Source of the DNA: an uncultured Gammaproteobacteria bacterium
Lineage (GTDB): Bacteria > Patescibacteriota > Microgenomatia > Levybacterales > UBA12049
NCBI GenBank assembly: GCA_964497535.1
Contig: CAZCCG010000001.1
Span: 194,858 to 258,857 of the forward strand
Reading direction: 5' to 3'
Length of the DNA stretch: 64,000 nt
Shown in pieces: positions 1 to 64,000 of this stretch (positions are counted from its first letter, which is position 1; every line of letters starts with the position of its first letter). Under the pieces are notes generated by a model. The model was not told the origin of the DNA. It did no database searches and worked only from the letters and a program-made list of their open reading frames with translations. The position numbers and the translations under genes are program-made.

Positions 1-1
1 G

Positions 2-799
2 AAAGAAATCGGAAGGATTCCGCTTCTGACTTTTGAACAGGAAATTGACCTGGCCAAACGGGTAGAAAAAGGGGATAAAGCAGCCAAACAAAAGTTGGTT
101 ACTTCAAATCTTCGATTAGTCGTGTCTATAGCCAAAAAATACGTTGGCCGTGGTTTGACCCTTCTTGATCTGATTCAGGAAGGAAACCAGGGGTTAATCC
201 GTGCGGTTGAGAAATATGACTGGAGACGTGGATTTAAGTTTTCAACCTATGCGACCTGGTGGATTCGACAAAGCATTACCCGGGCAATTGCCGATCAAGC
301 CAGAACCATTCGTATTCCCGTTCATATGGTTGAAAATATCAACCGATTCCTCAAAACATCCCGAAAACTTATGCAAGAATTAGGACGAGAACCAACCCCT
401 GAAGAAGTAGCGTCTGCGCTGGGAATCGAACCCGACAAAGCGCTTGAGATTATCAAAATTTCTCAGGAACCGGCAAGTCTTGAGAGCCCGGTAGGAGATG
501 AAGAAGATTCACGGTTGGGAGATTTTATTTATGACACATCAGCACCGACGCTTTTTGATACTGCCAGCCGGGAACTTTTGAAAGAACATGTTGATCAGGT
601 ATTAGCGACGCTTTCAGATCGGGAACGACGTGTTTTGGAAGAACGATTTGGTCTGAAAGATGGAAAACCAAAAACATTGGAAGAAGTGGGACGCATGTTT
701 GCGGTAACGCGGGAACGCATCAGACAAATTGAAGCAAAGGCGCTTAGAAAACTACGCCATCCATCCCGAGGCAACAAACTCCGCGATTACCTGGGTTAA
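2..799 (+). CDS. rpoD: RNA polymerase sigma-70 factor RpoD, C-terminal regions 2-4 (5' end truncated by window edge)
   Basis: The reading frame is open from nt 2 ([47 protein letters not shown]...). It contains the RpoD-box and the region 4 HTH ([29 protein letters not shown]). Stop at 797-799. Confidence 0.9.
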
Positions 800-998
800 T
801 CTTCCAGTTATCAGTTCTCTGTTTTCGGTTATCAGAAACAAGTTTATCTGTTGTCCGTTAATCTGTTTAAACCGAAAACTGAAGACTGACCAACTAGAGT
901 CTGACAACGGATAACGGAAAACCGATAACCGAATTGATCTTACATTCTTCTTACTCTCTCTTGCTTGAATTCTTGCTCTGTAAGCTTATGCTTATGAC

Positions 999-1355
999 AT
1001 GAAACGATTCTTAGGACTCTCTACAATTGGATTTTTCTCACTTACCACAAGCCTTTTGGCCTATCCTATTGTAATACAAGCGCAAGCATCTCATCTGACA
1101 CAGCAGCAGATAAGTGATGCAGTATTGGTATTGGATTGGCGATGGTTATTACCGCTTCTGGCAATTCCTTTGGCAATCCTTTTTTGGCCAAGTCTTGAAG
1201 AGGAATCCAATGGATTTTATAGAGGAAGCGGATTGGTAGGGATAAAAGGTGGGAAGGCAAAGCGGAGTTCACAGAAAAAACGGTTATTTATAAAAACAGA
1301 TAAATCAGAGCAACAAAGAATCACTGAGATTCCGATGGTGTCCAGCTCTCAATAA
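999..1355 (+). CDS. small membrane-anchored protein, paralog A (signal peptide with AxA site, second TM, basic tail)
   Basis: 118 aa. N-terminal hydrophobic segment ending IQAQA|S, then WRWLLPLLAIPLAILFWP, then a Lys/Arg-rich tail. Clearly paralogous to the next gene. Confidence 0.5.
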   Translation: MKRFLGLSTIGFFSLTTSLLAYPIVIQAQASHLTQQQISDAVLVLDWRWLLPLLAIPLAILFWPSLEEESNGFYRGSGLVGIKGGKAKRSSQKKRLFIKTDKSEQQRITEIPMVSSSQ

Positions 1356-1367
1356 CAATATCAGACT

Positions 1368-1697
1368 ATGATTCACAAAAGAATGTATAAACGATTTTTT
1401 GCAACAGTCCTTTTCCTCACGGTAGTAGTAGCAGGATTTGTTATTCTTCCTACAGTTATTCAAGTACAGGCAGCTCCGCCGGTTTCCATGCCCAAGCTGA
1501 ACTGGTGGTGGTTTACGGGACTTCTGGTTATTCCTCTCGCTTATGCGCTTTGGCCTCGGGATAAAGATGTACCCTATTATGATTACAATAAAGTGCGTGT
1601 AGTAGGAAGAAAAGGTGGTAAAACAAAACGATCCAAAACAAAAACAGCTTCCAAAAAATCCATGAAAAAAACAAAAAAGAAAACAAAGAAAAAATAG
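1368..1697 (+). CDS. small membrane-anchored protein, paralog B with poly-Lys tail
   Basis: 109 aa with the same architecture (VIQVQA|A, WWWFTGLLVIPLAYALWP, VGRKGGKTKRSK...KKTKKKTKKK). Tandem paralog of 999..1355. Confidence 0.5.
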   Translation: MIHKRMYKRFFATVLFLTVVVAGFVILPTVIQVQAAPPVSMPKLNWWWFTGLLVIPLAYALWPRDKDVPYYDYNKVRVVGRKGGKTKRSKTKTASKKSMKKTKKKTKKK

Positions 1698-1780
1698 GCG
1701 TTCATACATTAGTAGCGGCATAGGGTACAAAAAGCAGGGAGCAACACTACCCTGTTTTTTGTATTTGGTATACTGCATAT

Positions 1781-2305
1781 ATGAAATTAGTACAACCAAG
1801 TATTGAATACGAAGATAGTTATCTTACTGCAGTAGCTGAGTACCAGAAAGAACATCAGCACACCGGGGATTATTTGGGGCTACATATTGACGATCTCCGC
1901 GATAATTTCCCTGCGTATATACAGCAGTTAAAGAACCAGGCAAAGGGAATAGATTTACCAAAGGGGTATGTTCCTCAATCGCTCTTTTGGCTAATTGATG
2001 AAAATGAATTTATTGGGAGAGCAGGAATACGTCATGTTCTGAGTGAAAGTTTGCTGCGGGTAGGAGGACATATTGGCTATGATATTCGGCCGTCAAAGCG
2101 GCACAAAGGATATGGGAAAAAGATATTGGAATTGGTGTTGCCGCAAGCAAAAAAGTTGGGAATAGAAAAAGTCTTGGTAACGTGTGACGAGACCAATACC
2201 GGATCAAAAAAAATCATAGAAGCCAATGGAGGAATGTTGGAAAATATCGTTGAAGTAGGACCCCAAATGCCCCGCAAACTCCGCTACTGGATCCTTCTTG
2301 AGTAA
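1781..2305 (+). CDS. GNAT family N-acetyltransferase
   Basis: 174 aa. The acetyl-CoA binding region RHKGYGKKILELVLPQAKKLGIEKVLVTCDETNTGSKKIIEANGG is typical of the GNAT fold. Confidence 0.7.
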   Translation: MKLVQPSIEYEDSYLTAVAEYQKEHQHTGDYLGLHIDDLRDNFPAYIQQLKNQAKGIDLPKGYVPQSLFWLIDENEFIGRAGIRHVLSESLLRVGGHIGYDIRPSKRHKGYGKKILELVLPQAKKLGIEKVLVTCDETNTGSKKIIEANGGMLENIVEVGPQMPRKLRYWILLE

Positions 2306-2325
2306 TTCCACTCGTATCCCCGTAG

Positions 2326-2490
2326 TGTCACCACTTCGAATGTTTAGCGTGAAGCAAAACTGACAGAACGAGCGTTAAAAAATAGAAAGGTGAGCGAAGC
2401 GAGTCCGTTATTTTGGTGAGTGTCGGAAGTTTTGTAGCCAAACGAGACGTGGTGACGTTTTTTCCACTTTTCTAAAAAGTGGAAAAGAAA
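2326..2490. other. structured intergenic element, copy A (8 bp long-range closing helix plus a 12 bp perfect hairpin TTTTCCACTTTT-CTA-AAAAGTGGAAAA)
   Basis: gtgtcaccac (2327-2336) is complementary to gtggtgac (2449-2456). Internal caaaac/gttttg pairing. Terminal palindrome. Shares the motifs GAAGTTTTGTAG and CTTTTCTAAAAAG with copy B at about 6840-6990. Confidence 0.3.
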
Positions 2491-2513
2491 GTTATATAAT
2501 TAAAAGAAGGATT

Positions 2514-3140
2514 TTATGGATTTGCTCGCAGAATTTTCAAATAATTATAGATTGTTGCTCGTGAAATATGGAGCTTTTTTGCCACATACGGAGCAGCATT
2601 TTTATAAAAGAAAACGCCATTTTTTGAAAGCTTACCAAGCAATGTCTTTTTTTGAGAACGGGTGAGCTGGATGAGTATAAGGTTATTGCGGGTGAGATAG
2701 TCATTGATAAATCCATCTATTTTTTCCTGCCAATTATTACCGAATAATTCAACCGGATTATCTGCAGTTTTTTTAACGGTAAGAAATGCCGCAAGGTTTA
2801 TGTTCATATCCTGAAAAACCGATGTGTCAAAATTAAAACAAATCAGAGCGATTGGTTTTTTCTTTTCATCCCGTATTGTAATACTGGTGCATTTGATTTT
2901 TCTTCCATCCCAGTTGATTTCATAATAGGGATCAAATACATCGGGAAATTTTTCAACCGGCATATGTAATTGTGCCAAGGGACTGGGATCACCGATCTTT
3001 CTATTCGTAATATTACTATAAATAGCTGTAATTGTACCGGTTTTGATATCATGAACAGCACATTCCATAAACGGTGAAAATAATGTTACAACACCATTGA
3101 TAACCGGCTCATATATTTTGATAATTTGTTTTGTAGTCAT
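2514..3140 (-). CDS. YheO-like transcriptional regulator (YheO-type PAS domain plus C-terminal HTH_22)
   Basis: 208 aa. The C-terminal HTH (LLGKLSKNGVFFYKNAAPYVAKKLHISRATIYNYLK) matches the YheO family. Confidence 0.6.
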   Translation of the reverse strand: MTTKQIIKIYEPVINGVVTLFSPFMECAVHDIKTGTITAIYSNITNRKIGDPSPLAQLHMPVEKFPDVFDPYYEINWDGRKIKCTSITIRDEKKKPIALICFNFDTSVFQDMNINLAAFLTVKKTADNPVELFGNNWQEKIDGFINDYLTRNNLILIQLTRSQKKTLLGKLSKNGVFFYKNAAPYVAKKLHISRATIYNYLKILRANP

Positions 3141-3143
3141 ACG

Positions 3144-3866
3144 TTATAATGGTAGTGAGTAGTGTATTATTGTTGTATTATTCTGCCGGATAATATTATC
3201 GACCGATATCGCTTTAGCTTCTCCAGTCGTATGCAATTGTGTTCCTCCATCGGCTACAGCCCCGACAGTTTCCAGTCTAAAAGTCCGAAGGGGTTTTTGG
3301 GTCGGAAGATTTGGTTGTAAATAGATTGCTTCTTTTTTTAAATCTTCATAGGATTGGAATTTCCAGGAAAATCTCAGATCTTTTGTAATCAGTTCATTCA
3401 CTTTTTTCTGTAACTGCTGTTTTATATCTTTTTCCAAAACACCTTGATAGACAATATATGGTTTTTTACCATGATCTGCCTTGAGCGGACTTACTATTTT
3501 TGGGGAATATCCCAAAAGATACAGTGCAAAATCCACAATATGTCCGGCACTATGATACCGCATATTTTTATAGCGGCGCTGCCAATCAATTGTCCCGTGT
3601 ACCGTCTCCCCGATTTTGGGTGTAGAGAGTGCTTTTACAAAGTGCCATAGCTGTCCGTTTTGTATCATAACCTGGTATACCTGTCCGCTCCATGAGTTTG
3701 AAATTAGGGTTCCTTGATCGGTTGGCTGTCCCCCGCCCATAGCATAAAAAATTGTCTGATCCAAAAGAATTTTATATTTCCCTTCCCCATCGTATAAAAC
3801 TTCCAAAATGGTAGCGTCCATTTCCTTCTGGTAGGAATCATCCAGATATATCAGTTTTGTTTTCAT
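3144..3866 (-). CDS. alaX: AlaX-like misacylated tRNA(Ala) editing protein (tRNA_SAD domain)
   Basis: 240 aa. Zinc-binding HxxxH (HSAGHIVDF) and GGTQLHTTGE motifs as in the AlaRS editing domain and AlaX. Confidence 0.65.
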   Translation of the reverse strand: MKTKLIYLDDSYQKEMDATILEVLYDGEGKYKILLDQTIFYAMGGGQPTDQGTLISNSWSGQVYQVMIQNGQLWHFVKALSTPKIGETVHGTIDWQRRYKNMRYHSAGHIVDFALYLLGYSPKIVSPLKADHGKKPYIVYQGVLEKDIKQQLQKKVNELITKDLRFSWKFQSYEDLKKEAIYLQPNLPTQKPLRTFRLETVGAVADGGTQLHTTGEAKAISVDNIIRQNNTTIIHYSLPL

Positions 3867-3964
3867 ACGCCTAAGATAGAATGTTAGTCTAATTTAGACA
3901 ATTTGTCAATATAATAATTTCAGCTGGTATTGCATAAGTATTACAATCACGATATTCTAATAGA

Positions 3965-4699
3965 ATGAACTTCTTTCACCCGTCCAAACAGTCAACAAAT
4001 ACATTGTTTTGCTTTACACCGCTTGTTTCATTGGCAACTTTTATCATAGAAATATCATTTGCTCTCTATTTACTTTTCAAATATCGAACAACTCGATTTA
4101 GCCGAATCGGGATTGCGCTTTTGGTGTGTTTGGGGTTATTTCAATTCTCGGAATATCTCATCTGCATGGAACCGCAGTATACGGATCTCTGGATTAAAAT
4201 TGGATATATCGCTATCACACTTCTTCCGGCATTGGGGATTCATCTGATTTCGATTATCACACGAAGGCATACCACACTTATGTCTTCATCATACATCTAT
4301 GCGGGAGTGTTGGTCGTTGCCATTGTTCTGATCCCTCAAGTTGCGCTTGTTGCTACCTGTCAACCTGATTTTGTGGATATTACGATGAGTACGTGGTTTG
4401 GTCAATTCCACGGTGCGTATTATATAGCATATTTATTGGCAGCTGTTTATACACTCTGGTATTCTCTTCACAAACATATTGGAGATAGTTCGGAGGAAAA
4501 ATGGCTTCTTATTTCGTACGCGGCTTTTATCGTCCCAACGGTAGTATTATTTTATCTCAAAGTTATTTCTCATTTGGTTTTGCCATCGGTTATGTGCGGT
4601 TTTGCAGCCCTTGCCACAATTATTTTTATAATGATCGTAACACCTCGGTATTACCGGATCCACGCGAAGCGAACCAAGCAGAAAAAAAAGAGGAAATAG
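3965..4699 (+). CDS. standalone 7TM membrane protein, histidine-kinase 7TM sensor-like; poly-Lys C-terminus
   Basis: 244 aa with seven predicted TM helices. Resembles the HisKA_7TM N-terminal sensor domain but lacks a kinase core. Converges on the HK-RR operon. Confidence 0.45.
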   Translation: MNFFHPSKQSTNTLFCFTPLVSLATFIIEISFALYLLFKYRTTRFSRIGIALLVCLGLFQFSEYLICMEPQYTDLWIKIGYIAITLLPALGIHLISIITRRHTTLMSSSYIYAGVLVVAIVLIPQVALVATCQPDFVDITMSTWFGQFHGAYYIAYLLAAVYTLWYSLHKHIGDSSEEKWLLISYAAFIVPTVVLFYLKVISHLVLPSVMCGFAALATIIFIMIVTPRYYRIHAKRTKQKKKRK

Positions 4700-4709
4700 A
4701 AGTGTAATT

Positions 4710-5060
4710 TTATTTATACTGCTCTATTTTTGTCAGCAGGTCTTTTGTTTCAAAAGGCTTTGCCAAGAAATCATTTGCACCACATTCTCGTGCCCCTTTA
4801 TTGGCACTGGGATGAGCCGAGATCATAACTACAGGAATCTTTTTTGTCGCATTGTCACCTTTGATGTTTCTGCAAATTTCCCGTCCGTCACTACCTGACA
4901 TAAGTACATCCAACAAAATAACATCGGGATGAAATGTTCTGATCTTCTGATATATTTCATTCCCTTTCATTATTGTTGCAACCGTATACCCAAAATCCTC
5001 AAGGGTTATGCAAATCGCATCCAATATACTTTCATCGTCATCAACAACAAGTACCCTCAT
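4710..5060 (-). CDS. single-domain response regulator (CheY-like receiver)
   Basis: 116 aa. MRVLVVDDDESILDAICITLE...DVILLDVLMSGSDG...KIPVVMISAH...FLAKPF has the canonical receiver Asp and Lys residues. Confidence 0.85.
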   Translation of the reverse strand: MRVLVVDDDESILDAICITLEDFGYTVATIMKGNEIYQKIRTFHPDVILLDVLMSGSDGREICRNIKGDNATKKIPVVMISAHPSANKGARECGANDFLAKPFETKDLLTKIEQYK

Positions 5061-5066
5061 ACACTT

Positions 5067-6533
5067 TTATTTATTTTTTTGCAGCGGCAAGCTGAAGTAA
5101 AAGGTAGCCCCCTTTCCTTTGTTACTCTCCACCCATATAGTTCCTTTATGCCGTTTGATTATTTCTTTTGAAATATACAGACCCATGCCAAGCCCGGGAA
5201 ATGTTCTTTCTTTGGCATCGGTAACCTGATACAGTCTTCCAAATATCTTTTTTTGTTGATCAGGGGATATTCCGATACCGAAATCCTGTATGCTGACAAT
5301 TGCCTTCCCATCAATTTTTTTTGATCGGATGATAATATCTTTCCCGGTAGGGGAATACTTAGCCGCATTGGTTATCAGGTTGGTCAATACTTGATATAAC
5401 CGGAATCTATCTGCCGATACAACGACCGAATTTTTACCCGAGTATGTAAGCGTGTGAGTGCTAATTGATTGTTGGAGTCCCTCTACTGTTTCGGCAATTA
5501 ATTCATTGAGGTGAAAGGATTCTCTCGTGAATGATAACTTGCCGGTTTGGATACGCGTGACATCCAATAAATTACTTACTAATTCCTGTAATTTTTCAGT
5601 TTGGTATTTGATACCGGCGAGAGTTTTTGTTGCCCGTTCATCCTTGTATTGACTCATTCGTGTCATCAAAGAATCAATATACAACTTCATGCTGGTAATG
5701 GGAGTTTTGAGTTCGTGAGATGCCATGTTTACAAAGTCATCTTTGCGTTTGTCCATTTCTTTCTGTTGGGTAATATCGGTAATAATTTCTGCTGCGGCAA
5801 TAATTTTCCCCTGTTCGTTGCGGATAACTGACGCACTCATTTGGATATAGACTGTTTTACCGTCTTTGCGTTTAATAGTGTATTCTTTTCCCGCTACCGG
5901 TTTGCCGGTAGTAAATGTCTGGGCCAAGGGGCCCTGCGAGGGGGAGACCGATTTGCCTTCCACAGTAGCATGGAGCAAGGTGTCTTTTCCGACTACAAAA
6001 TGTGCCGGGAATTTTCTGCCAAGTATCATATCCAATTGTTTATTAGAATGTGTAACACTTCCTTTACTATCGGTAACCATAATTCCGACCGGGAGTTGTT
6101 GTAGGATTGCTTCAAGTCGTTTCTTCTCATCTGCTTCCTGTTCTATGAGGCTGTCAATAGTATGCTTGAGCCATCCGATAATCCCTGCCAAAAAGAAATA
6201 CAAAATACCCAGGACGATTGTAGTTTGTATACCGCTGGTGAGTTGATGTCCGCTGTAATGACGGGTATAAATAATATAAAAATAGTATGCGATTGTTACA
6301 CCAGCAGTAGCGAATCCTCCAAAGAGTCCATAACGAAATGCATTGTAAAGAATAAGCGCAATAAAGAGAAAAACGGCATACAAATCAATTGAATGAGGAT
6401 CATGTGCAATATAATACGCGTAGAATTCCAATATAACAGCACACAAAATTGTGCTAAAGAAAGGTATAGCGACCGAATAATCCTTTTTCCCCAAATGGTA
6501 CATTGGGTTAAGATACGTATAAATAGTTCTCAT
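5067..6533 (-). CDS. membrane-bound PAS sensor histidine kinase
   Basis: 488 aa. N-terminal TM helices, a PAS region, an H-box (MASHELKTPITSMKLYIDSL), and N, G1 and G2 boxes (NLITNAAKYSP...DFGIGIS...GLGMGLYISKEI). Confidence 0.85.
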   Translation of the reverse strand: MRTIYTYLNPMYHLGKKDYSVAIPFFSTILCAVILEFYAYYIAHDPHSIDLYAVFLFIALILYNAFRYGLFGGFATAGVTIAYYFYIIYTRHYSGHQLTSGIQTTIVLGILYFFLAGIIGWLKHTIDSLIEQEADEKKRLEAILQQLPVGIMVTDSKGSVTHSNKQLDMILGRKFPAHFVVGKDTLLHATVEGKSVSPSQGPLAQTFTTGKPVAGKEYTIKRKDGKTVYIQMSASVIRNEQGKIIAAAEIITDITQQKEMDKRKDDFVNMASHELKTPITSMKLYIDSLMTRMSQYKDERATKTLAGIKYQTEKLQELVSNLLDVTRIQTGKLSFTRESFHLNELIAETVEGLQQSISTHTLTYSGKNSVVVSADRFRLYQVLTNLITNAAKYSPTGKDIIIRSKKIDGKAIVSIQDFGIGISPDQQKKIFGRLYQVTDAKERTFPGLGMGLYISKEIIKRHKGTIWVESNKGKGATFYFSLPLQKNK

Positions 6534-6839
6534 GGAAATTATTCAGAACTTATTATAACGCTGCTGAGTGAAATCTGGGTAAGAAAAAGGTAAAGAATAC
6601 TTACAACGTATACCAGACAGTATAAGCAGAGGCAGTCCAGGCGGGAAGTTTTGAAAAGAAACAAAAAAGATTACTTCTTTTTATCCTTCTTTGGTTTTTT
6701 CTTCTCCTTTTTTGGTTTGGAAAATCGTTCACCCATACAATAATTATACACACCCTACTACGTTATGCAAGGTCTTCTTTTCTCAGTTTTCTTAAGTTGC
6801 GAGCAGTAGAACAAAGGGCGTGAACCCGATTGAAATGGG

Positions 6840-6990
6840 GGTGAAGTTTTGTAGAGTGAATGCATCAGGGGGAACCCGCTCTGTCTTTATTCCGTAGCGC
6901 GGAGGGGGTGTTATCCCCCGATAAGTGAACGAAACAAAATAGCCCGACTTCGATGCGAGCGCTTTTGAGCATCTTTTCTAAAAAGATGCA
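6840..6990. other. structured intergenic element, copy B (GGGGG-TGTTAT-CCCCC hairpin and terminal GCATCTTTT-CTA-AAAAGATGC hairpin)
   Basis: Shares GAAGTTTTGTAG and the CTTTTCTAAAAAG core with copy A. The outer stem bases differ in a compensating way (CCAC/GTGG versus GCATC/GATGC). Confidence 0.3.
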
Positions 6991-7038
6991 AACAAAAAGA
7001 ATGAATTTTTTACAATAGTCGTTTTATCTACAGAAGAT

Positions 7039-7854
7039 TTATTTTGGAGTATAAGCAACTCTATCCTTAAATTCTCCCTTTTCAATCCACCACCATATCC
7101 GTTCAATCGTTTTGGCATCATAGCCTTTTTTAATAATCTCTTTTTTTGATAATTTTTCTTCTGTCAATAAATATAAAACTTCGTCAACAATTTTATAGGA
7201 AAATCCGAATTCTCCTTCATCGGTCTGTCCTTCCCAGAGTCCGGCACTGGGAGCTTTGGTCAAAACTTTATGCGGTACCTGTAAATATGTCGCCAATTCA
7301 TAGACGTGAGATTTGTAGAGATTTCGAAGGGGTTCAATGTCGCTTGCTTCATCACCAAAACGCGTATAGTACCCAAGCAGGTGCTCGGTTTTATTTTCCG
7401 TACCAACGACCAGATAATTATATTTTTTTGACAAATCGTAGAGAATTATCATTCTCATACGTGCCATGATATTGCCAAGCCTCGGTTCATCCATTGTGGC
7501 ATCATAGGTGGCAATGCTGTCTACAAATGGTTTGATATTCACTGTTTGGATATTCTTTGAGGGGATCTTCACTGATTCAATAACAAGCCTGGCATCCTTT
7601 GATCCTTGGTCATTGAGCGATCCATACGGAAGAAGAATAGGATGGACATGGTCTGCACCGAGTGCTTGTACCGCAAGGGTGAGACTGGTTGCTGAATCAA
7701 TTCCGCCTGATACTGCAATGAGTATATCCTCTATATGTTCTTTGTTACACACAGACTGGATAAAAGTTATCAGTTCTTTTGCTGTTTTTTCTGCATTGAT
7801 TTTCTGCATAGCGATTTGTACAAGCATTATAGAAACTTGAAGTACAGAAGTCAA
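7039..7854 (-). CDS. nadE: NH3-dependent NAD+ synthetase
   Basis: 271 aa. PP-loop SGGIDS and the NadE-typical C-terminal region. The true start is probably an internal Met (MQKINAEK). Confidence 0.85.
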   Translation of the reverse strand: MTSVLQVSIMLVQIAMQKINAEKTAKELITFIQSVCNKEHIEDILIAVSGGIDSATSLTLAVQALGADHVHPILLPYGSLNDQGSKDARLVIESVKIPSKNIQTVNIKPFVDSIATYDATMDEPRLGNIMARMRMIILYDLSKKYNYLVVGTENKTEHLLGYYTRFGDEASDIEPLRNLYKSHVYELATYLQVPHKVLTKAPSAGLWEGQTDEGEFGFSYKIVDEVLYLLTEEKLSKKEIIKKGYDAKTIERIWWWIEKGEFKDRVAYTPK

Positions 7855-7865
7855 AAATACAGGTC

Positions 7866-8399
7866 TTATTGGAGTTTGTCAGGAACAAATCTGAGTGCCA
7901 GGGAATTCATACAATATCTTTTGCCGGTAGGCTTGGGTCCGTCATCAAAAACATGCCCCAAGTGCCCGCCGCATTTATCCAGTACTTCAATACGTGTTTC
8001 ACCCAGACTGTTATCTTCCGAAAGTACCACTGCGCCCGGCTGTATTGGAGCCCAGAAGCTGGGCCAGCCGGTACCTGAATCATATTTTTGTTCCGAGCGA
8101 AACACCGGTTCGTTGCATCCCACACTGTAGTATGTTCCTTTGCGTGTCTCATAATCCAGCAGCCCTGAAAAGGGAATTTCAGTACCTGCTTCCCGCAGGA
8201 TATGATACTGATCAGGAGTGAGAATCTTTTTCCACTGAGCATCGGTTTTGAATTTACTCTTGTCAAATGTCCCGGCGATAATCTGGGGAGTGGGCGAAGA
8301 AGTATCAGACGGTTGTGCGGGGGTTTGATGAGTAGCAAGAAAGATGATACCAAGCGTAATCACCACTGCGACAGTAAAAAAAAGGTACGGTCTTTTCAT
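7866..8399 (-). CDS. msrB: peptide-methionine (R)-S-oxide reductase MsrB with N-terminal membrane anchor/signal
   Basis: 177 aa. MsrB core (YSVGCNEPVFRSEQKYDSGTGWPSFWAPI...RIEVLDKCGGHLGHVFDDGPKPTGKRYCMNSLAL) preceded by a hydrophobic N-terminus and a linker. Confidence 0.8.
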   Translation of the reverse strand: MKRPYLFFTVAVVITLGIIFLATHQTPAQPSDTSSPTPQIIAGTFDKSKFKTDAQWKKILTPDQYHILREAGTEIPFSGLLDYETRKGTYYSVGCNEPVFRSEQKYDSGTGWPSFWAPIQPGAVVLSEDNSLGETRIEVLDKCGGHLGHVFDDGPKPTGKRYCMNSLALRFVPDKLQ

Positions 8400-8429
8400 A
8401 CCTATAAGTATACCAAACCTACTTTATTA

Positions 8430-8465
8430 CACACACCCGGTGTGTGGTAGGTAGACACATAAGGG
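8430..8465 (+). repeat. 36-bp palindromic element, copy 1 (CACACACCCGGTGTGTGGTAGGTAGACACATAAGGG)
   Basis: Member of a 5-copy family with consensus GCACACA-yCCGG-TGTGTGC-yAGsTAGACACAT. Lies about 35 nt upstream of the msrB start on the opposite strand. Confidence 0.75.
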
Positions 8466-8517
8466 TTTTAAAAGAAAAAAGGGCAACCCGCTAATAGCGA
8501 ATTGCCCATAAGTGTAG

Positions 8518-8838
8518 TTAGTCTTCCGGGAGCCAGATATTTTCCCATTGCTGGATAGCATCAATCATGGGTAATAAGTCCCTCCCTTTTTCTGTCAGGG
8601 TGTACTGGGTACGGATTGGAGGTGTACTATATACCTGGCGTGAAACAATGCCATACTGTTCCAATTCTTTGAGGCGCTCCGACAGCATGCGCGGACTGAT
8701 TCCTTCTACTATGATCTGGAGTGCGATGAACCCTTGCGGATTGACAAGTGCCCGCAGGATTTGAAACGTCCACCGTTTGCAGATCAGGTCAGCTGCTTGC
8801 TTACAACGCTCTTGAGTATAGTCAAAAGTATAGCTCAT
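8518..8838 (-). CDS. HxlR-type (MarR/DUF24 family) winged-helix transcriptional regulator
   Basis: The track ORF (8518..8922) opens with TTG. The likely ATG start gives MSYTFDYTQERCKQAADLICKRWTFQILRALVNPQGF...RMLSERLKELEQYGIVSRQVY...YTLTEKG, an HxlR signature with a conserved N-terminal Cys. A TATAAT box at about 8905-8915 lies upstream of it on the minus strand. Confidence 0.75.
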   Translation of the reverse strand: MSYTFDYTQERCKQAADLICKRWTFQILRALVNPQGFIALQIIVEGISPRMLSERLKELEQYGIVSRQVYSTPPIRTQYTLTEKGRDLLPMIDAIQQWENIWLPED

Positions 8839-8943
8839 GATCTCTTCCCCTTTGTAACTACTCTGCTCTCGGTACCTGGCACAAATGCCAGTACTCGGTA
8901 ATAACTGAGTATTATACCTCAAAATAAGCCTGAAGAAAAATTA

Positions 8944-8979
8944 GCACACACCGGATGTGTGGTAGCTATAAAAATAAAG
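8944..8979 (+). repeat. 36-bp palindromic element, copy 2 (third arm replaced by the U-tract of a terminator)
   Basis: GCACACACCGGATGTGTGGTAGCTATAAAAATAAAG. Sits immediately upstream of the HxlR-type gene on the minus strand. It abuts the terminator hairpin GCACCCTT..AAGGGTGC of the 9020..9436 gene. Confidence 0.75.
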
Positions 8980-9019
8980 CACCCTTAAGTTTTACCTCAA
9001 GGGTGCGGTGTGCGAAGAC

Positions 9020-9436
9020 CTACTCTTCTGAACTCGCGTTACTCAAGCGTCTCTTGTCTTTTTCTGCTGACTCTCTCCACTGCTTGAGTGCTTCCTCTTG
9101 CGTGAGAGGCAGCACTTCCGACTTATTCTCGGTTTTCCAGAGAATCAGCGTGACACGGTCATTGATTATCAGTTGCAGTCTCCTCGCCTGGGAGCGCTGC
9201 AGGATGATAATCGCCTTGGCAGGTCGGCTGCGGTACGTCTCGACAGAGATAATGTCCAGTGGAACCGCAAGGTAGTCTGCATACTCATTCGCAGCCTGTA
9301 TATCCGCATCAGATCTCAGCACTACGATGCCAATCTGCTTGTCATGGACGGTAGGCATGATCTCATCTCCTATTCCCTCTTGGGATGTTGTATCGCTGCA
9401 ATGAGGGAGTATAGCAAAATAAGATGCAATAATCAA
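9020..9436 (-). CDS. hypothetical protein (within higher-GC island)
   Basis: 138 aa ORF. The start is probably the internal MPTVHDKQIGIVVL. Followed on the minus strand by an intrinsic terminator at 8979-9006. GC about 50% against a local background of about 35%. Confidence 0.4.
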   Translation of the reverse strand: MIIASYFAILPHCSDTTSQEGIGDEIMPTVHDKQIGIVVLRSDADIQAANEYADYLAVPLDIISVETYRSRPAKAIIILQRSQARRLQLIINDRVTLILWKTENKSEVLPLTQEEALKQWRESAEKDKRRLSNASSEE

Positions 9437-9517
9437 ACTATGGGATTAAAAATAAAGTTTTGACTTCCTTTTTTCCTGAGTATATAATCGCACGAGCGTA
9501 GTGAAAGGAGATTTCCT

Positions 9518-9925
9518 GTGGCTGATACCCAAAAGCAGACGGTTGATCCTGAAGAATTCCGGTATCAACTTGCTCAATTGGTAGAAACAGAAGAGTTCCG
9601 ACAGACCTATGCGGATACAGTGGCAGCACTGCTGCAAGATCCGGGGTTTCTGGCATGGTCAGATGCCAAGTACGCGTCTCGAATTGCAGATGCTCGGAAA
9701 GAGCTGGCAGCGTGGTACCGGCGATACTGGAGGCTTGATGAAAAGCTGGCTTTGCTTCTCGCAGCAAATCACAAGTTTCCCTATCAACTCCTGGAGATGA
9801 GCCGCGAAGCGTTACTCGCAATTACGGGGATCACTCCGGTTCAAGTGCAGACGATCCGCCGCTATCGCAGCAGCAACGGCTTGCATCAGCTAGATATGTA
9901 TCTGCTGGTTGACTTGCTCAAGTAG
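9518..9925 (+). CDS. hypothetical protein with C-terminal helix-hairpin-helix (ComEA-like) motif
   Basis: GTG start 7 nt after an AAAGGAG Shine-Dalgarno site. A TTGACT-N17-TATAAT promoter at 9457-9485. C-terminal LLAITGITPVQVQTIRRYR is HhH-like. Higher GC. Confidence 0.45.
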   Translation: MADTQKQTVDPEEFRYQLAQLVETEEFRQTYADTVAALLQDPGFLAWSDAKYASRIADARKELAAWYRRYWRLDEKLALLLAANHKFPYQLLEMSREALLAITGITPVQVQTIRRYRSSNGLHQLDMYLLVDLLK

Positions 9926-10025
9926 CAGATACATCTTGTCCTGTGGCGGTCGAGTCAGACTCGATCGCCACTTTTACTTCATCTTTATGAATAAACAAAT
10001 CCGGTTAGTGTTATAGTATAGTTAT

Positions 10026-10235
10026 ATGTTGATAGCTCAAATTTCTCCTGGTCCGGCTGATTTTAGCAAGTTGAAACCACAACCTTTTCCAACTGAATCA
10101 ATACTGCATTTTACCGGAGCATTCTTTGGAGTATGGATTGGCATGCTTCTGGTAGCTCTATTAATAGCAGGTGTAATTACTCTTATAATTTTAGGATTCC
10201 TCAAACTTTCCTCCAAGAATAAAAAGAAGAAATAA
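10026..10235 (+). CDS. small membrane protein with poly-Lys tail
   Basis: 69 aa with one long hydrophobic stretch, then SSKNKKKK. Weak call. Confidence 0.3.
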   Translation: MLIAQISPGPADFSKLKPQPFPTESILHFTGAFFGVWIGMLLVALLIAGVITLIILGFLKLSSKNKKKK

Positions 10236-10279
10236 TTGTAATTTCAAAACTACCGAAAGAAGCGTATAATATTCCATTT

Positions 10280-10315
10280 GCACACACCCGGTGTGTGCCA
10301 GCTAGACACCTAAGG
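10280..10315 (+). repeat. 36-bp palindromic element, copy 3
   Basis: GCACACACCCGGTGTGTGCCAGCTAGACACCTAAGG in an intergenic region between the higher-GC module and the restriction-modification module. Confidence 0.75.
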
Positions 10316-10433
10316 AAATCTGCTTTCAAAATAACCATTCCCGGCGTATAATAGGCTCAAGTGAAACTAAAAGACTTGCCCACCTTTCAATTTCCATAAG
10401 AAACATATAAGTTTAAATATTTTTTATAAAGAT

Positions 10434-11156
10434 ATGAACGAAAGTCAAAAAAAAGAAATACTAAATAAATTTAAAGAATTTTTCGAGACAACAATTGCTG
10501 TTAACCATCTCAAGAATTTGAATAAATTAACAAAGTTAACAGCCTTTGAATATAACCCATTTCTCTTTATTTATCTCGCTAAATTTTTAACAGGTACTAG
10601 TGATTCACAAAGTTTAGCAAAAATTTTAATTTATCCAAGAATTCTCGGAACATCAATTACTACTAGTTTTGGACAGAATTTACAAAATGCTGCCCCCAAA
10701 CTATTTCAATCAGTATTGGGGTCAACAACATCAGGAATCGACTTGGAATTCATAGACCAAGTTGATAAAAGGAAAAAATATTGTCAAATTAAATCTGGAC
10801 CAAATACTATAAACAAAGATGATGTTGAAACTATTTCAAATCATTTTAAAGGTGTAAGAGGAATAGCCCGCATTAATAACGTTCAAGTGGGATTAGATGA
10901 TTTAGTAGTTGGTGTTTTGTTTGGTACAGAAAAACAGTTGAACGGAAATTATAAAAAAGTTATGCAACAACACACTGTTTTCGTTGGAAAAGAGTTCTGG
11001 TATAGATTAACAGGTGATGAAGGGTTTTACGCTGATCTTATTAAAGCATTCGGAGATGCTGCAATAAAGACAAACGGAAAAGCTACGCTTGAAAGAGTTG
11101 TTAATGCTCTATCAATAGATATTGAAATAAATTTTATAAATAAGGAATTAAAATAA
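10434..11156 (+). CDS. putative type II restriction endonuclease (PD-(D/E)xK-like), partner of the adjacent C5 methyltransferase
   Basis: 240 aa. Candidate catalytic segment GIDLEFIDQVDKRKKYCQIKSG. Sits immediately upstream of a Dcm-type methyltransferase on the same strand. No recognisable housekeeping family. Confidence 0.4.
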   Translation: MNESQKKEILNKFKEFFETTIAVNHLKNLNKLTKLTAFEYNPFLFIYLAKFLTGTSDSQSLAKILIYPRILGTSITTSFGQNLQNAAPKLFQSVLGSTTSGIDLEFIDQVDKRKKYCQIKSGPNTINKDDVETISNHFKGVRGIARINNVQVGLDDLVVGVLFGTEKQLNGNYKKVMQQHTVFVGKEFWYRLTGDEGFYADLIKAFGDAAIKTNGKATLERVVNALSIDIEINFINKELK

Positions 11157-11199
11157 TGTTTTAGTAGAAATAATCATAGTTCTATATAGTAAATAACCA

Positions 11200-12516
11200 T
11201 TGCATAATGTATTGGTTACTATCCATAATAGAGATATGGATAGTAAAAATCTTCTTACCGTTTCAGATGCTGCAAAACAACTGAATGTATCTCCAGATAC
11301 AATTCGTAGATGGGAGAAAAAAGGGCTAATTAGAGGAATACGATCCGAACATAATTATCGTCTTTTTAGTTTGAATGAACTGAAACGTATCTATAATAAA
11401 ACCCAAGGAACTTCACAAGAAAATAACTACAAAATTCTTAAAACAAAGAAAAAAACTAAATATACATGTATAGAACTTTTTGCGGGAACTGGTGGTACCG
11501 CGTTAGGACTCGAACATGCAGGGCTTCAACATGTTCTACTTAACGAGTTCGATAAAAATTGTGTTGCAACCCTTAGAAGAAATAGGCCAAAGTGGAATGT
11601 ATTACATGAGGATGTTTCAAAAGTTGATTTCAAGAGATGGAAAGGGAAAGTAGATATTGTTCAGGGAGGTTTTCCATGTCAAGCATTTAGTTATGCAGGG
11701 AAAAAACTTGGTTTTGAAGATACAAGAGGGACATTATTCTATGAATTCGCGCGTTGCATAAAAGAAGTACGACCCAAAATAGCAATGGGAGAAAATGTAA
11801 GAGGATTACTTACTCATGAAAATGGAGAAACATTGAAAGCAATGACTCAAATTTTAGATGAATTAGGATATAACGTAACTTACAAGGTGGTAAAAGCACA
11901 ATATTTAGATGTACCACAAAAAAGGGAAAGATTGATAATAATTGGAGTTAGAAAAGATTTAAATATCCCCTTTATTTTTCCAAAAGAAAAAGATTATACA
12001 ATTTCGCTTCGTGAAGCATTGAAAAACGTTCCCAAGTCTTCAGGTCAAGAATATCCTGAAAAAAAGAAAAAGATTATGAAACTTATTCCACCAGGAGGTT
12101 ACTGGAAGGATTTAATACCAAAGTTGCAAAAAGAATATATGGGTGCCAGTTATTATATGGGTGGTGGAAAGACAGGAATGGCACGAAGATTATCGTGGGA
12201 CGAACCAAGTCTTACTCTGACATGCGCTCCTGCCCAAAAACAAACAGAACGATGTCATCCAGAAGAGACGAGACCATTAACTGTTCGAGAATACGCTCGT
12301 ATACAGACATTTCCTGATGAATGGGAGTTTGTCGGTTCTACAGCGTCACAATATAAACAAATAGGCAACGCGGTACCAGTAAATTTAGGGTATCATATGG
12401 GACGGTGTTTAATTGTAATGTTAGATGGAGTAAAACAAGCAGAAAATATGGATGTGATTAAGGAATTTAAAGAAAATAACCCATCAGTATACAACCCTGC
12501 TTCATTTTCTTTATAA
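11200..12516 (+). CDS. DNA (cytosine-5)-methyltransferase with N-terminal MerR/excisionase-type HTH (SsoII/MspI-like regulatory methyltransferase architecture)
   Basis: Motif I FAGTGG, motif IV PCQ (GFPCQAFSYAGK), motif VI ENV (GENVRGL), motif VIII QKRERLIIIG, and C-terminal GNAVP. N-terminal HTH TVSDAAKQLNVSPDTIRRWEKKGLI. The start may be the internal MDSKNLL. Confidence 0.85.
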   Translation: MHNVLVTIHNRDMDSKNLLTVSDAAKQLNVSPDTIRRWEKKGLIRGIRSEHNYRLFSLNELKRIYNKTQGTSQENNYKILKTKKKTKYTCIELFAGTGGTALGLEHAGLQHVLLNEFDKNCVATLRRNRPKWNVLHEDVSKVDFKRWKGKVDIVQGGFPCQAFSYAGKKLGFEDTRGTLFYEFARCIKEVRPKIAMGENVRGLLTHENGETLKAMTQILDELGYNVTYKVVKAQYLDVPQKRERLIIIGVRKDLNIPFIFPKEKDYTISLREALKNVPKSSGQEYPEKKKKIMKLIPPGGYWKDLIPKLQKEYMGASYYMGGGKTGMARRLSWDEPSLTLTCAPAQKQTERCHPEETRPLTVREYARIQTFPDEWEFVGSTASQYKQIGNAVPVNLGYHMGRCLIVMLDGVKQAENMDVIKEFKENNPSVYNPASFSL

Positions 12517-12789
12517 TTTTTTCTTTTTTGGTTTGGAGACTTCTTTGTAGCGAGCGATAACAATTAAGATTATAACGAGAATAAAAAGTATAATTGTAAT
12601 CTCACCGGCAATAATACTTGGATCCGCTCCGATAGTCCATAAATCTTTAGCGAACCATAAAAGTACAATTAAAGAGAAACCAATAATAAACCATCTGGGT
12701 GATCTGCCTTTTCCACCCCAATAGTCAAGGTCAAAATAGTTTTCATAGCCCAATAAGAATTCTTTAATTGAATTTTTCTTCTTGGCCAT
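12511..12789 (-). CDS. small two-TM membrane protein with Lys-rich C-terminus
   Basis: 92 aa. Two hydrophobic helices and a KPKKKKL tail. Copy 4 of the 36-bp element lies about 60 nt upstream of its start on the opposite strand. Confidence 0.45.
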   Translation of the reverse strand: MAKKKNSIKEFLLGYENYFDLDYWGGKGRSPRWFIIGFSLIVLLWFAKDLWTIGADPSIIAGEITIILFILVIILIVIARYKEVSKPKKKKL

Positions 12790-12848
12790 AGGCCTATCAT
12801 ATCATTTATCAATGGTATAAGTTAGCTGTTAGTAGTTATCTATTTGAC

Positions 12849-12886
12849 TGCACACATCCGGTTTGTGTGGCTAAAAGTTGACATAC
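12849..12886 (+). repeat. 36-bp palindromic element, copy 4 (variant with GTTTGTGTGG arm)
   Basis: TGCACACATCCGGTTTGTGTGGCTAAAAGTTGACATAC. Followed by a TTGACA-N17-TATTTT promoter for the downstream PUR-like gene. Confidence 0.7.
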
Positions 12887-13002
12887 ATTACATCAATTGA
12901 CAGGTATTTCTTTGGGTGATATTTTTAAATTAATCCCGATAAATCGGGAAAAGCTTCAAATCAATAGATTTGGTAAGAGTTTTAGACTGGAGGTGAAGAG
13001 CA

Positions 13003-13233
13003 ATGACAGCAGGTAAGAGTATAAAGATAGAGTCCTCACATGTACGGTTCGGTAGACGGACCTACTTCTTCGATATCAATCAGTCAAAAAACGAGAAAAA
13101 ATATCTCAAAATTACCGAGTCCCAATTTATGGGCGAGGGAAAAGAACGGGTATATAATTCTTTCGTTTTGTTCCCTGATGATGTGAAAGAGTTCCAAAAG
13201 ACTCTCTTGGAGATAGCGGGACATCTTGCATAA
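13003..13233 (+). CDS. bacterial PUR-alpha-like nucleic-acid-binding protein (DUF3276 family)
   Basis: 76 aa. VRFGRRTYFFDINQSKNEKKYLKITESQ...FVLFPDDVKEFQKTL matches the PUR repeat seen in Bacteroidetes and Borrelia Pur-like proteins. Classical promoter and a roughly 90 nt 5' UTR with a small hairpin. Confidence 0.6.
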   Translation: MTAGKSIKIESSHVRFGRRTYFFDINQSKNEKKYLKITESQFMGEGKERVYNSFVLFPDDVKEFQKTLLEIAGHLA

Positions 13234-13624
13234 GACACGGGTATACCGGTCTTGGCAGGTGGCCGGTATGCCGGGTGATATAATAATCATTGTGCAAGAA
13301 CAACAACCACAGATCTCTGAAAAATCTACCCGGAAAGGGAGAGAAGTGATTAATCAATTTGGCACTATATGTAATGCTATTGAATCATCCGAACGAGCTG
13401 AAGCATTTGATAGAGCCGCATATGGAGACGAAGTAGACGACATGACGATAGATGTACCGGTAAGAGAAGGGGTAACAGATCTGGAAACCACCTATCCATA
13501 TCTTCTGGAGGGATTGTATACATGTTACAATGCCCGTTTGGATGATATGTATGATGCGAATCGTCCTCATACCGCCAGAGTTATTGTAGGCAAGCACGCA
13601 CTTCAAAGAGTTAACCAGGAATAA
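13226..13624 (+). CDS. hypothetical protein (start uncertain)
   Basis: 132 aa ORF overlapping the end of the PUR-like gene. No recognisable motif. Confidence 0.3.
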   Translation: MHKTRVYRSWQVAGMPGDIIIIVQEQQPQISEKSTRKGREVINQFGTICNAIESSERAEAFDRAAYGDEVDDMTIDVPVREGVTDLETTYPYLLEGLYTCYNARLDDMYDANRPHTARVIVGKHALQRVNQE

Positions 13625-13657
13625 GCATTAAATCCGTGCTATACTAGACGCTCCATT

Positions 13658-14371
13658 ATGGATATTCCACAACCCACAATCATCCGGTCCAGTCGTAGTA
13701 CACTGTCACTGCAGATTACCGCAAGAGGCGAGGTAATTGTCAAAGCACCGCGTCTGATTCCTACATTTCTCATCAGGCAATTTGTCCGCGACAAAGAGGA
13801 TTGGATACGAGCATCGCTTGCAAAAATCGAAAAGCACACAGTGCAAAAAAAACAATATGTAGAAGGGGAAGAGTTTTGGTATTTAGGAAAAATATATACA
13901 TTAAAACTCGGCAATTTTACAGAAATAAGTATTAGTGATACAAAAGAGAGATCCTTCGACTCGCTCCACTCGCTCAGGATGACCGAACAAAATACCTTAT
14001 ATTTTCCCAAAGCATTGCTTTTCAGGGCGAAAAAAGAATTGGAGAATTGGTATATCAGAAAGGCAAAGGAAAAAATAACACAACGGGTCCAGTATCAGTC
14101 AGAACAAATGGGCAGGGAGTATACCCGTCTGTTATTCTCCGATACCTCGTCCAAATGGGGAACATGTTTTCCGGATAATTCATTACAATTTAACTGGAGA
14201 CTTATTATGGCGCCTCTCGTAGTACTGGATTATGTTGTCATTCACGAGCTGGCTCATACCAAAGAAAAAAATCACGGCGAACGCTTCTGGAAATTGGTTG
14301 AGAAGTATACCCCCGCATACAAATCCCACCGCCGCTGGCTCAATAATCATGCACACCTGCTGACCTTCTAA
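13658..14371 (+). CDS. YgjP-like metal-dependent hydrolase (DUF45 / M48-like, HEXXH)
   Basis: 237 aa. C-terminal zinc motif VVIHELAHTKEKNHGERFW is typical of the YgjP/DUF45 family. Confidence 0.7.
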   Translation: MDIPQPTIIRSSRSTLSLQITARGEVIVKAPRLIPTFLIRQFVRDKEDWIRASLAKIEKHTVQKKQYVEGEEFWYLGKIYTLKLGNFTEISISDTKERSFDSLHSLRMTEQNTLYFPKALLFRAKKELENWYIRKAKEKITQRVQYQSEQMGREYTRLLFSDTSSKWGTCFPDNSLQFNWRLIMAPLVVLDYVVIHELAHTKEKNHGERFWKLVEKYTPAYKSHRRWLNNHAHLLTF

Positions 14372-14393
14372 CAAGAATCATGAATCATGAATC

Positions 14394-15299
14394 ATGAAGT
14401 TACTCTCTGTAGAGTATAATAGTTCCATGTGGTTTTGGTTTGCTTTTGTTTCAGCGGTATTAGGAGCCGCCGAGGTAATTCTCAATAAGAAAAGTCTGCA
14501 CAATGTAAGTTCTGCTGTTCTTACCTGGGCTCTTTTTACACTTTCTCTTCCGATTCTGGCATACATTGCATTAAAAGATGGTATGCCTTCAGTAAATCAA
14601 CTGTTTTATATGGGCGTATTTGGATCTTCGTTGGCATTTGCTTTTGCCAAAACAATTACCAACGAAACATTAAAAAATAACGTAGTCTCCAAAATATTTC
14701 CCCTGACAGCATTTAGCGGCATCTTCACCTATATATTCGGATTATTGTTGTTATCTGAAACCATACGACTTGTTCCGGTACTGGGACTGCTCTCCATCAT
14801 TGCGGGGTCATATATTATGAATGCAGATCAGGCAAAAGAAGATTTCCTCAAGCCTTTCAAGTTGTTATTTACTACAAAGGCATCTGTATTATTTCTTATA
14901 GCTATCATGCTAGGAAGTCTCACTGCAATTTTTGATAAAGTCGGTTTGAATAACACAGCTCCTACCAGTCCGGCATTCACCATATTTGTGGAACAACTTA
15001 TTATGTCGATACTCATGACGGTTTATGTATGGAAGAAAGAGAGAAAAACATGGGGTAAAGAGCTCAGAAATAATTTCTGGATGTTACTTCTCAATAGTAT
15101 TATGTTTATTGCTGTTTCCCTGTTGGTATTTACGGCGTATATAGGCGGGCCGGTCGCTTTGGTTCTGGGAATAAAAAGACTCCAGATATTTTTTATCCTG
15201 TTGATGGGGTATTTGTTTTTCAAAGACAAACCCACAAAGCATATCTGGGTTGCAACTCTGATTATGGTTATTGGTGTAATCATGATTAAGATCGGGTAG
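14394..15299 (+). CDS. DMT superfamily (EamA-like) transporter
   Basis: 301 aa, about 10 TM helices in two EamA-like halves. Confidence 0.65.
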   Translation: MKLLSVEYNSSMWFWFAFVSAVLGAAEVILNKKSLHNVSSAVLTWALFTLSLPILAYIALKDGMPSVNQLFYMGVFGSSLAFAFAKTITNETLKNNVVSKIFPLTAFSGIFTYIFGLLLLSETIRLVPVLGLLSIIAGSYIMNADQAKEDFLKPFKLLFTTKASVLFLIAIMLGSLTAIFDKVGLNNTAPTSPAFTIFVEQLIMSILMTVYVWKKERKTWGKELRNNFWMLLLNSIMFIAVSLLVFTAYIGGPVALVLGIKRLQIFFILLMGYLFFKDKPTKHIWVATLIMVIGVIMIKIG

Positions 15300-15327
15300 A
15301 TAAACTCATTACTGTAATATATAAATC

Positions 15328-15376
15328 CAACTTCGAATAATTACAACGAACTATGAACCACGAACCATTCACGTAT
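15328..15376 (+). repeat. 70-bp repeat family, partial copy (direct orientation relative to the copy at 16918)
   Basis: AACTTCGAATAATTACAACGAACTATGAACCACGAACCATTCACGTAT aligns with AACTTCTAACTACAATGAACTCTGAACAATGAACACATAACCT. Confidence 0.55.
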
Positions 15377-15514
15377 TAGTAAGCACTAATTTCTAATATC
15401 TAAATCCTAAATAAACACCAATGTTTTAATAATTAAAATTTTGTAATGCGGATTTGTTTGGAAATTTGAAATTGAAAATTAGAAATTTGTCTGTGCTATA
15501 CTTGTTCTCCTCCT

Positions 15515-16861
15515 ATGTCACTGACCCAAACCATAAAAAAAATTAAAGACCTTATTACCGGGGAAGAAAAGAGTTTTACTATAACGCCGGAGCTTGCCGA
15601 TTGTATTGAGACTATGGAAAATTCCTCTCTCAATTTATTTATTACGGGAAAAGCGGGAACCGGTAAATCAACGTTGATTGAGTATTTCAGAAATACCACC
15701 AAGAAAAAAAGTGTAGTCCTGGCACCGACAGGTCTTGCCGCAATCAATGTAAAAGGACAGACAATTCATTCATTCTTTCTTTTTCCTCCTCGGTTTATCC
15801 AACCGCGAGATATCCATAAACGCAGTAATACCAGAATGTATCGGGAATTGGATACGATTATTATTGATGAAATTTCTATGGTTCGGGCAGATGTGTTGGA
15901 TGGCATTGACCATTTTCTGCGTCTTCATGGCAAAGATAAAACACTGCCGTTTGGTGGTATTCAAATGATTTTTGTAGGAGATTTGTATCAGCTGCCGCCG
16001 ATTGTACGGCGAGAAGATATGCAGATTTTTTCGCAATTCTATGAGTCTCCTTATTTTTTTAGTGCCAATTCTTTCTCGAGTGCTTCATTTTCGGTGATAG
16101 AACTTACCACGATGTTTCGTCAAAAAGATGAAGCTTTCATAACGATGCTCAACAAAATTAGAATTGGCGATATAACTATTTCGGATTTGCAAATGGTAAA
16201 TGATCGAATTGTCATAAAAGATTATGAAAAAGTAAGAAAAGAATATATAACTCTTGCAACAACCAACAATATTGTTGCCGCGATCAACGATACGGAATTG
16301 GCCAAAATTAATCATCCACAATTTATTTTTCAAGCAATTATTGAAGGAGATTTCCCCCTTGAAGAGAGAGCATTGCCGGTTGAGATAACGCTGAAGTTAA
16401 AAAAAGGAGCACGGGTTCTTTTTGTCAAAAATGATAAAGGAAAACGATGGGTGAATGGGACACTAGGTACAATAGCAGATGTTTCTGCCGATGAGATCAA
16501 AGTAAAAATTGAAGACAATGGATTTCACGATATCGTAACTGTTGAGAAGGAAGAATGGGAAAACATCCGTTATGAATATGACGAAAAAAACGGAGAAGTA
16601 ATCCCGATTATCCTGGGCAAGCTCAAACAATATCCACTTAAATTAGCATGGGCAATTACTATTCATAAAAGTCAGGGAATGACTTTTAGCAGAGTCAATA
16701 TTGATTTTTCAAGGTCTCCTTTTACTCATGGACAGACGTATGTTGCCCTGAGTCGTTGCAGAACAGTGGAAGGAATTGTGCTGACCAAAAAAATATGGCC
16801 CAATGATGTTATTGTCGATGAACGCATCGTAGAATTCTCCAAATCCCTCTCACACCGCTAA
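15515..16861 (+). CDS. Pif1/RecD-family ATP-dependent DNA helicase
   Basis: 448 aa. Walker A GKAGTGKST, IIIDEISMV, the Pif1 signature region, and C-terminal IHKSQGMTF...GQTYVALSRCRT. Confidence 0.8.
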   Translation: MSLTQTIKKIKDLITGEEKSFTITPELADCIETMENSSLNLFITGKAGTGKSTLIEYFRNTTKKKSVVLAPTGLAAINVKGQTIHSFFLFPPRFIQPRDIHKRSNTRMYRELDTIIIDEISMVRADVLDGIDHFLRLHGKDKTLPFGGIQMIFVGDLYQLPPIVRREDMQIFSQFYESPYFFSANSFSSASFSVIELTTMFRQKDEAFITMLNKIRIGDITISDLQMVNDRIVIKDYEKVRKEYITLATTNNIVAAINDTELAKINHPQFIFQAIIEGDFPLEERALPVEITLKLKKGARVLFVKNDKGKRWVNGTLGTIADVSADEIKVKIEDNGFHDIVTVEKEEWENIRYEYDEKNGEVIPIILGKLKQYPLKLAWAITIHKSQGMTFSRVNIDFSRSPFTHGQTYVALSRCRTVEGIVLTKKIWPNDVIVDERIVEFSKSLSHR

Positions 16862-16917
16862 CAAGTATAAATTAGCAGTTAGCAGTAAATTGTAGTCAGA
16901 ATTGTTTGTTGTGGGTT

Positions 16918-16990
16918 ATGAGTTCATAGTTATGTGAAACTTCTAACTACAATGAACTCTGAACAATGAACACATAACCTGTTGCTGTTG
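16918..16990 (+). repeat. 70-bp repeat family, left copy flanking the ABC transporter gene
   Basis: ATGAGTTCATAGTTATGTGAAACTTCTAACTACAATGAACTCTGAACAATGAACACATAACCTGTTGCTGTTGT. Its reverse complement is found at 18788-18856 with only a few mismatches. Confidence 0.8.
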
Positions 16991-17022
16991 TGTGACTGTG
17001 CAAGCATTGTTACAATAGACTC

Positions 17023-18741
17023 ATGCACCAGATGATACAGGCGTTCAAGCTTGCCATTCCATATATTAACCGCTATCCCAAATTTTGGCTGTATTTTTTC
17101 ATGCGGCTTCTTACTACCATTGCCGAGGTTCTGGTACCGGTTCTGGTAGGGTACATTATCGTGCTTTTTACCAACAAAGCCCCGAGCGCAGATATTTACC
17201 GCTGGACCGGGGTACTTGTTGCTATTTTAATCTTTAGCCCCATGCTTGATAAAATATCGTTTGTAAATGCGTGGTATATTTCATTTCGCGCGGCTCATGA
17301 CTTCCGGCGGGATGCGGTTAGAAGACTGCGTCATACTGGACTTGCGTTCTGGCAGGAAAACGACCGGGGTAATGTCCTCAAAATTATCGACCAGGCATTT
17401 GAGCATTTTATTTATTTGTGCGGCAGTATTGTGCATTCCTATGTACCCTTTATCGGCAAAATTATTGTCATTTTTATCAGTACTACTTTTATTGATCCGG
17501 TTATCAGTATTATCTTTTTGATTGATGCAGTTTTCTTTTCACTCAATATCAGAATTATTGTCCCGAAAGAATCCGAAGCAGGAATTCGGGAACGAAAAGC
17601 TCAGGAGTCTGTGTATGGACGAATGAATGAATACATTACCAACTATAAAACAGTTCTGTATCTCAATTTATTCCATCGGCAGGATGAAGAAATCTCCCGA
17701 TATAACGAAGCCGCATATACGGCATATACCCAGCGGGAACGATTGTCGGGACTGAAGTGGTATTTCAATAACCAGACTCATGCTATCTGTGTTGCAGCAA
17801 TTATCGCGTATTCAGTATGGCAGGTACTCACCGGTAATTTGCAGGTAGGTATGTTGACTACCATTGTCTTTTTTTCTTTGCGTATTGCCGAGAACATGAC
17901 CGAATTTGTATGGCAATTATCAGAATTGGTAAAGTACAGCAATAGCTTGCAGCGGTACACCGATACATTTGCCACAGTACAGGAACACTACTCGGATGCA
18001 GTAAGTAAAAAAATTGATTTTGAAAAACTGGTACTCCAACAAGTATCTCTCCAACAAAAAGACCGGGAGACATTGCGCAATGTAAATATGGAAATTAAAA
18101 ACGGTGAAAAAGTTGCAATCGTTGGCTTTACCGGCAGCGGTAAGACAACACTGATTGATATATTGCTTCAGGCAAATACCTCCTATACCGGTGATATTTT
18201 TATCGATGAATATAATTATCATGATGTTCATGTACAGGACATCGCAAAAGTGTATAGCATTGTTCCGCAAGACGTGCAGCTGTTTCAGGGGACACTCAGA
18301 GACAATATTGCTATCGATTCGGGTATAACGGATACGCAGTTGCATGCTGTTGTTACTGTCTCATGTCTGGATCCCTTGGTTGAAAAGCTGCCTCATCGAT
18401 TGCAAAGTCATATCCATGAGGGTGCATCCAATATTTCAGGAGGCGAGCGGCAGAGAATCGGCGTAGCACGGGCGCTCTTGCAGCGGCATCCGGTGCTGAT
18501 TTTGGATGAAGCAACTGCCAGCCTGGATCCCAAAACAGAACGTGATCTGATTACCAATATTATTGCCGCGTATCCGAAGATGACGATTCTTTATATAACT
18601 CACAAATATTCGCTGCTGAATTTATTTGACAAAATTATCGTCATGAATGAAGGATCAATTATCGAACAGGGATCATTTGAGCACTTAGTAGAAAAAGGCG
18701 GATTATTCAAAGATCTGTATGAAGCAAGTCAGATGCAGTAG
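17023..18741 (+). CDS. ABC transporter, fused permease/ATP-binding exporter (type I ABC exporter)
   Basis: 572 aa. N-terminal 6-TM domain. Walker A GFTGSGKTT, signature ISGGERQRIGVARAL, Walker B VLILDEATASLD. Confidence 0.85.
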   Translation: MHQMIQAFKLAIPYINRYPKFWLYFFMRLLTTIAEVLVPVLVGYIIVLFTNKAPSADIYRWTGVLVAILIFSPMLDKISFVNAWYISFRAAHDFRRDAVRRLRHTGLAFWQENDRGNVLKIIDQAFEHFIYLCGSIVHSYVPFIGKIIVIFISTTFIDPVISIIFLIDAVFFSLNIRIIVPKESEAGIRERKAQESVYGRMNEYITNYKTVLYLNLFHRQDEEISRYNEAAYTAYTQRERLSGLKWYFNNQTHAICVAAIIAYSVWQVLTGNLQVGMLTTIVFFSLRIAENMTEFVWQLSELVKYSNSLQRYTDTFATVQEHYSDAVSKKIDFEKLVLQQVSLQQKDRETLRNVNMEIKNGEKVAIVGFTGSGKTTLIDILLQANTSYTGDIFIDEYNYHDVHVQDIAKVYSIVPQDVQLFQGTLRDNIAIDSGITDTQLHAVVTVSCLDPLVEKLPHRLQSHIHEGASNISGGERQRIGVARALLQRHPVLILDEATASLDPKTERDLITNIIAAYPKMTILYITHKYSLLNLFDKIIVMNEGSIIEQGSFEHLVEKGGLFKDLYEASQMQ

Positions 18742-18787
18742 TCATTGTATTTAGTAGTTTGTATCTGGTATTTGGTATAAAAGCGAT

Positions 18788-18856
18788 ACAACAGCAATAG
18801 GTGTTCATTGTTCAGAGTTCATTGTAGTTGGAAGTTTTACACAACTATGAACTCAT
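18788..18856 (-). repeat. 70-bp repeat family, right copy (inverted relative to 16918..16990)
   Basis: ACAACAGCAATAGGTGTTCATTGTTCAGAGTTCATTGTAGTTGGAAGTTTTACACAACTATGAACTCAT is the reverse complement of the left copy, with more than 90% identity. Confidence 0.8.
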
Positions 18857-18929
18857 TGATTGTTTCTTTGATAGCTTTTCTATATAATTCTTTGCGGTTA
18901 CCCTAATAAAACTATCGTGGAGGAAGTAC

Positions 18930-19394
18930 ATGTCTGGGGGTAAGCTTGACCAAAACGCAATTGAGGAGATCATCCCACATCGCTATCCATTCCTCTTCAT
19001 CTACGAAATTGAAGAGGTAGACTTTGGCCATCGGGCTGTGGGTCTGATCCGCGATGTAGCAATATTTAGGGAAGTGCTTCATGGACACTTTCCCGGATAC
19101 CCGGTCTTTCCCGGTGCGCTTCTGGTGGAGGCATTGGCAGAAGTTGGGGCTATCGCGATGCTTGGTATGGAGGCTAACCGTGGAAAGCTTGCTTTCATTA
19201 CCGGGCTAAACAATTGGAAGTTTCGCAAACCGGCTCTTCCGGGTGTTATGCTGCGATTGGAGGTTTCACTAACTGCGTCACGAGGACAATTCGGACGAGC
19301 ACACGGGTGTGTCACAACAGCCGCGGGTGAACTCGTATGTGAAGGAGATTTCTCGTTCGCCCTTGGTGCCCGTCCCCCCGGGATGGAGGGATAA
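18930..19394 (+). CDS. fabZ: 3-hydroxyacyl-ACP dehydratase FabZ-like (hotdog fold), on a higher-GC island
   Basis: 154 aa. HRYPFLFIYEIEEV...HFPGYPVFPGALLVEALAEVGA...FRKPALPGVMLRLEV matches FabZ. GC about 52% against about 35% flanks. GGAGG Shine-Dalgarno site. Confidence 0.75.
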   Translation: MSGGKLDQNAIEEIIPHRYPFLFIYEIEEVDFGHRAVGLIRDVAIFREVLHGHFPGYPVFPGALLVEALAEVGAIAMLGMEANRGKLAFITGLNNWKFRKPALPGVMLRLEVSLTASRGQFGRAHGCVTTAAGELVCEGDFSFALGARPPGMEG

Positions 19395-19447
19395 CCACAA
19401 CCGCGCCGGTGGTGGGAACTTCGGTTCCTATCCCGGCGCCTTTATAT

Positions 19448-21049
19448 TTAACCAGTAATCTTTTGGATAGGAAGAGATATATAGAAAGTACATCCGGATC
19501 TGGCAGTTTTTGTATTGTTACTTTCAACCCACAGATTGCCGCCACTTCTTTTTATGATTTCATAGGAAATATATAACCCGATCCCAAGACCGGAAAATAT
19601 GTGATCTTTATCCTCGATTCGATAATATCGTTGAAATATCTTTTTCTGATGCTCGGGTTTTATACCAACTCCATAATCCTGGATACCGATAATTATTTTT
19701 TCTCCTTGTTCCACAGCGGTAACAACCACTTTTTTTGCATGGGGAGAATACTTAATTGCATTGGTCAGCAGGTTAATAATAACTTGATTGATGCGCTCTT
19801 TATCGGCAAATACCCGCGAATTTATCTTCTTCTTGCGATTTTTTATAACAAGCGTATGAGGACTTGTGGTTGCTTGAATAACTTCGACAGTATCATACAA
19901 AAGTTCTGTTAGAGGAAAGTATTCATTATGAAATTCGAGTTTTCCAGCTTGTATTTTGGATACATCAAGTAAGTCACTGATAAGCAGAGTCAATTTATCA
20001 ATTTGGGTATTCATTTTACCCAGATATAACCGCGCTTGTTTATTGGATGATCTGGTAAGTTTCTTTTGTAATGTTTGGTTAAATAATTTAATAGTAGTAA
20101 TAGGAGTTTTTAACTCATGGCTTGCCAGACTGATAAATTCATCTTTACGCTGGTCATATTTCTTGCGTTCACTATCAGTTGCTGCCAGGGTCATGGAAGT
20201 AAGCACCGTAACCCCAATGAAACTTTGCAGAAGCAAAAGCCGTTCACTGAGCCGTCCTGTCCCAAATGGACCAAACCCCTGTATGGTTTCCAGAATGGCA
20301 AAAAGTGAAATAACAACAACAGCAGTAACTGCTCCACGTTGCCCAAACCGTAGAGATGCCCAAATCAGCGGCGGAAAAATAAAATATGTTACCGGTGTAC
20401 CTTCTTTGAAAATATGAAATAGTCCGTCAAAAATTATAATACTGATGATTGTTGTGGCTAGTGCCAAAAGAAGTAATTCAATGGTTTGAGATATGCGTAG
20501 TGATACTGTTGGCCGTTTTGACCACATGAGAAGAAATGGTGTAACCAGGATGATACTAATCAGATCTCCAATCCACCACGCTCGCCAGGTGACAAAATAA
20601 GAATGGGGATTGAGAAACTGTCCCACAAAAAGACTCGATGTCCCAATCGTTGCACTGATCCCTGCACCAATGGGTGCAACAAGAAATGTAAAGAATAAGA
20701 TATCCTGCAAGCGTGCAAAAGATCGTTCCACTCCACTGCGTTGGAAAAGATAGGCACCGATGAGCGCTTCCAATGTATTTCCTACAGCAATTCCCAACGC
20801 AATCGGGGCAGTTGCGCCTATGGTTATATTTACGAGAAATGCGGCGATGGTAATTGCGGGCCATAAACGATATCCGAAAAGAAGGAGCGCTGCCAGAGAG
20901 ATACCCGAGGGGAGCCAGATAAGGGTTGCAAAGCCACTTACTGCATCAAAACTAAGACCAAACTTTGCTACGCCAAAATAGATAACAAAAAGAGTTATTA
21001 TTTTTACACCATCGATGAGATTTGGATGTTTCATTCCCAAATGGTACAA
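19448..21049 (-). CDS. sensor histidine kinase with N-terminal MASE1-type membrane sensor domain
   Basis: 533 aa. An 8-TM MASE1-like region. H-box LASHELKTPITTIKLFNQTL. HATPase_c (NLLTNAIKYSP...DYGVGI...GLGIGLYISYEI). Confidence 0.8.
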   Translation of the reverse strand: MYHLGMKHPNLIDGVKIITLFVIYFGVAKFGLSFDAVSGFATLIWLPSGISLAALLLFGYRLWPAITIAAFLVNITIGATAPIALGIAVGNTLEALIGAYLFQRSGVERSFARLQDILFFTFLVAPIGAGISATIGTSSLFVGQFLNPHSYFVTWRAWWIGDLISIILVTPFLLMWSKRPTVSLRISQTIELLLLALATTIISIIIFDGLFHIFKEGTPVTYFIFPPLIWASLRFGQRGAVTAVVVISLFAILETIQGFGPFGTGRLSERLLLLQSFIGVTVLTSMTLAATDSERKKYDQRKDEFISLASHELKTPITTIKLFNQTLQKKLTRSSNKQARLYLGKMNTQIDKLTLLISDLLDVSKIQAGKLEFHNEYFPLTELLYDTVEVIQATTSPHTLVIKNRKKKINSRVFADKERINQVIINLLTNAIKYSPHAKKVVVTAVEQGEKIIIGIQDYGVGIKPEHQKKIFQRYYRIEDKDHIFSGLGIGLYISYEIIKRSGGNLWVESNNTKTARSGCTFYISLPIQKITG

Positions 21050-21088
21050 CCATACTGATTATAGAGATACTTTTGGTAAATGCAATCC

Positions 21089-22276
21089 TTATCTCTCAAA
21101 AGCGGATTCTTTGGAGATGCCTTTTCTCATGATTTGACTGGTAAGAACCAGACACAGGAAGCATGCTGCTGCCCCTCCCAAAAACGGCGCGGCAATAGTG
21201 AGTGTTGCCAATGCCCCACCGACAAGCGGCCCCAGTATCATCCCGATACTTTGATACGAGGTATTAATTCCAAGCATTGTTCCTTGGGATTGAGCATCAG
21301 TTTCACGCGACACAATTGTTGGAATGAGTGTTTGGGCAATACCGTTGAGAAGTCCCAAAATCAGTATTTCACCGATAAAAAAGGCGAGAGAGGTTGTAAA
21401 GTACATTGCAAGAAACGAACTGCCAACGATGAAAAATGATAGGGCAATGGCTTTTTTGGGTCCCAGAAGCTTTGAGACATTTCCTACAATAAGTGCTTGG
21501 GATATGAGCCCGACAATACCAAATACCGAAAACAACAGCGCATTTTCGCTTGTTGTGATATGTAGTATATTTTTGGTAAAGGGCTGAAAGCCATAAATAA
21601 TAGCGCATGAAAAAGCAGTAAAGAATAAAAAGGTAATAATAAATGTTGCGCCAACATTGGGATCAAAAAGTGCATGCCATAGTTTTTTGAAATCAAATAG
21701 TTTTTCTTGTTTTACTTGCCCGATATGTTTGTTGGTTTCAGGTAAAACAAGAGCGGTAAGGATTACTGCAATAATTGAAATTGCTGCGGCTATCAAAAAC
21801 GGCAATGTTTCGGAAATGCCAACTGTCAGTCCCGCAATTGCCGGCCCAAAAATAAATCCAAAGCTAAATCCCGCGCCTACCAGTCCGAATCCTTTTGCGC
21901 GCTGCTTATCAGTGGTTGAATCGGAAATAACAGCCATAGCTACTGGGATATTTCCTGCAGTAATTCCATCAAGCGCCCGGGCGAGAAATAAAACAAAGGC
22001 ATTTGGTGCAAATGCCATCAGGAGAAATGAGAGTGCGGTTCCGGTGATTGAAAGAAGCAACATTGGTTTTCTCCCATATTTATCAGACAGTCTTCCGATA
22101 ATAGGAGTTGCGAAAAATTGACAGACTGAAAAAATTGCAAAAAGCAGCCCATTTTCAAAATCAGAAAGTCCAAAGTGTTTGGAATAAGAGTAAACAATCG
22201 GGATAATAATGCCATATCCCAGGGCATTGACTATAATAATTAAGACAATAATAAGTAAATTTTTGTTTTTCAGCAT
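21089..22276 (-). CDS. MFS transporter (TetA/multidrug-efflux-like)
   Basis: 395 aa, 12 TM. MFS motif A GRLSDKYGRKPML. Confidence 0.8.
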   Translation of the reverse strand: MLKNKNLLIIVLIIIVNALGYGIIIPIVYSYSKHFGLSDFENGLLFAIFSVCQFFATPIIGRLSDKYGRKPMLLLSITGTALSFLLMAFAPNAFVLFLARALDGITAGNIPVAMAVISDSTTDKQRAKGFGLVGAGFSFGFIFGPAIAGLTVGISETLPFLIAAAISIIAVILTALVLPETNKHIGQVKQEKLFDFKKLWHALFDPNVGATFIITFLFFTAFSCAIIYGFQPFTKNILHITTSENALLFSVFGIVGLISQALIVGNVSKLLGPKKAIALSFFIVGSSFLAMYFTTSLAFFIGEILILGLLNGIAQTLIPTIVSRETDAQSQGTMLGINTSYQSIGMILGPLVGGALATLTIAAPFLGGAAACFLCLVLTSQIMRKGISKESAFER

Positions 22277-22347
22277 ATCTTCTTGGGAAAATATATTATA
22301 TCAGTTTTGCTGGCAATTTGCTCAAAAAATCCCTATACTTTTATTAG

Positions 22348-23703
22348 ATGAAGAGTATTCAATTTTTGGGAGCAGCGGGAGAAGTGACAGGATCCTCATA
22401 TCTTTTGACCGGACACGATGACAGTAGCATTGTTATCGATTTGGGATTATTTCAAGGGTCAAAAGAAATTACAGACCACAATTATGATCCGCTTGGTTTT
22501 AGACCGTCTGACATCAAAGGTGTATTTCTCACTCATGCACATTTGGATCATGGGGGTCGCTTGCCGCTTCTGGTTTTTGGAGGCTATTTTGGCAAAATCT
22601 ATATGACTGCACCGACGGCAGCTCTTTTGGCATTATCCCTGACTGACGCGGCAAAAATTGCTCAGGAGACATTCGACCATGCACCGCTCTATGGCATGGA
22701 AGAAGTAGAAAAAGTTTTGGAAATGATTGAAATTGTTGAATATGGGAAGCAATTTCAGGTGGGAGGATTTTCTATTACATTTCGCGATGCCGGACATATC
22801 TTAGGATCTGCCAGTATAGAAGTTGTCGATACTTCTGATAAACAAAAAATAGTCTTTAGTGGTGATTTGGGCAATACACCTGAAGATATTGTCAAACCTA
22901 CCGAATATATCGAATCTGCTGACATTGTAGTGATGGAATCTACCTACGGAGATTCAACCCATCCCAAAGAAGATCCCACAGAAATACTGGGGCAGGAGTT
23001 GCAAAAGATTGATCAGGCAGGTGGAGTACTTCTGATTCCTGCTTTCTCATTGGAACGCACCCAGGAAGTGTTACATCGTATTCATCACCTCAAAAAAGAC
23101 GGCAAAATACGTGGGGATACCCCAGTTTTTTTGGATAGTCCCATGGGAATTCGGGCAACCCTTATTTTTCGGGAGTTTAAAACCTTTTACAATAAAGAAA
23201 TGCAAAGTCATACTGATGATCCATTCGGATTTGAGGGGTTGGTTGTTACGGAAGACGCAAAAGATAGCAAGGCAATTATTAAAGCTATGGAACCCAAGGC
23301 CATTATTGCCGGTTCGGGTATGATGTCAGGAGGCAGGATATTGCATCACGCGCTCAATTATTTATCCGATCCCAAAACAACAGTCCTTTTTGTGGGATAT
23401 CAGGCAGAAGAAACAGCAGGACGCAAAATTCTGGAAGGCGCGCGGAATGTAAGAATTTATGATAAGAATGTACAAGTAAAAGCTGCTATCCGGGAGATAA
23501 AGACGCTCAGTTCCCACGCTGATTCTCCAAAGCTTCTGGACTGGGTTTCTCATATCAAAAATGTAAAAAAAGTATTTTTGGTACATGGAGAAGAAAAACA
23601 GCGGCAGGCATTGGCAGACAAAATCAAAGGAGTTGGTATTACAGATATTATCCTGCCGCAATTGGGTGGCCAACATTCCTTGACAGCCAAAACGAAGGAA
23701 TGA
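22348..23703 (+). CDS. beta-CASP family metallo-beta-lactamase-fold RNA-metabolising hydrolase (RNase J/CPSF-like)
   Basis: 451 aa. HAHLDHGG, then beta-CASP motifs (ESTYGDSTH, HAD near the C-terminus). Confidence 0.75.
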   Translation: MKSIQFLGAAGEVTGSSYLLTGHDDSSIVIDLGLFQGSKEITDHNYDPLGFRPSDIKGVFLTHAHLDHGGRLPLLVFGGYFGKIYMTAPTAALLALSLTDAAKIAQETFDHAPLYGMEEVEKVLEMIEIVEYGKQFQVGGFSITFRDAGHILGSASIEVVDTSDKQKIVFSGDLGNTPEDIVKPTEYIESADIVVMESTYGDSTHPKEDPTEILGQELQKIDQAGGVLLIPAFSLERTQEVLHRIHHLKKDGKIRGDTPVFLDSPMGIRATLIFREFKTFYNKEMQSHTDDPFGFEGLVVTEDAKDSKAIIKAMEPKAIIAGSGMMSGGRILHHALNYLSDPKTTVLFVGYQAEETAGRKILEGARNVRIYDKNVQVKAAIREIKTLSSHADSPKLLDWVSHIKNVKKVFLVHGEEKQRQALADKIKGVGITDIILPQLGGQHSLTAKTKE

Positions 23704-23751
23704 CTGTTTTCCCAAAGAGTTCTGGCAAGCTCATCTGGTACAATAGGGCAT

Positions 23752-24468
23752 ATGATGAAATTATTTCAGAACAAACAACTCTGGCAAGTGCTGTTTTATC
23801 TTTTTGTTATGGTTATTGTTGACAATTTTTGTCTCCAAAATTTGGATTCTCCCAATGAATTGGTCAAGTGGATGACGACGTGGACGAAAGATCCCAATCT
23901 GAAGTTGGAATACTTTCGGACCGGCAGTGTTATTGTAGGTTTTCCCTCATGGGCTGATAGTCTTATCTGGGTTGTCATAACACTTCTATTGTGGATTACC
24001 AACCGCAAGAAATTCCTGATGCTTCCTCTCATTCTCTATTGTGCATGGATTACTTTTTGGGTGGGTGCTGCGGTGGCAATCTTGTCCATAAATCTATGGA
24101 ATCCCCACAGTGGTGGAGCAGAAGTTTTACTTTCAGATGCATTTTTGCTTTGGGTAAGCAATATTGTCGTCTTTGCAATCTGGTATTGGATACTGGATCA
24201 TGATAATCAGTTGGAGCATAAAAAAGATAACCGTCATCGAGTGCATTTTATGTTTCCGCAAAAAATGTCCCCGGTACCGGGATGGGAAAATTGGATTCCC
24301 GGCTTTGTGGATTATTTATTTATGTCATTTAATACTAGTACTGCATTTGGCGTATCTGAGACAATCGTTATGACAAAAAAAGCAAAACTGTTGATCATGC
24401 TGCAATCGGTAATGTCTTTGGTATTATTTGCCATGATTGCCGCCCGAGCCATCAATATCATCCGCTAA
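23752..24468 (+). CDS. integral membrane protein (DUF1345-like)
   Basis: 238 aa, about 5 TM. Conserved FVDYLFMSFNTSTAFGVSE segment. Confidence 0.4.
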   Translation: MMKLFQNKQLWQVLFYLFVMVIVDNFCLQNLDSPNELVKWMTTWTKDPNLKLEYFRTGSVIVGFPSWADSLIWVVITLLLWITNRKKFLMLPLILYCAWITFWVGAAVAILSINLWNPHSGGAEVLLSDAFLLWVSNIVVFAIWYWILDHDNQLEHKKDNRHRVHFMFPQKMSPVPGWENWIPGFVDYLFMSFNTSTAFGVSETIVMTKKAKLLIMLQSVMSLVLFAMIAARAINIIR

Positions 24469-24518
24469 TACGCTTTTACATACGACGATTGTTCTTCGGA
24501 AGTTATAGATAACAGAGG

Positions 24519-24851
24519 TTAATACGCAGTTTTGCCGGGAGAAAGCGGTACCATGTGGGGGCCTGAATAATAGTGCCCTTGTGATTGGAACAGTTGTGGA
24601 TTGGTTGCCAGGAAATATATAAAGAGAATTGCGGTAAGGAATGTCACAATTGCGGGAGTAAGAATCACAACTTTAACCCATGACGGCCATTTCATCCAGA
24701 GAAATGTGAAAATCACTCCCAGTGGATAAAAGAACAATAATAAGAGAATAGTGATAATCGTTTTTGTGTCGTATGAAAGGTCTGCAGATGATGAGCGTTT
24801 TTTCTGTGCCATACTATTATTAAGACGAATTCCTAGGAAAATGTCAAGCAA
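24519..24851 (-). CDS. small membrane protein
   Basis: The start is probably the internal MAQKKRSS. Two TM helices. Lies downstream of the glycosyltransferase gene. Confidence 0.4.
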   Translation of the reverse strand: MLDIFLGIRLNNSMAQKKRSSSADLSYDTKTIITILLLLFFYPLGVIFTFLWMKWPSWVKVVILTPAIVTFLTAILFIYFLATNPQLFQSQGHYYSGPHMVPLSPGKTAY

Positions 24852-26208
24852 GTGGATGAGAAGTCAGATATTGCGCAGTATGTTCCCAAAACAGATGTAC
24901 ACCGGTTGATGTCAGCTCTATCACATGGCCGTCTTTTGCGTCTTCTTCAATGCGGCATTTGACCATTTCCCCAAAAATTCCAACCCGTTCACACCAGGTG
25001 ATAAATTGAGCAGATGGTTTGGAATGGAACGGCAGAACCAGTCCTCTCCAAGCAGAAGCCATAGCCAAAAGCTCCTGGCCCCGCTGGTTTTGCAGTGGAT
25101 CATCCATGCGTGCTTTTTCAAAGAGCTCTTGTTCTATATGATGGCCCGGTATGAGATGATGGCGTCTGAGAAATTCCAGATTATCCCGTTCCTGTTGTCC
25201 GACCGGATTTGAAAACAGAAGCAGCGTTCCTCCCCGTTGGGTAGGATTGCACAGACACTTAAATGCCTGCTCACTGGGTTTGGTAATTTCCAATGAGATC
25301 GTTGTCTGGTGAAAAAGCAGATCATAATTATTGACGGTTCCCCGATCATGAGATGATACATGGAGCTGGACAAATGGTTTATCCAGCATATACCCCAGGA
25401 AGTTTTTGGTATAGGGTGCGTCTTTTACTACGATATGGAATAAAAATCGCTCGGAGATTTGATGCAGGTTATCGATTAAATCTGCCACAAATGTTGTGCC
25501 GACTGCTGCTCCTGAAATGGGTACTGACACATGGATATGTGATTTTTTTTCAGGATCCAGCTGGTCTTTCCGATTGGTGAGTTGTTCATGAGTCAGATGT
25601 CGGGTCAGATCAGGACTGACAGGATAAGCTAACACTTCAAAGTTGACCGGTGGGATATGGTAGGTTTTGCCAAAGTGTACGAGCTTTTCACGAGTTGTAA
25701 AGCTGGGAACAAAAATAATATCGGCACCATCCACATACCAGATTGGATGAGGACTATCATCGGTTACCTGGACTACCAGAATAATCCTGACTTGTCTTTT
25801 TTTCTCAACGATGCCTTTAATTTCTGCAAGTTGATGGGCCAATCCAAAATGCGTGGCAACGATAAGGATTGTCTGGGGCAAATCGATCCGTTCATCCAGG
25901 ATAGTAGTAAGTTGTTGATACAACAATTTAGTATGGCTTCGAAGCATTAGCCGATACACATAAGCGGCAATATCCTGTAACCATCCTCGTTGTACCACCT
26001 CAAACATTGCACGAGTGATGGGGTGAATACTGATAAAACGGTGAATCCAGCTGATTGATTTGTCCTGGGTTCCCAAAAGAACCGGTGTTATTTCTTCAGG
26101 CAGTCCCCGATAGAGTGCGTCGGTAACACGCAAATGTCCCAAGCCTGCGGGGGCGAAAGCAAAAACTAAAACCAATGACTTTTTCTCAAGAATAGAGAAA
26201 GTATTCAT
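24844..26208 (-). CDS. GT-B fold glycosyltransferase (MGDG-synthase/MurG-like, family 28-like)
   Basis: 454 aa. The N-terminal FAPAGLGHLRVTDAL resembles the glycine-rich loop of MGDG synthase and MurG N-domains. Weak. Confidence 0.45.
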   Translation of the reverse strand: MNTFSILEKKSLVLVFAFAPAGLGHLRVTDALYRGLPEEITPVLLGTQDKSISWIHRFISIHPITRAMFEVVQRGWLQDIAAYVYRLMLRSHTKLLYQQLTTILDERIDLPQTILIVATHFGLAHQLAEIKGIVEKKRQVRIILVVQVTDDSPHPIWYVDGADIIFVPSFTTREKLVHFGKTYHIPPVNFEVLAYPVSPDLTRHLTHEQLTNRKDQLDPEKKSHIHVSVPISGAAVGTTFVADLIDNLHQISERFLFHIVVKDAPYTKNFLGYMLDKPFVQLHVSSHDRGTVNNYDLLFHQTTISLEITKPSEQAFKCLCNPTQRGGTLLLFSNPVGQQERDNLEFLRRHHLIPGHHIEQELFEKARMDDPLQNQRGQELLAMASAWRGLVLPFHSKPSAQFITWCERVGIFGEMVKCRIEEDAKDGHVIELTSTGVHLFWEHTAQYLTSHPLA

Positions 26209-26239
26209 AGATTAAGTGTAGTAAACAACAGAAGCAGAT

Positions 26240-26272
26240 ACAAGTTAGTGAAGTGTATAAAAAAAGCCCCGG
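26240..26272 (-). terminator. intrinsic terminator (GCCCCGGC-GCTA-GCCGGGGC plus U7) for gene 26275..26841
   Basis: Perfect 8 bp GC stem. On the minus strand it is followed by TTTTTTT. Confidence 0.8.
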
Positions 26273-26274
26273 CG

Positions 26275-26841
26275 CTAGCCGGGGCTGTAAGTATCACCAG
26301 AGGGAAGAGCCAAGAGCACCATTGGTGAATTGAGAACCCGAGGTTCATAAACCAGCACTTCGGTGCTCACATACTCCTTCTTTACCAGGACCCTGCTCTG
26401 CAGCATTTCCTGGTTGGTGAAGATCACGAGCGGTCCATTCCTAGGTGCCCACAGGCACCCGAAGAACCAGCGGGCATCAGTCTCGCTGGGGAAGAGTTCG
26501 TAGACGACCCGAGGCAACGCCTCGGCCCAGTCAAAACCGTAGTCGTTGTCCATATGCATGGGCACGACACGGTCCGAACCCAGGTCGGGGATTTCCTGAC
26601 AGATAAACCGCCACACGTGAGGTTCATCGGCGAGCCGGAAGGAGGCGAGTACCTCCCACAGTTTGTTGTGAAAGGCAATCATGCTCCCCGGCTGGTAATC
26701 CTGGGTGAACCGGGGCGGCTTGCCCGCCGGCATCAGTTCCACCTCCTCGAGGTGAGATTCCTCGTCCCAGGTGCGCATGCGGATGAGTTCTTCATCATCC
26801 AGGTAAAACCCGTGGATCGGATCGCCAACCTGAACACTCAT
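26275..26841 (-). CDS. hypothetical protein (higher-GC island gene 1)
   Basis: 188 aa. AAGGAG Shine-Dalgarno site 7 nt before the ATG. GC about 55%. Own promoter and terminator. Confidence 0.55.
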   Translation of the reverse strand: MSVQVGDPIHGFYLDDEELIRMRTWDEESHLEEVELMPAGKPPRFTQDYQPGSMIAFHNKLWEVLASFRLADEPHVWRFICQEIPDLGSDRVVPMHMDNDYGFDWAEALPRVVYELFPSETDARWFFGCLWAPRNGPLVIFTNQEMLQSRVLVKKEYVSTEVLVYEPRVLNSPMVLLALPSGDTYSPG

Positions 26842-26890
26842 GGTAACTCCTTCTGAAATGTGCGCTGAGGTACAGTTGTACCATCATAGA

Positions 26891-26930
26891 GGAATATAGC
26901 ATACCCGCCCCTGCGAGTCAATACTACAGG
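26891..26930 (-). promoter_or_regulatory. consensus sigma70 promoter P1 (TTGACT-N17-TATATT), one of three near-identical copies
   Basis: On the minus strand: CCTGTAGTATTGACTCGCAGGGGCGGGTATGCTATATTCC. Confidence 0.7.
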
Positions 26931-26984
26931 CTTCTGTCTCTGGAATAAGAAAGGGCGGCCCCGTATGGGGTCGCCCTGTTGGAT

Positions 26985-27470
26985 TTACTGCTGAGTAGTT
27001 CTCTCGGGTTCTGGGTCAGGGGGAGCCTTGCTCATGTCAATGCTAGCAATTGGCGTGAGGCTTCCCTCCTCGTCGCTTCCTCGAGGGAGGAAGGTTACCT
27101 CCCACCCGCACGTGCGGTAATGTTCAGCAACTCGCCGATAGACGAGTCGGGCATACTGAGGCGGTACAGTCCCTTCCCATACGAATAGTGCTTCGTTGAG
27201 TCGTACCACCGATATGCTCACGTCGAAGTCATCGGTGGTCAACAGCGAATCGATCGCTAACTCGCAGACAGCGTTCGCTGCTTGAATCACGCGATCTACT
27301 CGTATGCGACGCCGCTTGATCGACGGTGGCGGTCTGTCGCGGGAACCCATTTCACTCCTCCCCTTCCATAGTCTATGAGCGCCTCCGTGGATACCAGCTA
27401 GGGTACCCACAAAGCCACTCACAGCAAAAGGATTAGCTTTACCACGAACTATTAAAGAACTACTAATCAT
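26985..27470 (-). CDS. hypothetical protein (island gene 2); likely start at the internal MGSRDRPP preceded by GGAGGAG
   Basis: 161 aa ORF. The internal Met at about 27350 has a strong Shine-Dalgarno site. Terminator hairpin GGGCGGCCCC..GGGGTCGCCC at 26949-26982. Confidence 0.45.
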   Translation of the reverse strand: MISSSLIVRGKANPFAVSGFVGTLAGIHGGAHRLWKGRSEMGSRDRPPPSIKRRRIRVDRVIQAANAVCELAIDSLLTTDDFDVSISVVRLNEALFVWEGTVPPQYARLVYRRVAEHYRTCGWEVTFLPRGSDEEGSLTPIASIDMSKAPPDPEPERTTQQ

Positions 27471-27516
27471 AAATAAGATAGAGTTTTTGTATCTACAGAA
27501 GGATAGATTTAGTTAG

Positions 27517-27557
27517 AGGAATATAGCAGAAAGAATAGTACATGTCAACACTACAGG
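27517..27557 (-). promoter_or_regulatory. consensus sigma70 promoter P2 (TTGACA-N17-TATATT)
   Basis: On the minus strand: CCTGTAGTGTTGACATGTACTATTCTTTCTGCTATATTCCTC. Confidence 0.7.
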
Positions 27558-27636
27558 ATGTTATGTTGAAGGAGGTGCCATTGACTGAAAAGGACTAAAG
27601 AAAACCCCCTTCAGCAGAAGCCGAAGAGGGTAACGA

Positions 27637-27882
27637 TTAACTACAGTATGGGCAAGGGATTTTCCCCGCATCTGCCATAGAGTCGAGGTACCCTTTCCCG
27701 TGGCAATGTGCGCAACGAGTCACGGTTTTATGGCCGAATCGTTGCGAGTGCTCGTTCTGCTGGCCGGTTCCTCCGCACCACGTGCAGGTGAACCTGCCTG
27801 AGTCGGTCATAGAATCCATCTTGCCGGTGCCGTAGCAGCCGGCACAGATCTCTTCCCGTGGGCCACCCTGATAGCTACTCAT
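27637..27882 (-). CDS. small cysteine-rich protein with four CxxCxGxG repeats (DnaJ CR-type zinc-finger-like)
   Basis: 81 aa. CAGCYGTGK, CTWCGGTGQ, CAHCHGKGY, CPYC. AAGGAG Shine-Dalgarno site. Terminator at 27590-27636. Confidence 0.6.
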   Translation of the reverse strand: MSSYQGGPREEICAGCYGTGKMDSMTDSGRFTCTWCGGTGQQNEHSQRFGHKTVTRCAHCHGKGYLDSMADAGKIPCPYCS

Positions 27883-27911
27883 GTATGTCTCCTTTCAGAC
27901 ACCACTATTGA

Positions 27912-28304
27912 CTACTTGATCCATAGGGCATACTGCCCTACCGGAACCAATTTACCCTTTCGGGTAAAAGGCAGATCCGCTACACGGTATCCCTCCCTCA
28001 TCAGCCTAGCATGCAACCGAGTCGGCTGATCAGGGTGAGGAAATACCCCATGCATCTCCCATCCCTGAGCGAGAGCCTCCTGCGCCGTGTGAGGAAATGC
28101 CTGGACGAGTTCGTGAACCTCATCCTCCGTCAACCATTCCGAGAGAGGGCTTAGCTCCCTCAGGTCGTGGAAGAGCTTCTGACGACCTGCCTCTTCCCGC
28201 GGAAGAAGCCGATCATCTTCGTACCAGTGGGTATCCGGCATATAAGTCTCCTCTCGATGAATATGGCGTTGAAGAAATATAGCATACATACGTCCGGGAG
28301 TCAA
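27912..28304 (-). CDS. hypothetical protein (island gene 4); likely start at the internal MPDTHWYED
   Basis: The track ORF opens with TTG inside promoter P3. The internal ATG has an AGGAG Shine-Dalgarno site 7 nt upstream. No recognisable domain. Confidence 0.5.
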   Translation of the reverse strand: MTPGRMYAIFLQRHIHREETYMPDTHWYEDDRLLPREEAGRQKLFHDLRELSPLSEWLTEDEVHELVQAFPHTAQEALAQGWEMHGVFPHPDQPTRLHARLMREGYRVADLPFTRKGKLVPVGQYALWIK

Positions 28305-28313
28305 TACTACAGG
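28271..28313 (-). promoter_or_regulatory. consensus sigma70 promoter P3 (TTGACT-N17-TATATT)
   Basis: On the minus strand: CCTGTAGTATTGACTCCCGGACGTATGTATGCTATATTTCTTC. Coordinates plus or minus 1. Confidence 0.7.
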
Positions 28314-28378
28314 ACGTGAGTTTGGGGTGGAGGGAGTTTGAACATACTGTTTTTAACAAAGACGCCTTGGAAATTAGT

Positions 28379-28684
28379 CTAAATCAGACCGGAAAAAAGC
28401 AGAATCACAACCACTGCGGTAATAGCTGCAAAGACTCCTACCGTTTGGACAAATAGGGTTACTGCTCCTTTTTTCTTTCCTTCAATAAAAAGCTGAAGTG
28501 GTTGATAAAAAAACAGGTAGGCCATTACTGTGACAGAGAGGGTGAGTAATGATATAAATGTGATTGGGGCCAGAATTGTATCAGGTTTGTGCCTTTGAGT
28601 TTGAGACACAAAATTTATAATGATGACAACGAGAAATATGTAAGCTGAAGCGCTCAGAGCATTAATAATAGGATTCTTAGACAT
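28379..28684 (-). CDS. small membrane protein (3 TM)
   Basis: 101 aa and hydrophobic throughout. Confidence 0.45.
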   Translation of the reverse strand: MSKNPIINALSASAYIFLVVIIINFVSQTQRHKPDTILAPITFISLLTLSVTVMAYLFFYQPLQLFIEGKKKGAVTLFVQTVGVFAAITAVVVILLFSGLI

Positions 28685-28724
28685 AGGTTAATTCTATCAT
28701 ATTAGCTCTCGGTGAGAATTTGCT

Positions 28725-29657
28725 TTGGTAAGCTCAGCAGTTGACAAACTATTTTCAACGGAGTACTGTAAAGAAGAAATGGCACAAAAAGTACAAAATT
28801 CCTCGGGTTATTTACTCTTTTCTGGAGCTATTCTTTTAATAACATTCATTCTTAACCTCAACGTTGCCAGTCTTATCGGAATTCCGGACAATCTCAACAC
28901 GATTCTTGTCTTACTCTTGGGTGTTGTCTTTGTATTTGCTCAGGGGTCAAAAGCTTTGGGATGGAAAAATATTATTCTTTTTGCACTCTGCGCAGTTCTT
29001 ATTAGTTATGTATCCGAAGTTATAGGAGTTGCAACAGGACTTGTTTTTGGTCCGTACTATTATACTGATCACTTGGGTCCAAAAATTCTAGGCGTTCCTC
29101 CTATGATTCAAGCAGGATATTTGGCAATGGGATATGCAAGTTTTATGATTGCTCGGCTCATTTTAGGAGTAACGAGCCAATCAATTAAAGGGTGGTCGAT
29201 GTTAGTAGTTGCACTCCTGGGATCATTTATTATGGTTTCGTGGGACGTTGTTCTGGATCCTTATCAAGCAACCGCAGCAGGAGATTGGATTTGGCCAACC
29301 GGAGGAGAACATTTTGGAATCGGTATGCATAATTACTTTGGTTGGTTTGGCACAATCTTTCTTTATATGATCGTTTATCTTCTTATTGCAGCACGCGTAC
29401 CGGAAAAAGGAGACAAGGTGTTACAGAAAAGTAAATACTTCTTAAGCCAACCTGTTTTGTATTATCTGAGTTATGCCTTAGGGATTATTTTGGTTCCATG
29501 GATTGGTGGAGTAATGTATCCCTATGTTCAGGCAAGAAATTATAACGCTCCTCTCCAAACCTTAACCTACTCAATTTCACTTATTGGCACATTTGTAATG
29601 GGAACTCCGGTTGTTGCCGCTTTAGCGCGCCTCTTTGTTGAACCTCAAAAATCCTAA
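28725..29657 (+). CDS. polytopic membrane protein, DUF422 / carotenoid-biosynthesis-associated membrane protein-like
   Basis: 310 aa, TTG start. Conserved GLVFGPYYYTDHLGPKILGVPPMI and WDVVLDPYQATAAGDWIWPTGGEHFGI segments. Confidence 0.45.
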   Translation: MVSSAVDKLFSTEYCKEEMAQKVQNSSGYLLFSGAILLITFILNLNVASLIGIPDNLNTILVLLLGVVFVFAQGSKALGWKNIILFALCAVLISYVSEVIGVATGLVFGPYYYTDHLGPKILGVPPMIQAGYLAMGYASFMIARLILGVTSQSIKGWSMLVVALLGSFIMVSWDVVLDPYQATAAGDWIWPTGGEHFGIGMHNYFGWFGTIFLYMIVYLLIAARVPEKGDKVLQKSKYFLSQPVLYYLSYALGIILVPWIGGVMYPYVQARNYNAPLQTLTYSISLIGTFVMGTPVVAALARLFVEPQKS

Positions 29658-29670
29658 CACTTTCCATTTT

Positions 29671-30051
29671 CTATCCTTCTACTTCAACTTGAAAACCGCC
29701 GTAAGCCATTCTCTTCATGTCAAAAGGCATAGTAAAGTCTTTATACTTTTCTTCTAGCTTTTTCATCTGTTCCATGACCTTAGCATTAACCTCGTCTCGA
29801 TGTTCTTTGGATTTAAAGACGATAAAAGAAAACCAAACTGTTTCATCTTTTTTTGCCTTTGCCATTTCCGTAAATGCTAACGGTTTTTCACCGCCCATTT
29901 CCTGGGGAACAAGATCATCACCGCGGCATTCATAGTATTCTAACGCTCCATATTTCATCCACATATCACGGCCTTCTTCTGCCATTTTTTTGTATGTCTC
30001 AGCTTTGTCTTTTAGAACTACAATTACAAATCCATCCACGTATTTTGCCAT
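29671..30051 (-). CDS. DUF1428 (YbaA-like) protein
   Basis: 126 aa. MAKYVDGFVIVVLKDKAETYKKMAE...AYGGFQVEV is typical of the family. Confidence 0.65.
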   Translation of the reverse strand: MAKYVDGFVIVVLKDKAETYKKMAEEGRDMWMKYGALEYYECRGDDLVPQEMGGEKPLAFTEMAKAKKDETVWFSFIVFKSKEHRDEVNAKVMEQMKKLEEKYKDFTMPFDMKRMAYGGFQVEVEG

Positions 30052-30141
30052 AATTTATTCACCCCTTTCCTGATACTAAGTTGGGTTAGTAGTATCCCAT
30101 ACACCAAAATTAATTGCAACCTCAACGAAAACATTTTTTTA

Positions 30142-30666
30142 CTATTTTCCGTTTTTCCATGACCTTGCCATAAAGCGTTCTTCTTTTCCTGTTAGTACGT
30201 CAATGACTTTTTTAAGATTTTTTTCTTTTGCATCATTTGTTTTAAGCCAGGAAAAGTAGCGTAAAATCTCCTTTTTTCTACTGGGAATTAATTTTTCCCA
30301 GTTGCTTTGTGCAACAGGGTTTTTATCAAGAGCATCTTGAAGAAAAGGGATCATCTTATATTCCAGCGGTTTTGAATTATGTTCAATGTCAAAAGTAACT
30401 TCTTTGCCGATTATTTCACTAATACTTTTTGAAAACTTTATCTTTGCGGCTTTGGCCATGATTATATTGATATAAAGCCTCCAATTTCCTTGATATCTTA
30501 CGAGTGATTGGTAAAATATAGCCCCATTTAACTTACCCTTTATCGATATTGGACTCGTTTGTTTTCCTGCTTGTTGAAAGATGGCATGCAAAATATCATC
30601 TGGTGGACGGACGTAAGGATTGCCGTTGATAATAGAAACTGTTGCAGAAAACTTGCGAGTGGACAT
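30142..30666 (-). CDS. DUF1905 / YdeI-OmpD-associated family protein
   Basis: 174 aa. An N-terminal DUF1905-like beta domain (SATVSIINGNPYVRPPDDIL...) and a C-terminal YdeI-like segment. Leaderless: TATAAT lies 7 nt before the ATG. Confidence 0.55.
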   Translation of the reverse strand: MSTRKFSATVSIINGNPYVRPPDDILHAIFQQAGKQTSPISIKGKLNGAIFYQSLVRYQGNWRLYINIIMAKAAKIKFSKSISEIIGKEVTFDIEHNSKPLEYKMIPFLQDALDKNPVAQSNWEKLIPSRKKEILRYFSWLKTNDAKEKNLKKVIDVLTGKEERFMARSWKNGK

Positions 30667-30671
30667 GTAAA

Positions 30672-30700
30672 AATTATAGCAGAAGCAAAGAGTGCTCCCC
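30672..30700 (-). repeat. 29-bp direct repeat (promoter -10 region) copy 1, followed by a decayed copy of the tRNA-Asn 3' end
   Basis: AATTATAGCAGAAGCAAAGAGTGCTCCCC is identical to 31106-31134. The flank GGCGTTAGAACCT resembles the tRNA T-arm GGATTCGAACCT. Confidence 0.7.
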
Positions 30701-30719
30701 TAATGGGCGGCGTTAGAAC

Positions 30720-31097
30720 CTATTTCCTTTTGAAGAAGACTAATTTGTATCCGTCAGGATCCTTAATTACGAATTCCCTACTGCCCCAAGGATAATCTTG
30801 CGGTTCACCTAACGGCTTAAGTCCTTTTTCAAGGAGGTTTTTATAATAGTCATCAACATTTCCCACGCTGATATGTATATACTGACCTGCACCTTTGCTG
30901 GTTGCTTTAACATCTTCCTTAAACTCGTCTGTTACGATTTTATCTTCAAGCAATAGTTCAATCCAAAACCAATTCAAATATGCAGTAGCTGAAACACCTG
31001 GGATACGCTTTTTGAATTCAAAACCAAGCATTTCATAAAACGCAGTCGACCTTTGGAGATCGCGAACCAAACAAATAACACCCGCAACACTTTTCAT
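30720..31097 (-). CDS. VOC family protein (glyoxalase/bleomycin-resistance fold)
   Basis: 125 aa. Leaderless: TATAAT lies 8 nt before the ATG, inside direct-repeat copy 2. Confidence 0.7.
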   Translation of the reverse strand: MKSVAGVICLVRDLQRSTAFYEMLGFEFKKRIPGVSATAYLNWFWIELLLEDKIVTDEFKEDVKATSKGAGQYIHISVGNVDDYYKNLLEKGLKPLGEPQDYPWGSREFVIKDPDGYKLVFFKRK

Positions 31098-31105
31098 ATA
31101 AGGTA

Positions 31106-31134
31106 AATTATAGCAGAAGCAAAGAGTGCTCCCC
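31106..31134 (-). repeat. 29-bp direct repeat copy 2 (overlaps the last 6 nt of tRNA-Asn)
   Basis: Identical to 30672-30700. Contains a TATAAT used as the -10 box for the VOC gene. Confidence 0.7.
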
Positions 31135-31200
31135 CGCGAGGATTCGAACCTCGAACCTTTTCGTTAACAGCGAACCGCTCTACCGTTGAGCTACAGGGGA
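31129..31200 (-). tRNA. tRNA-Asn (anticodon GTT)
   Basis: On the minus strand: TCCCCTG TA GCTC AACGGTA GAGC G GTTCG CTGTTAA CGAAA AGGTT CGAGG TTCGAAT CCTCG CGGGGGA G. Cloverleaf with a 7 bp acceptor stem, T-loop TTCGAAT, and anticodon loop CT-GTT-AA. Confidence 0.85.
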
Positions 31201-31439
31201 ATATATTTTTTAATAAACTGTCTTCCTTGATAACTTTTTAACTGTTTTTCTCTTCTAAGTGCGCTTATTCTATCCTTTGTTTCCTCGTTATATATTAGTT
31301 GCCATTCTCCGTCAAGTTTTGCGGTAAAACTATTCTTAAACGCTCTTTCTGTATGTAATCTCAGCCTTTCTTCTAAATTCTCTGTTTGGCCGACGTATAT
31401 TCTATTATGCTTCTTATTGTATAAGGCGTAAACTATCAT
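31191..31439 (-). CDS. GIY-YIG nuclease-superfamily small protein (YhbQ/UPF0213-like)
   Basis: 82 aa. IVYALYNKKHNRIYVGQTENLEERLRLH is a GIY-(x10)-YIG signature. Its 3' end overlaps the tRNA 5' end by about 10 nt. Confidence 0.65.
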   Translation of the reverse strand: MIVYALYNKKHNRIYVGQTENLEERLRLHTERAFKNSFTAKLDGEWQLIYNEETKDRISALRREKQLKSYQGRQFIKKYIPL

Positions 31440-31450
31440 ATCCTGCGAAT

Positions 31451-31487
31451 TGCTCTACCTCCGCCAGCTGGCGGAGAGCTACAGGGG
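31451..31487 (-). other. tRNA-Asn 5'-fragment pseudo-copy with the D-loop replaced by the 18-nt palindrome CTCCGCCAGCTGGCGGAG
   Basis: On the minus strand: TCCCCTGTAGCTC-[TCCGCCAGCTGGCGGAG]-GTAGAGC, against the tRNA's TCCCCTGTAGCTC-AACG-GTAGAGC. Lies directly upstream of the GIY-YIG ORF. Confidence 0.6.
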
Positions 31488-31598
31488 ACTATGTTTAATC
31501 TTTGATATTTTATCATTAACTAAAGGCTAAATCTACCTTTGCATTTTCAAGGAGAAATAACTTCTTGATATTTCTCCAAATATTGGTACAATAATCCT

Positions 31599-31994
31599 AT
31601 GAAAAAGAATCCGGTTGTGCATTTTGAAATGCCGGCCAAAGACAGAAAAAGAGTTGCCAAATTCTATACCCAAGCCTTTGGATGGAACATGCAGCAAATG
31701 GGAGCAGATATGGGTAACTATGTTCTTGCCGGAACGACAGAAACTGACGCCAACAATATGGTCAAAACTCCCGGAACAATTAATGGCGGTTTTTTTGATT
31801 ATAAAAATGATGATCTCAATCGTGTTCCTCATTTAGTAATTTCAGTAGACAATATTGAAGAGAGTATAGAAAAAGTAAAAAAAGAAGGCGGTAAGATCGC
31901 CGGAGATATTATGGAAATCCCGGGAATTGGCAGATATATATCTTTTTACGACACCGAAGATAATGTCGTAGGCATGCTCCAACCAAAAATGTAA
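31599..31994 (+). CDS. VOC family protein (glyoxalase-like)
   Basis: 131 aa. Leaderless: TTGATA-N17-TACAAT lies 6 nt before the ATG. A 9 bp hairpin GGAGAAATA..TATTTCTCC overlaps the -35 box. Confidence 0.7.
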   Translation: MKKNPVVHFEMPAKDRKRVAKFYTQAFGWNMQQMGADMGNYVLAGTTETDANNMVKTPGTINGGFFDYKNDDLNRVPHLVISVDNIEESIEKVKKEGGKIAGDIMEIPGIGRYISFYDTEDNVVGMLQPKM

Positions 31995-32017
31995 GGTATT
32001 TCAGCCTCTCACCTTTT

Positions 32018-32395
32018 ATGAATACTATTGGTTATTTTGAAATCCAGGCGGATGATCCCCAAAAAGCAGTAACGTTTTATAGTGAAATCTTTGGATGGAA
32101 ATTCGTACGGGATGACATGATACCGGTGGAATACTATCGAATTGAAGGAGCCGGTCCATATGGTGGCCTCCTCAAACGTCCTGCGCCAGTTCCTTCCTCC
32201 CAGAGCGGTACCAATGCATATGTTTGCTCCATACAAGTTGAAAATTTTGACAAGACTTCGGAGAAAATTTTAAAACAGGGTGGACAAGTAGCCCTTCCCA
32301 AATTTGCAGTATCCGGAAAATGTTGGCAAGGATATTTCCTGGATCCCCAGGGAAATACATTTGGAGTCTTTCAAGTCGACGAAAACGCTTCTTAA
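32018..32395 (+). CDS. VOC family protein (glyoxalase-like)
   Basis: 125 aa (MNTIGYFEIQADDPQKAVTFYSEIFGWKF...). Paralog of the upstream gene. Confidence 0.7.
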   Translation: MNTIGYFEIQADDPQKAVTFYSEIFGWKFVRDDMIPVEYYRIEGAGPYGGLLKRPAPVPSSQSGTNAYVCSIQVENFDKTSEKILKQGGQVALPKFAVSGKCWQGYFLDPQGNTFGVFQVDENAS

Positions 32396-32459
32396 AAATT
32401 CTTGGCTTACTACCAAATTGATCCTGGCTGTCGAGTAAAAATAGTGTATAATAAGGGCT

Positions 32460-32579
32460 ATGGCAAAAAGAAATACAGGGGTGGGGAAAAGAAAAAGAAC
32501 CCATTCACCCAAAACCAAAAAAAGGCTTGAGATTAAATTTGCAATGCTCGCCAAAAAAGCGAGCAAACGACGCAGATAA
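32460..32579 (+). CDS. unannotated 39-aa highly basic small protein (MAKRNTGVGKRKRTHSPKPKKRLEIKFAMLAKKASKRRR)
   Basis: Not in the ORF track because it is under 60 aa. TATAAT lies 6 nt upstream (leaderless). KRKRTH recalls ribosomal protein bL34, but the rest does not match. Confidence 0.35.
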   Translation: MAKRNTGVGKRKRTHSPKTKKRLEIKFAMLAKKASKRRR

Positions 32580-32588
32580 AAAGAAAGA

Positions 32589-33161
32589 TTATTTTCCTTC
32601 GTAGGCTTTTTTCAGTGCGGCAATATCAAATTTCTTCATTTGCATGAAAGCAGTAGTTATACGATTTACTTTTTCATGATCCGGGTCACTTAAGTATTTA
32701 TTCAAAACCGTTGGAACTATTTGCCACGTGACGCCGAATTTATCGGTGCACCACCCACATTGCTCAGCTTCCGGCTTTGCCGAGAGCGCTTTCCACAATT
32801 GATCTATCTCTTCTTGGGTTTCACAGCTGACAACAAATGAGATTGCAGGAGAAAAGGTAAATTCCTTAACCGGTCCGCCGTTTAAGGCAACAAATTTCAA
32901 ACCCCGAATTTCAAATTCGACCGTCATAACACTGCCGGCTGGTTTTCCAGCCACTTCAACTGCGGCTTCAGGGTATTTTTGAATAGAAAGAATTTTTGAA
33001 TTCAGTCCGCCAGAGGCGAGATCTTGCTCTTTCAAGGCGGAGAAAGTCTCAACATAGTAGGTTGCTGCTTCTTCGGCTTGGCTATCAAACCACAAAAATG
33101 GAGTTATTTTTTGCATAGATTTCTTTATAGCTATCTTAATTGATATAAAAACTCTTGTCAA
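32589..33161 (-). CDS. VOC family protein, PhnB-like (start probably MQKITPFLWFD)
   Basis: ITPFLWFDSQAEEAATYYVETF is typical of PhnB/3-demethylubiquinone-9 3-methyltransferase-like VOC proteins. Confidence 0.65.
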   Translation of the reverse strand: MTRVFISIKIAIKKSMQKITPFLWFDSQAEEAATYYVETFSALKEQDLASGGLNSKILSIQKYPEAAVEVAGKPAGSVMTVEFEIRGLKFVALNGGPVKEFTFSPAISFVVSCETQEEIDQLWKALSAKPEAEQCGWCTDKFGVTWQIVPTVLNKYLSDPDHEKVNRITTAFMQMKKFDIAALKKAYEGK

Positions 33162-33204
33162 ACAGAAGTAAATCTAGCCGACTAAAAAGTCCTATAGTCT
33201 TGAC

Positions 33205-34491
33205 ATGCAGCTCGGCTTTTGTTATACTCTAGCCATAATTACCATGGCTAAACATGCACAATCCCCAAAAAGCAGGAATGGACTCATAGTGACTATGATA
33301 ATCATGGCTGCTTTAGCCATGCAACTTTTTATCGCGTTTCACTTTGAAGGCACCGGTGATACAGGAGCGTGGCGGTTGATAGGCAAAACAGGGTTGCATG
33401 GCCAACAGTATGGAGTAGGAAACGGCACGGTATACGATGGGGATTGTCCGGCTCTATGCGGAAATTGGCCTCCTTTTACGTATCATTCTTATATTATTAC
33501 CCGGTGGCTGTATGAACAGGTGAATCCATTTCGATTCCCGGATTATGGCTATTACAAATTAATTCCCATAGGGAGTTCCGGCCTTATCCTGTATCTCATT
33601 TATAAACTCGCACTTCTCTATAAGCTCAAGAATCCTTTACTGCTTGTTTTTCTTTACGCCTTTCACCCATTATCTTTCTACATTACTGCATACCATGGTC
33701 AGAGGGAGGTTACGTGGTTGGCACTGCTGCTTCTTTCGATCCTCCTTTTGCAGATGAAGCACTATATCTGGTTTGCCATACTTTATGCAGGAAGTGTATC
33801 GGTAAAAATTCCTCCGTTGTTATTTGCGCCATTTCTTTTTCTCAAATTACCAACCGGAAGAAATCGGGTACTATTTGTTGTGCTTCTTCTTCTCATATTT
33901 TTTGTACTGAATTTGCCTGAAACCGTGCTTTATACTTCCAATGTTGGTAGACAAGTATTCCTGTATCCCGGAATACCTAGTTGGTGGGGGTTATCCGGCT
34001 TGGAAACGAGAGTATCTGGTGTTGTAGGCCAGCCTTCTTTAGCCCAACTGTTGCTTCCCCTCAACAAAGCTCTTTTGTATGCATCAATTCTTATTATAAG
34101 TGTTTATTTTTATTTCAAAAAAATGCCAATTATTGAGAGTTGTTTGGGGGTTCTTATGACGGTTTTTGTGTTTACCCCAATCTATGCATCAGAATATATG
34201 CTGTGGCCTCTGCCATTTATGGTACTTGCCTATTACAAATACACACCATTATTTTGGTTCTATTCATTGTTCGCTTGCTTCGCTGCTATAAATACCTATG
34301 GAATATTTGGAGTGCGTATTCTTGAGACACTAGTTTTGAAACTTCCGCAAACCACCCTTTATTCTACCCTATTACATTTATCTATTCCTTGGGATCTGTA
34401 TATGCCTTTGTGGATTGTGTGTATCATAGGTTTGTTTACTGTAGCAAAAAGAATAAACCATTCAGCTAGTTCGTCAGGAGGATTAAGATGA
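33205..34491 (+). CDS. polytopic membrane glycosyltransferase, GT-C fold (ArnT/PMT/GT83-39-like); true start probably MAKHAQ at about 33244
   Basis: 428 aa, more than 10 TM. A TTGACA-N17-TATACT promoter overlaps the track start. Followed by a GT2 gene and a LAB_N gene, forming a polyprenol-P glycosylation module. Confidence 0.5.
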   Translation: MQLGFCYTLAIITMAKHAQSPKSRNGLIVTMIIMAALAMQLFIAFHFEGTGDTGAWRLIGKTGLHGQQYGVGNGTVYDGDCPALCGNWPPFTYHSYIITRWLYEQVNPFRFPDYGYYKLIPIGSSGLILYLIYKLALLYKLKNPLLLVFLYAFHPLSFYITAYHGQREVTWLALLLLSILLLQMKHYIWFAILYAGSVSVKIPPLLFAPFLFLKLPTGRNRVLFVVLLLLIFFVLNLPETVLYTSNVGRQVFLYPGIPSWWGLSGLETRVSGVVGQPSLAQLLLPLNKALLYASILIISVYFYFKKMPIIESCLGVLMTVFVFTPIYASEYMLWPLPFMVLAYYKYTPLFWFYSLFACFAAINTYGIFGVRILETLVLKLPQTTLYSTLLHLSIPWDLYMPLWIVCIIGLFTVAKRINHSASSSGGLR

Positions 34492-35420
34492 GAAAAACAT
34501 CGTTAAGTATTATTATTCCAGTCTACAATGAAGAAGAGAGTTTGGTGGAATTACAGCAAAAACTCGAGACTGCTTTGAAAAAACATGATATCCAATTTGA
34601 ATCCATTTATGTAGATGATGGAAGTAGTGATACTTCATTTAAAGTGCTGAGAAAAATAAAGAGAAAGACCAAACATCGGGTAAAAATTGTCCGTCTCAGA
34701 AAAAATATGGGTAAATCTGCAGCAATGGCTGTCGGATTTACCTATGCATCATACCAAATAGTAGTTACTATTGACGCGGATTTACAAGATGATCCTGGGG
34801 AGATAGTAAAACTTCTGAAGAAGTATTATGAAGGATATGATTTGGTTTGCGGATGGAGAGCTCTACGCAAGGATGCATGGCATAAAAAAATTCTTTCTCA
34901 AGTCTATAATACTGTGTTATCCAAGACTACGGGTGTAACATTACACGATTTCAACACGGGACTGAAATTATTCTCTAAAAAAATTATAAATGAAATTGAA
35001 TTGTATGGAGAGTTGCATAGATTTATTCCTGTGTTAGCAGCATCACGGGGATTTAAAGTGACAGAGGTGGTTGTCAAGCATCATAAAAGAAAACATGGGA
35101 AATCAAAGTATGGTCCGAAACGAATATTTAAAGCATCCCTGGATTTTTTAGTGACTCTGTTTTTTATATCGTTCAAACGTCAACCGATGCAGCTTTTTGG
35201 TTTTATCGGCGGTGTTTTCACACTTATCGCAATCATTATATTACTGTATCTCTCCCTACTTCATTTCATGGGATATAGTATTGGCACACGGCCATTATTA
35301 TTAGGGGGAGCATTACTTCTTCTCTTTGGTATCCAACTTGCATTAACTGGGTTAGTTGCCGAACTGGTTACCAGCTATAACCAAAAGAAAGAACTATATC
35401 CCATTGATATGGTTCACTAA
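34488..35420 (+). CDS. GT2 polyprenol-phosphate glycosyltransferase (ArnC/GtrB/DPM1-like)
   Basis: 310 aa. LSIIIPVYNEEESL...YVDDGSSDTS...IDADLQDDP, plus two C-terminal TM helices. Confidence 0.85.
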   Translation: MRKTSLSIIIPVYNEEESLVELQQKLETALKKHDIQFESIYVDDGSSDTSFKVLRKIKRKTKHRVKIVRLRKNMGKSAAMAVGFTYASYQIVVTIDADLQDDPGEIVKLLKKYYEGYDLVCGWRALRKDAWHKKILSQVYNTVLSKTTGVTLHDFNTGLKLFSKKIINEIELYGELHRFIPVLAASRGFKVTEVVVKHHKRKHGKSKYGPKRIFKASLDFLVTLFFISFKRQPMQLFGFIGGVFTLIAIIILLYLSLLHFMGYSIGTRPLLLGGALLLLFGIQLALTGLVAELVTSYNQKKELYPIDMVH

Positions 35421-35427
35421 AATCAGT

Positions 35428-35697
35428 ATGAATATAACAATAGATTATTGGGTAGTATTCGGATTTTTCGCACAGTTTATTTTCTTCTTGCGGTTTGTTA
35501 TTCAATGGATTGTTTCAGAAAAACAAAAAAGAAGTATTATTCCTGTAAGCTTTTGGTATTTAAGCATTTTTGGATCAATTCTTATACTGATTTATGCAAT
35601 TCAACGGGGAGATCCAGTATTTATCGCAGGACAATTTTTAGCACTGATTATCTACATCAGAAATATTATGCTTCGGGCACACGCACAGAACGCGTAA
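35428..35697 (+). CDS. LAB_N (lipid-A-biosynthesis N-terminal domain) small membrane protein
   Basis: YWVVFGFFAQFIFFLRFVIQWIVSEKQKRSIIPVSFWYLSIFGSILILIYAIQRGDPVFIAGQFLALIIYIRNI matches PF07578. The track ORF starts earlier at 35356. Confidence 0.7.
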   Translation: MNITIDYWVVFGFFAQFIFFLRFVIQWIVSEKQKRSIIPVSFWYLSIFGSILILIYAIQRGDPVFIAGQFLALIIYIRNIMLRAHAQNA

Positions 35698-35887
35698 TGT
35701 ATCTCTCGTTCTTCTCACATATTGAATCGGCTTTTTGTATTACTTCTACGCGGGTACACTATATCTGCTATAGTATAAGAAGGAAAAAATTCTTGATTTG
35801 TTGTGAAAATGCGTAAGGAATTAATGATCTCTTCTGCTTCCTTGTTTTACTTAGCTACTGTAATTTATTCAAATAAACTATAACATT

Positions 35888-37318
35888 ATGAAAGTTCTTT
35901 TTACGGTTTGGGAACTGGATCCCTTTTTCAAGATTGGAGGATTGGGTGATGTTGCACGTGCTCTGCCAGGTGCCTTAAAAAAATTAGGGGTCGATATTCG
36001 TGTCATGGTTCCCTATTACAAGGTGGTAAAAATGGGGAAAAACAAAAAAGTACTAAAAGCTAAATTCCACATGCATTATGCAGGAAGAAAGCATGCAGTC
36101 GAAGTTTGGGAAGTAACACATCCGTATATGCAAGTTACTGCGTATTTTCTCAAAAACAGTAAATATTTAGATACAGTAGGGACTGTCGATACCTGGGGAT
36201 TTTTTGATAAAGCAGTTGTTGAAATTGTAAAAAATAATATTCTTAATTGGCAACCTGATATTATTCATCTGAACGATTGTCATTGCGGGCTTATTCCTCT
36301 GCTTCTAAAACTTGAAAAACTACCGGTAAAAACCATGCTTACGATTCATAATCTTGCGTATCAGAAAAAGACTTCGATGGAAGTTATCAAGAATATGGGT
36401 ATTGATCCAAAAAAATCCAGAGCGTTACTATGGGAAATTAAAGAGAAAAAAATTAATTTACTGATGGAAGGGATTATTCATGCGGATATTATTACCACCG
36501 TTTCCCCTTCATATGCAAAAGAAATATTATCTGAGGAATTTGGTGCAGGGCTCAATGAAGTTCTTCGGGGCAGAGAAGGAAAGATTTTTGGTATTCTCAA
36601 TGGTATTGATATCGACTGGAGTCATACCACGCATGACACCGCAGTAAAATATCCCTATGGGTTCAGTGAAAAACGGGTAGATGGCAAAATACAATATTAT
36701 GATTGGAAAGAAGGGAAAAGACTCAATAAAAAATTTATTCAAAAGAAGTTAAAACTGAAAGTTGATAGCAATATACCCATGATTTGCTTTATTGGACGGA
36801 TTGATGCGTTGCAAAAAGGGCTTGATATTCTTCATACGATGTTGCGACGTATTGACCAAACGCAATTTCAATTTGTAATTTTGGGAAGCGGTGATCCTGA
36901 TTGGGAAGAACGGTACAAGTGGTTCTCAACCTTTTACCCCAAGTATATCTCGACCAATTTCCTTTTTGATGACAAGCTTGCCCATCAGATCTATGCGGCA
37001 AGCGACTTTATTGTTATACCGTCGCGGTATGAACCCTGCGGATTGATCCAAATGATTGCAATGCTTTTTGGTACCCTTCCTATCGCACATAGTACCGGAG
37101 GTCTGCGAGATAGTATTAAAGATGGGCAAAATGGATTTTTGTTTTCGCCATATAATTCAGAATCACTTGAAAGACAGGTTATAAAAGCTGTAACTTTATG
37201 GAAAAAAGATAGAGCGGGATTTGAAAAGATGGTCGAGAATGCCTTCAAGACAAATTTTTCATGGGATAAAAGTGCCGAAAAGTATCTTGCACTGTATGAA
37301 AAACTTCTGTCTACTTGA
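35888..37318 (+). CDS. glgA: glycogen/starch synthase (GT5)
   Basis: 476 aa. N-terminal ELDPFFKIGGLGDVARALP and the C-terminal GT-B domain. Confidence 0.85.
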   Translation: MKVLFTVWELDPFFKIGGLGDVARALPGALKKLGVDIRVMVPYYKVVKMGKNKKVLKAKFHMHYAGRKHAVEVWEVTHPYMQVTAYFLKNSKYLDTVGTVDTWGFFDKAVVEIVKNNILNWQPDIIHLNDCHCGLIPLLLKLEKLPVKTMLTIHNLAYQKKTSMEVIKNMGIDPKKSRALLWEIKEKKINLLMEGIIHADIITTVSPSYAKEILSEEFGAGLNEVLRGREGKIFGILNGIDIDWSHTTHDTAVKYPYGFSEKRVDGKIQYYDWKEGKRLNKKFIQKKLKLKVDSNIPMICFIGRIDALQKGLDILHTMLRRIDQTQFQFVILGSGDPDWEERYKWFSTFYPKYISTNFLFDDKLAHQIYAASDFIVIPSRYEPCGLIQMIAMLFGTLPIAHSTGGLRDSIKDGQNGFLFSPYNSESLERQVIKAVTLWKKDRAGFEKMVENAFKTNFSWDKSAEKYLALYEKLLST

Positions 37319-37349
37319 CAGATTTGCTTAAGAATGTAAAGATTTATAC

Positions 37350-37544
37350 ATGGAGCAAGAGGAATCAAAAAAGAGTTCTGGGTATGGAAAACGCCCGTTA
37401 TGGCAATGGATTATTCTCTACATAATAATTGGTGGGATTCTGTATGGACTCGTTTATTATTTCTTTTTCGCAAAAAGCGGCGGATATAACTACAATTCAA
37501 ATTCTTCTCAACAAAATAATCAATATAATTCTCCTCAACAATAA
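37350..37544 (+). CDS. small membrane protein with Asn/Gln/Ser-rich tail
   Basis: 64 aa, one TM. Low-complexity tail. Confidence 0.3.
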   Translation: MEQEESKKSSGYGKRPLWQWIILYIIIGGILYGLVYYFFFAKSGGYNYNSNSSQQNNQYNSPQQ

Positions 37545-37568
37545 TCCTACTATAATAATTTCTTGAAA

Positions 37569-38054
37569 TTATTTTTTCAGTGTAAAAATAGCAATAAGCC
37601 GGAAGTCATTCTTTTCTTGAATATATGCTTTTCCCAGGTATTCATTTTTTCCGATACATACCAGCTCATCAACAATAGATCTTATTTGGGTAGGATTTGG
37701 AGAGATGTCATAATTGAGTTGCATAACATCAATTGAGTCTCTAATACTTTTTCGTATTCTGGTTTGGAAGGGATAGATATGAATTCTATGTTTTTCTTGT
37801 TCCAAAATGCCTTTGTCTCCATATTTCCACTTGATAATGGGCAAAAGAGCAGGGGATATGAAGTTATATCCCTGGAGAGTATTCTTTTCAAAGTTTTTAC
37901 CGTACCATGGAAGCCAAAACTTTAAAATAATACTTCCAATGTGCTCAATAAGAGTTTGGGGTATAAATTGATTCAAGCTGCCATGATAAAATCCGTTGAG
38001 GTCTTTGGGTGGGGTACCTGTTAGAAATAATTGTTGTAATGCCGCGTTTTCCAA
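37569..38054 (-). CDS. hypothetical protein
   Basis: 161 aa. No recognisable motif. Confidence 0.45.
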   Translation of the reverse strand: MENAALQQLFLTGTPPKDLNGFYHGSLNQFIPQTLIEHIGSIILKFWLPWYGKNFEKNTLQGYNFISPALLPIIKWKYGDKGILEQEKHRIHIYPFQTRIRKSIRDSIDVMQLNYDISPNPTQIRSIVDELVCIGKNEYLGKAYIQEKNDFRLIAIFTLKK

Positions 38055-38056
38055 GG

Positions 38057-38551
38057 TTATTCAGTTTTCGTTTTTGAAGCCTTTTTAGATGCTTTTTTCT
38101 TTTTTGCGGGGAGAGTAGCTGTTTCTTCAGGTTTTTGCTCTTTTATCTCCGGTACCACTTTTTCTGCTGTAACTACTGCGGCGGTTTTGACGGGAGCTAT
38201 CGGTGTCAATAGTTTTAAAATTTTGTCGAGCTTGATATTGAGGGATTCCAATTGGTCTTTATAATTTGGTTGTTGACTGTTGTCTCGATTTTCGTTTCTG
38301 TTATCAAAACTCGGTCTTCTGAAATCTCTTCTCTCCGGTCTTCGTGAATCCGGACCACCATTTTCTCTAAAACAATCAGTGCAAAAAATTGGTTTCCCAC
38401 TGGTTGGTCTAAATGGTACTTCGCATTCTTTTCCACATCTACTGCATATTGCTTTGTGCATTTCTCTATCCTGATTTTGGCCACCCTCAAAGTTTCTTTT
38501 CCCAAAGTTGCGGCCGCCACCTGACCTGTTATTTCGATTAAAATCTCTCAT
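38057..38551 (-). CDS. zinc-ribbon (CxxC-x17-CxxC) protein with Arg/Gly-rich N-terminus and Lys-rich C-terminus
   Basis: 164 aa. CSRCGKECEVPFRPTSGKPIFCTDCF. An N-terminal RGG-like segment and a C-terminal KKKKASKKASK tail. Likely nucleic-acid binding. Confidence 0.5.
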   Translation of the reverse strand: MRDFNRNNRSGGGRNFGKRNFEGGQNQDREMHKAICSRCGKECEVPFRPTSGKPIFCTDCFRENGGPDSRRPERRDFRRPSFDNRNENRDNSQQPNYKDQLESLNIKLDKILKLLTPIAPVKTAAVVTAEKVVPEIKEQKPEETATLPAKKKKASKKASKTKTE

Positions 38552-38612
38552 ATCCTATATTATACCATTTAATTACCTAAATAGCTCGTATCATATTTGT
38601 TATAATTTGTGC

Positions 38613-39191
38613 ATGATAAAAACAATTGTTTTTGATTTTGCAGGAGTTATAGCACCGGGTATTATTATGAGTTGGTTAAAAAGGAACCTTACACGAGATG
38701 ATCCGCGATATAAAAAGTTTCATGAGGCAAGTAATAAGTGGGATCTAGGACAAGTAACTATTGAAGAGTTTTATGCATTGCTTTCAGATATTACCGATAT
38801 TCCAACAGGGTCTATACAAAAAGAACTATACGAAAATTCTACATATCATATAGAAGTTATCGATATAGTAAAAAGATTGAAAAAAAACTATAAAATAATT
38901 CTTTTTTCCAATAATTTTGCGCATAATGTGTATCAGCTATTGGACAGACATGATATAAAAGGTTTATTTGATGAGATTATTATTTCTTCAGAGCACAACA
39001 TGAAAAAACCAGATTCTAGGTTTTATCAAATGATGTTGTCTATAGCAAATGCAAAGAAAAATGAGGTTATTTTTATTGATGACACACAGGAAAATGTTGA
39101 TGCAGGTACTATGTTAGGGATACAATCATTTTTGTATAAAGATCATGATCAATTAATCAGAGACTTGACGAGTCAGGGAATAGTTCTATAA
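38613..39191 (+). CDS. HAD-IA family hydrolase
   Basis: Internal start MIKTIVFDFAGVIA (motif I DxD variant), motif III K, motif IV FIDDTQENVDAG. The track ORF begins at 38508. Confidence 0.7.
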   Translation: MIKTIVFDFAGVIAPGIIMSWLKRNLTRDDPRYKKFHEASNKWDLGQVTIEEFYALLSDITDIPTGSIQKELYENSTYHIEVIDIVKRLKKNYKIILFSNNFAHNVYQLLDRHDIKGLFDEIIISSEHNMKKPDSRFYQMMLSIANAKKNEVIFIDDTQENVDAGTMLGIQSFLYKDHDQLIRDLTSQGIVL

Positions 39192-39221
39192 CTGTTTGTG
39201 CTCTCAGATATAATAAAAAGG

Positions 39222-39752
39222 TTATAGGCATCCTGACCATGCTCGTTGCCCGCCGCTTGAGACATAATAGGCAGCTGTTTTGATTGCTTCCTCTGCATTC
39301 TTGCGAAGTCCCGGGTCAGTATTCTCTCCCATGCGTGTTCGCACCGTAGTCCATGTCTGTTCCAGGAATTGAAACATCCCGGCATAGGGGCCATTTTCAC
39401 TTTGGGTATTAAATCCGGCTTCGCATTTGGCAATTCGTTTCAATAGGTCTGAATCCACATGATACTGGTCAGCATATTTTCTAAAGATACTATCCAAATC
39501 TGTGGGAGCAACTACGGGAAGTGGCGTCGGTGTTGGGGTTTGAGTAGGAAGTGGCGTCGGTGTTTCTGTAGGAAGAGGAGTCGGAGTACTGGTGAGTAAT
39601 GGAGTCGGAGTGGCAGTCGGTGTGGGAGAATTTTGTGCAAGCGGGCTGATAATGTGTGTTTGTGATTCAGCCTTAAGCATCTGGGTGCCTGCATTGAATG
39701 GTTGTATGCCTGAAAATACTGCAAATGTAAATGCTACAACTTCAAATACCAT
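39222..39752 (-). CDS. secreted Rpf-like transglycosylase (transglycosylase-like domain) with Pro/Thr-repeat linker
   Basis: 176 aa. Signal peptide, TPTPLPT repeats (a DNA tandem repeat at 39480-39620), and C-terminal IAKCEAGFN...YAGMFQFLEQTW...AWSGC. Confidence 0.7.
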   Translation of the reverse strand: MVFEVVAFTFAVFSGIQPFNAGTQMLKAESQTHIISPLAQNSPTPTATPTPLLTSTPTPLPTETPTPLPTQTPTPTPLPVVAPTDLDSIFRKYADQYHVDSDLLKRIAKCEAGFNTQSENGPYAGMFQFLEQTWTTVRTRMGENTDPGLRKNAEEAIKTAAYYVSSGGQRAWSGCL

Positions 39753-39769
39753 ACCGTTATACTACCACA

Positions 39770-40519
39770 TTAGATTGGTTCTTGATAAATTACGTCTTCC
39801 ACTACACCCAATATTCTCGTATGAAGATGGGGGAATTCAAGCGTTTTACCTGTTGTTCTGATTCTTTTTCGTAGCTCTCCAAGCGTAGGTAGGTTTTGGT
39901 CATCATATCTTTGGGAGGGTTCTTGGGGTGAGCCAAACAAACTATAAATCGGGTCATCCGTAATTTGGTGCGGATAATCGGACAGCTTGGGAAGCTCCTG
40001 TCCATAACGGATCCGTTCCCGTTTTGTTTTTGAAGATTCTTTCTCGTGATACTCACTCCATGAGTCATATCGTTTCTCGGATAAATGCATTGTTTTCGTG
40101 CATAAAAAACTCCCACACATACAATTGTGAATACAGGGATCACACCATTTGTCCAGAGGACTGAGCAGATAAGAAACGGTCAATTCCTCGCCTGCAAAAA
40201 TATGCCGAAGGGCAAAAAAAAGTGTATGGCCACGATAGGTATACATCCAACAATTTGGAGTGCATGAATGGTTGATCAGATGAATACCGGGTTTTTTGAT
40301 ATCAGTAGGGTAAATTGAGGCTCTGTCATGATAATACATCAGATATAATTCATCATCTTTTTCATAGATAGTCTCCTCAGCTGTCTTTAAAACACGTCCC
40401 AGATAGTCACCGATAATAGTGCCCGGATTAATATCTTTTTTCGCAAAAACCCCTCTGCCTTTTTTCTCCGTAGTTTTAATTTTCCAGTAATCTTTTGTGA
40501 GCAAAAACATAGAATTCAT
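39770..40519 (-). CDS. SET-domain protein (putative protein lysine methyltransferase)
   Basis: GRGVFAKKDINPGTIIGDYLG, NHSCTPNC, GEELTVSY and a post-SET Cys cluster CDPCIHNCMCGSFLC. The track ORF (to 40576) opens with TTG. Confidence 0.75.
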   Translation of the reverse strand: MNSMFLLTKDYWKIKTTEKKGRGVFAKKDINPGTIIGDYLGRVLKTAEETIYEKDDELYLMYYHDRASIYPTDIKKPGIHLINHSCTPNCWMYTYRGHTLFFALRHIFAGEELTVSYLLSPLDKWCDPCIHNCMCGSFLCTKTMHLSEKRYDSWSEYHEKESSKTKRERIRYGQELPKLSDYPHQITDDPIYSLFGSPQEPSQRYDDQNLPTLGELRKRIRTTGKTLEFPHLHTRILGVVEDVIYQEPI

Positions 40520-40602
40520 TCTATCATATAGAGGAGATGAAAGAAAAAATGAGGCTAGTTCATGCCTGCAGCCCAAAACCTATAGTCATTGACAACTGCT
40601 GT

Positions 40603-40637
40603 ATAATGTGCTATAATGCGTCTATTGCAGGTATAAA
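40603..40637 (+). promoter_or_regulatory. consensus sigma70 promoter (TTGACA-N17-TATAAT) with a roughly 145 nt 5' UTR for the DEAD-box helicase gene
   Basis: TTGACAACTGCTGTATAATGTGCTATAATG. Confidence 0.65.
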
Positions 40638-40782
40638 GGAATATATCTGCTTAATTTTGGCCTCGTTTGAAAAGTTAAGATTAAGATACCTCACTATATT
40701 TTAATTATTTGTATCCCGATCTTCTTATTCACAACCAGTAGTTCTTATTTAGGCAGTTATATTCCTTTACGGCATTACAACT

Positions 40783-41940
40783 ATGTTTAGAAAGTCGTTC
40801 CAACAAAGAAATCGTTTTGCACCACGCAAAGCAAAAGTAAAAACTATGGATCCAACCCTATTGGTTCGTAGTGCGGTAGAAACCAGAGCGCAACCAACTC
40901 CTCATATAGCACATCAATTTGCCGATTTTCTTATTAGTGATCAAATCAAAAGAAACATTGCAGCCAAAGGATACACAACGCCCAGTCCTATTCAGGATCA
41001 AGTTATTCCTCTCGTTTTGGCAGGCAGAGATGTCGTTGGTATCGCAAATACAGGAACGGGTAAAACAGCTGCATTTTTAGTACCTCTGATTAATAAGATT
41101 TTATATAACCGATCTGAAAAGGTATTGGTTGTAGCACCCACACGAGAACTTGCCGTCCAAATTCAGGATGAACTGAAATCTTTTTCTGCCGGCATGAATA
41201 TTTTCTCAGTTCTTTGTATTGGTGGAGTCAGTATGTATAACCAGATACAGGGATTGCGAAGAAATCCCAATTTTGTGATCGGAACTCCAGGACGATTAAA
41301 GGATCTCAAAAATCAAGGAAGACTTTCCATTGCTTCATGTCAGACGATTGTTCTGGATGAAGTTGACCGCATGTTGGATATGGGATTTATTAACGATGTG
41401 CGATTTCTTATGTCTCATTTACCCAAAATTCGACAATCATTATTTTTTTCAGCAACCTTATCTCCTGAAATTAAAACTATTATTCATACCTTTGCGCAAA
41501 ACCCTGCAATGATTTCGGTAAAAGTCCAGGAAACTGCGTCCAATGTAGACCAGGATATTATAAAAACCCATGGACGACCAAAGTTTGATGTACTTCATGA
41601 TTTACTCAGACAAGATGGGCTTGATAAAGTTATTGTTTTTGGACGTACCAAATGGGGAATAGAAAAATTAGCAAAACAACTGAACATTAAAGGATTGTCA
41701 GTTGTAGCGCTTCATGGTAATAAGAATCAAAATCAACGTCAAAGAGCATTGGAACAATTTCGCCGTAATGAAGTATCCATTCTTTTGGCAACAGATATTG
41801 TTGCTCGGGGTATTGATATTGATGATGTAACCCATGTTATCAATTATGATATACCGCCAACGTACGAAGATTATGTCCATCGTATTGGAAGAACTGGCAG
41901 AGCCCAAAAAAAAGGTATTGCCCTTACATTTGTTGATTAA
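40783..41940 (+). CDS. DEAD-box ATP-dependent RNA helicase
   Basis: 385 aa. Q-motif, GTGKT, PTRELA, DEVD(R), SAT, and HRIGRTGRA. Confidence 0.9.
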   Translation: MFRKSFQQRNRFAPRKAKVKTMDPTLLVRSAVETRAQPTPHIAHQFADFLISDQIKRNIAAKGYTTPSPIQDQVIPLVLAGRDVVGIANTGTGKTAAFLVPLINKILYNRSEKVLVVAPTRELAVQIQDELKSFSAGMNIFSVLCIGGVSMYNQIQGLRRNPNFVIGTPGRLKDLKNQGRLSIASCQTIVLDEVDRMLDMGFINDVRFLMSHLPKIRQSLFFSATLSPEIKTIIHTFAQNPAMISVKVQETASNVDQDIIKTHGRPKFDVLHDLLRQDGLDKVIVFGRTKWGIEKLAKQLNIKGLSVVALHGNKNQNQRQRALEQFRRNEVSILLATDIVARGIDIDDVTHVINYDIPPTYEDYVHRIGRTGRAQKKGIALTFVD

Positions 41941-41980
41941 TCAGCCACTGCTGAGGTTGCCATTTCTTCAAAATTGTGAT

Positions 41981-42283
41981 ATGATTAATGCACACTTGGT
42001 TACATCTACTAACACATTTACTCAACAAGAAAATCCCTGTAGTCGTTGTGGTCGTGAACGGATCATTACTCGGACGTGGGAAGAAACATTCGAGACATTC
42101 TCAGGTGTTATAACTGAGATCCATACGGATGCAGTATGTCCAGATCCTGAGTGTCAAGCAATTATCGATAAAGAGTTATCCGCTCAAAGGGAAAAAAGGG
42201 ACAAACAAAAACAAGAACGAGAGATTAGACTGCAAAATGTCAAAATAAATAACAAACGAAATAGTAAAAGTAAAACAGAATAA
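41981..42283 (+). CDS. small zinc-ribbon protein
   Basis: 100 aa from the internal Met. CSRCGRE...CPDPEC. Lys-rich tail. Confidence 0.4.
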   Translation: MINAHLVTSTNTFTQQENPCSRCGRERIITRTWEETFETFSGVITEIHTDAVCPDPECQAIIDKELSAQREKRDKQKQEREIRLQNVKINNKRNSKSKTE

Positions 42284-42340
42284 TAGTGTCAGTTGTTTTG
42301 CATAGCTTCGTGAATTATCTTCAACAAGTCCTCTTCAAAA

Positions 42341-43246
42341 TTGATTTCATGGTATATGATTAAAAAAATTCATATTATTGTAAATCCTGCCGCAGGAAAT
42401 GATGAACCTATTTTGGCATATTTAAATGATGCGCTTCATACGAGTAACCTAGCATGGGATATTAGTCTTACCCATAAAGATGGGGATGCACGAAAAATAG
42501 CACTTGCACAACTGCAAAAGAATAATGATCTCATTGCCGTATATGGTGGAGATGGAACAATTATGGAAGTTGCGCAGGCGCTCTATAAAAAATCGGTTCC
42601 ACTCGCAATTCTGCCTGGAGGGACAGCAAATATATTGGCAAAGGAATTGGGAATACCGGTATCTGTACAAGATGCAATAGCGCTTTTGAAAAATTCCCGT
42701 CCTCATTTGAAAGGTATCGATATGGGACTATGTAACGATGTCCCTTTTGTGTTGAGAATAAATGCCGGAGTACTTGCAGATATGGTGCATAGTACCAAAC
42801 GGGAGTTAAAAAATAATTTAGGGCAATTGGCGTATGGTGTTTCTGCAGTAAAACATATCCTCAATCCAAAAAATGTAGTATATACAATACAGACTGGCAA
42901 AAAAAAAGTAGCTGTTGAGGGAGTATCAATGGTTGTTGCAAATTCAGGTAATATCGGAATACCCGGTTTATCTTTATTTCCTGATGTACACATTGCTGAT
43001 GGGTATTTGGATGTGATTGTATTTAAAGATGCTGATTGGCAATCACTGATACAATGGGCTTCCACGGTAGTGGCAGGTACGCCGCCTCCACAGACGCTCA
43101 GACATTGGAAAACAAAAAAAGTTTCCATAGCATTTCGACCCCAACAACTATTATTATGTGATGATAAAAAAATGCGTACCGGAAAAATTTCTCTTTCAAT
43201 TACACGAAACGCATTAAAAGTTTTGGTGCCGGAAGGGAACAAATAA
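42341..43246 (+). CDS. DAGK_cat-family lipid kinase (YegS/BmrU-like)
   Basis: 301 aa. IIVNPAAGN...VYGGDGTIMEVAQAL. Confidence 0.75.
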   Translation: MISWYMIKKIHIIVNPAAGNDEPILAYLNDALHTSNLAWDISLTHKDGDARKIALAQLQKNNDLIAVYGGDGTIMEVAQALYKKSVPLAILPGGTANILAKELGIPVSVQDAIALLKNSRPHLKGIDMGLCNDVPFVLRINAGVLADMVHSTKRELKNNLGQLAYGVSAVKHILNPKNVVYTIQTGKKKVAVEGVSMVVANSGNIGIPGLSLFPDVHIADGYLDVIVFKDADWQSLIQWASTVVAGTPPPQTLRHWKTKKVSIAFRPQQLLLCDDKKMRTGKISLSITRNALKVLVPEGNK

Positions 43247-43250
43247 AGAT

Positions 43251-43787
43251 ATGACAAGTAAACGGTTAAAAAGCTTATGGCTTTTTGCGCTGATCACAGT
43301 CAGCAGGGTTTTTGATCATGCATGGAGATTTGCAACCGGGTTGCCTACTATCAAGCGCAGTCTTATTACTCCCCAACTTTATTTGGGAGGACAGTATGGA
43401 TTCCATGCGATATCTGCTTTAAAACAACTCGGAGTTACAGGAATCGTTAATATGAGGATACATTCTATCCATCGAGATAAGGCTATTGAGGGCATAAAAA
43501 TTCTCCATTTGCCAACACCCGACAGGAAGGCTCCGACTCAGCAACAATTGCAGGAAGGGGTAGCATTTATAAAAAACGAAATTGATCATGGGGGAAAAGT
43601 ATATATCCATTGTAAATATGGGGAGGGAAGAGGACCAACTATGGTGATTGCATACTTAATCAGTACCGGATTACTTTTGGATGATGCAATTGCCCAAGTG
43701 AAATTAGTACGGCCGTTTATCAATCCACGGTCAGAGCAACTGGCAGCATTGAAAGTATTCAGTAAGAAAATTGCTTCGCAGAAATAA
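43251..43787 (+). CDS. dual-specificity protein phosphatase (CX5R) with N-terminal TM segment
   Basis: 178 aa. The P-loop IHCKYGEGRGPTMV matches HCxxGxxR(S/T). Confidence 0.7.
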   Translation: MTSKRLKSLWLFALITVSRVFDHAWRFATGLPTIKRSLITPQLYLGGQYGFHAISALKQLGVTGIVNMRIHSIHRDKAIEGIKILHLPTPDRKAPTQQQLQEGVAFIKNEIDHGGKVYIHCKYGEGRGPTMVIAYLISTGLLLDDAIAQVKLVRPFINPRSEQLAALKVFSKKIASQK

Positions 43788-43792
43788 CAATT

Positions 43793-44185
43793 CTATAATT
43801 CAAAAACAAATTTTCCGGCAAATTCGTCTGCTTCTTTTTCTTGACGGTTAATTTCCTGTTTGGTTTGTTTGACGAGAATTGAATTTCTATGCCCCAACAT
43901 TACATGACCGATTTCATGAGCAATTGACCAGTGAATTTGATTGTCATCTTGGATTAGTAGCTCATCACTCAAAAAAATTAAATGATGGTCTTTGAGATCG
44001 TTGCCGGTAAAAGTGAATGCCCATGCATCCTCCATGGATCCGAAAAACCAGCAATTTTGTGTGATAAAATCTATAATTTCAGAAGTCATGCCTGAAAGCG
44101 TTTGGCATACATGCATTTTCATGGCAAAACTACCAACCAATTTTCCCCCGAAGGCATGATAAATTATTTCAATTTTCTCGTTCAT
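43793..44185 (-). CDS. HEXXH zinc metallopeptidase-like protein (ImmA/IrrE-type)
   Basis: 130 aa. WSIAHEIGHVMLGH. Confidence 0.5.
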   Translation of the reverse strand: MNEKIEIIYHAFGGKLVGSFAMKMHVCQTLSGMTSEIIDFITQNCWFFGSMEDAWAFTFTGNDLKDHHLIFLSDELLIQDDNQIHWSIAHEIGHVMLGHRNSILVKQTKQEINRQEKEADEFAGKFVFEL

Positions 44186-44231
44186 TCAGCGTAGTTCTGT
44201 ATATATCGAAGGGTTCTGCAAAGTTTGGCGT

Positions 44232-44789
44232 TCACTTATACTCGTCTTTTACTTTATCATTGAATTCTTTAAGGAGTTTTTGAATTTTTGGGTCGATGAC
44301 TACTCTGCAATAAGGAGCGGATTTATTACTATCATAATAGTTTTGATGGTAGCTTTCAGCTTTATAGAAATTTTGAAACGGTACAATATCTGTCACAATT
44401 GGTTTGTCATATAATTTTTCTTTCTCTATTTTTTCTTTTGATTTTACTGCTTTTTCTTTTTGTTCTTCATTATGGTAAAGAATAAGTGAACGATATTCGG
44501 TTCCAATATCTGCTCCTTGTTGATTGAGAGTGGTGGGGTTATGCAGGTGCCAAAAAATTTCCAGCAAGTCATCATATGAAATAAGCGTAGGATTAAATTC
44601 TACTTGGATTGCTTCCGCATGGCCGGTAGTACCGCTATGAAGAGCTTCATATGAAGGATTTTGGGTAGAGCCACCTGCATAACCTGAAGTGACAGATAAT
44701 ACCCCTTTCAGGCGTTTGAATACTGCTTCTGTGCACCAAAAACATCCACCGGCAAAGGTCGCCATTTCTAATTGTTTTGATTCCTTCAT
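44232..44789 (-). CDS. msrA: peptide-methionine (S)-S-oxide reductase
   Basis: 185 aa. Active site ATFAGGCFWCTEAVF. Confidence 0.9.
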   Translation of the reverse strand: MKESKQLEMATFAGGCFWCTEAVFKRLKGVLSVTSGYAGGSTQNPSYEALHSGTTGHAEAIQVEFNPTLISYDDLLEIFWHLHNPTTLNQQGADIGTEYRSLILYHNEEQKEKAVKSKEKIEKEKLYDKPIVTDIVPFQNFYKAESYHQNYYDSNKSAPYCRVVIDPKIQKLLKEFNDKVKDEYK

Positions 44790-44811
44790 ATTCGTATTAT
44801 AATCGTTCTAT

Positions 44812-44928
44812 ATGAAAAAGGACAATAAGGATCAGGCAAACTATGTGAAATGGATTGCAATCGGATTCACCATTGCTTCAATTGGTACGGCAATTGCAGT
44901 CATTGGATTAGTACTGTATCATCACTAG
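44812..44928 (+). CDS. unannotated 38-aa single-TM peptide (MKKDNKDQANYVKWIAIGFTIASIGTAIAVIGLVLYHH), leaderless
   Basis: TATAAT lies 7 nt upstream of the ATG. Sits between msrA and mutL on the opposite strand. Not in the ORF track. Confidence 0.3.
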   Translation: MKKDNKDQANYVKWIAIGFTIASIGTAIAVIGLVLYHH

Positions 44929-46677
44929 TTAGCGTCGGAACATGGTATTGATTATAGAAAGAGGCATTTGGATTTGGGTAGGGCGTCCATGAGGACAGGT
45001 AGCATTATTTTTTGTTTTTTGTAATTGTTCAACCAGATTTACTGCTTGTTTTTCTGTTACGCTATCACCGGCTTTTATAGCGGCACGGCAGGATAGATAG
45101 GCGAGCATGCGTTGTGATTTACTATCAATAGTTTTTGGCCCGGTATCTATTGCCAAATCATCGAGTATATCTTTTACTATTTTTTCAATATTTCTCCCCT
45201 TATAAATGAAAGGAACAGTTCGGATCATAAAGCTTGATCCTTGAAAATGTTCCAGTTCAAATCCAAGTTGTCTAAAAAGGTCTCCATATTCTTCCAAAAG
45301 TTGCAATTCCAAAACCGAAGCATGAAATTGGACTGGTTTTTCCAACTGATATAGTTCCTTTTTTTTCTTTTCAAAGGTTGTTACAAACTGTTCATACAAA
45401 ATTCGTTCATGGGCAGCATGCTGATCAATCAATAAGAACCCTTGTGCCGTTGGCGCGAAAAGATAGGTACTATGGATCTGGATAACTGGTAATTTTTTTG
45501 ACAATTGTATTGAATCTTGCCTATTCCAGGGTAAAACAGTTTCTTTTAATAGTTGACCGGAAAATGATTGTGTTTCGCTTGTTTTTGCAGAGGTAGTTTG
45601 TTTGAATTGTGCAAGATTAAAAGTAAGGTTGTGTTTGGCCAACGTTTGAAGAGTAGCAGCTTTTACCGCATCAAAGATTTTGGTTTCGTTTATAAATGTC
45701 ACATGCACTTTTTGGGGGTGTACATTCACATCAACCATCTCGTGAGGGAGGGTTATATGAAAATGAAAGAGTGGAGTGCTTGAAGCAGGAAGTAATGTTG
45801 CGAAGGCCTGTTTGATGATCGAAGAGATTGCCTTATCAGTAACAAAACGATTATTTATAAAAAGATATTGTTTTTGGTTCTGTTTGGAAGCAATTTGAGG
45901 TTTTCCTAAAAAACCTGAAATTGTAATATACCCATCTTTATACATAATTGGTATAAGATTTTGAAAGATAGTTTCACCAAATACTAAGCGAATACGATTC
46001 TCAAGAGTTTCTTTTTGGGGAATATCTAAAATGACCTTTTTATTATGAGTCAATACAAAATGGACAGAAGGATACGAAAGCGCATAGCGCATGACAATAT
46101 CGGTGAGAAGACGAAATTCTGTTTTCGAGCTTTTAAGAAATTTTTTTCGGGCCGGGACAGAATGAAATAAATTTTCAACCGTTACAATTGTTCCCGGCGG
46201 AGTCCCGATTGGTGCGATTTTTTCTAGTATTCCGTTTCGTATCTCAATGAGTGTCCCGGCGGGGTTATCTCTCGTACGGCTTTTGATAGAAAGATATGAA
46301 ATAGCAGCAATTGAGGAGAGTGCTTCTCCCCGAAAACCCAATGTTTTAATACCGACAAGTTCATCCTCGCGGGTAATTTTACTGGTTGTATGAGGCAAAA
46401 ATGAAAGCCCCAGATCTTCATGGCTCATCCCTTCCCCATTGTCCACTACGACAATTTTGCGTAGTCCTGATTCCTCAATAGCAATTTGTATGAGAGAGGC
46501 ATTTGCATCAAGTGCATTTTCCACCAGTTCCTTTACTGCATACGCCGGTCGTTCAATGACTTCACCGGCAGCAATTTTGGAGATAATAGATTGTGGTAGT
46601 AGTTTTATTTTAGCCATATCCTTTTTTCTTTCCCCATCAAGGAGAAGTAAAATGGTGAAGAAATAATAGTATATCAA
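44929..46677 (-). CDS. mutL: DNA mismatch repair protein MutL
   Basis: GHKL ATPase motifs (KELVENALDA, GFRGEAL). The likely start is the internal MAKIKLLPQ. Confidence 0.9.
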   Translation of the reverse strand: MIYYYFFTILLLLDGERKKDMAKIKLLPQSIISKIAAGEVIERPAYAVKELVENALDANASLIQIAIEESGLRKIVVVDNGEGMSHEDLGLSFLPHTTSKITREDELVGIKTLGFRGEALSSIAAISYLSIKSRTRDNPAGTLIEIRNGILEKIAPIGTPPGTIVTVENLFHSVPARKKFLKSSKTEFRLLTDIVMRYALSYPSVHFVLTHNKKVILDIPQKETLENRIRLVFGETIFQNLIPIMYKDGYITISGFLGKPQIASKQNQKQYLFINNRFVTDKAISSIIKQAFATLLPASSTPLFHFHITLPHEMVDVNVHPQKVHVTFINETKIFDAVKAATLQTLAKHNLTFNLAQFKQTTSAKTSETQSFSGQLLKETVLPWNRQDSIQLSKKLPVIQIHSTYLFAPTAQGFLLIDQHAAHERILYEQFVTTFEKKKKELYQLEKPVQFHASVLELQLLEEYGDLFRQLGFELEHFQGSSFMIRTVPFIYKGRNIEKIVKDILDDLAIDTGPKTIDSKSQRMLAYLSCRAAIKAGDSVTEKQAVNLVEQLQKTKNNATCPHGRPTQIQMPLSIINTMFRR

Positions 46678-46692
46678 AGCGAAGAATACAAT

Positions 46693-47139
46693 CTATTTAT
46701 AAACAATCTTGACTCCTGTATTTATCATTGCTTTTATTAATTGTTGAAAACTACAATATTGAGAGTTTCCTTGTGAGGGATCGTGATAGTAAATCATTCC
46801 ATTTTCGAATCTATACAGTAAAACCGAATGGAGACCTTTTTTTCCTGGATATACATGATGCAGCCTAATTGATGTTTGGATCAAGTTTCCTTGTTCAAGG
46901 AATTGTTTGATTTCGTCTTCCATCAAGTTTTTATAAATAGCAGTATCTAATCCGTATTCTTTCGCAAGTTCTGCAATTGATGTATTCAATATATTTTTAA
47001 ACTTTTTACCATATTCCTTTTCAACTTTTTGAGTCAACTCTTCTTCTGTGACATCATTATTGTTTGATGCTAAAACCATACGAAGAACTGCAAGCGAGCA
47101 GGTATAAGCCTGTTCTTGCTTGAAATAGGGAGGAATCAT
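46693..47139 (-). CDS. standalone papain-like C39-type peptidase domain protein
   Basis: 148 aa. QEQAYTCSLAVLRMVL is a catalytic Cys motif (Q...C...A...M.L). There is a His downstream. Confidence 0.55.
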   Translation of the reverse strand: MIPPYFKQEQAYTCSLAVLRMVLASNNNDVTEEELTQKVEKEYGKKFKNILNTSIAELAKEYGLDTAIYKNLMEDEIKQFLEQGNLIQTSIRLHHVYPGKKGLHSVLLYRFENGMIYYHDPSQGNSQYCSFQQLIKAMINTGVKIVYK

Positions 47140-47158
47140 GAGAGAATTATAGCAGGAC

Positions 47159-47503
47159 TTATTGCACTGGTTCCCAGCTGTGTCCTAATTCGCAGAGTTT
47201 GAGCCAAACCTTAACATCACCAATATTAGGTAATTTTTTCATTATAAAACGCATAACATTGAGGCAGATTTCGTCTTGTCTTTTTATTCGTTCTGAAAAC
47301 GCGTGGGCAGTAATTTCCAGCTCTACATCTCCAATCATTTCACCTCCTGATATATGGAGAAACCTTATACTGATTTCTTGCTGTGTAAGTTTGATATCAC
47401 CACAACTCAATTCATCAACAAGATATTCTTTTAAATCTTTAATAAGTTTATTTAACTCTTTTTCTTGATTAGCTTTTGCGTAATAAATATTAACTGTCGG
47501 CAT
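47159..47503 (-). CDS. tautomerase-superfamily-like protein (N-terminal Pro after Met; CHMI/MIF-like)
   Basis: 114 aa, MPTVNIYY. Leaderless: TATAAT lies 8 nt before the ATG. Copy 5 of the 36-bp element lies about 50 nt upstream. Confidence 0.35.
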   Translation of the reverse strand: MPTVNIYYAKANQEKELNKLIKDLKEYLVDELSCGDIKLTQQEISIRFLHISGGEMIGDVELEITAHAFSERIKRQDEICLNVMRFIMKKLPNIGDVKVWLKLCELGHSWEPVQ

Positions 47504-47541
47504 AACTACATTATATCAAAAATGATTGTACACATCAGGTT

Positions 47542-47577
47542 GCACACATCCGGTGTGTGCTAGGTAGACACATCGGG
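47542..47577 (+). repeat. 36-bp palindromic element, copy 5
   Basis: GCACACATCCGGTGTGTGCTAGGTAGACACATCGGG. About 35 kb from the other four copies, on the same strand. Confidence 0.75.
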
Positions 47578-47579
47578 AT

Positions 47580-48161
47580 TTATCCTTTTGTTGTTTTCCT
47601 AGAGAGCTTTGGTCTGATAATTAAAAGGACCATACAAAGATTAATAATCATAATATAAATTGGGTAGGATGATTGTTGAATATTCCAACTGGTGAGTGCA
47701 AGAAGACTAAATATGGCAGCACAGACATCGAGTAGATAAAAACTCCATACTTCGGTATCCGGAAAATGAAACGTTTTAAGTAGTGCCGGAATCATGCCGG
47801 TAAAATCTGCAGCTATGGCGCAGTAGAGCGCAATGATAGGGTTATTGGTTGTTTTCCATAAAATTATGCCCACTAGAGCAATACCCAGGCAGACCAGGTC
47901 CATTTTTGCCCATCCTCCCATTCCGAATTTAATACTTAAAGTAAATACGATGATTGATTGAAGTGTGGAAACTGCTGCAAGCCAAATAGCTACCGTATCA
48001 TGGGCTGCAAACAGAGACGCTGTCGTAAGACTGGTAATAAGTAATAAAACAAAACGGGTAGTACGGTGAGGTTTTGCATTTCCTTTTAAAATTGCTTGTG
48101 CATATACGAAGGGAGAAATCAAAGCAAGAATGCTGCTAACGATAATAAAGCTTTGTTGCAT
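47580..48161 (-). CDS. polytopic membrane protein (6 TM)
   Basis: 193 aa and hydrophobic. Confidence 0.45.
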   Translation of the reverse strand: MQQSFIIVSSILALISPFVYAQAILKGNAKPHRTTRFVLLLITSLTTASLFAAHDTVAIWLAAVSTLQSIIVFTLSIKFGMGGWAKMDLVCLGIALVGIILWKTTNNPIIALYCAIAADFTGMIPALLKTFHFPDTEVWSFYLLDVCAAIFSLLALTSWNIQQSSYPIYIMIINLCMVLLIIRPKLSRKTTKG

Positions 48162-48181
48162 GTAGAGAGATTATAGCAGGG

Positions 48182-48319
48182 TTACATTTTTTTGTGCTTG
48201 AAGAATTCTACCTGGCGAAGTCGTTTTTTTGCTTCTTCTTCTGTTTTATAAGGTCCACCAAGGTTGCGTTTGGTTTTTTCAGAGAGGACATAATAGCCGT
48301 CTTTTTTCTTTACTATCAT
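48182..48319 (-). CDS. unannotated 45-aa ORF (MIVKKKDGYYVLSEKTKRNLGGPYKTEEEAKKRLRQVEFFKHKKM), translationally coupled to the acyltransferase gene
   Basis: ATGA stop/start overlap with the upstream gene 48316..49383. Not in the ORF track. Confidence 0.45.
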   Translation of the reverse strand: MIVKKKDGYYVLSEKTKRNLGGPYKTEEEAKKRLRQVEFFKHKKM

Positions 48320-49383
48320 ACTTTTTTATTATATCTGACAAGTCTTTTTTTCCGCAAGCGGTCTACCGGACGTTCGACAACAAAAATGAGTAGACATGAT
48401 GCAGCTAGTACGATAATAATAAGAAAAAGTATAGACCATGAATTTTTGTTAAGAAAGGGAATATTATTGAACAATTTTATAAAGAAGATATGAGAAATAT
48501 AAATCGGGTAAGATAGTTCTCCAATGAAAAGATCAACGACATGATTTTTACTCAACAGAAAAATAAATGGTAGTAATCCGACAAGTCCGAGATAATAAGG
48601 AATATCATATGCGTTAAAAAATGAAGAAGTAATCTTGAATGGAATAAAATTATATGCCAGCAGATACAGTATGAGCGAAGTAAATAGTGTTATCAATAAA
48701 GCTCGTGGTAATTTCAAGTTTTTGAGTTTTTTGTAGAGGCGATAACTTATCATTCCCAATAAGAAATAAAGGAAATAGTAAAAAAAGATATAGGTGAGAG
48801 AAAGAGTATTGAATATATGATTGGGTATAATAAATCCATACACAATAATGATTTCTCCTACTATAAATAGCCAAAATAACCGGGAGGGCAAACGCATGAT
48901 AAATGGAACAATGAGATAAAAAATAAGTTCCAGTTGCAATGTCCATGCTTGTTGTATCAACAGATATCCGGGGCTATAAGATCCGGGATTTATATAATCT
49001 GTTGTAAAAATCAATGTGATATTACGCAAAATAAAATTAAGCAGATCAACTATAAATAATAGTGGAGATGTATTGGGATAATAATGAAGGTAATGAATAA
49101 TGGCATTATCGGGAGTTCCCGCATGGAAAAAATACTTTACCAGAGAAAACAATAATAATAATACAAGCATTGTCCAATACAAGGGAAAGATTCGTAAAAA
49201 TCTGTTACTTATAAAAAGCCAATATGATTTATATTTCCCCTCCAAAACCAAAGACATGTAAAACCCTGAGATAATAAAAAATGAACAAACGGCAAGTTGT
49301 TGATTCAGAAGATTAAATCCAAAGATACCATTGGTATGAGCGGTAACAATACTAAAAGCAAAAAGCACACGTAGAAGACCCAT
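48316..49383 (-). CDS. acyltransferase family 3 (OafA-like) membrane O-acyltransferase
   Basis: 355 aa, 10 TM. N-terminal VLFAFSIVTAHT...FFIISGFYMS. Confidence 0.8.
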   Translation of the reverse strand: MGLLRVLFAFSIVTAHTNGIFGFNLLNQQLAVCSFFIISGFYMSLVLEGKYKSYWLFISNRFLRIFPLYWTMLVLLLLFSLVKYFFHAGTPDNAIIHYLHYYPNTSPLLFIVDLLNFILRNITLIFTTDYINPGSYSPGYLLIQQAWTLQLELIFYLIVPFIMRLPSRLFWLFIVGEIIIVYGFIIPNHIFNTLSLTYIFFYYFLYFLLGMISYRLYKKLKNLKLPRALLITLFTSLILYLLAYNFIPFKITSSFFNAYDIPYYLGLVGLLPFIFLLSKNHVVDLFIGELSYPIYISHIFFIKLFNNIPFLNKNSWSILFLIIIVLAASCLLIFVVERPVDRLRKKRLVRYNKKV

Positions 49384-49406
49384 CGGTTATCAGTATACTA
49401 CAACAA

Positions 49407-52064
49407 TTAATCAATCGTTATTTTTTGAGTTTCTACACTATAGAGTTTGAGTTTGTCCTTGAGCTTGGCAAGTGTATTAAGTGCTTCAAGCGGTGTCATA
49501 TTGCCAATATCCAGAGCCTGAATTTCTTTCAAAAGAATATGATCCATGATTGTTGTATCTGGTATTTCGTATGTCGTATTTTGTTCCTTTTGTCTCTCTT
49601 CAGAATATATTTTTTCTTCTTTAACATCCCGTAATTCAAGTGTTTGAAGCATCTCATATGCTTTTTCAATAACCGATTCTGGTATCCCTGCAAGTTTTGC
49701 CACTGCTACACCAAAACTATGGGAGGCACCCCCGGGTAGTAATGTATGCAAAAATACAGGTTCTCCGCTATCTTCTATAACTGCCATATGGAAATTTTTA
49801 ATATAGTGGGGATATTGTTCTTCTAATGTTTGTAGTTCATGATAGTGTGTTGCAAAAAGAGTTTTAGGAGAAGGATGTATTGTGGTTACTAAATACTCTG
49901 CAACTGCCCAAGCAATTGAAATGCCATCATAGGTGCTGGTTCCCCTGCCAATTTCATCCATGACAATAAGAGAATTTTTTGTGGCGTTATGGAGAATATG
50001 TGCAGTTTCAACCATCTCAACCATAAATGTTGAAAGACCTGATGTTATTACATCCGAAGCGCCTGAGCGTACAAATATCTGATCGCAAATACTAATCTGA
50101 GCACTTTGAGCCGGCACAAAACATCCCATTTGCGCCATCAGGATTATTATTGCTACTTGTCTAATAAATACCGATTTTCCTGCCATGTTAGGACCTGTTA
50201 TTACAAGAAGCTGTTGATTGGAATTGTCCAACCATACATCATTGGGTACAAAGGGAGTCTCATCCAGGAGTTTTTCCACAACAGGATGTCTACCTTGCAT
50301 GATTCGTATTTCTCCTAAAGTTTGGATGGTAGGGCGGGTATACTGTTGTTTTTGGGAAAGAAAGGCAAAGTTTGAGATACAATCCAAAACAGCAATACTT
50401 TCGGCTGCATCCTGAATTTTGGCGGTATATGTTAAGACATAGTTGAGTACATCACAAAACAGTGTATATTCAAGCTCATTTATTTTTTCTTCAGCAGTCA
50501 AGATAATTTCTTCATGGGCTTTGAGTTCTTTTGTCACAAACCGTTCACCGTTTACCAAGGTCTGTTTTCGTTGATAAAAATCCGGTACTAAATGGAGATT
50601 TGTATTGGAAATTTCAATGTAGAATCCAAAGACTTTATTATATCTAACTTTCAAAGATCCAATACCAGTTTTTTCTTTTTCTGATTTTTCCAGCTCTATA
50701 ATCCACGATTTATTTTTTCCAATAATAGATCGTAATTTATCCAGTGTTTTAGAAACACCAGGTTGTATCATACGTCCTTCCCGAGTAACAATCGGGGGTT
50801 CATCAACAATCATAGTATCGATGTAGGAGACAACTTTTTTTAAATCTGTAGCTATATTTTTAGACTGTCTTTTCAAAAGTGCAGAATCAGCATCCTGAAG
50901 TAGCAGTTTTGTTTGGAGGATAGTTTGGAGTGCATTTTTTAGATTTACCAGATCCCGGGCATTGCCTAGATTAAGGGATAATCGTGATAAAATCCGTTCA
51001 ATATCAGGAATTTGTTTGAGCTGGTCTCGTAGTATGTGGGTAGTTGAAGATTTATCCAGGAAATACGCAAGTGCATCAAGCCGTTTTTCAATTGTTTCTT
51101 TTTCTATCAACGGTTTTTTTATCCATTGTTTTAATAATCGTCCTCCCATAGGTGTTATTGTTTGGTCGAGGATCGATAAGAGAGACCCTCGTGTGTCATG
51201 ATCTCTGATCGTTGAAAAAAGCTCTAAGTTGATTATTGTAGAACGGTCCAGTACCAGTCCATCTTCTGATTTTAGTGAAGATATTTTTTTAATGTGTGAA
51301 ACAGTTCCTTTTTGTGTTTCCTTCAGATATCCCAACAGTGCCGCTGCAGATTGCTGCGCTAATAGTTGCGTGATAATATCAAAGCTTTCCAGTGTGGTGA
51401 GATGAAAGTGTTTTTTTAGAACTTTGGTGGCATCCGACGTATAGATATTCCAATCTGAAAAAGGAAAAATATTCATATTTTTTTCTACAGCCAATAACTT
51501 TAAAAATCGGGTATCATTGTAGAGATCTTGGGGTAGAATACATTCTGATGGGTGAAGTTTGGATAATTCTTCCTGCAATACGGTTTGTAGGTCGGTGTAG
51601 GCCATTTGAGTAGCTGCAAAATATCCTGTCGATAAATCAGCTGCAGCAATTGCCAGTATGCCATTCTCAATACAGACACTAATAATGTAATTATTTTCTT
51701 TTTTGCTCAAAACATTTTCATCCAGTAGTGTTCCCGGGGTAACAATTCGTACCACATCCCGTTCTACAAGACCCTTTTTATTTGGGGGAGAAAGTTGTTC
51801 ACAGATTGCTACTTTATATCCTGCTTTTACCAGTTTGGTCAGATAGGTATCTGCCGCATGATAGGGGACACCAGCCATAGGGATTTTCCCATCTTTTCCT
51901 CCTGATTTACTGGTAAGAGTAATATTGAGAACTTGTGCACCGATATGAGCATCTTCCATAAAAAGTTCATAGAAGTCTCCCATACGATAAAAAAGTAAAC
52001 AATCGGGATATTGTTTTTTTATCTCTCGATACTGCTTCATCATGGGGGTTGAGAAATCATTCAT
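49407..52064 (-). CDS. mutS: DNA mismatch repair protein MutS
   Basis: 885 aa. MMKQYREIK..., Walker A GPNMAGKS. Confidence 0.9.
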   Translation of the reverse strand: MNDFSTPMMKQYREIKKQYPDCLLFYRMGDFYELFMEDAHIGAQVLNITLTSKSGGKDGKIPMAGVPYHAADTYLTKLVKAGYKVAICEQLSPPNKKGLVERDVVRIVTPGTLLDENVLSKKENNYIISVCIENGILAIAAADLSTGYFAATQMAYTDLQTVLQEELSKLHPSECILPQDLYNDTRFLKLLAVEKNMNIFPFSDWNIYTSDATKVLKKHFHLTTLESFDIITQLLAQQSAAALLGYLKETQKGTVSHIKKISSLKSEDGLVLDRSTIINLELFSTIRDHDTRGSLLSILDQTITPMGGRLLKQWIKKPLIEKETIEKRLDALAYFLDKSSTTHILRDQLKQIPDIERILSRLSLNLGNARDLVNLKNALQTILQTKLLLQDADSALLKRQSKNIATDLKKVVSYIDTMIVDEPPIVTREGRMIQPGVSKTLDKLRSIIGKNKSWIIELEKSEKEKTGIGSLKVRYNKVFGFYIEISNTNLHLVPDFYQRKQTLVNGERFVTKELKAHEEIILTAEEKINELEYTLFCDVLNYVLTYTAKIQDAAESIAVLDCISNFAFLSQKQQYTRPTIQTLGEIRIMQGRHPVVEKLLDETPFVPNDVWLDNSNQQLLVITGPNMAGKSVFIRQVAIIILMAQMGCFVPAQSAQISICDQIFVRSGASDVITSGLSTFMVEMVETAHILHNATKNSLIVMDEIGRGTSTYDGISIAWAVAEYLVTTIHPSPKTLFATHYHELQTLEEQYPHYIKNFHMAVIEDSGEPVFLHTLLPGGASHSFGVAVAKLAGIPESVIEKAYEMLQTLELRDVKEEKIYSEERQKEQNTTYEIPDTTIMDHILLKEIQALDIGNMTPLEALNTLAKLKDKLKLYSVETQKITID

Positions 52065-52084
52065 AGGGTAAAGGTAAAGATAGG

Positions 52085-52405
52085 TTACACAACAAGGAAG
52101 GATTGTAATTCTTCTTGAATAATTGCTTCTATATTGGGACTTTTCTCTTGCATGAATTTTTCTACCTTTTCTTCTGCCTGAATATCTTTATTTAATTCTC
52201 CAATCGTTTCGACATCTTTATCGGTAAGAATACCTGCCAGTCTGTAGTTGATTCTAAACTCTATCGTTTCTATTACTTTCTCAAGCAACAATCTTTTTTC
52301 ATCTTCGGTTATATTAAAAGAATTTATATTTTTACTTATTTTTTTATAATTTTCCCCGCTGAGAATAGCAGTTGTTATTTCTTGGATAGTTGGTTGTTGA
52401 TTCAT
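52085..52405 (-). CDS. hypothetical protein
   Basis: 106 aa, acidic. Confidence 0.45.
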   Translation of the reverse strand: MNQQPTIQEITTAILSGENYKKISKNINSFNITEDEKRLLLEKVIETIEFRINYRLAGILTDKDVETIGELNKDIQAEEKVEKFMQEKSPNIEAIIQEELQSFLVV

Positions 52406-52408
52406 ATT

Positions 52409-53230
52409 TTATTCCTCTACTATCATAGCACCATCAATATTTGCCAGAATAATCTTATCCAGGATATCCTTTGTAGGTAGTAATTTAATTGAAGTATCAG
52501 TATTGAGAAATCCTTCCTCGGTTGTTTGTAGTTGAGGATTAGTTTTTTTGAGTTCTTGCACATATTTGTCTTTATATCTATTCCATAAATCTGCATGAGT
52601 AGTTTTATAGTCTGTTAGGGCTTTGGTGATATCGGTATTATCCAAAAAGTTTGAGAAATTTAAATTTGAGTATTGAGGCATCAAATATTTTGCGAGTTGA
52701 AAATCAACAACCTGTTCTAAGGCAGTTCCAGGGTTCAGAGCCAGAGTTTCATAGCTCGGTACATCACCCGATTCTTGTGTGTTCACTTTTTCCGCAGACG
52801 GTCTTTCAATGCCATCATCTTCCCGTAATTTACCATGAGATTCTTCAATAGCATTCTCAACATGTTGGGTATGAGGAGAATGTTGCTTCTGCTCATCATG
52901 GGGTGGTTCTTGATGGGAGGTGTCTGGTTTCATGGGAGTGGAATGATGAGCTGTATCTACGGTTGCCGTAATAGGATGAGTATTTTGCATATACGCCTCA
53001 ACATCTGCCGAAGATGCATGCATTTGACCGGTAAGTGTTCCAAAAAGCTGCGCTCCGGCGATGATGGATGTAGCAACCCTTTTTCGCAATGGATTATTCC
53101 ACGAAGAAACTTTGCGTAATGATTCAGCCTTTTTAACCTGGGGTTTATTCAACGATTCGAGAATCTTGTTTTGTTCCTGGTTTTCAACTGCTTTTGTTCC
53201 TTCTACAGCTGGTGTTTGGACTGTTGGCAT
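52409..53230 (-). CDS. hypothetical His/Gln-rich protein
   Basis: 273 aa. One hydrophobic segment near the N-terminus. Confidence 0.45.
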   Translation of the reverse strand: MPTVQTPAVEGTKAVENQEQNKILESLNKPQVKKAESLRKVSSWNNPLRKRVATSIIAGAQLFGTLTGQMHASSADVEAYMQNTHPITATVDTAHHSTPMKPDTSHQEPPHDEQKQHSPHTQHVENAIEESHGKLREDDGIERPSAEKVNTQESGDVPSYETLALNPGTALEQVVDFQLAKYLMPQYSNLNFSNFLDNTDITKALTDYKTTHADLWNRYKDKYVQELKKTNPQLQTTEEGFLNTDTSIKLLPTKDILDKIILANIDGAMIVEE

Positions 53231-53259
53231 ATAGTAAAATACTAATATATACTACTTAA

Positions 53260-53796
53260 TTACGCAATAGAACGATTTGAGGTTGCTTTTTTTAACTCGT
53301 TTCGTATTGCTTCTAATTGTTCCTTTGAGTAAAACTCTTTCTTTTGTTGCGTATCTCTGAGATTAGTAAATTCAAACTCGTCATAGAGCAAACCATCTAC
53401 TACTTGCGATATAGGGAGAATATCGGGTGCTTTTTCTGAAAATACCGTCACCTCATTTTCATTCGCTGTTTGTACCGAAATTGTTACTAGTTCTCTCCAT
53501 GCTCCAATAAATTCCCACTCCTTGATAAGATGAAATTCCTTATCGGTTAAATCCCAAACAGTTCCTCCTACAATCCCTTTTCCTTTTTTAAGGGTATAAC
53601 TTTTAAAATTATTTCCCCAAGATTTTTGAAGAACCTCCCGAGGGCCTTTCGGTATTTGAGAAAGAGTTTGTATACAGAGTTGATATCCTTTTACAATTGC
53701 ACCCAATCCATTTCCCGGATCCCTTCCTATAATTTGTTTGATCTTTTCATGATTGCGGTTGGCACCGTATCCGAAAAAACTTATGCTATCCATCAA
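53260..53796 (-). CDS. AIG2/GGCT-fold-like protein
   Basis: 178 aa. The N-terminal SISFFGYGANRN loosely resembles the gamma-glutamylcyclotransferase motif. Confidence 0.3.
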   Translation of the reverse strand: MMDSISFFGYGANRNHEKIKQIIGRDPGNGLGAIVKGYQLCIQTLSQIPKGPREVLQKSWGNNFKSYTLKKGKGIVGGTVWDLTDKEFHLIKEWEFIGAWRELVTISVQTANENEVTVFSEKAPDILPISQVVDGLLYDEFEFTNLRDTQQKKEFYSKEQLEAIRNELKKATSNRSIA

Positions 53797-53972
53797 TCAT
53801 ATAATAAAGGAGTAAAAATCATATGTAAATAGTGAAGTTACTGTCTTTTTCGATAGTTTCCTATTCATAATAATGAGACAAACAATAATTCTATCAGAAT
53901 TCTTACCGAATTTTACCTCGTCCTTAATGTTGTTGCCTTAGTATATTACCTACTAGATGAGGAGGTGAGAAT

Positions 53973-54233
53973 ATGGACGGATTACTTTTTTATATCATAT
54001 TTGGGCTCATAGCTGGATCAATTGCCAATTTTATCGATCCTAATCCTTCAGCAGGAGGTATTTTAGGGTCAATAGTTTTAGGAATCCTTGGTGCAGTAGT
54101 CGGTGGATACTTGGGAAGTATGTTATTTGGCGTCGGAGTGAGTGGATTCAATATTTCGTCGTTTATCGTCGCAGTTGTTGGATCTCTACTTCTGCTCTGG
54201 GTGGCAAGAATGTTTCGCAGAAGTACAGTATAG
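53973..54233 (+). CDS. GlsB/YeaQ/YmgE family (transglycosylase-associated) small membrane stress protein
   Basis: 86 aa. GAGGTG Shine-Dalgarno site. Gly-zipper helices. Confidence 0.75.
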   Translation: MDGLLFYIIFGLIAGSIANFIDPNPSAGGILGSIVLGILGAVVGGYLGSMLFGVGVSGFNISSFIVAVVGSLLLLWVARMFRRSTV

Positions 54234-54333
54234 CGATTCGCTCGTAAAATCAAAAAGGATGGTTACTACAATCGTCCTTTTTGTGGTGGCTAAAAATACT
54301 CCTTTGAGACAAAGTCTGTGAGGTGATTGAAAA

Positions 54334-56517
54334 TCAAGCGGCAATAACTATCTTACCGTTCTCAACTTTTGGAGTAATAGTATCACCTGGTTTAATTTTA
54401 TCTTCGGTAATTTTAAGGGCTATTTCATCGACTAATTTTTCTTCAATGAGCCGTTTTAGGGGACGCGCTCCAAATACAGGGTCATATCCGTATTCTGCGA
54501 AGTAAAAGGCGAGCTCGTCTGAAACTTTCAGTTCAATTCCATTTTCACGCATGCGTTCCTGGACTGAATCTAACTGCAATTTTGTGATTTGTAAGATATC
54601 CCGTGCGGAAAGTGTATTGTAAATAACCACTGAATCAAATCGATTCAGAAATTCCGGGCGAAATGAATGATGAAGCAATTCCCAGATTCTTTTATCCAGT
54701 TCTTCTTTTTTCTTATCATGGTGGGATTTTTTGGAACTTGCTGTTTCTGTGGAATATTCCTGGATAATCTCGCTACCGATATTGCTTGTCATGATAATAA
54801 TAGTATTTCTAAAATCGACAGTCACTCCCTTACTATCAGTGAGTCTTCCTTCATCCATGATTTGAAGAAAAATATTAAAAATTTGGGGATTTGCTTTTTC
54901 TATTTCATCAATCAGAACAACAGAGTATGGTTTTCTTCGTACGGCCTCAGTAAGTTGTCCTCCTTCTTCATATCCTACATATCCTGGAGGTGCCCCAATG
55001 AGTCTGGCTACCGTATGAGATTCTTGATATTCGCTCATATCAATACGAGTCATAGCATGTTGATCGGAAAATAGAATTGTTGCCAAAGCTTTAGCAGTTT
55101 CTGTTTTTCCAACTCCTGTTGGACCCAAGAACAGAAATGATCCGATTGGTTTATTTTTCGCGGCAAGTCCTGTACGAGATCGTCTGATTGCTCGTGCCAA
55201 AACATGAAGTGCTTCTTTTTGTCCAATAACCCGCTGTTCCAATTCTTCCTCTAAATGTGCAAGCTTTTGGGATTCTGTTGCAAGGAGCCGCGTTATTGGA
55301 ATACCGGTCCACCGTGATACAACGCGAGCGATATCCTGGGCGTCTACTTCTTCACGCAAAATTCTCTGGTCATGAGGAATGGTATTCCATTCTGCAGTTA
55401 TCGTTGATAATTGTTTTTCAAGTTCTGGAATCTTGCCATACTTTATTTCTGCTGCTTTTTGAAGATCAATCGTTCGTTCTGCTTGTTCAAGCTCAATTCG
55501 ATATGAGTCTATTTTTGCCCGTAAGTCTTGAATTTTTTTAATAATTTCCTTCTGTTCATTCCATCGTGTCTCAATATCCGCAGACTGTTTTTTCAGACTA
55601 TCTAATTCCTTTTCCAAATTATCCTTCCGTTGTTTTGCACTGTCGTTTTTTTCTTTCTTCAACGCTGCTTTTTCAATCTCTACTTGGGTAGTTCTGCGTT
55701 TGAGTGAATCAAGCTCTGTTGGCATACTTTCTGTCTCAATTTTAATAGATGCTGTTGCCTCATCGACTAAATCAATTGCCTTGTCTGGCAGGAACCGTTG
55801 CGCAATATATTGTGCGGAAAGTTTTGCTGCTGCTATCAATGCATCATCAGTAATTCTAATTCCATGATGGAGTTCATATTTTTCTTTAATGCCCCGTAAA
55901 ATTGCTATGGTATCTTCAATGGTTGGCTCTTCAACCATAACAGGTTGGAAACGTCGTGCAAGAGCCGGATCTTTTTCAATGTATTTGCGGTATTCACTTA
56001 GAGTTGTTGCTCCAATCATCCGAAGTGAACCACGTGCCAACGATGGTTTTAGAATATTGGCCGCGTCAACTGATCCTTCTGCTGCCCCTCCGCCTACCAG
56101 GGTATGCAACTCATCAATAAACATAATGTATTTTCCTTCTCCTTCCTCAACTGCTTTAATAACTCCTTTGAGACGGTCTTCAAATTCACCTCTGAATTTT
56201 GCTCCTGCCAAAAGTTGGGCAAAATCCAATACTATGACTTCTTTATTTTTCAAAGTCGTAGGGACACTTCCTGCGGCAACCTTTTGTGCCAAACCTTCTA
56301 CAATTGCTGTTTTTCCCACGCCAGGATCTCCAATAAGAATTGGATTATTTTTGGTTCTTCGGGATAAAATCTCCATTACCCGGCGAATTTCAGTTTCACG
56401 TCCTACAACCGGATCAATTTTATTTTTTCGAGCGGAATCAGTTAGATTCAATGTAAATTTGTTGAGCGCTTCCTGCGGAGTTATGGGTTTTAATAAATCT
56501 TGTAAGTTCTGATCCAT
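54334..56517 (-). CDS. clpB: ClpB-like AAA+ disaggregase lacking the N-terminal domain
   Basis: 727 aa. Starts at the NBD1 linker. Two Walker A motifs ([16 protein letters not shown]), a coiled-coil middle domain, and sensor and substrate-recognition motifs. Confidence 0.85.
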
Positions 56518-56592
56518 GTACTAATTGTAACATTTTTGGCAGTCTTGTCAATAGATTGCCAACTTCGCTTTGATTTTTGAGTGAGGGGAGCA

Positions 56593-56841
56593 CTAATTAG
56601 TCGTGAAAGCGTGGAGTAACGTTAGTAATTCATTGACAGATTTACCTCGTCGCATAGAGTACTCAATTAAAAGCTTCAGCTGTGTATAGGTAGCTGTTAA
56701 TTGTTGTGTATAGGTATATGTATGTCCATTGTCATGTTTTTTATGCTCAAAACCCTTAATAGGAGTTCGAACATTCGTATGTACCCACATATATAATATT
56801 TCTATCAAATCTATATCATAGGTATCCAAATTTCGTTTCAT
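56593..56841 (-). CDS. hypothetical protein
   Basis: 82 aa. Confidence 0.3.
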   Translation of the reverse strand: MKRNLDTYDIDLIEILYMWVHTNVRTPIKGFEHKKHDNGHTYTYTQQLTATYTQLKLLIEYSMRRGKSVNELLTLLHAFTTN

Positions 56842-56940
56842 ATTCTGCCTTTATACGACACAAACATCAAAAGAGATTTAAGATTGTGTAAGAGAAAGAA
56901 GATAGTTGCATTTTAGAGTGTTCTTCTTTATTATAGAACT

Positions 56941-57276
56941 ATGCAGCTTCTTGTCTCATTACTCTTGAGTTCCATAGCGGTTTTTGTGACTGCATATATC
57001 ATGCCTGGTGTTCAAATAAATGGATTTATGACCGCACTGGTTGTTGCGGTAATCTTGGGAATAATAAATGCCGTATTAAAACCGATACTTCTTATTATTA
57101 CCTTACCAATTACTATTCTTACGCTTGGACTTTTTACATTAGTAATAAATGCGTTATTAATATTGCTTGCCAGCAGTATTGTCCCCGGCTTTCATGTCGA
57201 TGGGTTTTGGACTGCACTCTTCTTTGGAATTATTCTGGCTATTATAAACGGATTTTTACAGGCCATTCAGGACTAA
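56941..57276 (+). CDS. phage-holin-4 superfamily (DUF360) membrane protein
   Basis: 111 aa, 4 TM. Confidence 0.55.
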   Translation: MQLLVSLLLSSIAVFVTAYIMPGVQINGFMTALVVAVILGIINAVLKPILLIITLPITILTLGLFTLVINALLILLASSIVPGFHVDGFWTALFFGIILAIINGFLQAIQD

Positions 57277-57329
57277 CCTATTGTAGAGCTTTACATTTTT
57301 TTATTCTTATGTTATTTTAGGAGGTACTT

Positions 57330-57869
57330 ATGGAAGAACAACAATCTTCAGAGTCTCAATCTTCATCTTCATCAGCGCTGCCAAAAATCCTAGGAATTCT
57401 GGTTATAGTAGTACTTTTGGGGGTAGGAGGGTATTACCTTGTTTCTTCTCAAAAGTCGTCTCAACCATCGTCTATGAATCAAAGTCCTTCTCCTATGCCG
57501 TCGCAGTCAACGATGATGGAAGATCAAACAACTCAAACACCGAGCCAAACTGCACCTTCGACAGGCCCATCTCAAGCACAGACAACGGAAGGAATGGTAA
57601 AGACAATTACTGTTACAGGCAAAAATTTCTCTTTTGATCCGGGAACCATTACGGTAAAACAAGGAGATACGGTAAAAATTAATTTTTCTAACGTTGGCGG
57701 TATGCATGATTTTGTAATTGATGAATTTAATGTAAAAACTCCTCGAATACAAGGAGGAAATAGTGCGGAAGTAGAGTTTGTAGCTAATAAAAAAGGGACG
57801 TTTGAATATTATTGCAGTGTGGGTTCCCATCGCCAAATGGGCATGGTAGGCAAACTCATTGTTGAATAA
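57330..57869 (+). CDS. membrane-anchored cupredoxin (plastocyanin/azurin-like blue copper protein)
   Basis: 179 aa. TM anchor and Ser/Gln/Pro linker. Copper ligands in GGMHDFVI...YYCSVGSHRQMGM. Confidence 0.7.
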   Translation: MEEQQSSESQSSSSSALPKILGILVIVVLLGVGGYYLVSSQKSSQPSSMNQSPSPMPSQSTMMEDQTTQTPSQTAPSTGPSQAQTTEGMVKTITVTGKNFSFDPGTITVKQGDTVKINFSNVGGMHDFVIDEFNVKTPRIQGGNSAEVEFVANKKGTFEYYCSVGSHRQMGMVGKLIVE

Positions 57870-57914
57870 TACCCTTCTATTCATCTACAGAACTTATTTT
57901 CCAACTTTTTTATC

Positions 57915-58283
57915 ATGAATAGTATAGATAAACATTTAGCTGTAGCATCGATTATTGCCATACTTCTGGATCGAAGGTTTCGATTTCTAAAATTCAGATT
58001 TGGCTTCAGTGGAATTTTGGGTTTTATTCCCGGAATTGGAGATATCATTGTTACTATTCTGGCTTTCTATTTGGTATGGGTAGGTAAAAGGATGGGAGTT
58101 CCCAAGAAGGTGGAACATAAAATGATAGCAAATATTCTGTTTAATTTTTTCATTGGGCTTACGCCTTTTGTCGGTGATTTAGGAGAAATAATATTTCAAG
58201 TCAATATGCGTAATCTGTCCATTTTGAAGAATTACCGTAAATCATTGATAGTGCCGGAGAATCATTTGGCGCCCGCATATTAA
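57915..58283 (+). CDS. DUF4112 membrane protein
   Basis: 122 aa. GILGFIPGIGDIIVTILAFYLVWVGKRMGVP. Confidence 0.55.
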   Translation: MNSIDKHLAVASIIAILLDRRFRFLKFRFGFSGILGFIPGIGDIIVTILAFYLVWVGKRMGVPKKVEHKMIANILFNFFIGLTPFVGDLGEIIFQVNMRNLSILKNYRKSLIVPENHLAPAY

Positions 58284-59837
58284 TTACTTCAGCTCCACAG
58301 TAAAGTCTGCAGTGAAAAGTTTATTATCTGGATTAAATTGAGCAAAGACTCGATAGATGCCCGGCTGTAGTGGTCCATATAAACCAATTGGTAAGAATTC
58401 TACTGTCGGGCCGCCATTAGAATTAGGTGGTGGAGGCAAAACAAGGGTAGGATGGACATGAATATAGTCATATGTCTTTTTATTAATCATAACTAAATGT
58501 CCGAAGGCGGCCAAGTAAGGTTTGAGGTTTGTAATAGGTTTTTGGGTAGTTGCGTTTCTGATTGTAAATGAAATTTTTTGATCTCCCAAAGTTAATGCCT
58601 GTGTTTGTAGCTTCTTTGCAGGAGACATCGTTACTTGATAGGTCCCAAATGTTTTAGTGAACTTTTTATCTACATTTTGAGAGGCATTTATTTGTAGTGC
58701 AGTTCCTACAGGGACTGTAAATGCAAACTGCTGTTCGATAGCACCAAATGGTTGGAAATTTAGATAAACATGATAGATGCCGTCTGCGGGAAATTGTGTC
58801 GTTATCCAAAATTCGTCATTATCTTGAGTAGGGTGAATATGGGTAAAATAATTCAACTGACTATTGACGATAATCATATGCATGGGTTTTTCATACAGCG
58901 TACGAAAGAGAGTTACAGGATTTCCTGAACTCGCGTCAAAAATTTTAAAATGTAGAGTAGTATCTTGTTTTGGTTGTATTTGGTCAGGATAATAAAAGCT
59001 TACGGTATATCGTTTAGTACGATCTCCTATAAGGCTGGGGATTTTGGATTGTTGTTGCGACTGTGATTGAGTAAGAAGATCTTGTGCTATTTGTTGATGT
59101 TGGGAATGGATATTAAGGGATGGGATAGAGGAGTTTGGGATATATAGTAAAACCAGCACTATTCCCAGAACTACAATCGGTACAATAAATCCTATTGAAT
59201 AGTTTGGAAGTTTAGGAAATGTATTGCGGAGAAATAAATCAAAACGATAACTTTCAAGTATTAGCAGAAATACAATCATCAGAAGCAATAGAACTGAAAG
59301 AGGACTTGAAAAAGAACGGAAATCAGAACCAATTATAAAAGCATGAATAAGAATCAGAATTCCCCCTACATATACAAATCGATGGAGCATTTTCCACCGT
59401 TTTCCCAGCTTTTTAACCCAATAGTCAAAAGCAGTAAGGGTCAACAGTAATAAAATACAGAGTGCGAGAAAGCTCAACGTTACTGATAATAGATAATTTG
59501 GGGAGAGAAAAGGTAACCCTTCAAAGCCGCCCAGAGATAGAAAGAATGCAATTGAACCATGCAGCAATGCAGTAAAAAATACAGAGACTCCCAGAGCACG
59601 TCTGGCTCGTATATAGACTGCTTGATAGGCAAGAGTTGGAAATGCACGATATAAAGGACTGGGAAGAAGGGTAAGATATAATAATAGCAAAGAAAACAAA
59701 GCATACGCTTGCGTAAGTCGTATTATAACAAGAGGTTGCGAATGAATTGTTATAATAGTTATCAAAAAAATAATTACAACAATAGCACTATTAATGGCAA
59801 GAATTATTGGACGGATAGAGCGAAGTAGAAATGTCAT
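58284..59837 (-). CDS. membrane protein with ferric-reductase-like (YedZ/MsrQ-like) di-His TM domain and large extracytoplasmic C-terminal domain
   Basis: 517 aa. Paired His in TM helices (LLHGSIAFF; MLHRFVYVGGILILIHAF). ATGA-coupled to the upstream PKD gene. Confidence 0.4.
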   Translation of the reverse strand: MTFLLRSIRPIILAINSAIVVIIFLITIITIHSQPLVIIRLTQAYALFSLLLLYLTLLPSPLYRAFPTLAYQAVYIRARRALGVSVFFTALLHGSIAFFLSLGGFEGLPFLSPNYLLSVTLSFLALCILLLLTLTAFDYWVKKLGKRWKMLHRFVYVGGILILIHAFIIGSDFRSFSSPLSVLLLLMIVFLLILESYRFDLFLRNTFPKLPNYSIGFIVPIVVLGIVLVLLYIPNSSIPSLNIHSQHQQIAQDLLTQSQSQQQSKIPSLIGDRTKRYTVSFYYPDQIQPKQDTTLHFKIFDASSGNPVTLFRTLYEKPMHMIIVNSQLNYFTHIHPTQDNDEFWITTQFPADGIYHVYLNFQPFGAIEQQFAFTVPVGTALQINASQNVDKKFTKTFGTYQVTMSPAKKLQTQALTLGDQKISFTIRNATTQKPITNLKPYLAAFGHLVMINKKTYDYIHVHPTLVLPPPPNSNGGPTVEFLPIGLYGPLQPGIYRVFAQFNPDNKLFTADFTVELK

Positions 59838-60697
59838 TTTTTATGAATATATTTTTTTATACTAAGAGTTACGGTAAGGATAACAATTCCAATTACAATC
59901 ATCAGTAGAGGTTGTAAAGATCTGGGAAGTAATCTATCTGCCAAGCCAGTATTGACTGCTATCTTTTTCTTCTTGTTATACGGATTCTCAAAATATAGTT
60001 TGCCATTATTGGAACCTGCGATAAGTCCTGTATATGCCACAAATTTATTTGAATCTGTTAACTTTAAAGAGACAAGATAAGCAAAGTCAGTACCTTGATA
60101 TACGTGAGTAGGATTTTTTTCCCGGCTTGAGTCGCCGTCACCAAAATCCCAGAAGTACGTTATAGATTTGGCAGACGGATCAAGTTTGGTAGAGCTTAGA
60201 AAATGTATGGGAGAAGTACTCGTGAGTGAATCAATGGTAATTGATATCACATCGTTTGGAAGAGTATACGGATGATTTGGTAAAACATTTATTTGTACAA
60301 CATCAAGAGGAATATATGTTTGAGTTTGGGGTGGAAGTACTTCCACTGTTACTAGGTACGTTTTGGGGATAGTATATGTATGAGATACCTCCGACCCATA
60401 TTCATATTTCAAATCATCGGTTGAAAATTTCCATCGAAATTGTGTAGTATCCGCTATAGATTGGGGAATATTTAATGCATGTAAGTCAATAGCAAAATGG
60501 AGGGATTGTCCACTGCTATATTTTTGCGGAGCTAAATCTTGCATTGCAGATGAATAGGGATTTGTATTTGCAAGTTGGTTATTAATACGTAGGAATGGGG
60601 GACCGCTGCCGGCATGGGCAGAAAGAGGAGTAGGATAAAAGGCACTCCATGCAAAGAAGGAGAAAATAGCATACAATACTGGAAAGAAGAATCTCAT
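59834..60697 (-). CDS. secreted PKD-domain protein with C-terminal TM anchor
   Basis: 287 aa. WDFGDGDSSREKNPTHVY. Confidence 0.6.
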   Translation of the reverse strand: MRFFFPVLYAIFSFFAWSAFYPTPLSAHAGSGPPFLRINNQLANTNPYSSAMQDLAPQKYSSGQSLHFAIDLHALNIPQSIADTTQFRWKFSTDDLKYEYGSEVSHTYTIPKTYLVTVEVLPPQTQTYIPLDVVQINVLPNHPYTLPNDVISITIDSLTSTSPIHFLSSTKLDPSAKSITYFWDFGDGDSSREKNPTHVYQGTDFAYLVSLKLTDSNKFVAYTGLIAGSNNGKLYFENPYNKKKKIAVNTGLADRLLPRSLQPLLMIVIGIVILTVTLSIKKYIHKK

Positions 60698-61308
60698 AGT
60701 TCACTTGATAACTCAGTCAGTGTATGAATAGTAGGAATAGTAGGATGAATATCAAGTGAACCTCTATTAATTAAAATCACATTAAATTTCTTTACTAATT
60801 CTTCTGCAATATATGGTTTATCATCAATAATAGTGCTTTGCAGGGGGAGTTTTTCAATTGCTTGCGGGATCCATTTTCTTTTGAAAATAAAAATCAGCTG
60901 CGGATCAAAATATTTTGAGATACCTGTATTTGTAATCTTATGGAGTTGGTGTTCGTAATTTCCCTCAGAATAAATACCGAGCTTATTTGTAAACGCAAGA
61001 CGTTCTAAGACCGTAGGGACTTCAGGGAATAAAGAGTCATTATAAAGCTCTTTTGAGTTATAAAAGATGTCTTTCAATTCTTGTGCATCTACTGAATATT
61101 GTGTTGAAAGATAGGCTGTATATCCTTGAATACTAAAATCTGTCCGCGACTCCAGGCTACTGAGAAAATCTGATAAGGTTTGGCGGCTGGCTTGGGTTGA
61201 TATGCCCAGTATTGGGGCAAAAGCAGCAGTAAATTTCTGAGCAAATAATCTGGAATTGAATAGGGTCCCATCAAGATCAAAAAGGACAGTATTTGTAGTA
61301 ATAATCAT
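60694..61308 (-). CDS. HAD-like hydrolase
   Basis: 204 aa. Motif I FDLDGTLFNS. Confidence 0.7.
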   Translation of the reverse strand: MIITTNTVLFDLDGTLFNSRLFAQKFTAAFAPILGISTQASRQTLSDFLSSLESRTDFSIQGYTAYLSTQYSVDAQELKDIFYNSKELYNDSLFPEVPTVLERLAFTNKLGIYSEGNYEHQLHKITNTGISKYFDPQLIFIFKRKWIPQAIEKLPLQSTIIDDKPYIAEELVKKFNVILINRGSLDIHPTIPTIHTLTELSSEL

Positions 61309-61348
61309 ATACTTGCATTATACTATAGAATAGTTATTATATTTACTC

Positions 61349-61999
61349 ATGGAAAAATTGAATCAAACAAGTATTGATATAGAGTTTCTTCTCATAAGCG
61401 TTGTGCAGGGACTGGCTCTGGCAGCATTGGCGCAAGCGGCAGTCCCTATTATTGAAAACTTGCAATTTGAATACTTTGGGTATGTAATATCAGGATTTTT
61501 ATTTATTCTTATCTTTTGGTCAGGTGCTATTGTTCATGCAGTGAGTTTTATTGATTGGCCGCTTGATTTGTTTCATAATTTTCTGTATTTTCTTGCAGCT
61601 TTTTTTGAGGTTATCGCATTTTCTCAAATGACCAACCCGTCCAAATGGTTTGGGTTTATCCTGGTATTTTTTTGTGTAGTTGCAGTGCTTTATATCGTAG
61701 ATTTACATTTAATCAAAAATCATAAAAGTATAATGGAAAAATCTGAAGCCGGAAAGAAATTATATACCCATATTTTATCTGCCGAACTGTTTGAGATGCG
61801 TATTTTACTGCCATTGGGGTCCATCTTTACTATTATGGCCTTTATTTTCATTATGATAGTACCTTCTATTTTTATAGTCCATCAGTGGCATATTGTTTTG
61901 ATATGCCTTCAGATATGTTTCAACATTTTTTTTCTAATTCACTCGATACATACTTTTAAAAAAAGAGCCTTTCTTCTATCTCAAGTACAGAAACGATAA
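61349..61999 (+). CDS. polytopic membrane protein
   Basis: 216 aa, about 6 TM. Confidence 0.45.
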   Translation: MEKLNQTSIDIEFLLISVVQGLALAALAQAAVPIIENLQFEYFGYVISGFLFILIFWSGAIVHAVSFIDWPLDLFHNFLYFLAAFFEVIAFSQMTNPSKWFGFILVFFCVVAVLYIVDLHLIKNHKSIMEKSEAGKKLYTHILSAELFEMRILLPLGSIFTIMAFIFIMIVPSIFIVHQWHIVLICLQICFNIFFLIHSIHTFKKRAFLLSQVQKR

Positions 62000-62071
62000 C
62001 AGTACTATTTTCATACGCTATTCTTACTGCTTTATCTTTCAAGTCTTAACCTCAGCTATTATCCTTGATCC

Positions 62072-62323
62072 ATGAACTTGCAAGATATTTTTTATCTGAC
62101 TTCGATTATTTTCATGGTGCTTTCTATTATTATTTTGTTGAGTATTGGAATAGTACTGTTTTATATCAAGCAAAAAATATCAGATCTTCATGCTGCTGCT
62201 CAGAACGTCCTTACCGTAACTGATCGATATCTCAACAATCCAAGCGATATCGCATTGGAAATGGGTACAGCTGTTGCGGCTTCGGCAATCAAAAAAGTGA
62301 GAAATATTATAAAAAAAGATTGA
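62072..62323 (+). CDS. small membrane protein
   Basis: 83 aa, 1 TM. Confidence 0.35.
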   Translation: MNLQDIFYLTSIIFMVLSIIILLSIGIVLFYIKQKISDLHAAAQNVLTVTDRYLNNPSDIALEMGTAVAASAIKKVRNIIKKD

Positions 62324-62564
62324 ATTTTCTTTCCGGATTCATACAATCTTTTATCCTTATTATTAAAGAAGAATTTTATAATAAATACTATGATATATTT
62401 AATTAGTTGGATGGTACTGTTCCCTCTCCTTTTTTTTGCAGGAATGATTCTGCATGATAGTTATACACGGAGGAAATTAACATGAGATATTTATCAGGTG
62501 ATGTGTTAAAGATGGGAGCCTTTGTTACTGTTGTAGAATGTTTGCTTCTTCTAAAGCGGGTATT

Positions 62565-62918
62565 TTAAAGTCCCAGTTGATGTTTTAAGGTTAAAAATAA
62601 TTTCCCCCAAAACCCGGCTTTTTGATATTTTGTATAGTCTTGTTTTTTATACCAGTCGGCAGATCCAGGTAACGGAGGATCAATCCAGGCAGAAATAACT
62701 ACCCACTCATTCCGGTCATTTTTTTTTGCGATGATAGTTATAGTAGAATTGGAAAATTTTTTAATATATTCCACAGATCCCGGATTCTTTCCGGGGAAAC
62801 TTCTGTCGGGATTTTTAAAAGCCGAAAGAGCATCACTTTGAGAAAGACCTCTTTGTACAAGACGTTCTAATGCATGATTGGTCCAAATAATACCTCCATA
62901 TTGTTGTACGCTATTCAT
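62565..62918 (-). CDS. DUF4258-domain protein
   Basis: 117 aa. IIWTNHALERLVQRGLSQSDA. Confidence 0.45.
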   Translation of the reverse strand: MNSVQQYGGIIWTNHALERLVQRGLSQSDALSAFKNPDRSFPGKNPGSVEYIKKFSNSTITIIAKKNDRNEWVVISAWIDPPLPGSADWYKKQDYTKYQKAGFWGKLFLTLKHQLGL

Positions 62919-63301
62919 ACTCTCTATCTATTATAGCAAACTTACAGTCAATCAATACCTCTTTACCTCTTTCGTAATCCTTACTGTTATTTTCCTGAAT
63001 TCTTACCCCGTATCTGTACTATAAGCACATGTATAAAAAAATTAAAATACATGATTATGCATATCAAAAAAGGAGAAATGCTTTTTTGAGAAGGCATTCT
63101 CCAAAATACAGCTTTATAATAGGTGGATTAATATTCCAAGAATTGGCTTTCAATACATTCAGCATTCAGCAATCGGTATGTGTCGTGGGAGAAAAAATAG
63201 TTCGGAAACTAATGAAAGAATGTATAGAAAAAAGGATCGTACCACTTCCTCGAGTTGGTTTTTGAGTGGATATTTGGTTGACATCAAAGTAGGATTTTAT
63301 T

Positions 63302-63799
63302 ATGATAAAAGGAATGAAAAATATATTCAATGCTTTTATCTCCAGTCTGCCATCAGAAACAGTCTACGCGCATTGTGATATTCCTTGTGGGATTTATGAT
63401 CCCCATAATGCCCAAATGGCAGCCCACACCGTAATCCGAATGACTCAATTGCTTGGAGAAGTAAAACGAGATAATGAAACAAAGGCAGAACATGATATTT
63501 CCAGAATGACTAAAGTGAAAGAACATCATGGAGAATTGGTAGAGGATGAATTGGGCACGCTTGAAAATGATTATTTTAAAGATGAACATTTTAAAGCATA
63601 CCCGCAATTAAAAGATCTTCTTTTTTCTGCCGTAAAATTATCAATTACAACACGACAAACAATAGATATAGACGGCGCAAAAGAAATGCTTGAAAAAGTC
63701 ATGCAAATTGCGGAAATCTTTTATAAGACCAAAGCCCTTGAACCTATCCGTATAAAATCTCCGTATCCCACAGGTCTTGACATTGTTCTTTATAAATAA
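63302..63799 (+). CDS. sodN: nickel superoxide dismutase precursor (23-aa propeptide, then the Ni-hook HCDIPCGIYDP)
   Basis: 165 aa. ...ETVYA|HCDIPCGIYDP. Four-helix-bundle C-terminal part. Confidence 0.85.
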   Translation: MIKGMKNIFNAFISSLPSETVYAHCDIPCGIYDPHNAQMAAHTVIRMTQLLGEVKRDNETKAEHDISRMTKVKEHHGELVEDELGTLENDYFKDEHFKAYPQLKDLLFSAVKLSITTRQTIDIDGAKEMLEKVMQIAEIFYKTKALEPIRIKSPYPTGLDIVLYK

Positions 63800-64000
63800 T
63801 GCCGCTTTTTGCATTTTACAGAATTTCTGGCAGAAGTATGGAGCCTGCTTTGCAGGAAAGACAAACAGTCATAGTTAGTTCTATTCCTTTTTTCTTTTTC
63901 CCTCCGCAGGTAAATGACATTATTGTCGTATGTACCCCAAAAGTAAAAAATAAAATCATAAAACGCATAAAAAAGAAAAGACATAATACATTTTTTGTTG
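63799..64000 (+). CDS. sodX: NiSOD maturation peptidase SodX (signal-peptidase S26 family), 3' end truncated by the window
   Basis: TAATG overlap with sodN. MPLFAFYRISGRSMEPALQERQTVIV... has the S26 catalytic SMEP motif. The frame is open to the end of the window. Confidence 0.7.
   Translation, partial: MPLFAFYRISGRSMEPALQERQTVIVSSIPFFFFPPQVNDIIVVCTPKVKNKIIKRIKKKRHNTFFV

Follow-up and report, generated by a model that had tools for sequence, protein, structure and literature searches.

Dispersed hairpin repeats in a 64-kb bacterial genome segment, probable solo copies of the terminal repeat of a Y1 transposase unit from CPR bacteria

The 64-kb stretch of genomic DNA analysed here (the window) contains five copies of a 19-bp near-perfect palindrome, GCACACAYCCGGTGTGTGC, all of them intergenic. 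The chance expectation is 0, and 100 dinucleotide-preserving shuffles gave 0 matches with ≤3 mismatches versus the five palindromes in the window. When the 64 kb were searched using nhmmer with a profile HMM trained on 25 elements, all from other genomes, exactly these five copies were recovered and no others. The number, positions and intergenic location reported in a first-pass annotation are correct. Three copies are full elements, with a hairpin followed by a tail, located at 8427–8470 (hairpin ACACACACCCGGTGTGTGG, 8429–8447; right-end, TAGACA-type tail TAGGTAGACACATAAGG; E = 7e-14), 10277–10321 (perfect hairpin GCACACACCCGGTGTGTGC, 10280–10298; tail CAGCTAGACACCTAAGGA; E = 2.7e-12) and 47539–47586 (hairpin GCACACATCCGGTGTGTGC, 47542–47560; tail TAGGTAGACACATCGGGATTT; E = 5.7e-15). 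The copy at 8941–8968 is truncated, its hairpin (GCACACACCGGATGTGTGG, 8944–8962) being followed only by TAGCTA (E = 2.7e-5; 20.2 bits on the + strand, 17.7 bits on the − strand), and the copy at 12847–12883 is degenerate, with a hairpin (GCACACATCCGGTTTGTGT, 12850–12868) that folds weakly (z = −0.35), a shifted tail-like sequence (AAAGTTGACATAC) and an E value of 0.1. The + strand scores best for all five, in keeping with the single orientation originally proposed, but this orientation is secure for copies 8429, 10280 and 47542 and weak for copies 8944 and 12850, as the tail is complete in only three copies. The copies are not evenly spread, with four of the five crowded into 4.5 kb.

Copy 8429 is positioned between the hxlR terminator (8507–8481, − strand) and the −10 box and ATG of msrB, 30 nt from that ATG. 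Copy 8944, in which the tail beyond TAGCTA has been replaced by the T-run of a terminator (9006–8979, − strand), is separated by 106 nt from the hxlR ATG and by 27 nt from the corresponding −10 box. Copy 10280 is flanked by a gene encoding 69 aa (+ strand, stop 10235), from which it is 45 nt in the 3′-direction, and by restriction-modification genes (from 10434); there is no minus-strand gene downstream of this copy. A divergent 92-aa gene (start 12789, − strand) lies 61 nt to one side of copy 12850, with a DUF3276 gene (13003, + strand) on the other, and copy 47542, within the variable mutS-mutL interval, has as neighbours a gene for a 193-aa membrane protein (stop 47580, − strand) and, 39 nt away, a 114-aa gene (start 47503, − strand). 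Every copy had been placed 30–70 nt upstream of a minus-strand gene start or TATAAT box; this is correct for copies 8429, 12850 and 47542, but not for copies 8944 and 10280. At copies 8429 and 47542, Logan short-read contigs of the same organism break off within the element, as a repeat would be expected to cause. Most simply, the window copies are passengers in intergenic DNA, 3′ of terminators and 5′ of promoters.

The core of the element is a 9-1-9 palindrome. Of the three mutually exclusive pairing arms originally described, the two that form this 19-bp core are present in all five copies, whereas the third, the tail TAGSTAGACAC, is present in only three (at 8448, 10299 and 47561); in copy 12850, the hairpin is followed by TTTGTGT and then by a tail-like TTGACA displaced by 5 nt. 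Arm 2 can indeed pair with either arm 1 or arm 3, but covariation is evident only for the former helix. The arm 1/arm 2 hairpin is the minimum-free-energy single-stranded DNA fold in all window copies and, over 28 copies, is 95.6% paired with a closing pair that covaries (U-A/G-C), a covariation score matched by 0 of 500 shuffles. The arm 2/arm 3 helix is 87.5% paired and has no covariation beyond that of the shuffles, 343 of 500 of which reach its score. The foot of the hairpin lacks an unpaired 5′ GT(A/G)G head, and the 5′-flank varies across copies; it is the 3′-tail, nTAGGTWGACAC, that is conserved, and GTAG is confined to A-type tails, in which it is 4 nt away from the stem. No GTTRRRY, the integron attC core site, is visible in the element consensus. 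The so-called arm 3 is, as documented below, the inner tail of the terminal repeat of a transposase gene.

Scanning a genome collection for the 17-mer identified at least 114 loci in many CPR (Patescibacteria) lineages, with Beckwith-, Ames-, Gottesman-, Curtiss- and Daviesbacteria, CPR2, WWE3, Saccharibacteria and Parcubacteria among the matches listed, and a metagenome scan for the hairpin-plus-tail pattern added 77 loci. Both hairpin and tail are conserved, among the matches listed, in dozens of Patescibacteria genomes from several candidate phyla. Several genomes are multi-copy, with at least 7–8 loci in single assemblies, and at the low-GC CPR loci among the matches listed, 69 of 89 copies fall outside ORFs of ≥120 aa even though such ORFs make up 83% of the DNA. 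Solo copies have TAGACA-type (35) or TTGACA-type (17) tails. Each pair of neighbouring dispersed copies seen is a direct repeat (in the window and at loci L055, L074, L110, L131, L148, L162 and L185); the dispersed copies are singlets, and there are no inverted doublets (REPINs) or BIMEs among the pairs seen. A crude test across loci revealed no correlation between copy orientation and local GC skew. The distribution is patchy among relatives, and three with MutS proteins 69–75% identical lack the element throughout ~55 kb, a span that takes in the corresponding mutS-mutL interval.

When every ORF no more than 1.5 kb from the motif was clustered without bias, a single recurrent CPR neighbour emerged among the matches listed, a protein of ~225 aa with YHV.NR, MPNHFHFLL and RYIHLNP motifs in which H-F-H and RYIHLNP are invariant. 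This protein scores 39.7 bits against Pfam Y1_Tnp (cut-off 23), its best NCBIfam model is the REP-associated tyrosine transposase (REP_Tyr_transpos; 59.7 bits versus an equivalog cut-off of 80), and its best PDB match is 4ER8, E. coli TnpArep (E = 5e-4; HUH and Tyr motifs in register), followed by ISDra2 TnpA. The palindrome is present on both sides of the CPR transposase genes, ~10–30 nt away, as inverted copies (L001, L005, L018, L038, L048, L078, L122 and the 18 metagenome loci described next). The transposase gene directly adjoins the element in 18 of the 77 metagenome loci, the element usually being 3–50 nt past the stop codon with its tail gene-proximal. In 12 of 12 cases, an upstream copy has TTGACA followed, after 16–18 nt, by a −10-like hexamer and then the ATG. 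In a reciprocal test, homologues were retrieved by protein sequence and their flanks then inspected for palindromes. Their genes are also palindrome-flanked, and the palindrome varies with the protein: it is CACACACCCGGTGTGTG for the L122 transposase (70% identical), CACACCTCTAAGGTGTG for L121 (61% identical) and (C)CACCTCTAAGGTG(G), or CCACCTCTAAGGTGG, for L118 and L120 (55–56% identical), while the distant transposase genes of L104, L108 and L072 (about 30–40% identical) have unrelated palindromes. The repeat sequence co-evolves with its transposase. A secF-transposase-cca gene order is kept in four genomes, which points to a transposase gene that is single-copy and vertically inherited. No Y1 transposase gene was detected in the window by tblastn up to E 10, so that the element is linked to the transposase by homology to other genomes.

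The five window sequences are very probably dispersed and non-autonomous copies of a terminal inverted repeat, that of a CPR unit of the REPtron/TIRtron type. Such a unit consists of one gene, present in a single copy, for a ~225-aa Y1 (HUH) transposase, probably of the RAYT kind, between two terminal repeats, each with an outer hairpin of 17–19 bp, CACACACCSGGTGTGTG, and an inner tail of ~18 nt, nTAGSTWGACACMTMRGG. The left-end tail, which reads TTGACA, sits where the transposase promoter would have its −35 box, and the right-end tail, which reads TAGACA, adjoins the stop codon. Of the window copies, 8429, 10280 and 47542 are of the right-end type. We infer, from RAYT and IS200/IS605 enzymes, that the element is recognised by a Y1/HUH transposase. 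By the same analogy, the hairpin would form on single-stranded DNA and then be bound by the transposase, and cutting close to the hairpin may allow solo copies to spread in trans to intergenic DNA. In this genome, the transposase gene must be located outside the 64-kb window or else have been lost.

Among the nearest known counterparts are the REPtrons, in which REP sequences are paired with a RAYT, exemplified by E. coli REP/TnpArep (YafM, PDB 4ER8) and Pseudomonas REPIN-RAYT (PMC2817692, PMC3116915, PMC3479197, PMC5581495). In both REPtrons and the CPR system, short extragenic repeats form hairpins, a single-copy Y1/HUH transposase gene is situated between two inverted copies (here, in other genomes) and within a conserved gene order, and the repeat covaries with the transposase lineage; TnpArep is, moreover, the top solved-structure match of the CPR transposase. 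The CPR element differs in having a conserved, gene-proximal tail of ~18 nt rather than an unpaired 5′ GT(A/G)G head, and in occurring as direct singlets rather than as REPIN doublets or BIMEs. The CPR protein is longer (~225 aa versus the 165 residues of the 4ER8 chain) and scores below the NCBIfam RAYT cut-off, and its hosts are CPR/Patescibacteria, with one core common to several candidate phyla, unlike classical REPs, which tend to be lineage-specific. The absent head and doublets, the low NCBIfam score and the spread of the core across phyla speak against the REPtron/TIRtron reading, as do the clustering of the window copies, the lack of a Y1 gene there and the absence of a GC-skew correlation. 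TIRtrons have longer TIRs, some partly self-complementary, around genes for tyrosine transposases (TIRYTs), together with solo copies in moderate abundance (Di Nocera et al. 2013, PMC3733652). The CPR repeat is similarly a partly self-complementary inverted repeat of ~36–45 nt that bounds a Y1 transposase gene with its tail gene-proximal, and belongs to a moderately abundant dispersed family found mainly between unidirectional genes, but it is unrelated to the GGGGWSAS motif of those TIRs, its hosts are outside the coverage of that survey (PMC3733652) and the inner part of its left copy appears to double as a −35 box. A Y1 gene bounded by repeats longer than REP, together with solo copies, is the arrangement that defines a TIRtron and is the arrangement found here. 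The ends of IS200/IS605 elements are like-oriented hairpins on one strand, and these elements are multi-copy. The CPR unit would share with IS200/IS605 elements (IS608, ISDra2) and their transposase-less derivatives a Y1/HUH enzyme and subterminal hairpins recognised as single-stranded DNA, but its ends are inverted and its gene is single-copy and syntenic; the inverted ends and conserved secF-cca order do not fit an IS200/IS605 insertion sequence or its MITE. Together, element and transposase make up a REP/RAYT ("REPtron/TIRtron") family that is new but of a familiar type.

An unlikely extension is that direct solo copies are the boundaries of mobilisable gene cassettes, moved or captured by the Y1 transposase in an integron-like manner and carrying CPR defence or addiction genes. 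In related IS200/IS605 systems, a single-stranded segment between two like-oriented hairpin ends is excised. Direct copies bracket compositionally foreign modules of accessory genes, in the window hxlR, a block of three genes and a restriction-modification system resembling EcoO109I, and elsewhere a toxin-antitoxin pair resembling BrnT/BrnA (L148/L186) and two small ORFs (L131/L160). The direct orientation at every multi-copy locus, the foreign composition and the accessory genes are only suggestive of cassettes, and we found no filled and empty site pair and no second genomic context of a cassette. The element had also been considered a recombination or module-boundary site, a suggestion that leads in the right direction, towards a terminal repeat of a Y1/HUH transposase as proposed here; the boundary role itself is only putative.

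It is less likely still that the element functions as duplex DNA, as the site of a CPR-wide regulator of nearby promoters, possibly a domesticated Y1 protein for which the transposase flanks would be autoregulatory sites and not the ends of a transposon. The hairpin abuts the TTGACA −35 box of the transposase unit in 12 of 12 cases, window copies are near promoters, additional half-site arrays with 11–12 bp spacing are present at L055 and L085, and RAYTs are single-copy and vertically inherited (synteny here; PMC5581495). The neighbouring genes, however, have no common function, the matching promoters of relatives have no copies, copies are also present after terminators and between convergent genes, and a second copy is located past the transposase stop codon, where a promoter would not be expected.

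An operator for the adjacent HxlR/DUF24 regulator, as suggested in the first-pass annotation, is very improbable, and with it a small redox/electrophile regulon of msrB, hxlR, the tautomerase-like gene and a membrane-protein gene. A 9-1-9 palindrome does fit a dimeric winged-helix protein, and copies are located 16–48 nt 5′ of −10-like boxes of minus-strand genes, hxlR and msrB included, reminiscent of the operators of YodB, HypR and QsrR type in that a palindrome is near redox-gene promoters and one copy precedes the gene for the regulator itself. The co-occurrence with an HxlR-type gene that this reading predicts was not observed: among the matches listed, there is no HxlR, MsrB or tautomerase-like homologue at the 191 motif loci of other organisms (at least 114 genome and 77 metagenome loci), and in the genome loci none even at E<5. 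The HxlR protein of the window is an orphan in a single-member cluster, whereas the motif spans CPR phyla, and its nearest homologues, ≤55% identical, are encoded on contigs of 63–68% GC without the motif. A separate inverted repeat, TACTC-N10-GAGTA (8892–8911), abuts the hxlR −10 box and is a candidate operator; the element is unlike such TACT/AGTA-type inverted repeats, found beside hxlR both here and in L125. The distances to the −10 boxes are also irregular (16, 27, 26 and ~48 nt), and copy 10280 is not followed by a minus-strand gene. What was found is, in essence, the generic REP/MITE with no tie to the regulator that had been named as grounds for abandoning the operator. A structured RNA that alternates between two helices (an attenuator, an sRNA or a 3′-hairpin with a stabilising role) is hardly credible, as although both helices can be drawn and Y at position 8 preserves a G-U pair on the + strand, an Rfam search gave no match to the element, the alternative helix lacks covariation, no T-run follows the hairpin, copies occur in both directions relative to neighbouring genes and, at the DNA level, the element brackets a transposase gene as an inverted repeat.

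Recognising that the palindrome is not the operator of a redox regulon removes a false lead, as a regulon inferred from it would mislead. A repeat-transposase partnership of the REP/RAYT type is documented here in small CPR genomes, and a search of the accessible literature turned up no account of such a system in CPR bacteria. The hairpin is unusually conserved across candidate phyla, and the inner part of the terminal repeat is apparently the transposase promoter. In practical terms, the repeats break short-read CPR assemblies and serve as markers of regions that are variable and horizontally acquired. If direct copies do bound mobilisable cassettes, they would provide a new route for gene mobility in CPR bacteria.

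The five-copy element is a real repeat, located correctly in the first-pass annotation, and is very probably a REP/TIR-type repeat belonging to a tyrosine-transposase system of CPR bacteria rather than an HxlR operator. A scan of the window with GCACACAYCCGGTGTGTGC, allowing up to three mismatches, matched at 8429, 8944, 10280, 12850 and 47542, with zero matches in 100 dinucleotide-preserving shuffles of the window. A profile HMM trained on 25 elements from other organisms, with the window sequence excluded, recovered exactly these five sites and none besides, all scoring best on the plus strand, and all five are intergenic, so the five intergenic copies first described are borne out, their common orientation securely for three and weakly for two. 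The core is a 9-1-9 palindrome, present in every copy, but the three-arm structure originally ascribed to all five is complete in three only. In these, the TAGSTAGACAC extension follows directly, at 8448, 10299 and 47561; at 8944 the tail is reduced to TAGCTA followed by the T-run of a terminator, and copy 12850 is degenerate. GC skew on the plus strand, the strand of all copies, is uniformly positive across the window; in 21 loci, with RAYT-flanking and GC-rich loci omitted, orientation was concordant with local skew in 9 and discordant in 10. Logan short-read contigs from the same organism (L115-L117, L123-L124) stop inside, or within ~20 nt of, copies 8429 and 47542. Short-read assemblies of this genome are broken up by the repeat, and contig ends inside two window copies suggest that there are further copies elsewhere in it.

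The surrounding genes encode MsrB (SelR; 7866-8399, minus strand), an HxlR-family regulator of 106 aa (8518-8838, minus), an EcoO109I-family (Pfam) restriction enzyme (10434-11156, plus), a C5 cytosine methyltransferase fused at its N-terminus to a MerR-type helix-turn-helix domain (11200-12516, plus), a 92-aa membrane protein (12511-12789, minus), a DUF3276 protein (13003-13233, plus) and a 114-aa protein without a Pfam match (47159-47503, minus), with minus-strand terminators ahead of copies 8429 (8507-8481) and 8944 (9006-8979). Over 7866-12789, the msrB-orf9518 block (msrB, hxlR and two unknown ORFs) has a GC content of 47-52% and the restriction-modification genes together with the 92-aa gene 30-35%, the window mean being 38.9%, and this mosaic base composition suggests that these modules were horizontally acquired. 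The methyltransferase, with its fused MerR domain and EcoO109I-family endonuclease partner, may be self-regulating. At the minus-strand starts 8399, 12789 and 47503, a TATAAT-like box lies only 6-7 nt ahead of the ATG (TATACT-tataggt-ATG, TATGAT-aggcct-ATG and TATAAT-gtagtt-ATG), a layout similar to that at CPR transposase genes and one that suggests leaderless mRNAs for these three genes. The best named matches of MutS are 63-67% identical, and on the basis of these sequence matches the organism is placed in the Patescibacteria/CPR.

The element extends well beyond this genome. A scan for CACACAYCCGGTGTGTG, with one genome per species, identified at least 114 loci, ~2/3 of them CPR among the matches listed; these include Beckwith-, Ames-, Gottesman-, Curtiss- and Daviesbacteria, CPR2, WWE3, Saccharibacteria and Parcubacteria, and several of the assemblies listed have multiple loci each. 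The distribution is patchy, and the tail is conserved far outside the window (...GTGTGTG-nTAGGTWGACACMTCGGGAATT). There is an extragenic bias, with 69 of 89 copies at the low-GC loci listed located outside ORFs of ≥120 aa, such ORFs accounting for 83% of the DNA. Among the matches listed from high-GC genomes, 28 of 33 are within ORFs, and the high-GC 17-mer matches (Streptomyces, Planctomycetes and others), being mostly such intra-ORF sequences or unrelated hairpins, were taken as unrelated. In one group of CPR genomes (loci L041, L047, L055, L074, L095, L099 and L109) the element extends into a longer conserved unit, ...GGGAATTAWTTCGATCCTGGAAATGAAAATCCAAAAAACGATCCAGGATCGTGATTATCC, that contains a second hairpin, and L055 and L085 have arrays of additional half-sites with 11-12 bp spacing.

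When every ORF within 1.5 kb of the motif was clustered, one recurrent CPR family emerged among the CACACAYCCGGTGTGTG matches listed, a protein of ~225 aa with invariant YH, MPxHxH (HUH) and RYIHLNP motifs. It scores 39.7 bits against Pfam Y1_Tnp (cut-off 23), its top NCBIfam model is the REP-associated tyrosine transposase, at a score under the equivalog cut-off, and the solved structures closest to its profile are E. coli TnpArep (4ER8), then ISDra2 TnpA. The palindrome is present on both sides of the transposase gene. In the reciprocal direction, the transposase protein retrieved 7,697 homologues at E ≤ 1e-10, those named being from Beckwith-, Woese- and Levybacteria. Four were retrieved with their flanks, and all four have flanking palindromes whose sequence varies with protein distance from the L005 transposase. 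The flanking palindrome is CACACACCCGGTGTGTG at 70% identity (L122), CACACCTCTAAGGTGTG at 61% (L121) and (C)CACCTCTAAGGTG(G) at 55-56% (L118, L120); the more distant L104, L108 and L072 have unrelated flanking palindromes. The gene order secF-transposase-cca is kept in four genomes. Flanking palindromes that vary with the transposase, together with conserved gene order, are defining properties of RAYT/REP units (PMC2817692, PMC5581495). The 64-kb window itself contains no Y1 transposase gene, nor the secF-cca site at which the transposase is located in Beckwithbacteria-like genomes.

The loci with an adjoining transposase gene also account for the third arm. A metagenome scan for the hairpin-plus-tail pattern GGTGTGTGNTAGGTWGACAC returned 77 loci, in 18 of which the transposase gene directly adjoins the element. 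In 13-14 of these 18, the element begins 3-50 nt past the transposase stop codon, with the tail on the gene side and the hairpin outermost, [stop]ccttaTGTGTCTACCTAn-CACACACCSGGTGTG, and upstream of the same genes there is an inverted partner, hairpin-nTAGCTTGACAC. As the tail lies gene-side in the inverted copies at both ends of the gene, arm 3 is the inner segment of the terminal inverted repeat that bounds it. The upstream copy has, in all 12 of 12 cases, TTGACA, then 16-18 nt, a TAnnnT-like hexamer and, 5-12 nt further, the ATG; judged by consensus, this left-end TTGACA is positioned as a putative -35 box. Dispersed copies are of both types, 35 with TAGACA and 17 with TTGACA. Window copies 8429, 10280 and 47542 have the right-end (TAGACA) form, nearly base for base, as exemplified by GTAGGTAGACACATAAGG, which corresponds to CTAGGTAGACACATAAGG of L151.

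Folded as single-stranded DNA, every window copy forms the arm 1/arm 2 hairpin. Aligning 28 copies shows 95.6% pairing in this hairpin, a closing pair that switches between U-A and G-C, a double change at one internal pair, and a covariation score reached by 0 of 500 shuffles. Pairing in the arm 2/arm 3 helix is 87.5%, yet 343 of 500 shuffles did as well. The three arms first described are therefore real, but only arm 1/arm 2 covaries beyond shuffles, so this helix alone bears signs of selection, and arm 2/arm 3, although able to pair, was rejected as an alternative helix.

In the window, hxlR, a three-gene block and the restriction-modification system lie between direct copies, and a segment flanked by two like-oriented element ends could in principle be mobilized by a Y1 enzyme. 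We regard this as improbable; neither another genomic context for the bracketed segments nor an unoccupied site was found. Two locus pairs considered as recurrences of one cassette each proved to be the same genomic region, and the 55-nt indel that distinguishes L148 from L186 lies outside the element. Direct copies also enclose a BrnT/BrnA-like toxin-antitoxin pair (L148, 567-1385; L186) and a small-ORF pair (L131, 9444-10080; L160), the repeated unit in L131 reaching 88 nt at 93% identity.

The first-pass annotation had proposed the palindrome as a possible operator of the adjacent HxlR/DUF24 regulator, a reading rejected on distribution. The motif is widespread without HxlR, no co-occurrence with an HxlR gene was found among the other motif loci listed, and three loci that do have HxlR homologues (63-68% GC) have no such motif. 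The window HxlR is an orphan: it forms a single-member cluster, has no close relative in a collection of 5.8 billion proteins, and its nearest homologues are ≤55% identical, those named being from Chloroflexota-type organisms. Homologues of the other proteins neighbouring the window copies were likewise absent from the CACACAYCCGGTGTGTG loci among the matches listed. Relatives of the window organism have no element over ~55 kb, including the mutS-mutL interval, which differs in gene content among them and holds window copy 47542, and a conserved operator is thus excluded for practical purposes. This interval (window 44929-52064; L128-L130) has 0-5 inserted genes, including those for an acyltransferase, a C39-like peptidase and DUF559. 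A different inverted repeat, TACTC-N10-GAGTA at 8892-8911, abuts the hxlR TATAAT box (-10 at ~8913-8918, minus strand) and is a better candidate for an HxlR autoregulatory operator; in L125, an HxlR-homologue locus, TAGTACCTA-N8-TAGGTACTA is present upstream of the HxlR gene.

EcoO109I recognizes RGGNCCY, not CCGG. A restriction-modification link through the central CCGG was rejected, as the nuclease belongs to the EcoO109I family and the motif is widespread without this system, as was the MerR-fused methyltransferase as palindrome binder, on the same distribution. A known RNA family (no Rfam match) and carriage by phage (0 matches among 2.9 million viral contigs) were likewise rejected.

As a REP/TIR-type repeat, the CPR element differs from classical REPs in having no 5′ GTAG head and no REPIN doublets, every set of neighbouring copies being directly oriented (in the window, L055, L074, L110, L131, L148, L162 and L185), and in that the same hairpin is common to several candidate phyla; the solved E. 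coli TnpArep chain has 165 residues versus ~225 for the CPR transposase. Its anatomy best fits the TIRtron category, in which longer terminal inverted repeats flank a tyrosine transposase gene (Di Nocera et al. 2013, PMC3733652). By analogy with RAYT and IS200/IS605 systems (PMC3479197, PMC6006769), the hairpin would form on single-stranded DNA and be bound by the Y1 enzyme, with cleavage nearby, and solo copies would be spread in trans by Y1 cleavage. As the window has no Y1 gene, its copies would either depend on one elsewhere in the genome or be relics.

Follow-up and report, generated by a model that had tools for sequence, protein, structure and literature searches.

What is the short repeat that stands in opposite orientations on either side of an ABC exporter gene, and does its arrangement act on the gene that it encloses? 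We addressed this question within a window of 64 kb, meaning the whole stretch of DNA that was analyzed; the contig that it comes from is 393 kb long or more. The genes and repeat copies at issue were as follows.

15329 to 15376, plus strand: third repeat copy, diverged and partial, in the EamA/Pif1 spacer
15515 to 16861, plus strand: PIF1-family helicase gene, between the third and left copies, which are in direct orientation to each other
16918 to 16993, plus strand: left full copy, in the Pif1/ABC spacer (nhmmer E 1e-25)
17023 to 18741, plus strand: ABC exporter gene encoding a fused membrane/ATPase protein (ABC_membrane + ABC_tran), enclosed by the inverted pair
18784 to 18856, minus strand: right full copy, inverted, in the ABC/FabZ spacer (nhmmer E 2e-23)

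The initial annotation had described an inverted pair more than 90% identical with one gene between, and this was borne out: the full copies were ~93% identical as reverse complements and enclosed exactly one ORF. An inverted-repeat search returned gapless arms at 16918-16976 and 18798-18856 (59 nt, 93% complementary, 1821 nt between), within which the longest perfect stretch is 29 nt. Similarity extended across 16918-16993 and 18856-18784 once one 5-nt indel was allowed. The arms shared a 22-mer, for which 0.00 matches were expected (100 shuffles), and the pair was the sole strong inverted repeat in the window. The three spacers bearing copies measured 215, 161, and 188 nt, whereas the median for the window is ~50 nt. 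A ~75-bp intergenic repeat family with an inverted pair around the ABC gene is thereby confirmed.

A diverged, direct-orientation copy had also been reported ahead of the Pif1 gene. An nhmmer profile built from the two good copies recovered it at essentially the same coordinates (E 0.0066 in the window), and we regard this copy as real but weak. It is roughly 70% alike and was called older, the two full copies being called young. Its 5' arm is missing and it does not fold as a hairpin, although loop, 3' arm, and heptamers (described below) are retained; a role that depends on a hairpin can therefore not be shared by the whole family. No further copy was found in the 64-kb window; the three lie inside 3.5 kb.

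Each full copy has the same layout, in which an inverted heptamer pair forms a 12-13 bp stem-loop with a 3-nt bulge, followed by three phased GAACnnn heptamers and a tail. The component parts were located at the following positions.

15348 to 15365, plus strand: three phased heptamers of the third copy, GAACTAT GAACCAC GAAC
16920 to 16959, unstranded: internal stem-loop of the left copy, GAGTTCATAGTTA / TAACT-aca-ATGAACTC (DNA fold z -3.1; none of 200 shuffles matched it in stability)
16954 to 16971, plus strand: three phased heptamers of the left copy, GAACTCT GAACAAT GAAC
18803 to 18820, minus strand: three phased heptamers of the right copy, identical to those of the left
18815 to 18854, unstranded: internal stem-loop of the right copy (DNA fold z -3.5; none of 200 shuffles matched it in stability)

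The two stems, rich in A and T, have modest predicted stabilities (-7 to -14 kcal/mol). T-rich sequence (ATTGATTGTTTCTTTG) comes after the hairpin of the right copy on the plus strand; no T-run follows the left-copy hairpin. Three of the four substitutions separating the full copies fell in the hairpin loop and the indel lay outside it. The stems and heptamers did not differ at all. The arms are mirror-symmetric around the ABC gene, with heptamers inside and hairpins outside. Tandem Repeats Finder (TRF) reported period-7 arrays of 3.1-3.4 copies at 15346-15367, 16949-16972, and 18802-18825, with GAAC at exact 7-nt spacing. In the third copy this phase is likewise exact; compared with the full copies, GAAC was kept at 12 of 12 positions and the spacer bases at 3 of 9. 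The pattern GAAC-N(2-4)-GAAC-N(2-4)-GAAC occurred in 64 kb only at the three repeat sites, against an expectation of 0.05. The sole Rfam match at the gathering threshold was tRNA-Asn, and nothing matched in 15200-19000 even at E <= 1. Of the RNA-level structure suggested in the initial annotation, a putative local hairpin stays plausible.

The surrounding spacers proved rich in other heptamer arrays with unrelated units, four of which stood at these positions.

14375 to 14398, plus strand: (GAATCAT)x3.4, perfect, filling the YgjP/EamA spacer within the local period-7 cluster
15461 to 15489, plus strand: (GAAATTT)x4, upstream of Pif1
16872 to 16886, plus strand: (TTAGCAG)x2, just past the Pif1 stop codon
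18747 to 18778, plus strand: (GTATTTG)x4.6, just past the ABC stop codon

TRF returned 13 period-7 rows in the window, compared with 1.8 +/- 1.2 in shuffles and a rate of ~4.1 per 64 kb across 901 kb from other genomes. Eight of the 13 arrays fell in four consecutive spacers at 14.3-18.9 kb, and by our own count against the ORF map 9 of 12 were intergenic. Period-7 autocorrelation reached 0.38-0.45 in the three copy-bearing spacers versus ~0.28. A Pif1-profile search of metagenomes, in which relatives among the matches listed had at most 50% identity, was used only as period-7 background. An association of heptamers with Pif1, suggested by one locus of another genome (L092), was rejected: 14 of 61 period-7 arrays lay within 400 nt of the gene, approximately as expected (84 Pif1 loci).

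Comparison with other genomes indicated that the repeat is narrowly distributed. Relatives at 70-77% protein identity had neither the repeat nor the synteny, and their ABC orthologues lacked such flanks. The ABC gene occupied a different neighborhood in each relative, and Pif1 was likewise without synteny. A search of genome contigs with the heptamer pattern gave 24 matches, none of them in the source genome and none resembling the element beyond the heptamers. The hairpin pattern had no match in the metagenome collection or in the viral collection, and BLAST against plasmids and phages matched no copy. An independent Logan assembly of the same organism (L027) was 100% identical over 10.9 kb, with the ABC segment in the same orientation; being identical, it supplies no polymorphism. 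In other genomes (L016, L018, and L092), short spacers separating co-oriented genes are taken up by inverted-array hairpins built from GAAC-type heptamers.

Transcription of the ABC gene bears on what the copies could do. A putative promoter element lies between the left copy and the start codon.

17008 to 17016, plus strand: putative extended -10 element TGtTACAAT, with 6 nt between it and the ABC start codon; it belongs to the segment that the pair encloses and follows the left copy

In four ABC orthologues (including L001, L002, and L112), TGnTACAAT stands at this same distance of exactly 6 nt from the ATG, and this conservation points to a transcript start downstream of the left copy. Judged from the promoter motif, the ABC gene's own transcript should be leaderless, beginning at ~17023. 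The ABC products measured 572 aa and 499 aa. Canonical terminators and promoters in the spacers did not exceed chance, and no canonical terminator followed either Pif1 or ABC.

We interpret the element, tentatively and at somewhat less than even confidence, as a species-specific small intergenic palindromic repeat, REP-like in behavior, that grew from heptanucleotide simple-sequence arrays. What we observed of its anatomy, its period-7 context, its absence from relatives, and its lack of mobility or recombination hallmarks underlies this interpretation. The copies may have arisen via slippage and duplication, and the inverted layout at the ABC gene would simply record the orientation in which two copies originated, either by local duplication or from a larger inverted array that was split, with no cassette involved. 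The 12-13 bp stem-loops of the full copies would come to lie where the Pif1 and ABC transcripts end, and there a stem-loop might aid in forming or protecting the 3' end and set the transcript apart from the next, largely leaderless, putative promoter. Any effect would most likely be local, amounting at most to 3'-end hairpins. The element looks like an ordinary species-specific repeat, rather than a switch, a mobile cassette, or a clamp on mRNA ends.

Heptamer-based repeats of this kind have precedents. Heptanucleotide examples include the long SSRs of Mrazek et al. 2007, the STRR heptamers of cyanobacteria, GGGAATC in Xanthomonas, and TAACTGA heptamers in Beggiatoaceae, Cyanobacteria, and Bacteroidetes; for phyla other than this one, published descriptions cover heptamer arrays between genes, some of them as inverted pairs and some in spacers that are rich in heptamers and nearly identical (PMC4679880, PMC4692102). 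Like the present element, these SSRs are short 7-nt tandem arrays in spacers near start or stop codons, sometimes as inverted pairs, sometimes in near-identical heptamer-rich spacers, and missing from the same spacer in close relatives. Ours differs in its unit (GAACnnn/ATGAACn), its length of three units, its host (a Patescibacteria MAG), and the setting of its arrays, which lie in a larger duplicated module (~75 bp) that carries a hairpin of its own.

A second point of comparison is the REP/BIME family (REPINs) of Enterobacteria and Pseudomonas. These are small imperfect palindromes found in spacers at gene 3' ends in both orientations, where they can stabilize upstream mRNA or terminate transcription. 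Our element is likewise short and imperfectly palindromic; it can form a stem-loop and is placed in both orientations in spacers at gene 3' ends. However, REPs number in the hundreds and are linked to RAYT transposases, whereas the window had three copies, all inside 3.5 kb, and lacked a RAYT gene. REPIN arms also lie tens of bases apart, in contrast to the 1.8 kb separating the arms that flank ABC.

Several other accounts of the locus were weighed against the species-specific repeat. The copies could be operator or iteron arrays for a putative DNA-binding protein, with GAACnnn three times in direct orientation at each site and, in the full copies, one further inverted unit ~20 bp away; when bound, the protein would regulate or bridge the Pif1, ABC, and FabZ promoters. 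Analogous heptads are known, as the ribbon-helix-helix protein omega of pSM19035 binds contiguous 7-bp heptads and P1 parS has box A heptamers. The element resembles these in having two or more contiguous 7-bp units, direct and inverted, at several sites upstream of promoters, but its sequence is unrelated and it has three units per site. The retention of GAAC at exact phase in the diverged copy, while its spacer bases drifted, would be equally compatible with a protein-binding motif and with slippage. In addition, the three sites are all intergenic and clustered, the left-copy heptamers lie ~45-70 nt upstream of the predicted ABC start, and independence of orientation suits a site that acts in DNA. 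Against this, no candidate regulator adjoins the sites, no small ORF resembling a ribbon-helix-helix protein was evident by eye in the spacers, and the third site is ~145 nt from the Pif1 -10. The units of the nearby heptamer arrays are unrelated to one another, as a mutational process would make them and a single protein would not. A LexA box was rejected as well: of the box types considered, the heptamer spacing fits neither GAAC-N4-GTTC nor GTTC-N7-GTTC. We consider operator arrays unlikely. The broader claim that GAAC heptamer arrays with a nearby inverted heptamer constitute a functional intergenic class across phyla is a long shot. They would be putative binding arrays for an unrecognized DNA- or nucleic-acid-binding protein, or a structure-forming module, found here at three sites around the Pif1, ABC, and FabZ promoters and elsewhere in spacers of Patescibacteria, Bacteroidota, and Planctomycetota. 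The split array mentioned above, which is compatible with our preferred interpretation, also has a low probability in its specific form. The arms would be halves of a former long inverted heptamer-array hairpin in a Pif1/FabZ spacer, into the center of which ABC was inserted with its own promoter. Contiguous inverted heptamer arrays of similar arm length with a ~40-nt spacer do exist (L092, 744-817 and 857-975; L016, 3449-3526), and the mirror symmetry of the arms agrees with such an origin. However, no relative with an uninterrupted Pif1/FabZ spacer was found, and each arm already contains a small hairpin.

The remaining accounts include the mechanisms offered in the initial annotation, none of which gained support even though the family and its geometry are real. 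A non-autonomous mobile element of MITE- or REP-like type, present as two insertions or as a composite pair that could mobilize ABC, is improbable. In its favor, two copies are young in a compact genome, the ABC neighborhood differs in every relative, and the ABC GC3 is mildly high (0.435 vs 0.333 +/- 0.067); at +1.5 sd, this excess would by itself speak neither for nor against a foreign origin of ABC. A variable neighborhood does not set ABC apart, since Pif1 has no conserved synteny in relatives either. In size class and intergenic location the element is like MITEs such as the Correia elements of Neisseria, which are co-transcribed and whose hairpin is cleaved by RNase III. Unlike MITEs, the unit has no terminal inverted repeats: its 5' end (ATGAGTTCATAG) and 3' end (TTGCTGTTGT) are not complementary, and the palindrome is internal to the 5' half. 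Read from the aligned sequences, there was no target-site duplication around the left copy (flanks GTGGGTT / GTGACTG), the right copy (reverse complement; flanks AACAATCA / ATCGCTT), or the pair as a whole, neither set of flanks having a direct repeat in common. Dispersal was not seen in the window, no other copy appeared there or in any collection searched, and Phage_integrase, Resolvase, transposase, and RAYT (Y1 transposase) domains were all absent from 77/78 window ORFs. The same absence of a site-specific recombinase weighs against an invertible segment, in which recombination between the arms would flip the ABC gene as a phase switch. Inverted repeats do flank a DNA segment here, as in invertons, and the perfect runs could allow rare RecA-dependent inversion. 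Typical inverton arms are much shorter than these, though, and the segment holds a complete gene whose putative promoter moves with it, so inversion would not switch expression. With a single orientation in the window and L027 as well, inversion is the account to which we give the least credence. Finally, the initial annotation had proposed that an mRNA spanning both copies would pair its UTRs as a ~70-bp duplex, which could be cut by RNase III or stabilize the ABC message. The thermodynamics hold, with a predicted -108 kcal/mol if one RNA carried both copies, but the predicted leaderless start downstream of the left arm argues against pairing of 5' and 3' UTRs. The four genes are co-oriented and Pif1 has no canonical terminator, so read-through is possible, and only a Pif1 read-through RNA could carry both arms. 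With the local hairpins expected to compete, ABC orthologues of relatives lacking such flanks, and no Rfam family matched, we judge this duplex very improbable.

If the element is merely a species-specific repeat, it matters little, although it would indicate that streamlined Patescibacteria genomes still gain heptamer-based intergenic repeats, as do cyanobacteria, Xanthomonas, and Beggiatoaceae. The copies would also offer substrates for recombination, direct around Pif1 and inverted around ABC. Were GAAC heptamers instead a protein-binding or structural signal shared across phyla, the finding would be more important, as it would bear on a question as old as the discovery of bacterial heptanucleotide arrays, namely what they do. 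For annotation, a by-product is perhaps more useful: the conserved TGnTACAAT-N6-ATG arrangement, a putative leaderless promoter of this ABC family.

Repeat searches and direct reading of the region bore out the inverted pair that the initial annotation had described around an ABC exporter gene. The arms, at 16918-16976 and 18798-18856, align without gaps over 59 nt, are 93% complementary and lie 1821 nt apart. A 22-mer common to both arms had no occurrences in 100 shuffles, and the 64-kb window holds no other strong inverted repeat. With one 5-nt indel allowed, similarity extends over 16918-16993 and 18856-18784. A profile built from these two full copies recovered them with E-values of 1e-25 and 2e-23 and picked up a third copy at 15329-15376 (+; E = 0.0066), ahead of the Pif1 gene and practically where it had been placed before. 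The motif GAAC-N(2-4)-GAAC-N(2-4)-GAAC occurs in the window at the three copy sites and no others, compared to 0.05 expected. The pair also brackets a single gene, as claimed:

15515-16861, + strand: PIF1-family helicase gene, upstream neighbour of the ABC gene
17023-18741, + strand: ABC exporter ORF (fused ABC_membrane and ABC_tran), the sole ORF between the arms
18930-19394, + strand: FabZ-like gene, downstream neighbour of the ABC gene

Each full copy opens with ATGAGTTCATAGTT, which pairs with AACT-aca-ATGAACTC about 12 nt further on to give a stem of 12-13 bp with a 3-nt bulge. These stems were more stable than those of 200 out of 200 shuffles (z -3.1 and -3.5). The 3' arm leads directly into three heptamers, GAACTCT GAACAAT GAAC, phased at exactly 7 nt. 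On our reading of the sequence in AAC phase, most of the element would be a decayed heptamer array, with two inverted heptamers as its 5' arm. Besides one 5-nt indel, the full copies are separated by four substitutions, of which three sit in the hairpin loop; the stems and heptamers are unchanged. This is a suggestive but post hoc observation on small numbers. The third copy can be aligned from the loop (AACTTC) across TAAyTACAAy and the three heptamers. It retains GAAC at 12 of 12 positions with drift in the bases between, lacks the 5' arm and shows no fold.

Period-7 autocorrelation is 0.38-0.45 in all three copy-bearing spacers, compared to ~0.28 at other lags. These spacers measure 215, 161, and 188 nt, whereas the median spacer of the window is ~50 nt long. 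TRF identified unrelated heptamer arrays in the same three spacers (GAAATTT x4, TTAGCAG x2, and GTATTTG x4.6), as well as a perfect (GAATCAT)x3.4 array (14375-14398) that occupies the whole 22-nt spacer between the YgjP and EamA genes. The final GAATCAT unit supplies the ATG with which EamA starts. Altogether, the window contains 13 period-7 tandem arrays (8 of them within 14.3-18.9 kb), compared to 1.8 +/- 1.2 in dinucleotide shuffles and a background of ~4.1 per 64 kb across unrelated metagenomic loci totalling 901 kb. Loss of mismatch repair does not explain the arrays, because MutL (44929-46677) and MutS (49407-52064) are both encoded in the window. A stand-alone Peptidase_C39-like protein (46693-47139) adjoins MutL.

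Named homologues of the ABC and Pif1 proteins are Patescibacteria MAG proteins. One Logan contig of 10.9 kb (L027, from SRR9179563) matches window 14913-25851 at 100% identity and in the same orientation. Besides this contig, the nearest orthologues share 57-70% identity for ABC (L001, L002, L112, and L113) and 75-77% for Pif1 (L028-L031). Neighbouring genes differ in both sets of relatives, and neither yielded a flanking inverted repeat, GAAC heptamers, or BLAST similarity to the element. The hairpin pattern had no matches in JGI metagenome contigs, the heptamer pattern none in viral contigs, and the element none among plasmids or phages.

Among GTDB representative genomes, the heptamer pattern matched at 24 places, and the source genome contributed none of them. 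All are (ATGAACn)n arrays, distributed over Bacteroidota, Pirellulales, a single Patescibacteria MAG (locus L016), and others. At five of them, inverted GTTCA units just upstream create a hairpin of inverted heptamer arrays; at L016 and a second locus, L018, such hairpins occupy the whole short spacer between two co-oriented genes. Arms of ~70 and ~120 nt (744-817 and 857-975) occur in an unrelated metagenomic contig (L092, GC 0.53), where some ten AGTTCAT and some nine GTGAACTATGAACT units make up inverted arrays directly adjoining the beginning of a Pif1-like helicase gene. When checked, Pif1 and heptamers showed no general association. We consider it quite unlikely that arrays of the GAAC heptamer act as a functional signal across phyla. 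Pirellulales MAGs (L004, L007, L009, L010, L014, L015, L020, L023, and L024) carry a dispersed repeat family of their own, with a TGAACgtaaGTTCA palindrome followed by TACAATGAACTATGAAC heptamers and aaacaaacccaattcaaaccca-like sequence on either side.

The element is best grouped with the heptanucleotide repeats that occur between genes in many bacteria. Among long simple-sequence repeats, no class is more over-represented than heptamers, an excess ascribed to polymerase slippage. Their arrays lie between genes, close to start or stop codons, at times as inverted pairs, and are absent from the corresponding spacer of close relatives; in Elizabethkingia, heptamers occur within heptamer-rich spacers that are nearly identical (PMC4679880, PMC4692102). 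The element is probably a species-specific, heptamer-derived intergenic repeat. A single module of heptamer origin, with a small palindrome inside it, would have been copied into three spacers in a row and would behave much like a REP-type palindromic unit. Alternatively, the pair could be one long inverted array divided when the ABC gene inserted, an origin compatible with a heptamer-derived repeat, and one that we rate as rather improbable.

The likeliest effect of the element would be local: its stem-loops, placed where the Pif1 and ABC transcripts end, might help to form or protect those 3' ends and separate the transcripts from the next promoter. Such a local role is suggested by their 3'-end position, the T-rich sequence that follows the stem-loop of the right copy, and the lack of a canonical terminator in the copy-bearing spacers. 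We hold this hairpin role as possible but on balance doubtful, and the combination of heptamer-derived repeat and hairpin role as falling a little short of an even chance. As a lineage-specific repeat of a familiar type, the element would not greatly surprise a specialist. Of mild interest are the dense period-7 cluster, the reappearance in several phyla of the same GAAC heptamer in hairpins of inverted arrays, and the putative leaderless promoter of this ABC family.

In four ABC orthologues of 60-100% identity (window 17008-17016, L001, L002, and L112), TGnTACAAT lies exactly 6 nt ahead of the ATG. Judged by established promoter architecture, TGnTACAAT-N6-ATG is apparently a conserved leaderless-promoter geometry. 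FabZ, in contrast, is preceded by a GGAGGA Shine-Dalgarno sequence. Given this promoter, the ABC gene's own transcript should start at ~17023, 3' of the left arm (which ends at ~16993), so both arms would share one RNA only via Pif1 read-through. This bears on the earlier proposal that the arms pair as 5' and 3' UTRs. The stability of the pairing held up, with a predicted duplex of -108 kcal/mol; the UTR placement is disfavoured, since the predicted leaderless transcript would exclude the left arm. Rfam gave no match in the region, even at E <= 1. We rate a long-range RNA duplex as very unlikely.

The gravest rival is that the heptamers form a protein-binding array. Conservation of GAAC and phasing in the old third copy is exact, as a binding site would show. 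The omega repressor of pSM19035 offers a parallel, its heptads lying contiguously, in either orientation, ahead of promoters. No cognate protein is evident, and the adjacent heptamer arrays are built from unrelated units; we rate this explanation as unlikely. Mobility, which the initial annotation had raised as a MITE-like element or mobilisable cassette, fares worse. The unit has no terminal inverted repeats, and no target-site duplication surrounds a single copy or the pair. Pfam scans of 77 of the 78 window ORFs (>=80 aa) revealed no transposase, integrase, resolvase, or RAYT-like protein, and GC3 of the ABC gene is just 1.5 sd above the window mean. We regard a mobile element as rather improbable. 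The suggested invertible cassette is less credible still, and can be set aside almost entirely: no recombinase was found in the same ORFs, and the orientation agrees between the window and L027. Inversion would not switch ABC, because the segment holds the complete gene with its own predicted promoter.

The window contains a second case of one gene between repeats. An exact 30-nt direct repeat, AAATTATAGCAGAAGCAAAGAGTGCTCCCC (30671-30700 and 31105-31134), surrounds a single glyoxalase-family gene (30720-31097, -), and the second copy shares 7 nt with the end of tRNA-Asn (31128-31200, -). Read on the - strand, both copies give a hairpin followed by TGCTATAAT; the repeat is either a duplicated terminator/promoter module or an att-site remnant. 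Another small repeat family, with the palindromic core TTGCACACACCCGGTGTGTG, has four copies of 65-100% identity, all in spacers (8427-8475, 8942-8990, 10278-10326, and 47540-47588), two of which flank an HxlR-type regulator gene (8518-8922).

The restriction-modification pair at 10434-12516 (an EcoO109I-like endonuclease and a C5 cytosine methylase with an N-terminal MerR-type HTH) is probably foreign, because its GC3 is 0.20-0.22 compared to the window mean of 0.33. With a GC of 0.53 (GC3 0.48), the FabZ-like gene exceeds the other genes by more than 3 sd; the genome stands at ~0.39. A 76-aa ORF (13003-13233) matches DUF3276 (E 2e-10), which we take to be a Pur-alpha-like nucleic-acid-binding fold. 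Finally, 26265-28313 is a GC-rich block (0.52) of small genes without a Pfam family, and resembles a series of paralogous small-gene cassettes. It carries strong GC-rich terminators and three repeated promoter-like modules on the - strand at 26890, 27517, and 28273 (TTGACT/A-17-TATATT with TG).

Follow-up and report, generated by a model that had tools for sequence, protein, structure and literature searches.

The window analysed here is a 64,000-nt stretch of an uncultured bacterial genome (GenBank assembly GCA_964497535.1, contig CAZCCG010000001.1). Its minus strand carries an island of four small genes within 2.1 kb, refined here to positions 26265-28313, which occupies the intergenic gap between a small (101-aa) membrane-protein gene on one side and a glycosyltransferase-like gene on the other. 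The island has the highest GC value of any 2-kb segment in the window (window mean, 0.39; sd, 0.035), and the high-GC patch recognized in the initial annotation is thus real. The G+C content is 53.8% for 26265-28313 and 53.4% for 26230-28330, including a 170-nt AT-rich segment (27433-27603; 32% GC) that contains the middle promoter, P_B. All four ORFs have G+C contents of 56-57%, compared with 38.4% in the rest of the window, and the figure of about 55% first given is better split into 56-57% for the ORFs and 53-54% for the span. GC3 values range from 0.58 to 0.71 in the island genes versus 0.335 ± 0.06 in host genes (host maximum, 0.45), which places the island 4-6 host standard deviations over the host mean. 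Composition changes abruptly at each end, and the island DNA is compositionally foreign. A sharp shift at both ends would also be expected of an assembly chimera, in which 2 kb from a different organism had been misjoined to the contig, but this explanation is extremely improbable. Across both junctions, two other independent Logan assemblies from separate sequencing runs (SRR9179560 and SRR9179563) match the window with 100% identity, the junctions contain no repeat able to mislead an assembler, and host genes in the window share the promoter class of the island.

The four genes, designated A to D, form three predicted transcription units, D+C, B, and A, with three promoters and three terminators, all of them on the minus strand. 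The D+C unit starts at promoter P_DC (28273..28313; CCTGTAGT-A-TTGACT, a 17-nt spacer, and TGC-TATATT) and contains gene D (27912..28241; 109 aa, Shine-Dalgarno [SD] site GAGGAG, GC3 0.60) and, after a 29-nt gap, gene C (27637..27882; 81 aa, with its own SD site AAGGAG), and the two genes are predicted to be co-transcribed. This unit ends at an intrinsic terminator (27604..27631) with a 12-bp stem (-21.2 kcal/mol) followed by UUUUCUUU. Promoter P_B (27517..27557; CCTGTAGT-G-TTGACA, a 17-nt spacer, and TGC-TATATT) precedes a leader of about 170 nt with a long, imperfect hairpin (27362..27432; -40.2 kcal/mol, z = -6.8), gene B (26985..27350; 121 aa from the ATG after SD site GGAGGAG), and a terminator (26952..26977; -19.6 kcal/mol, then UUUCUUAUU), the call for which came on the plus strand, its stem being palindromic. 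The last unit comprises promoter P_A (26890..26930; CCTGTAGT-A-TTGACT, a 17-nt spacer, and TGC-TATATT), gene A (26275..26841; 188 aa, SD site AAGGAG, GC3 0.71), and a terminator (26265..26286; -20.4 kcal/mol, then UUUUUUU), which lies 57 nt upstream of the start of the glycosyltransferase-like host gene at 26208. Searches of the island against Rfam returned weak terminator-like matches only. Three near-identical minus-strand promoters driving SD-led genes, and a hairpin with a U-tract closing each unit, had been described from the initial reading of the sequence, and both observations are borne out by the three copies of a 41-nt repeat, the four SD sites, and the three terminators. The claim that each gene has its own promoter and terminator fails for the D-C pair, in which the 109-aa and 81-aa genes lie in one unit, and the third promoter copy reads TATATTTCTTC and not TATATTC(C/T)TC as had been written.

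The copies of the 41-nt repeat at 26890-26930, 27517-27557, and 28273-28313 correspond to the three island promoters. Allowing up to two mismatches, CCTGTAGTRTTGAC occurs five times in the window versus 0.42 expected, the three exact matches being the island copies, and TTGACW-N14-TGCTATATTYCTC occurs in the window at the island copies only (0.06 expected). All three were top-ranked as sigma70-like (11/12, 10/12, and 10/12, with a 17-nt spacer and TG), and they are predicted to be sigma70-type extended -10 promoters with a -35 hexamer, a 17-bp spacer, TGn, and a -10 hexamer. The extended -10 TGn is also the common form among the host's own promoters. Five matches to CCT[AG]TAGT-N1-2-TTGAC were found in the window, versus 0.015 expected, including the three island copies and two ahead of host genes. 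The two host promoters, located on the plus strand at 33191..33229 (CCTATAGT-C-TTGACA, a 17-nt spacer, and TGT-TATACT) and 40579..40619 (CCTATAGT-CA-TTGACA, a 17-nt spacer, and TGC-TATAAT), keep the island layout of a -35 element, a 17-nt spacer, and a TGn-10. The former lies ahead of a 428-aa ORF with no family match and a GT2 gene, and the latter is followed, about 170 nt downstream, by a DEAD-box helicase gene (40783-41940). As judged from this architecture, the repeated island promoter is not private to phages or plasmids, being shared by two host genes in the window. It had been taken as typical of phage or plasmid early regions or moron cassettes, a view that the CCTRTAGT box, -35, and extended -10 at 33191 and 40579 contradict; because the promoters are those of a host class, the repeat by itself is uninformative on phage origin.

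The same full promoter architecture was also found on IMG/VR contig L036, ahead of an SD-led small-gene array. A strict promoter pattern gave 0 matches in IMG/VR and four single matches in 185,579 genomes, and the latter, located at a T-box-like leader, a BlaI-type regulator, a cold-shock gene, and a small-RNA-like unit, are all explicable as generic strong promoters. With a relaxed G-version of the pattern, 10 singletons were retrieved from IMG/VR, mostly within coding sequence and close to the estimated chance number. Two other readings of the box were rejected. The first was that the host box, in its reverse complement ACTATAGG, resembles a T7-type promoter core, for which the remainder of a T7-type promoter is absent; the second was that the box is a second -10 element for a leaderless start, which is compatible with the layout at 33191 but not with those of the 40579 and island promoters.

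The island and host genes also differ in their translation signals. An SD site with a leader was found in all four island genes, versus an SD site in only 1 of 36 host ORFs, and in 33 of 51 host ORFs a TAnnnT box begins at position -14 to -11 relative to the start codon. Host mRNAs are thus predicted to be mostly leaderless, and a leader with a strong SD site would be a foreign design in this host. That the promoter class also serves two host genes is what would be expected if the four genes were native and highly expressed, with GC and signals deviating for functional reasons. This alternative is nevertheless very improbable given the GC3 offset, the SD-led design inside a leaderless genome, the apparently phage-borne family of gene A, and the lack of close relatives of A and D, for which a word-indexed search of 5.8 G proteins retrieved nothing beyond the queries themselves and sequences from the same sample.

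Gene B encodes a protein with a basic N-terminus and an acidic, proline-rich tail. Gene callers lengthen it to 161 aa from a start at 27470, which has no SD site, lies in AT-rich sequence, and would make the ORF span the leader hairpin. The hairpin ends about 10 nt ahead of the SD site, has no U-tract, and had no match in Rfam, and we infer that it may have a processing or stabilizing role. The single-sequence AF2 model of the B protein (pLDDT 56.8) was too poor for a fold search. Gene C contains three full CxxCxGxG motifs (at C13, C33, and C57) and a terminal CPYC, and it scores 26.7 bits against PF00684 (E = 6.6e-6; gathering cut-off, 32.7) and 27.9 bits against PF15777 (gathering cut-off, 32). 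Gene C is therefore a possible sub-threshold DnaJ-type zinc-finger mini-protein, perhaps with two zinc centres, and the four-repeat zinc finger of the initial annotation is reduced to three full repeats and a fourth that is only CxxC. For all four proteins, searches against Pfam, PADLOC, PHROGs, and PDB sequences returned only this sub-threshold zinc finger, with no relatives of B or D. No relatives of B, C, or D were found by tblastn against 50,697 GenBank phage records or in IMG/VR scans.

Several features would suit an anti-phage defence module or a toxin-antitoxin module, such as the D-C pair with B and A as effectors, in which strong constitutive promoters would serve immunity: the genes are small and lie in an accessory patch of foreign composition, one two-gene operon includes a zinc-finger partner, and the surroundings are rich in small accessory and detoxification genes. 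Such a module, which would be compatible with a moron-like reading, is distinctly unlikely. PADLOC gave nothing below E = 0.1 (no match better than E = 0.13 for the four proteins); no toxin, antitoxin, nuclease, ATPase, or other enzymatic domain was found with Pfam; and the gene pairing is not conserved elsewhere, with no homologues of B, C, or D found adjoining any gene A relative.

Gene A belongs to an unnamed protein family, of which it is a long form. A phmmer search with gene A among 1.84 G representatives gave 47 matches at E <= 1e-3 (best, 2.4e-46), with significant full-length similarity and common conserved columns. W77 and F117 are invariant, and conservation is 90% or higher at R46, G52, R69, P74, and F127; the family motifs run from GKPPKLRFxPG through YEIxYAYRL, PHEW, and TPRxVYExF to DAxxFF. 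The proteins of the island had been described as unknown apart from the zinc-finger mini-protein; relatives were found for A and none for B or D in the searches run. Family members occur in arrays of dozens of co-directional small unannotated ORFs on contigs with 53-62% GC, where their neighbours include T4_Y16D, DUF4942, ART-PolyVal, and PHROG methyltransferase and nucleotidyltransferase genes. Four IMG/VR viral contigs (15-208 kb) carry members of the family, in the short form; the searches of phage and viral databases initially proposed connect the gene A family, through its short form, to viral contigs and leave B, C, and D without relatives. The closest relatives, which are of the long form, are on short contigs, and the long-form alignment found no viral contig in IMG/VR and no match in a metagenome scan. 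The family had no match in Pfam, PHROGs, or PDB sequences, and tblastn with gene A and family member P0018 found no match among the 50,697 GenBank phage records. The absence of the family from these phage records and PHROGs, that of the long form from IMG/VR, and the lack of phage relatives of B, C, and D are observations against a phage origin of the island.

A homologue of gene A (34% identical) was also found in another organism (L033), of about 40-45% GC. It forms a GC-rich cassette that is SD-led and terminator-ended, with two related promoters containing CCTATAGTC and a 48-nt direct repeat on either side. The structural model of gene A is confident and shows a putative SH3/Tudor-like barrel plus an alpha/beta C-terminal part, and the whole chain had no significant match in Foldseek. 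Since no catalytic-type motif is conserved in the family, gene A probably acts as a binding protein on a host macromolecule.

The flanking ORFs scanned, from about 21 to 33 kb of the window, encode DUF1345, a glycosyltransferase-like protein, a carotenoid-synthesis protein, DUF1428, OmdA, glyoxalases, and MFS proteins, together with a tRNA-Asn, and no phage, integrase, recombinase, or plasmid gene was found among them. Two ORFs of 60-110 aa (24519-24851 and 28379-28684) had zero family matches. Ordinary chromosomal genes thus flank the island and no phage gene was found among the ORFs scanned, which indicates that the island does not lie within a prophage. Flanking direct repeats of the island were searched for and none were found, and a metagenome scan with the flanking glycosyltransferase, aimed at an empty-site comparison, gave no match. 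The proposal of moron or phage cassettes is supported by the foreign GC, the autonomous units, and the occurrence of the gene A family in uncultured phage contigs, but with no phage gene among the flanking ORFs scanned the island does not qualify as a strict moron.

Phages are the most likely source of the island DNA (about 55% GC). A non-phage donor, such as a bacterium, a plasmid, or an integrative element, with phages merely also carrying the gene A family, is rather unlikely. It would account for the phage-free flanks, for B, C, and D having no phage relatives, and for the long-form gene A subfamily not being found in IMG/VR. However, blastn of the island against 72,556 plasmids gave no DNA-level match, every gene A family member with a readable context (contig of at least 15 kb) is in a phage-like small-ORF array or an IMG/VR contig, and the 53-62% GC of those contigs agrees with that of the island.

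We consider, with a probability of roughly 0.6, that the island is horizontally acquired and phage-derived and consists of three self-contained units of moron-like accessory genes. Its foreign origin is indicated by the GC and GC3 offset and by the SD and leader design as opposed to the leaderless host, and its link to phages is indicated by the gene A family in small-ORF arrays and IMG/VR viral contigs. In the mechanism proposed, units D+C, B, and A would each be transcribed from a sigma70-type promoter close to consensus (TTGACW, 17 bp, extended -10 TGCTATATT) and bearing the 8-bp CCTGTAGT element at about -44 to -37, which also occurs at two or more promoters of the host itself. Because the box is common to host promoters, the host RNA polymerase should read the island units as strong promoters, and the units are probably co-regulated with the two host genes by whatever recognizes the box. 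Each mRNA would carry a leader and a strong SD site, and the strong intrinsic terminator at the end of each unit would shield the host gene downstream. The products would be small proteins without a recognizable enzyme domain, most likely of moron-like accessory function, for example phage-exclusion or physiology-modifying factors kept from a phage early or accessory region. A further proposal is improbable on present evidence: that the CCTRTAGT box defines a lineage-specific promoter class or regulon in a mostly leaderless bacterium, that SD-led, GC-rich cassettes with phage A-family genes became wired into it separately in two or more organisms, including that of this window and L033, and that the gene A barrel targets the transcription machinery in the manner of CarD and UvrD domains.

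If this further proposal were correct, the island would represent a small module of phage origin, not described before, that is governed by a dedicated host element. The 8-9-bp promoter-proximal CCTRTAGT box is common to host genes, the island, the L033 gene A cassette, and the viral contig, and could offer a way into the control of transcription in an uncultured lineage. Gene A defines an uncharacterized protein family apparently common to large uncultured phages and chromosomal cassettes. The island would also represent foreign genes with a leader-plus-SD design kept in a genome that otherwise starts translation on leaderless mRNAs, a natural test case of how leaderless-type hosts express foreign genes. 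Overall, it is a rather commonplace accessory island, acquired horizontally and containing orphan genes, with a few uncommon features.

The island can be compared with several known systems. Like integron cassettes, it is a series of short, largely single-gene modules of foreign composition in one orientation. However, integron cassettes are normally promoterless, attC-ended, and located beside intI, whereas the island units have their own promoters and terminators; no attC-like inverted repeats were found at the unit boundaries, and no integrase family was found among the window ORFs scanned. Gene C resembles the DnaJ cysteine-rich domain (PF00684) in its CxxCxGxG spacing and four CxxC, but its fourth repeat is only CxxC, it has no J-domain, and its Pfam score is sub-threshold. 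It is likewise a stand-alone small protein as Anti-TRAP (PF15777) is, but without a trp-operon context. The gene A barrel shares 4-15% identity with the Tudor/SH3-like RNA-polymerase-interacting domains of UvrD/PcrA C-termini and of CarD/CdnL, and it matches VapX, KOW, EF-P domain I, and chromatin Tudor domains equally well, so that any resemblance to CarD/UvrD extends no further than a generic barrel; the remaining approximately 130 residues have no structural match. In the host-takeover module of Bacillus phage SPO1, repeated strong sigmaA promoters are combined with strong ribosome-binding sites. Like the island, that module groups small genes that mostly do not resemble characterized proteins (PMC10531801). 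It comprises 24 early genes of small size that lie in the phage's terminal redundancy, whereas the island comprises four chromosomal genes, and the two have no sequence relationship. Morons are defined as independent units with their own promoter and terminator and a GC content unlike that of their neighbours (PMC3594210). Phage morons are recognized as insertions, within a phage or prophage genome, between genes that adjoin each other in related phages, whereas the island lies between chromosomal genes, and moron-type expression from a repressed prophage is not applicable since there is no prophage around it. At the sequence level, the island shares with phage morons such as the HK97 gene 15 element its own promoters and terminators and a deviant GC content, with three such units in a row.

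The GC-rich island at 26265-28313 is best interpreted as a horizontally acquired, phage-linked accessory island of three autonomous units. The span 26230-28330 has a G+C content of 53.4% and the refined interval one of 53.8%, the highest 2-kb value of the window (mean, 0.39; standard deviation, 0.035). The four ORFs of the island have G+C contents of 56 to 57% versus 38.4% for the remaining window, and GC3 values of 0.58 to 0.71 versus 0.335 ± 0.06 (maximum, 0.45) in 36 host ORFs. Reading of the minus strand agreed with the initial annotation in its high GC, repeated promoters, and terminators composed of a hairpin and a U-tract. The annotation described four cassette-like genes, each with its own promoter and terminator; such signals are present, except that the four genes form three units.

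All of the units lie on the minus strand. The first promoter, P_DC (-35 at 28304; repeat 28273-28313), drives gene D (28241..27912; 109 aa) and then, after a 29-nt gap, gene C (27882..27637; 81 aa), and the unit ends at a terminator (27631..27604). An AT-rich segment of 170 nt (32% GC) follows and contains P_B (-35 at 27548; repeat 27517-27557), which is separated by a leader of about 170 nt from gene B (27350..26985; 121 aa; terminator, 26977..26952). The last promoter, P_A (-35 at 26921; repeat 26890-26930), drives gene A (26841..26275; 188 aa), whose terminator (26286..26265) is followed 57 nt later by the start of a host glycosyltransferase-like gene (26208). Each of the three terminators consists of a hairpin (-21.2, -19.6, and -20.4 kcal/mol for the D-C, B, and A units, respectively) and a trailing U-tract, and all four genes have a strong Shine-Dalgarno (SD) site. 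Gene callers predicted gene B as a 161-aa product from 27470; the 121-aa start is preferred because the 27470 start lacks an SD, and the extra sequence is rich in AT and would include a leader hairpin. About 10 nt separate this 22-bp imperfect hairpin (27432..27362; -40.2 kcal/mol; z = -6.8) from the SD; it has no U-tract or match in Rfam and may act in RNA processing, RNA stability, or translational control.

A further patch of elevated GC, less marked than the island, lies at 8500-9975 (46 to 49% GC; GC3, 0.53 to 0.61) and comprises three SD-led genes: one for an HxlR-type regulator at 8518-8841 (minus) and orphan genes at 9020-9358 (minus) and 9518-9925 (plus). Each has a strong promoter-like site and a GC-rich terminator (8507, 9006, and 9943). 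The promoter-like sites at 9460 (plus, TTGACT-17-TATAAT) and 9436 (minus, TTGATT-17-TGC-TATACT) lack the CCTRTAGT box described below, and the cassette style is that of the island. Five copies of an intergenic, REP-like palindrome, CACACAYCCGGTGTGTG, are present in the window (8430-8446, 8945-8961, 10281-10297, 12851-12867, and 47543-47559; 0.04 expected); three copies bracket the 8.4- to 10.3-kb patch, and none adjoins the 26- to 28-kb island.

An assembly chimera is very unlikely, since both junctions of the island are 100% identical in contigs from two different sequencing runs (L001 and L002; Logan SRR9179560 and SRR9179563). The flanking genes are ordinary chromosomal ones, including those for DUF1345, glycosyltransferase-like, carotenoid-synthesis, DUF1428, OmdA, MFS, and several glyoxalase proteins and tRNA-Asn, with MutS, MutL, ClpB, and GlgA genes farther out. 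Two flanking small ORFs (24519-24851 and 28379-28684) had no family match, no integrase or phage genes were found among the scanned window ORFs, and no direct repeats flanking the island were found. In this neighborhood, an 82-aa stand-alone GIY-YIG gene (31191-31439, minus) overlaps the 5' end of tRNA-Asn (31128-31200, minus) by about 10 nt, with four glyoxalase-family genes nearby.

The expression design of the island differs from that of its host. Among 36 large host ORFs, an SD lies within 20 nt of the start in just 1. A TAnnnT box, often in the form TGnTAnnnT, begins between -14 and -11 relative to the start codon in 33 of 51 host ORFs. The host therefore relies mostly on leaderless mRNAs from extended -10 promoters, a lineage-level trait, whereas all island genes have leaders and SDs. 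Examples of leaderless starts are those at 1781, 13658, 15515, 22348, and 23752 and, on the minus strand, those of genes 7866-8399, 30142-30666, 47580-48161, and 54334-56517. The gene at 22348-23703 (plus) encodes a 451-aa metallo-beta-lactamase/beta-CASP protein that also matches aCPSF1; its match to the NCBIfam model "type VII CRISPR-associated Cas14" (E = 6.9e-109, 365 bits) is far under the 800-bit cutoff, and the product is probably an ordinary beta-CASP ribonuclease.

The three island promoters form a 41-nt repeat family. Allowing up to two mismatches, CCTGTAGTRTTGAC has five matches in the window (0.42 expected), and the three exact ones are the island promoters, to which matches of the composite TTGACW-N14-TGCTATATTYCTC are confined (0.06 expected). 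They were also the top three sites of the region in a promoter scan (11/12, 10/12, and 10/12), all with a 17-nt spacer and an extended -10 TG. The third copy, rendered differently in the initial annotation, reads TATATTTCTTC. Only the blocks CCTGTAGT-N-TTGAC and T-TGCTATATT-C/T are conserved among the three, and the spacers have diverged, a pattern more suggestive of functional constraint than of recent duplication.

The promoters had been taken as typical of phage or plasmid regions, but their architecture is shared by the host. The window has five occurrences of CCT[AG]TAGT-N1-2-TTGAC (0.015 expected), namely, the three island sites and two plus-strand host sites. The first host site, at 33191-33229 (CCTATAGT-C-TTGACA-17-TGT-TATACT), precedes a 428-aa ORF without a family match and a GT2 gene, and the second, at 40579-40619 (CCTATAGT-CA-TTGACA-17-TGC-TATAAT), precedes, by about 170 nt, a DEAD-box helicase gene that would have a leader of this length. 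In both, a CCTATAGTC box immediately precedes a consensus TTGACA-17-TGn-TATAnT. The 8-bp element (about -44 to -37) is therefore the organism's own promoter feature, and the island units, with predicted activity, are taken as members of this host promoter class. The element lacks the A-richness of an UP element, and a classical dimeric operator would be longer. Divergent from the helicase promoter is a bacterial SET-domain gene (39770-40576, minus; PF00856, E = 1.6e-19). A Patescibacteria MAG (L003, JBAYUK010000001.1; 3460-3567, minus) carries a strong promoter, GTAGTATTGACT-N-GTATGCTATATT, followed by a unit of about 60 nt ending in a hairpin and T-run, a candidate small RNA.

The full architecture, CCTATAGT-A-TTGACA-N14-TGC-TATAGT, was also found in the viral contig L036 (IMGVR_UViG_3300022538_001038, 47% GC; 12520-12604, minus), where it precedes a leader, an SD, and a row of small genes with SDs of their own, and the TGC extension recurs in contig L037. 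These contigs thinly suggest that phages of such hosts may use the same promoter class, the six pattern matches being comparable to the few chance matches estimated for a pattern of this length. L036 possibly derives from a phage that infects a related host.

Gene A had no match in Pfam, PADLOC, PHROG, or PDB sequences, and none beyond itself in a word-indexed protein search. Among 1.84 G representatives, a full HMMER scan identified 47 matches (best, 2.4e-46 with 51% identity), and the alignment shows a genuine family of proteins of about 140 to 190 aa with the motifs GKPPKLRFxPG, YEIxYAYRL, PHEW, TPRxVYExF, and DAxxFF. W77 and F117 are invariant, and no catalytic-type motif is present among the conserved columns. 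Four short-form members, on contigs of 28 to 135 kb with 53 to 62% GC, lie among dozens of densely packed small ORFs that share one direction and lack annotation, with T4_Y16D, DUF4942, ART-PolyVal, and PHROG methyltransferase and nucleotidyltransferase genes as neighbors. Four further members are on IMG/VR viral contigs of 15 to 208 kb, three of which have 57 to 60% GC. The family is absent from 50,697 GenBank phage records, so it probably belongs to uncultured phages. An AlphaFold model of gene A with a 38-sequence alignment (pLDDT, 82.8; pTM, 0.74) gave nothing significant in Foldseek against PDB and BFVD. Putative binding of RNA polymerase is a lead rather than a result.

A long-form relative of gene A forms a parallel cassette in another organism. 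The P0014 gene (contigs L033 to L035), whose product is 34% identical to that of gene A, has 52 to 55% GC in a background of about 40 to 45%, a leader of about 165 nt, an SD, and a terminator-like hairpin. A 48-nt direct repeat (807-854 and 1831-1878; 83% identical) flanks its cassette (L033, 800-2000; also in L034 and L035), with the first copy running into the end of a glucosaminidase-like host gene. L033 also has two related promoters with the exact 9-mer CCTATAGTC within the spacer (TTGACA-N2-3-CCTATAGTC-N5-7-TAnnAT). The overall layout of the cassette resembles that of an insertion accompanied by duplication of either the target or the promoter region. The gene for the closest homolog, P0009 (L016), is GC rich as well and follows an AT-rich flank that contains a terminator. 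Thus, self-contained chromosome-style cassettes seem typical of the long form, and tightly packed phage operons of the short form.

The 81-aa gene C product, reported initially as a zinc finger with four CxxCxGxG motifs, is such a mini-protein with three full motifs and a terminal CxxC, and it matches DnaJ_CXXCXGXG and Anti-TRAP below their thresholds. Gene D had no relatives in any search run, nor did gene B in searches of Pfam, PADLOC, PHROG, PDB, GenBank phage, and IMG/VR sequences; a single-sequence model of gene B is poor (pLDDT, 56.8; alpha-beta-beta-alpha-beta). No homologs of genes B, C, and D adjoin any gene A relative, so the four-gene combination is unique to the island locus.

With a strong host-class promoter, an SD-containing leader, and a terminator in each unit, the host polymerase would express the units while neighboring genes would be insulated from them. 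If these signals are active, the units may be coregulated via the CCTRTAGT box. The whole island is presumably of phage origin, and its products may have a binding, nonenzymatic role, with exclusion, defense, and modification of physiology as candidate functions. [quoted passage not shown] The SPO1 host-takeover module (PMC10531801), although without sequence relationship to the island, is likewise a set of small orphan genes.
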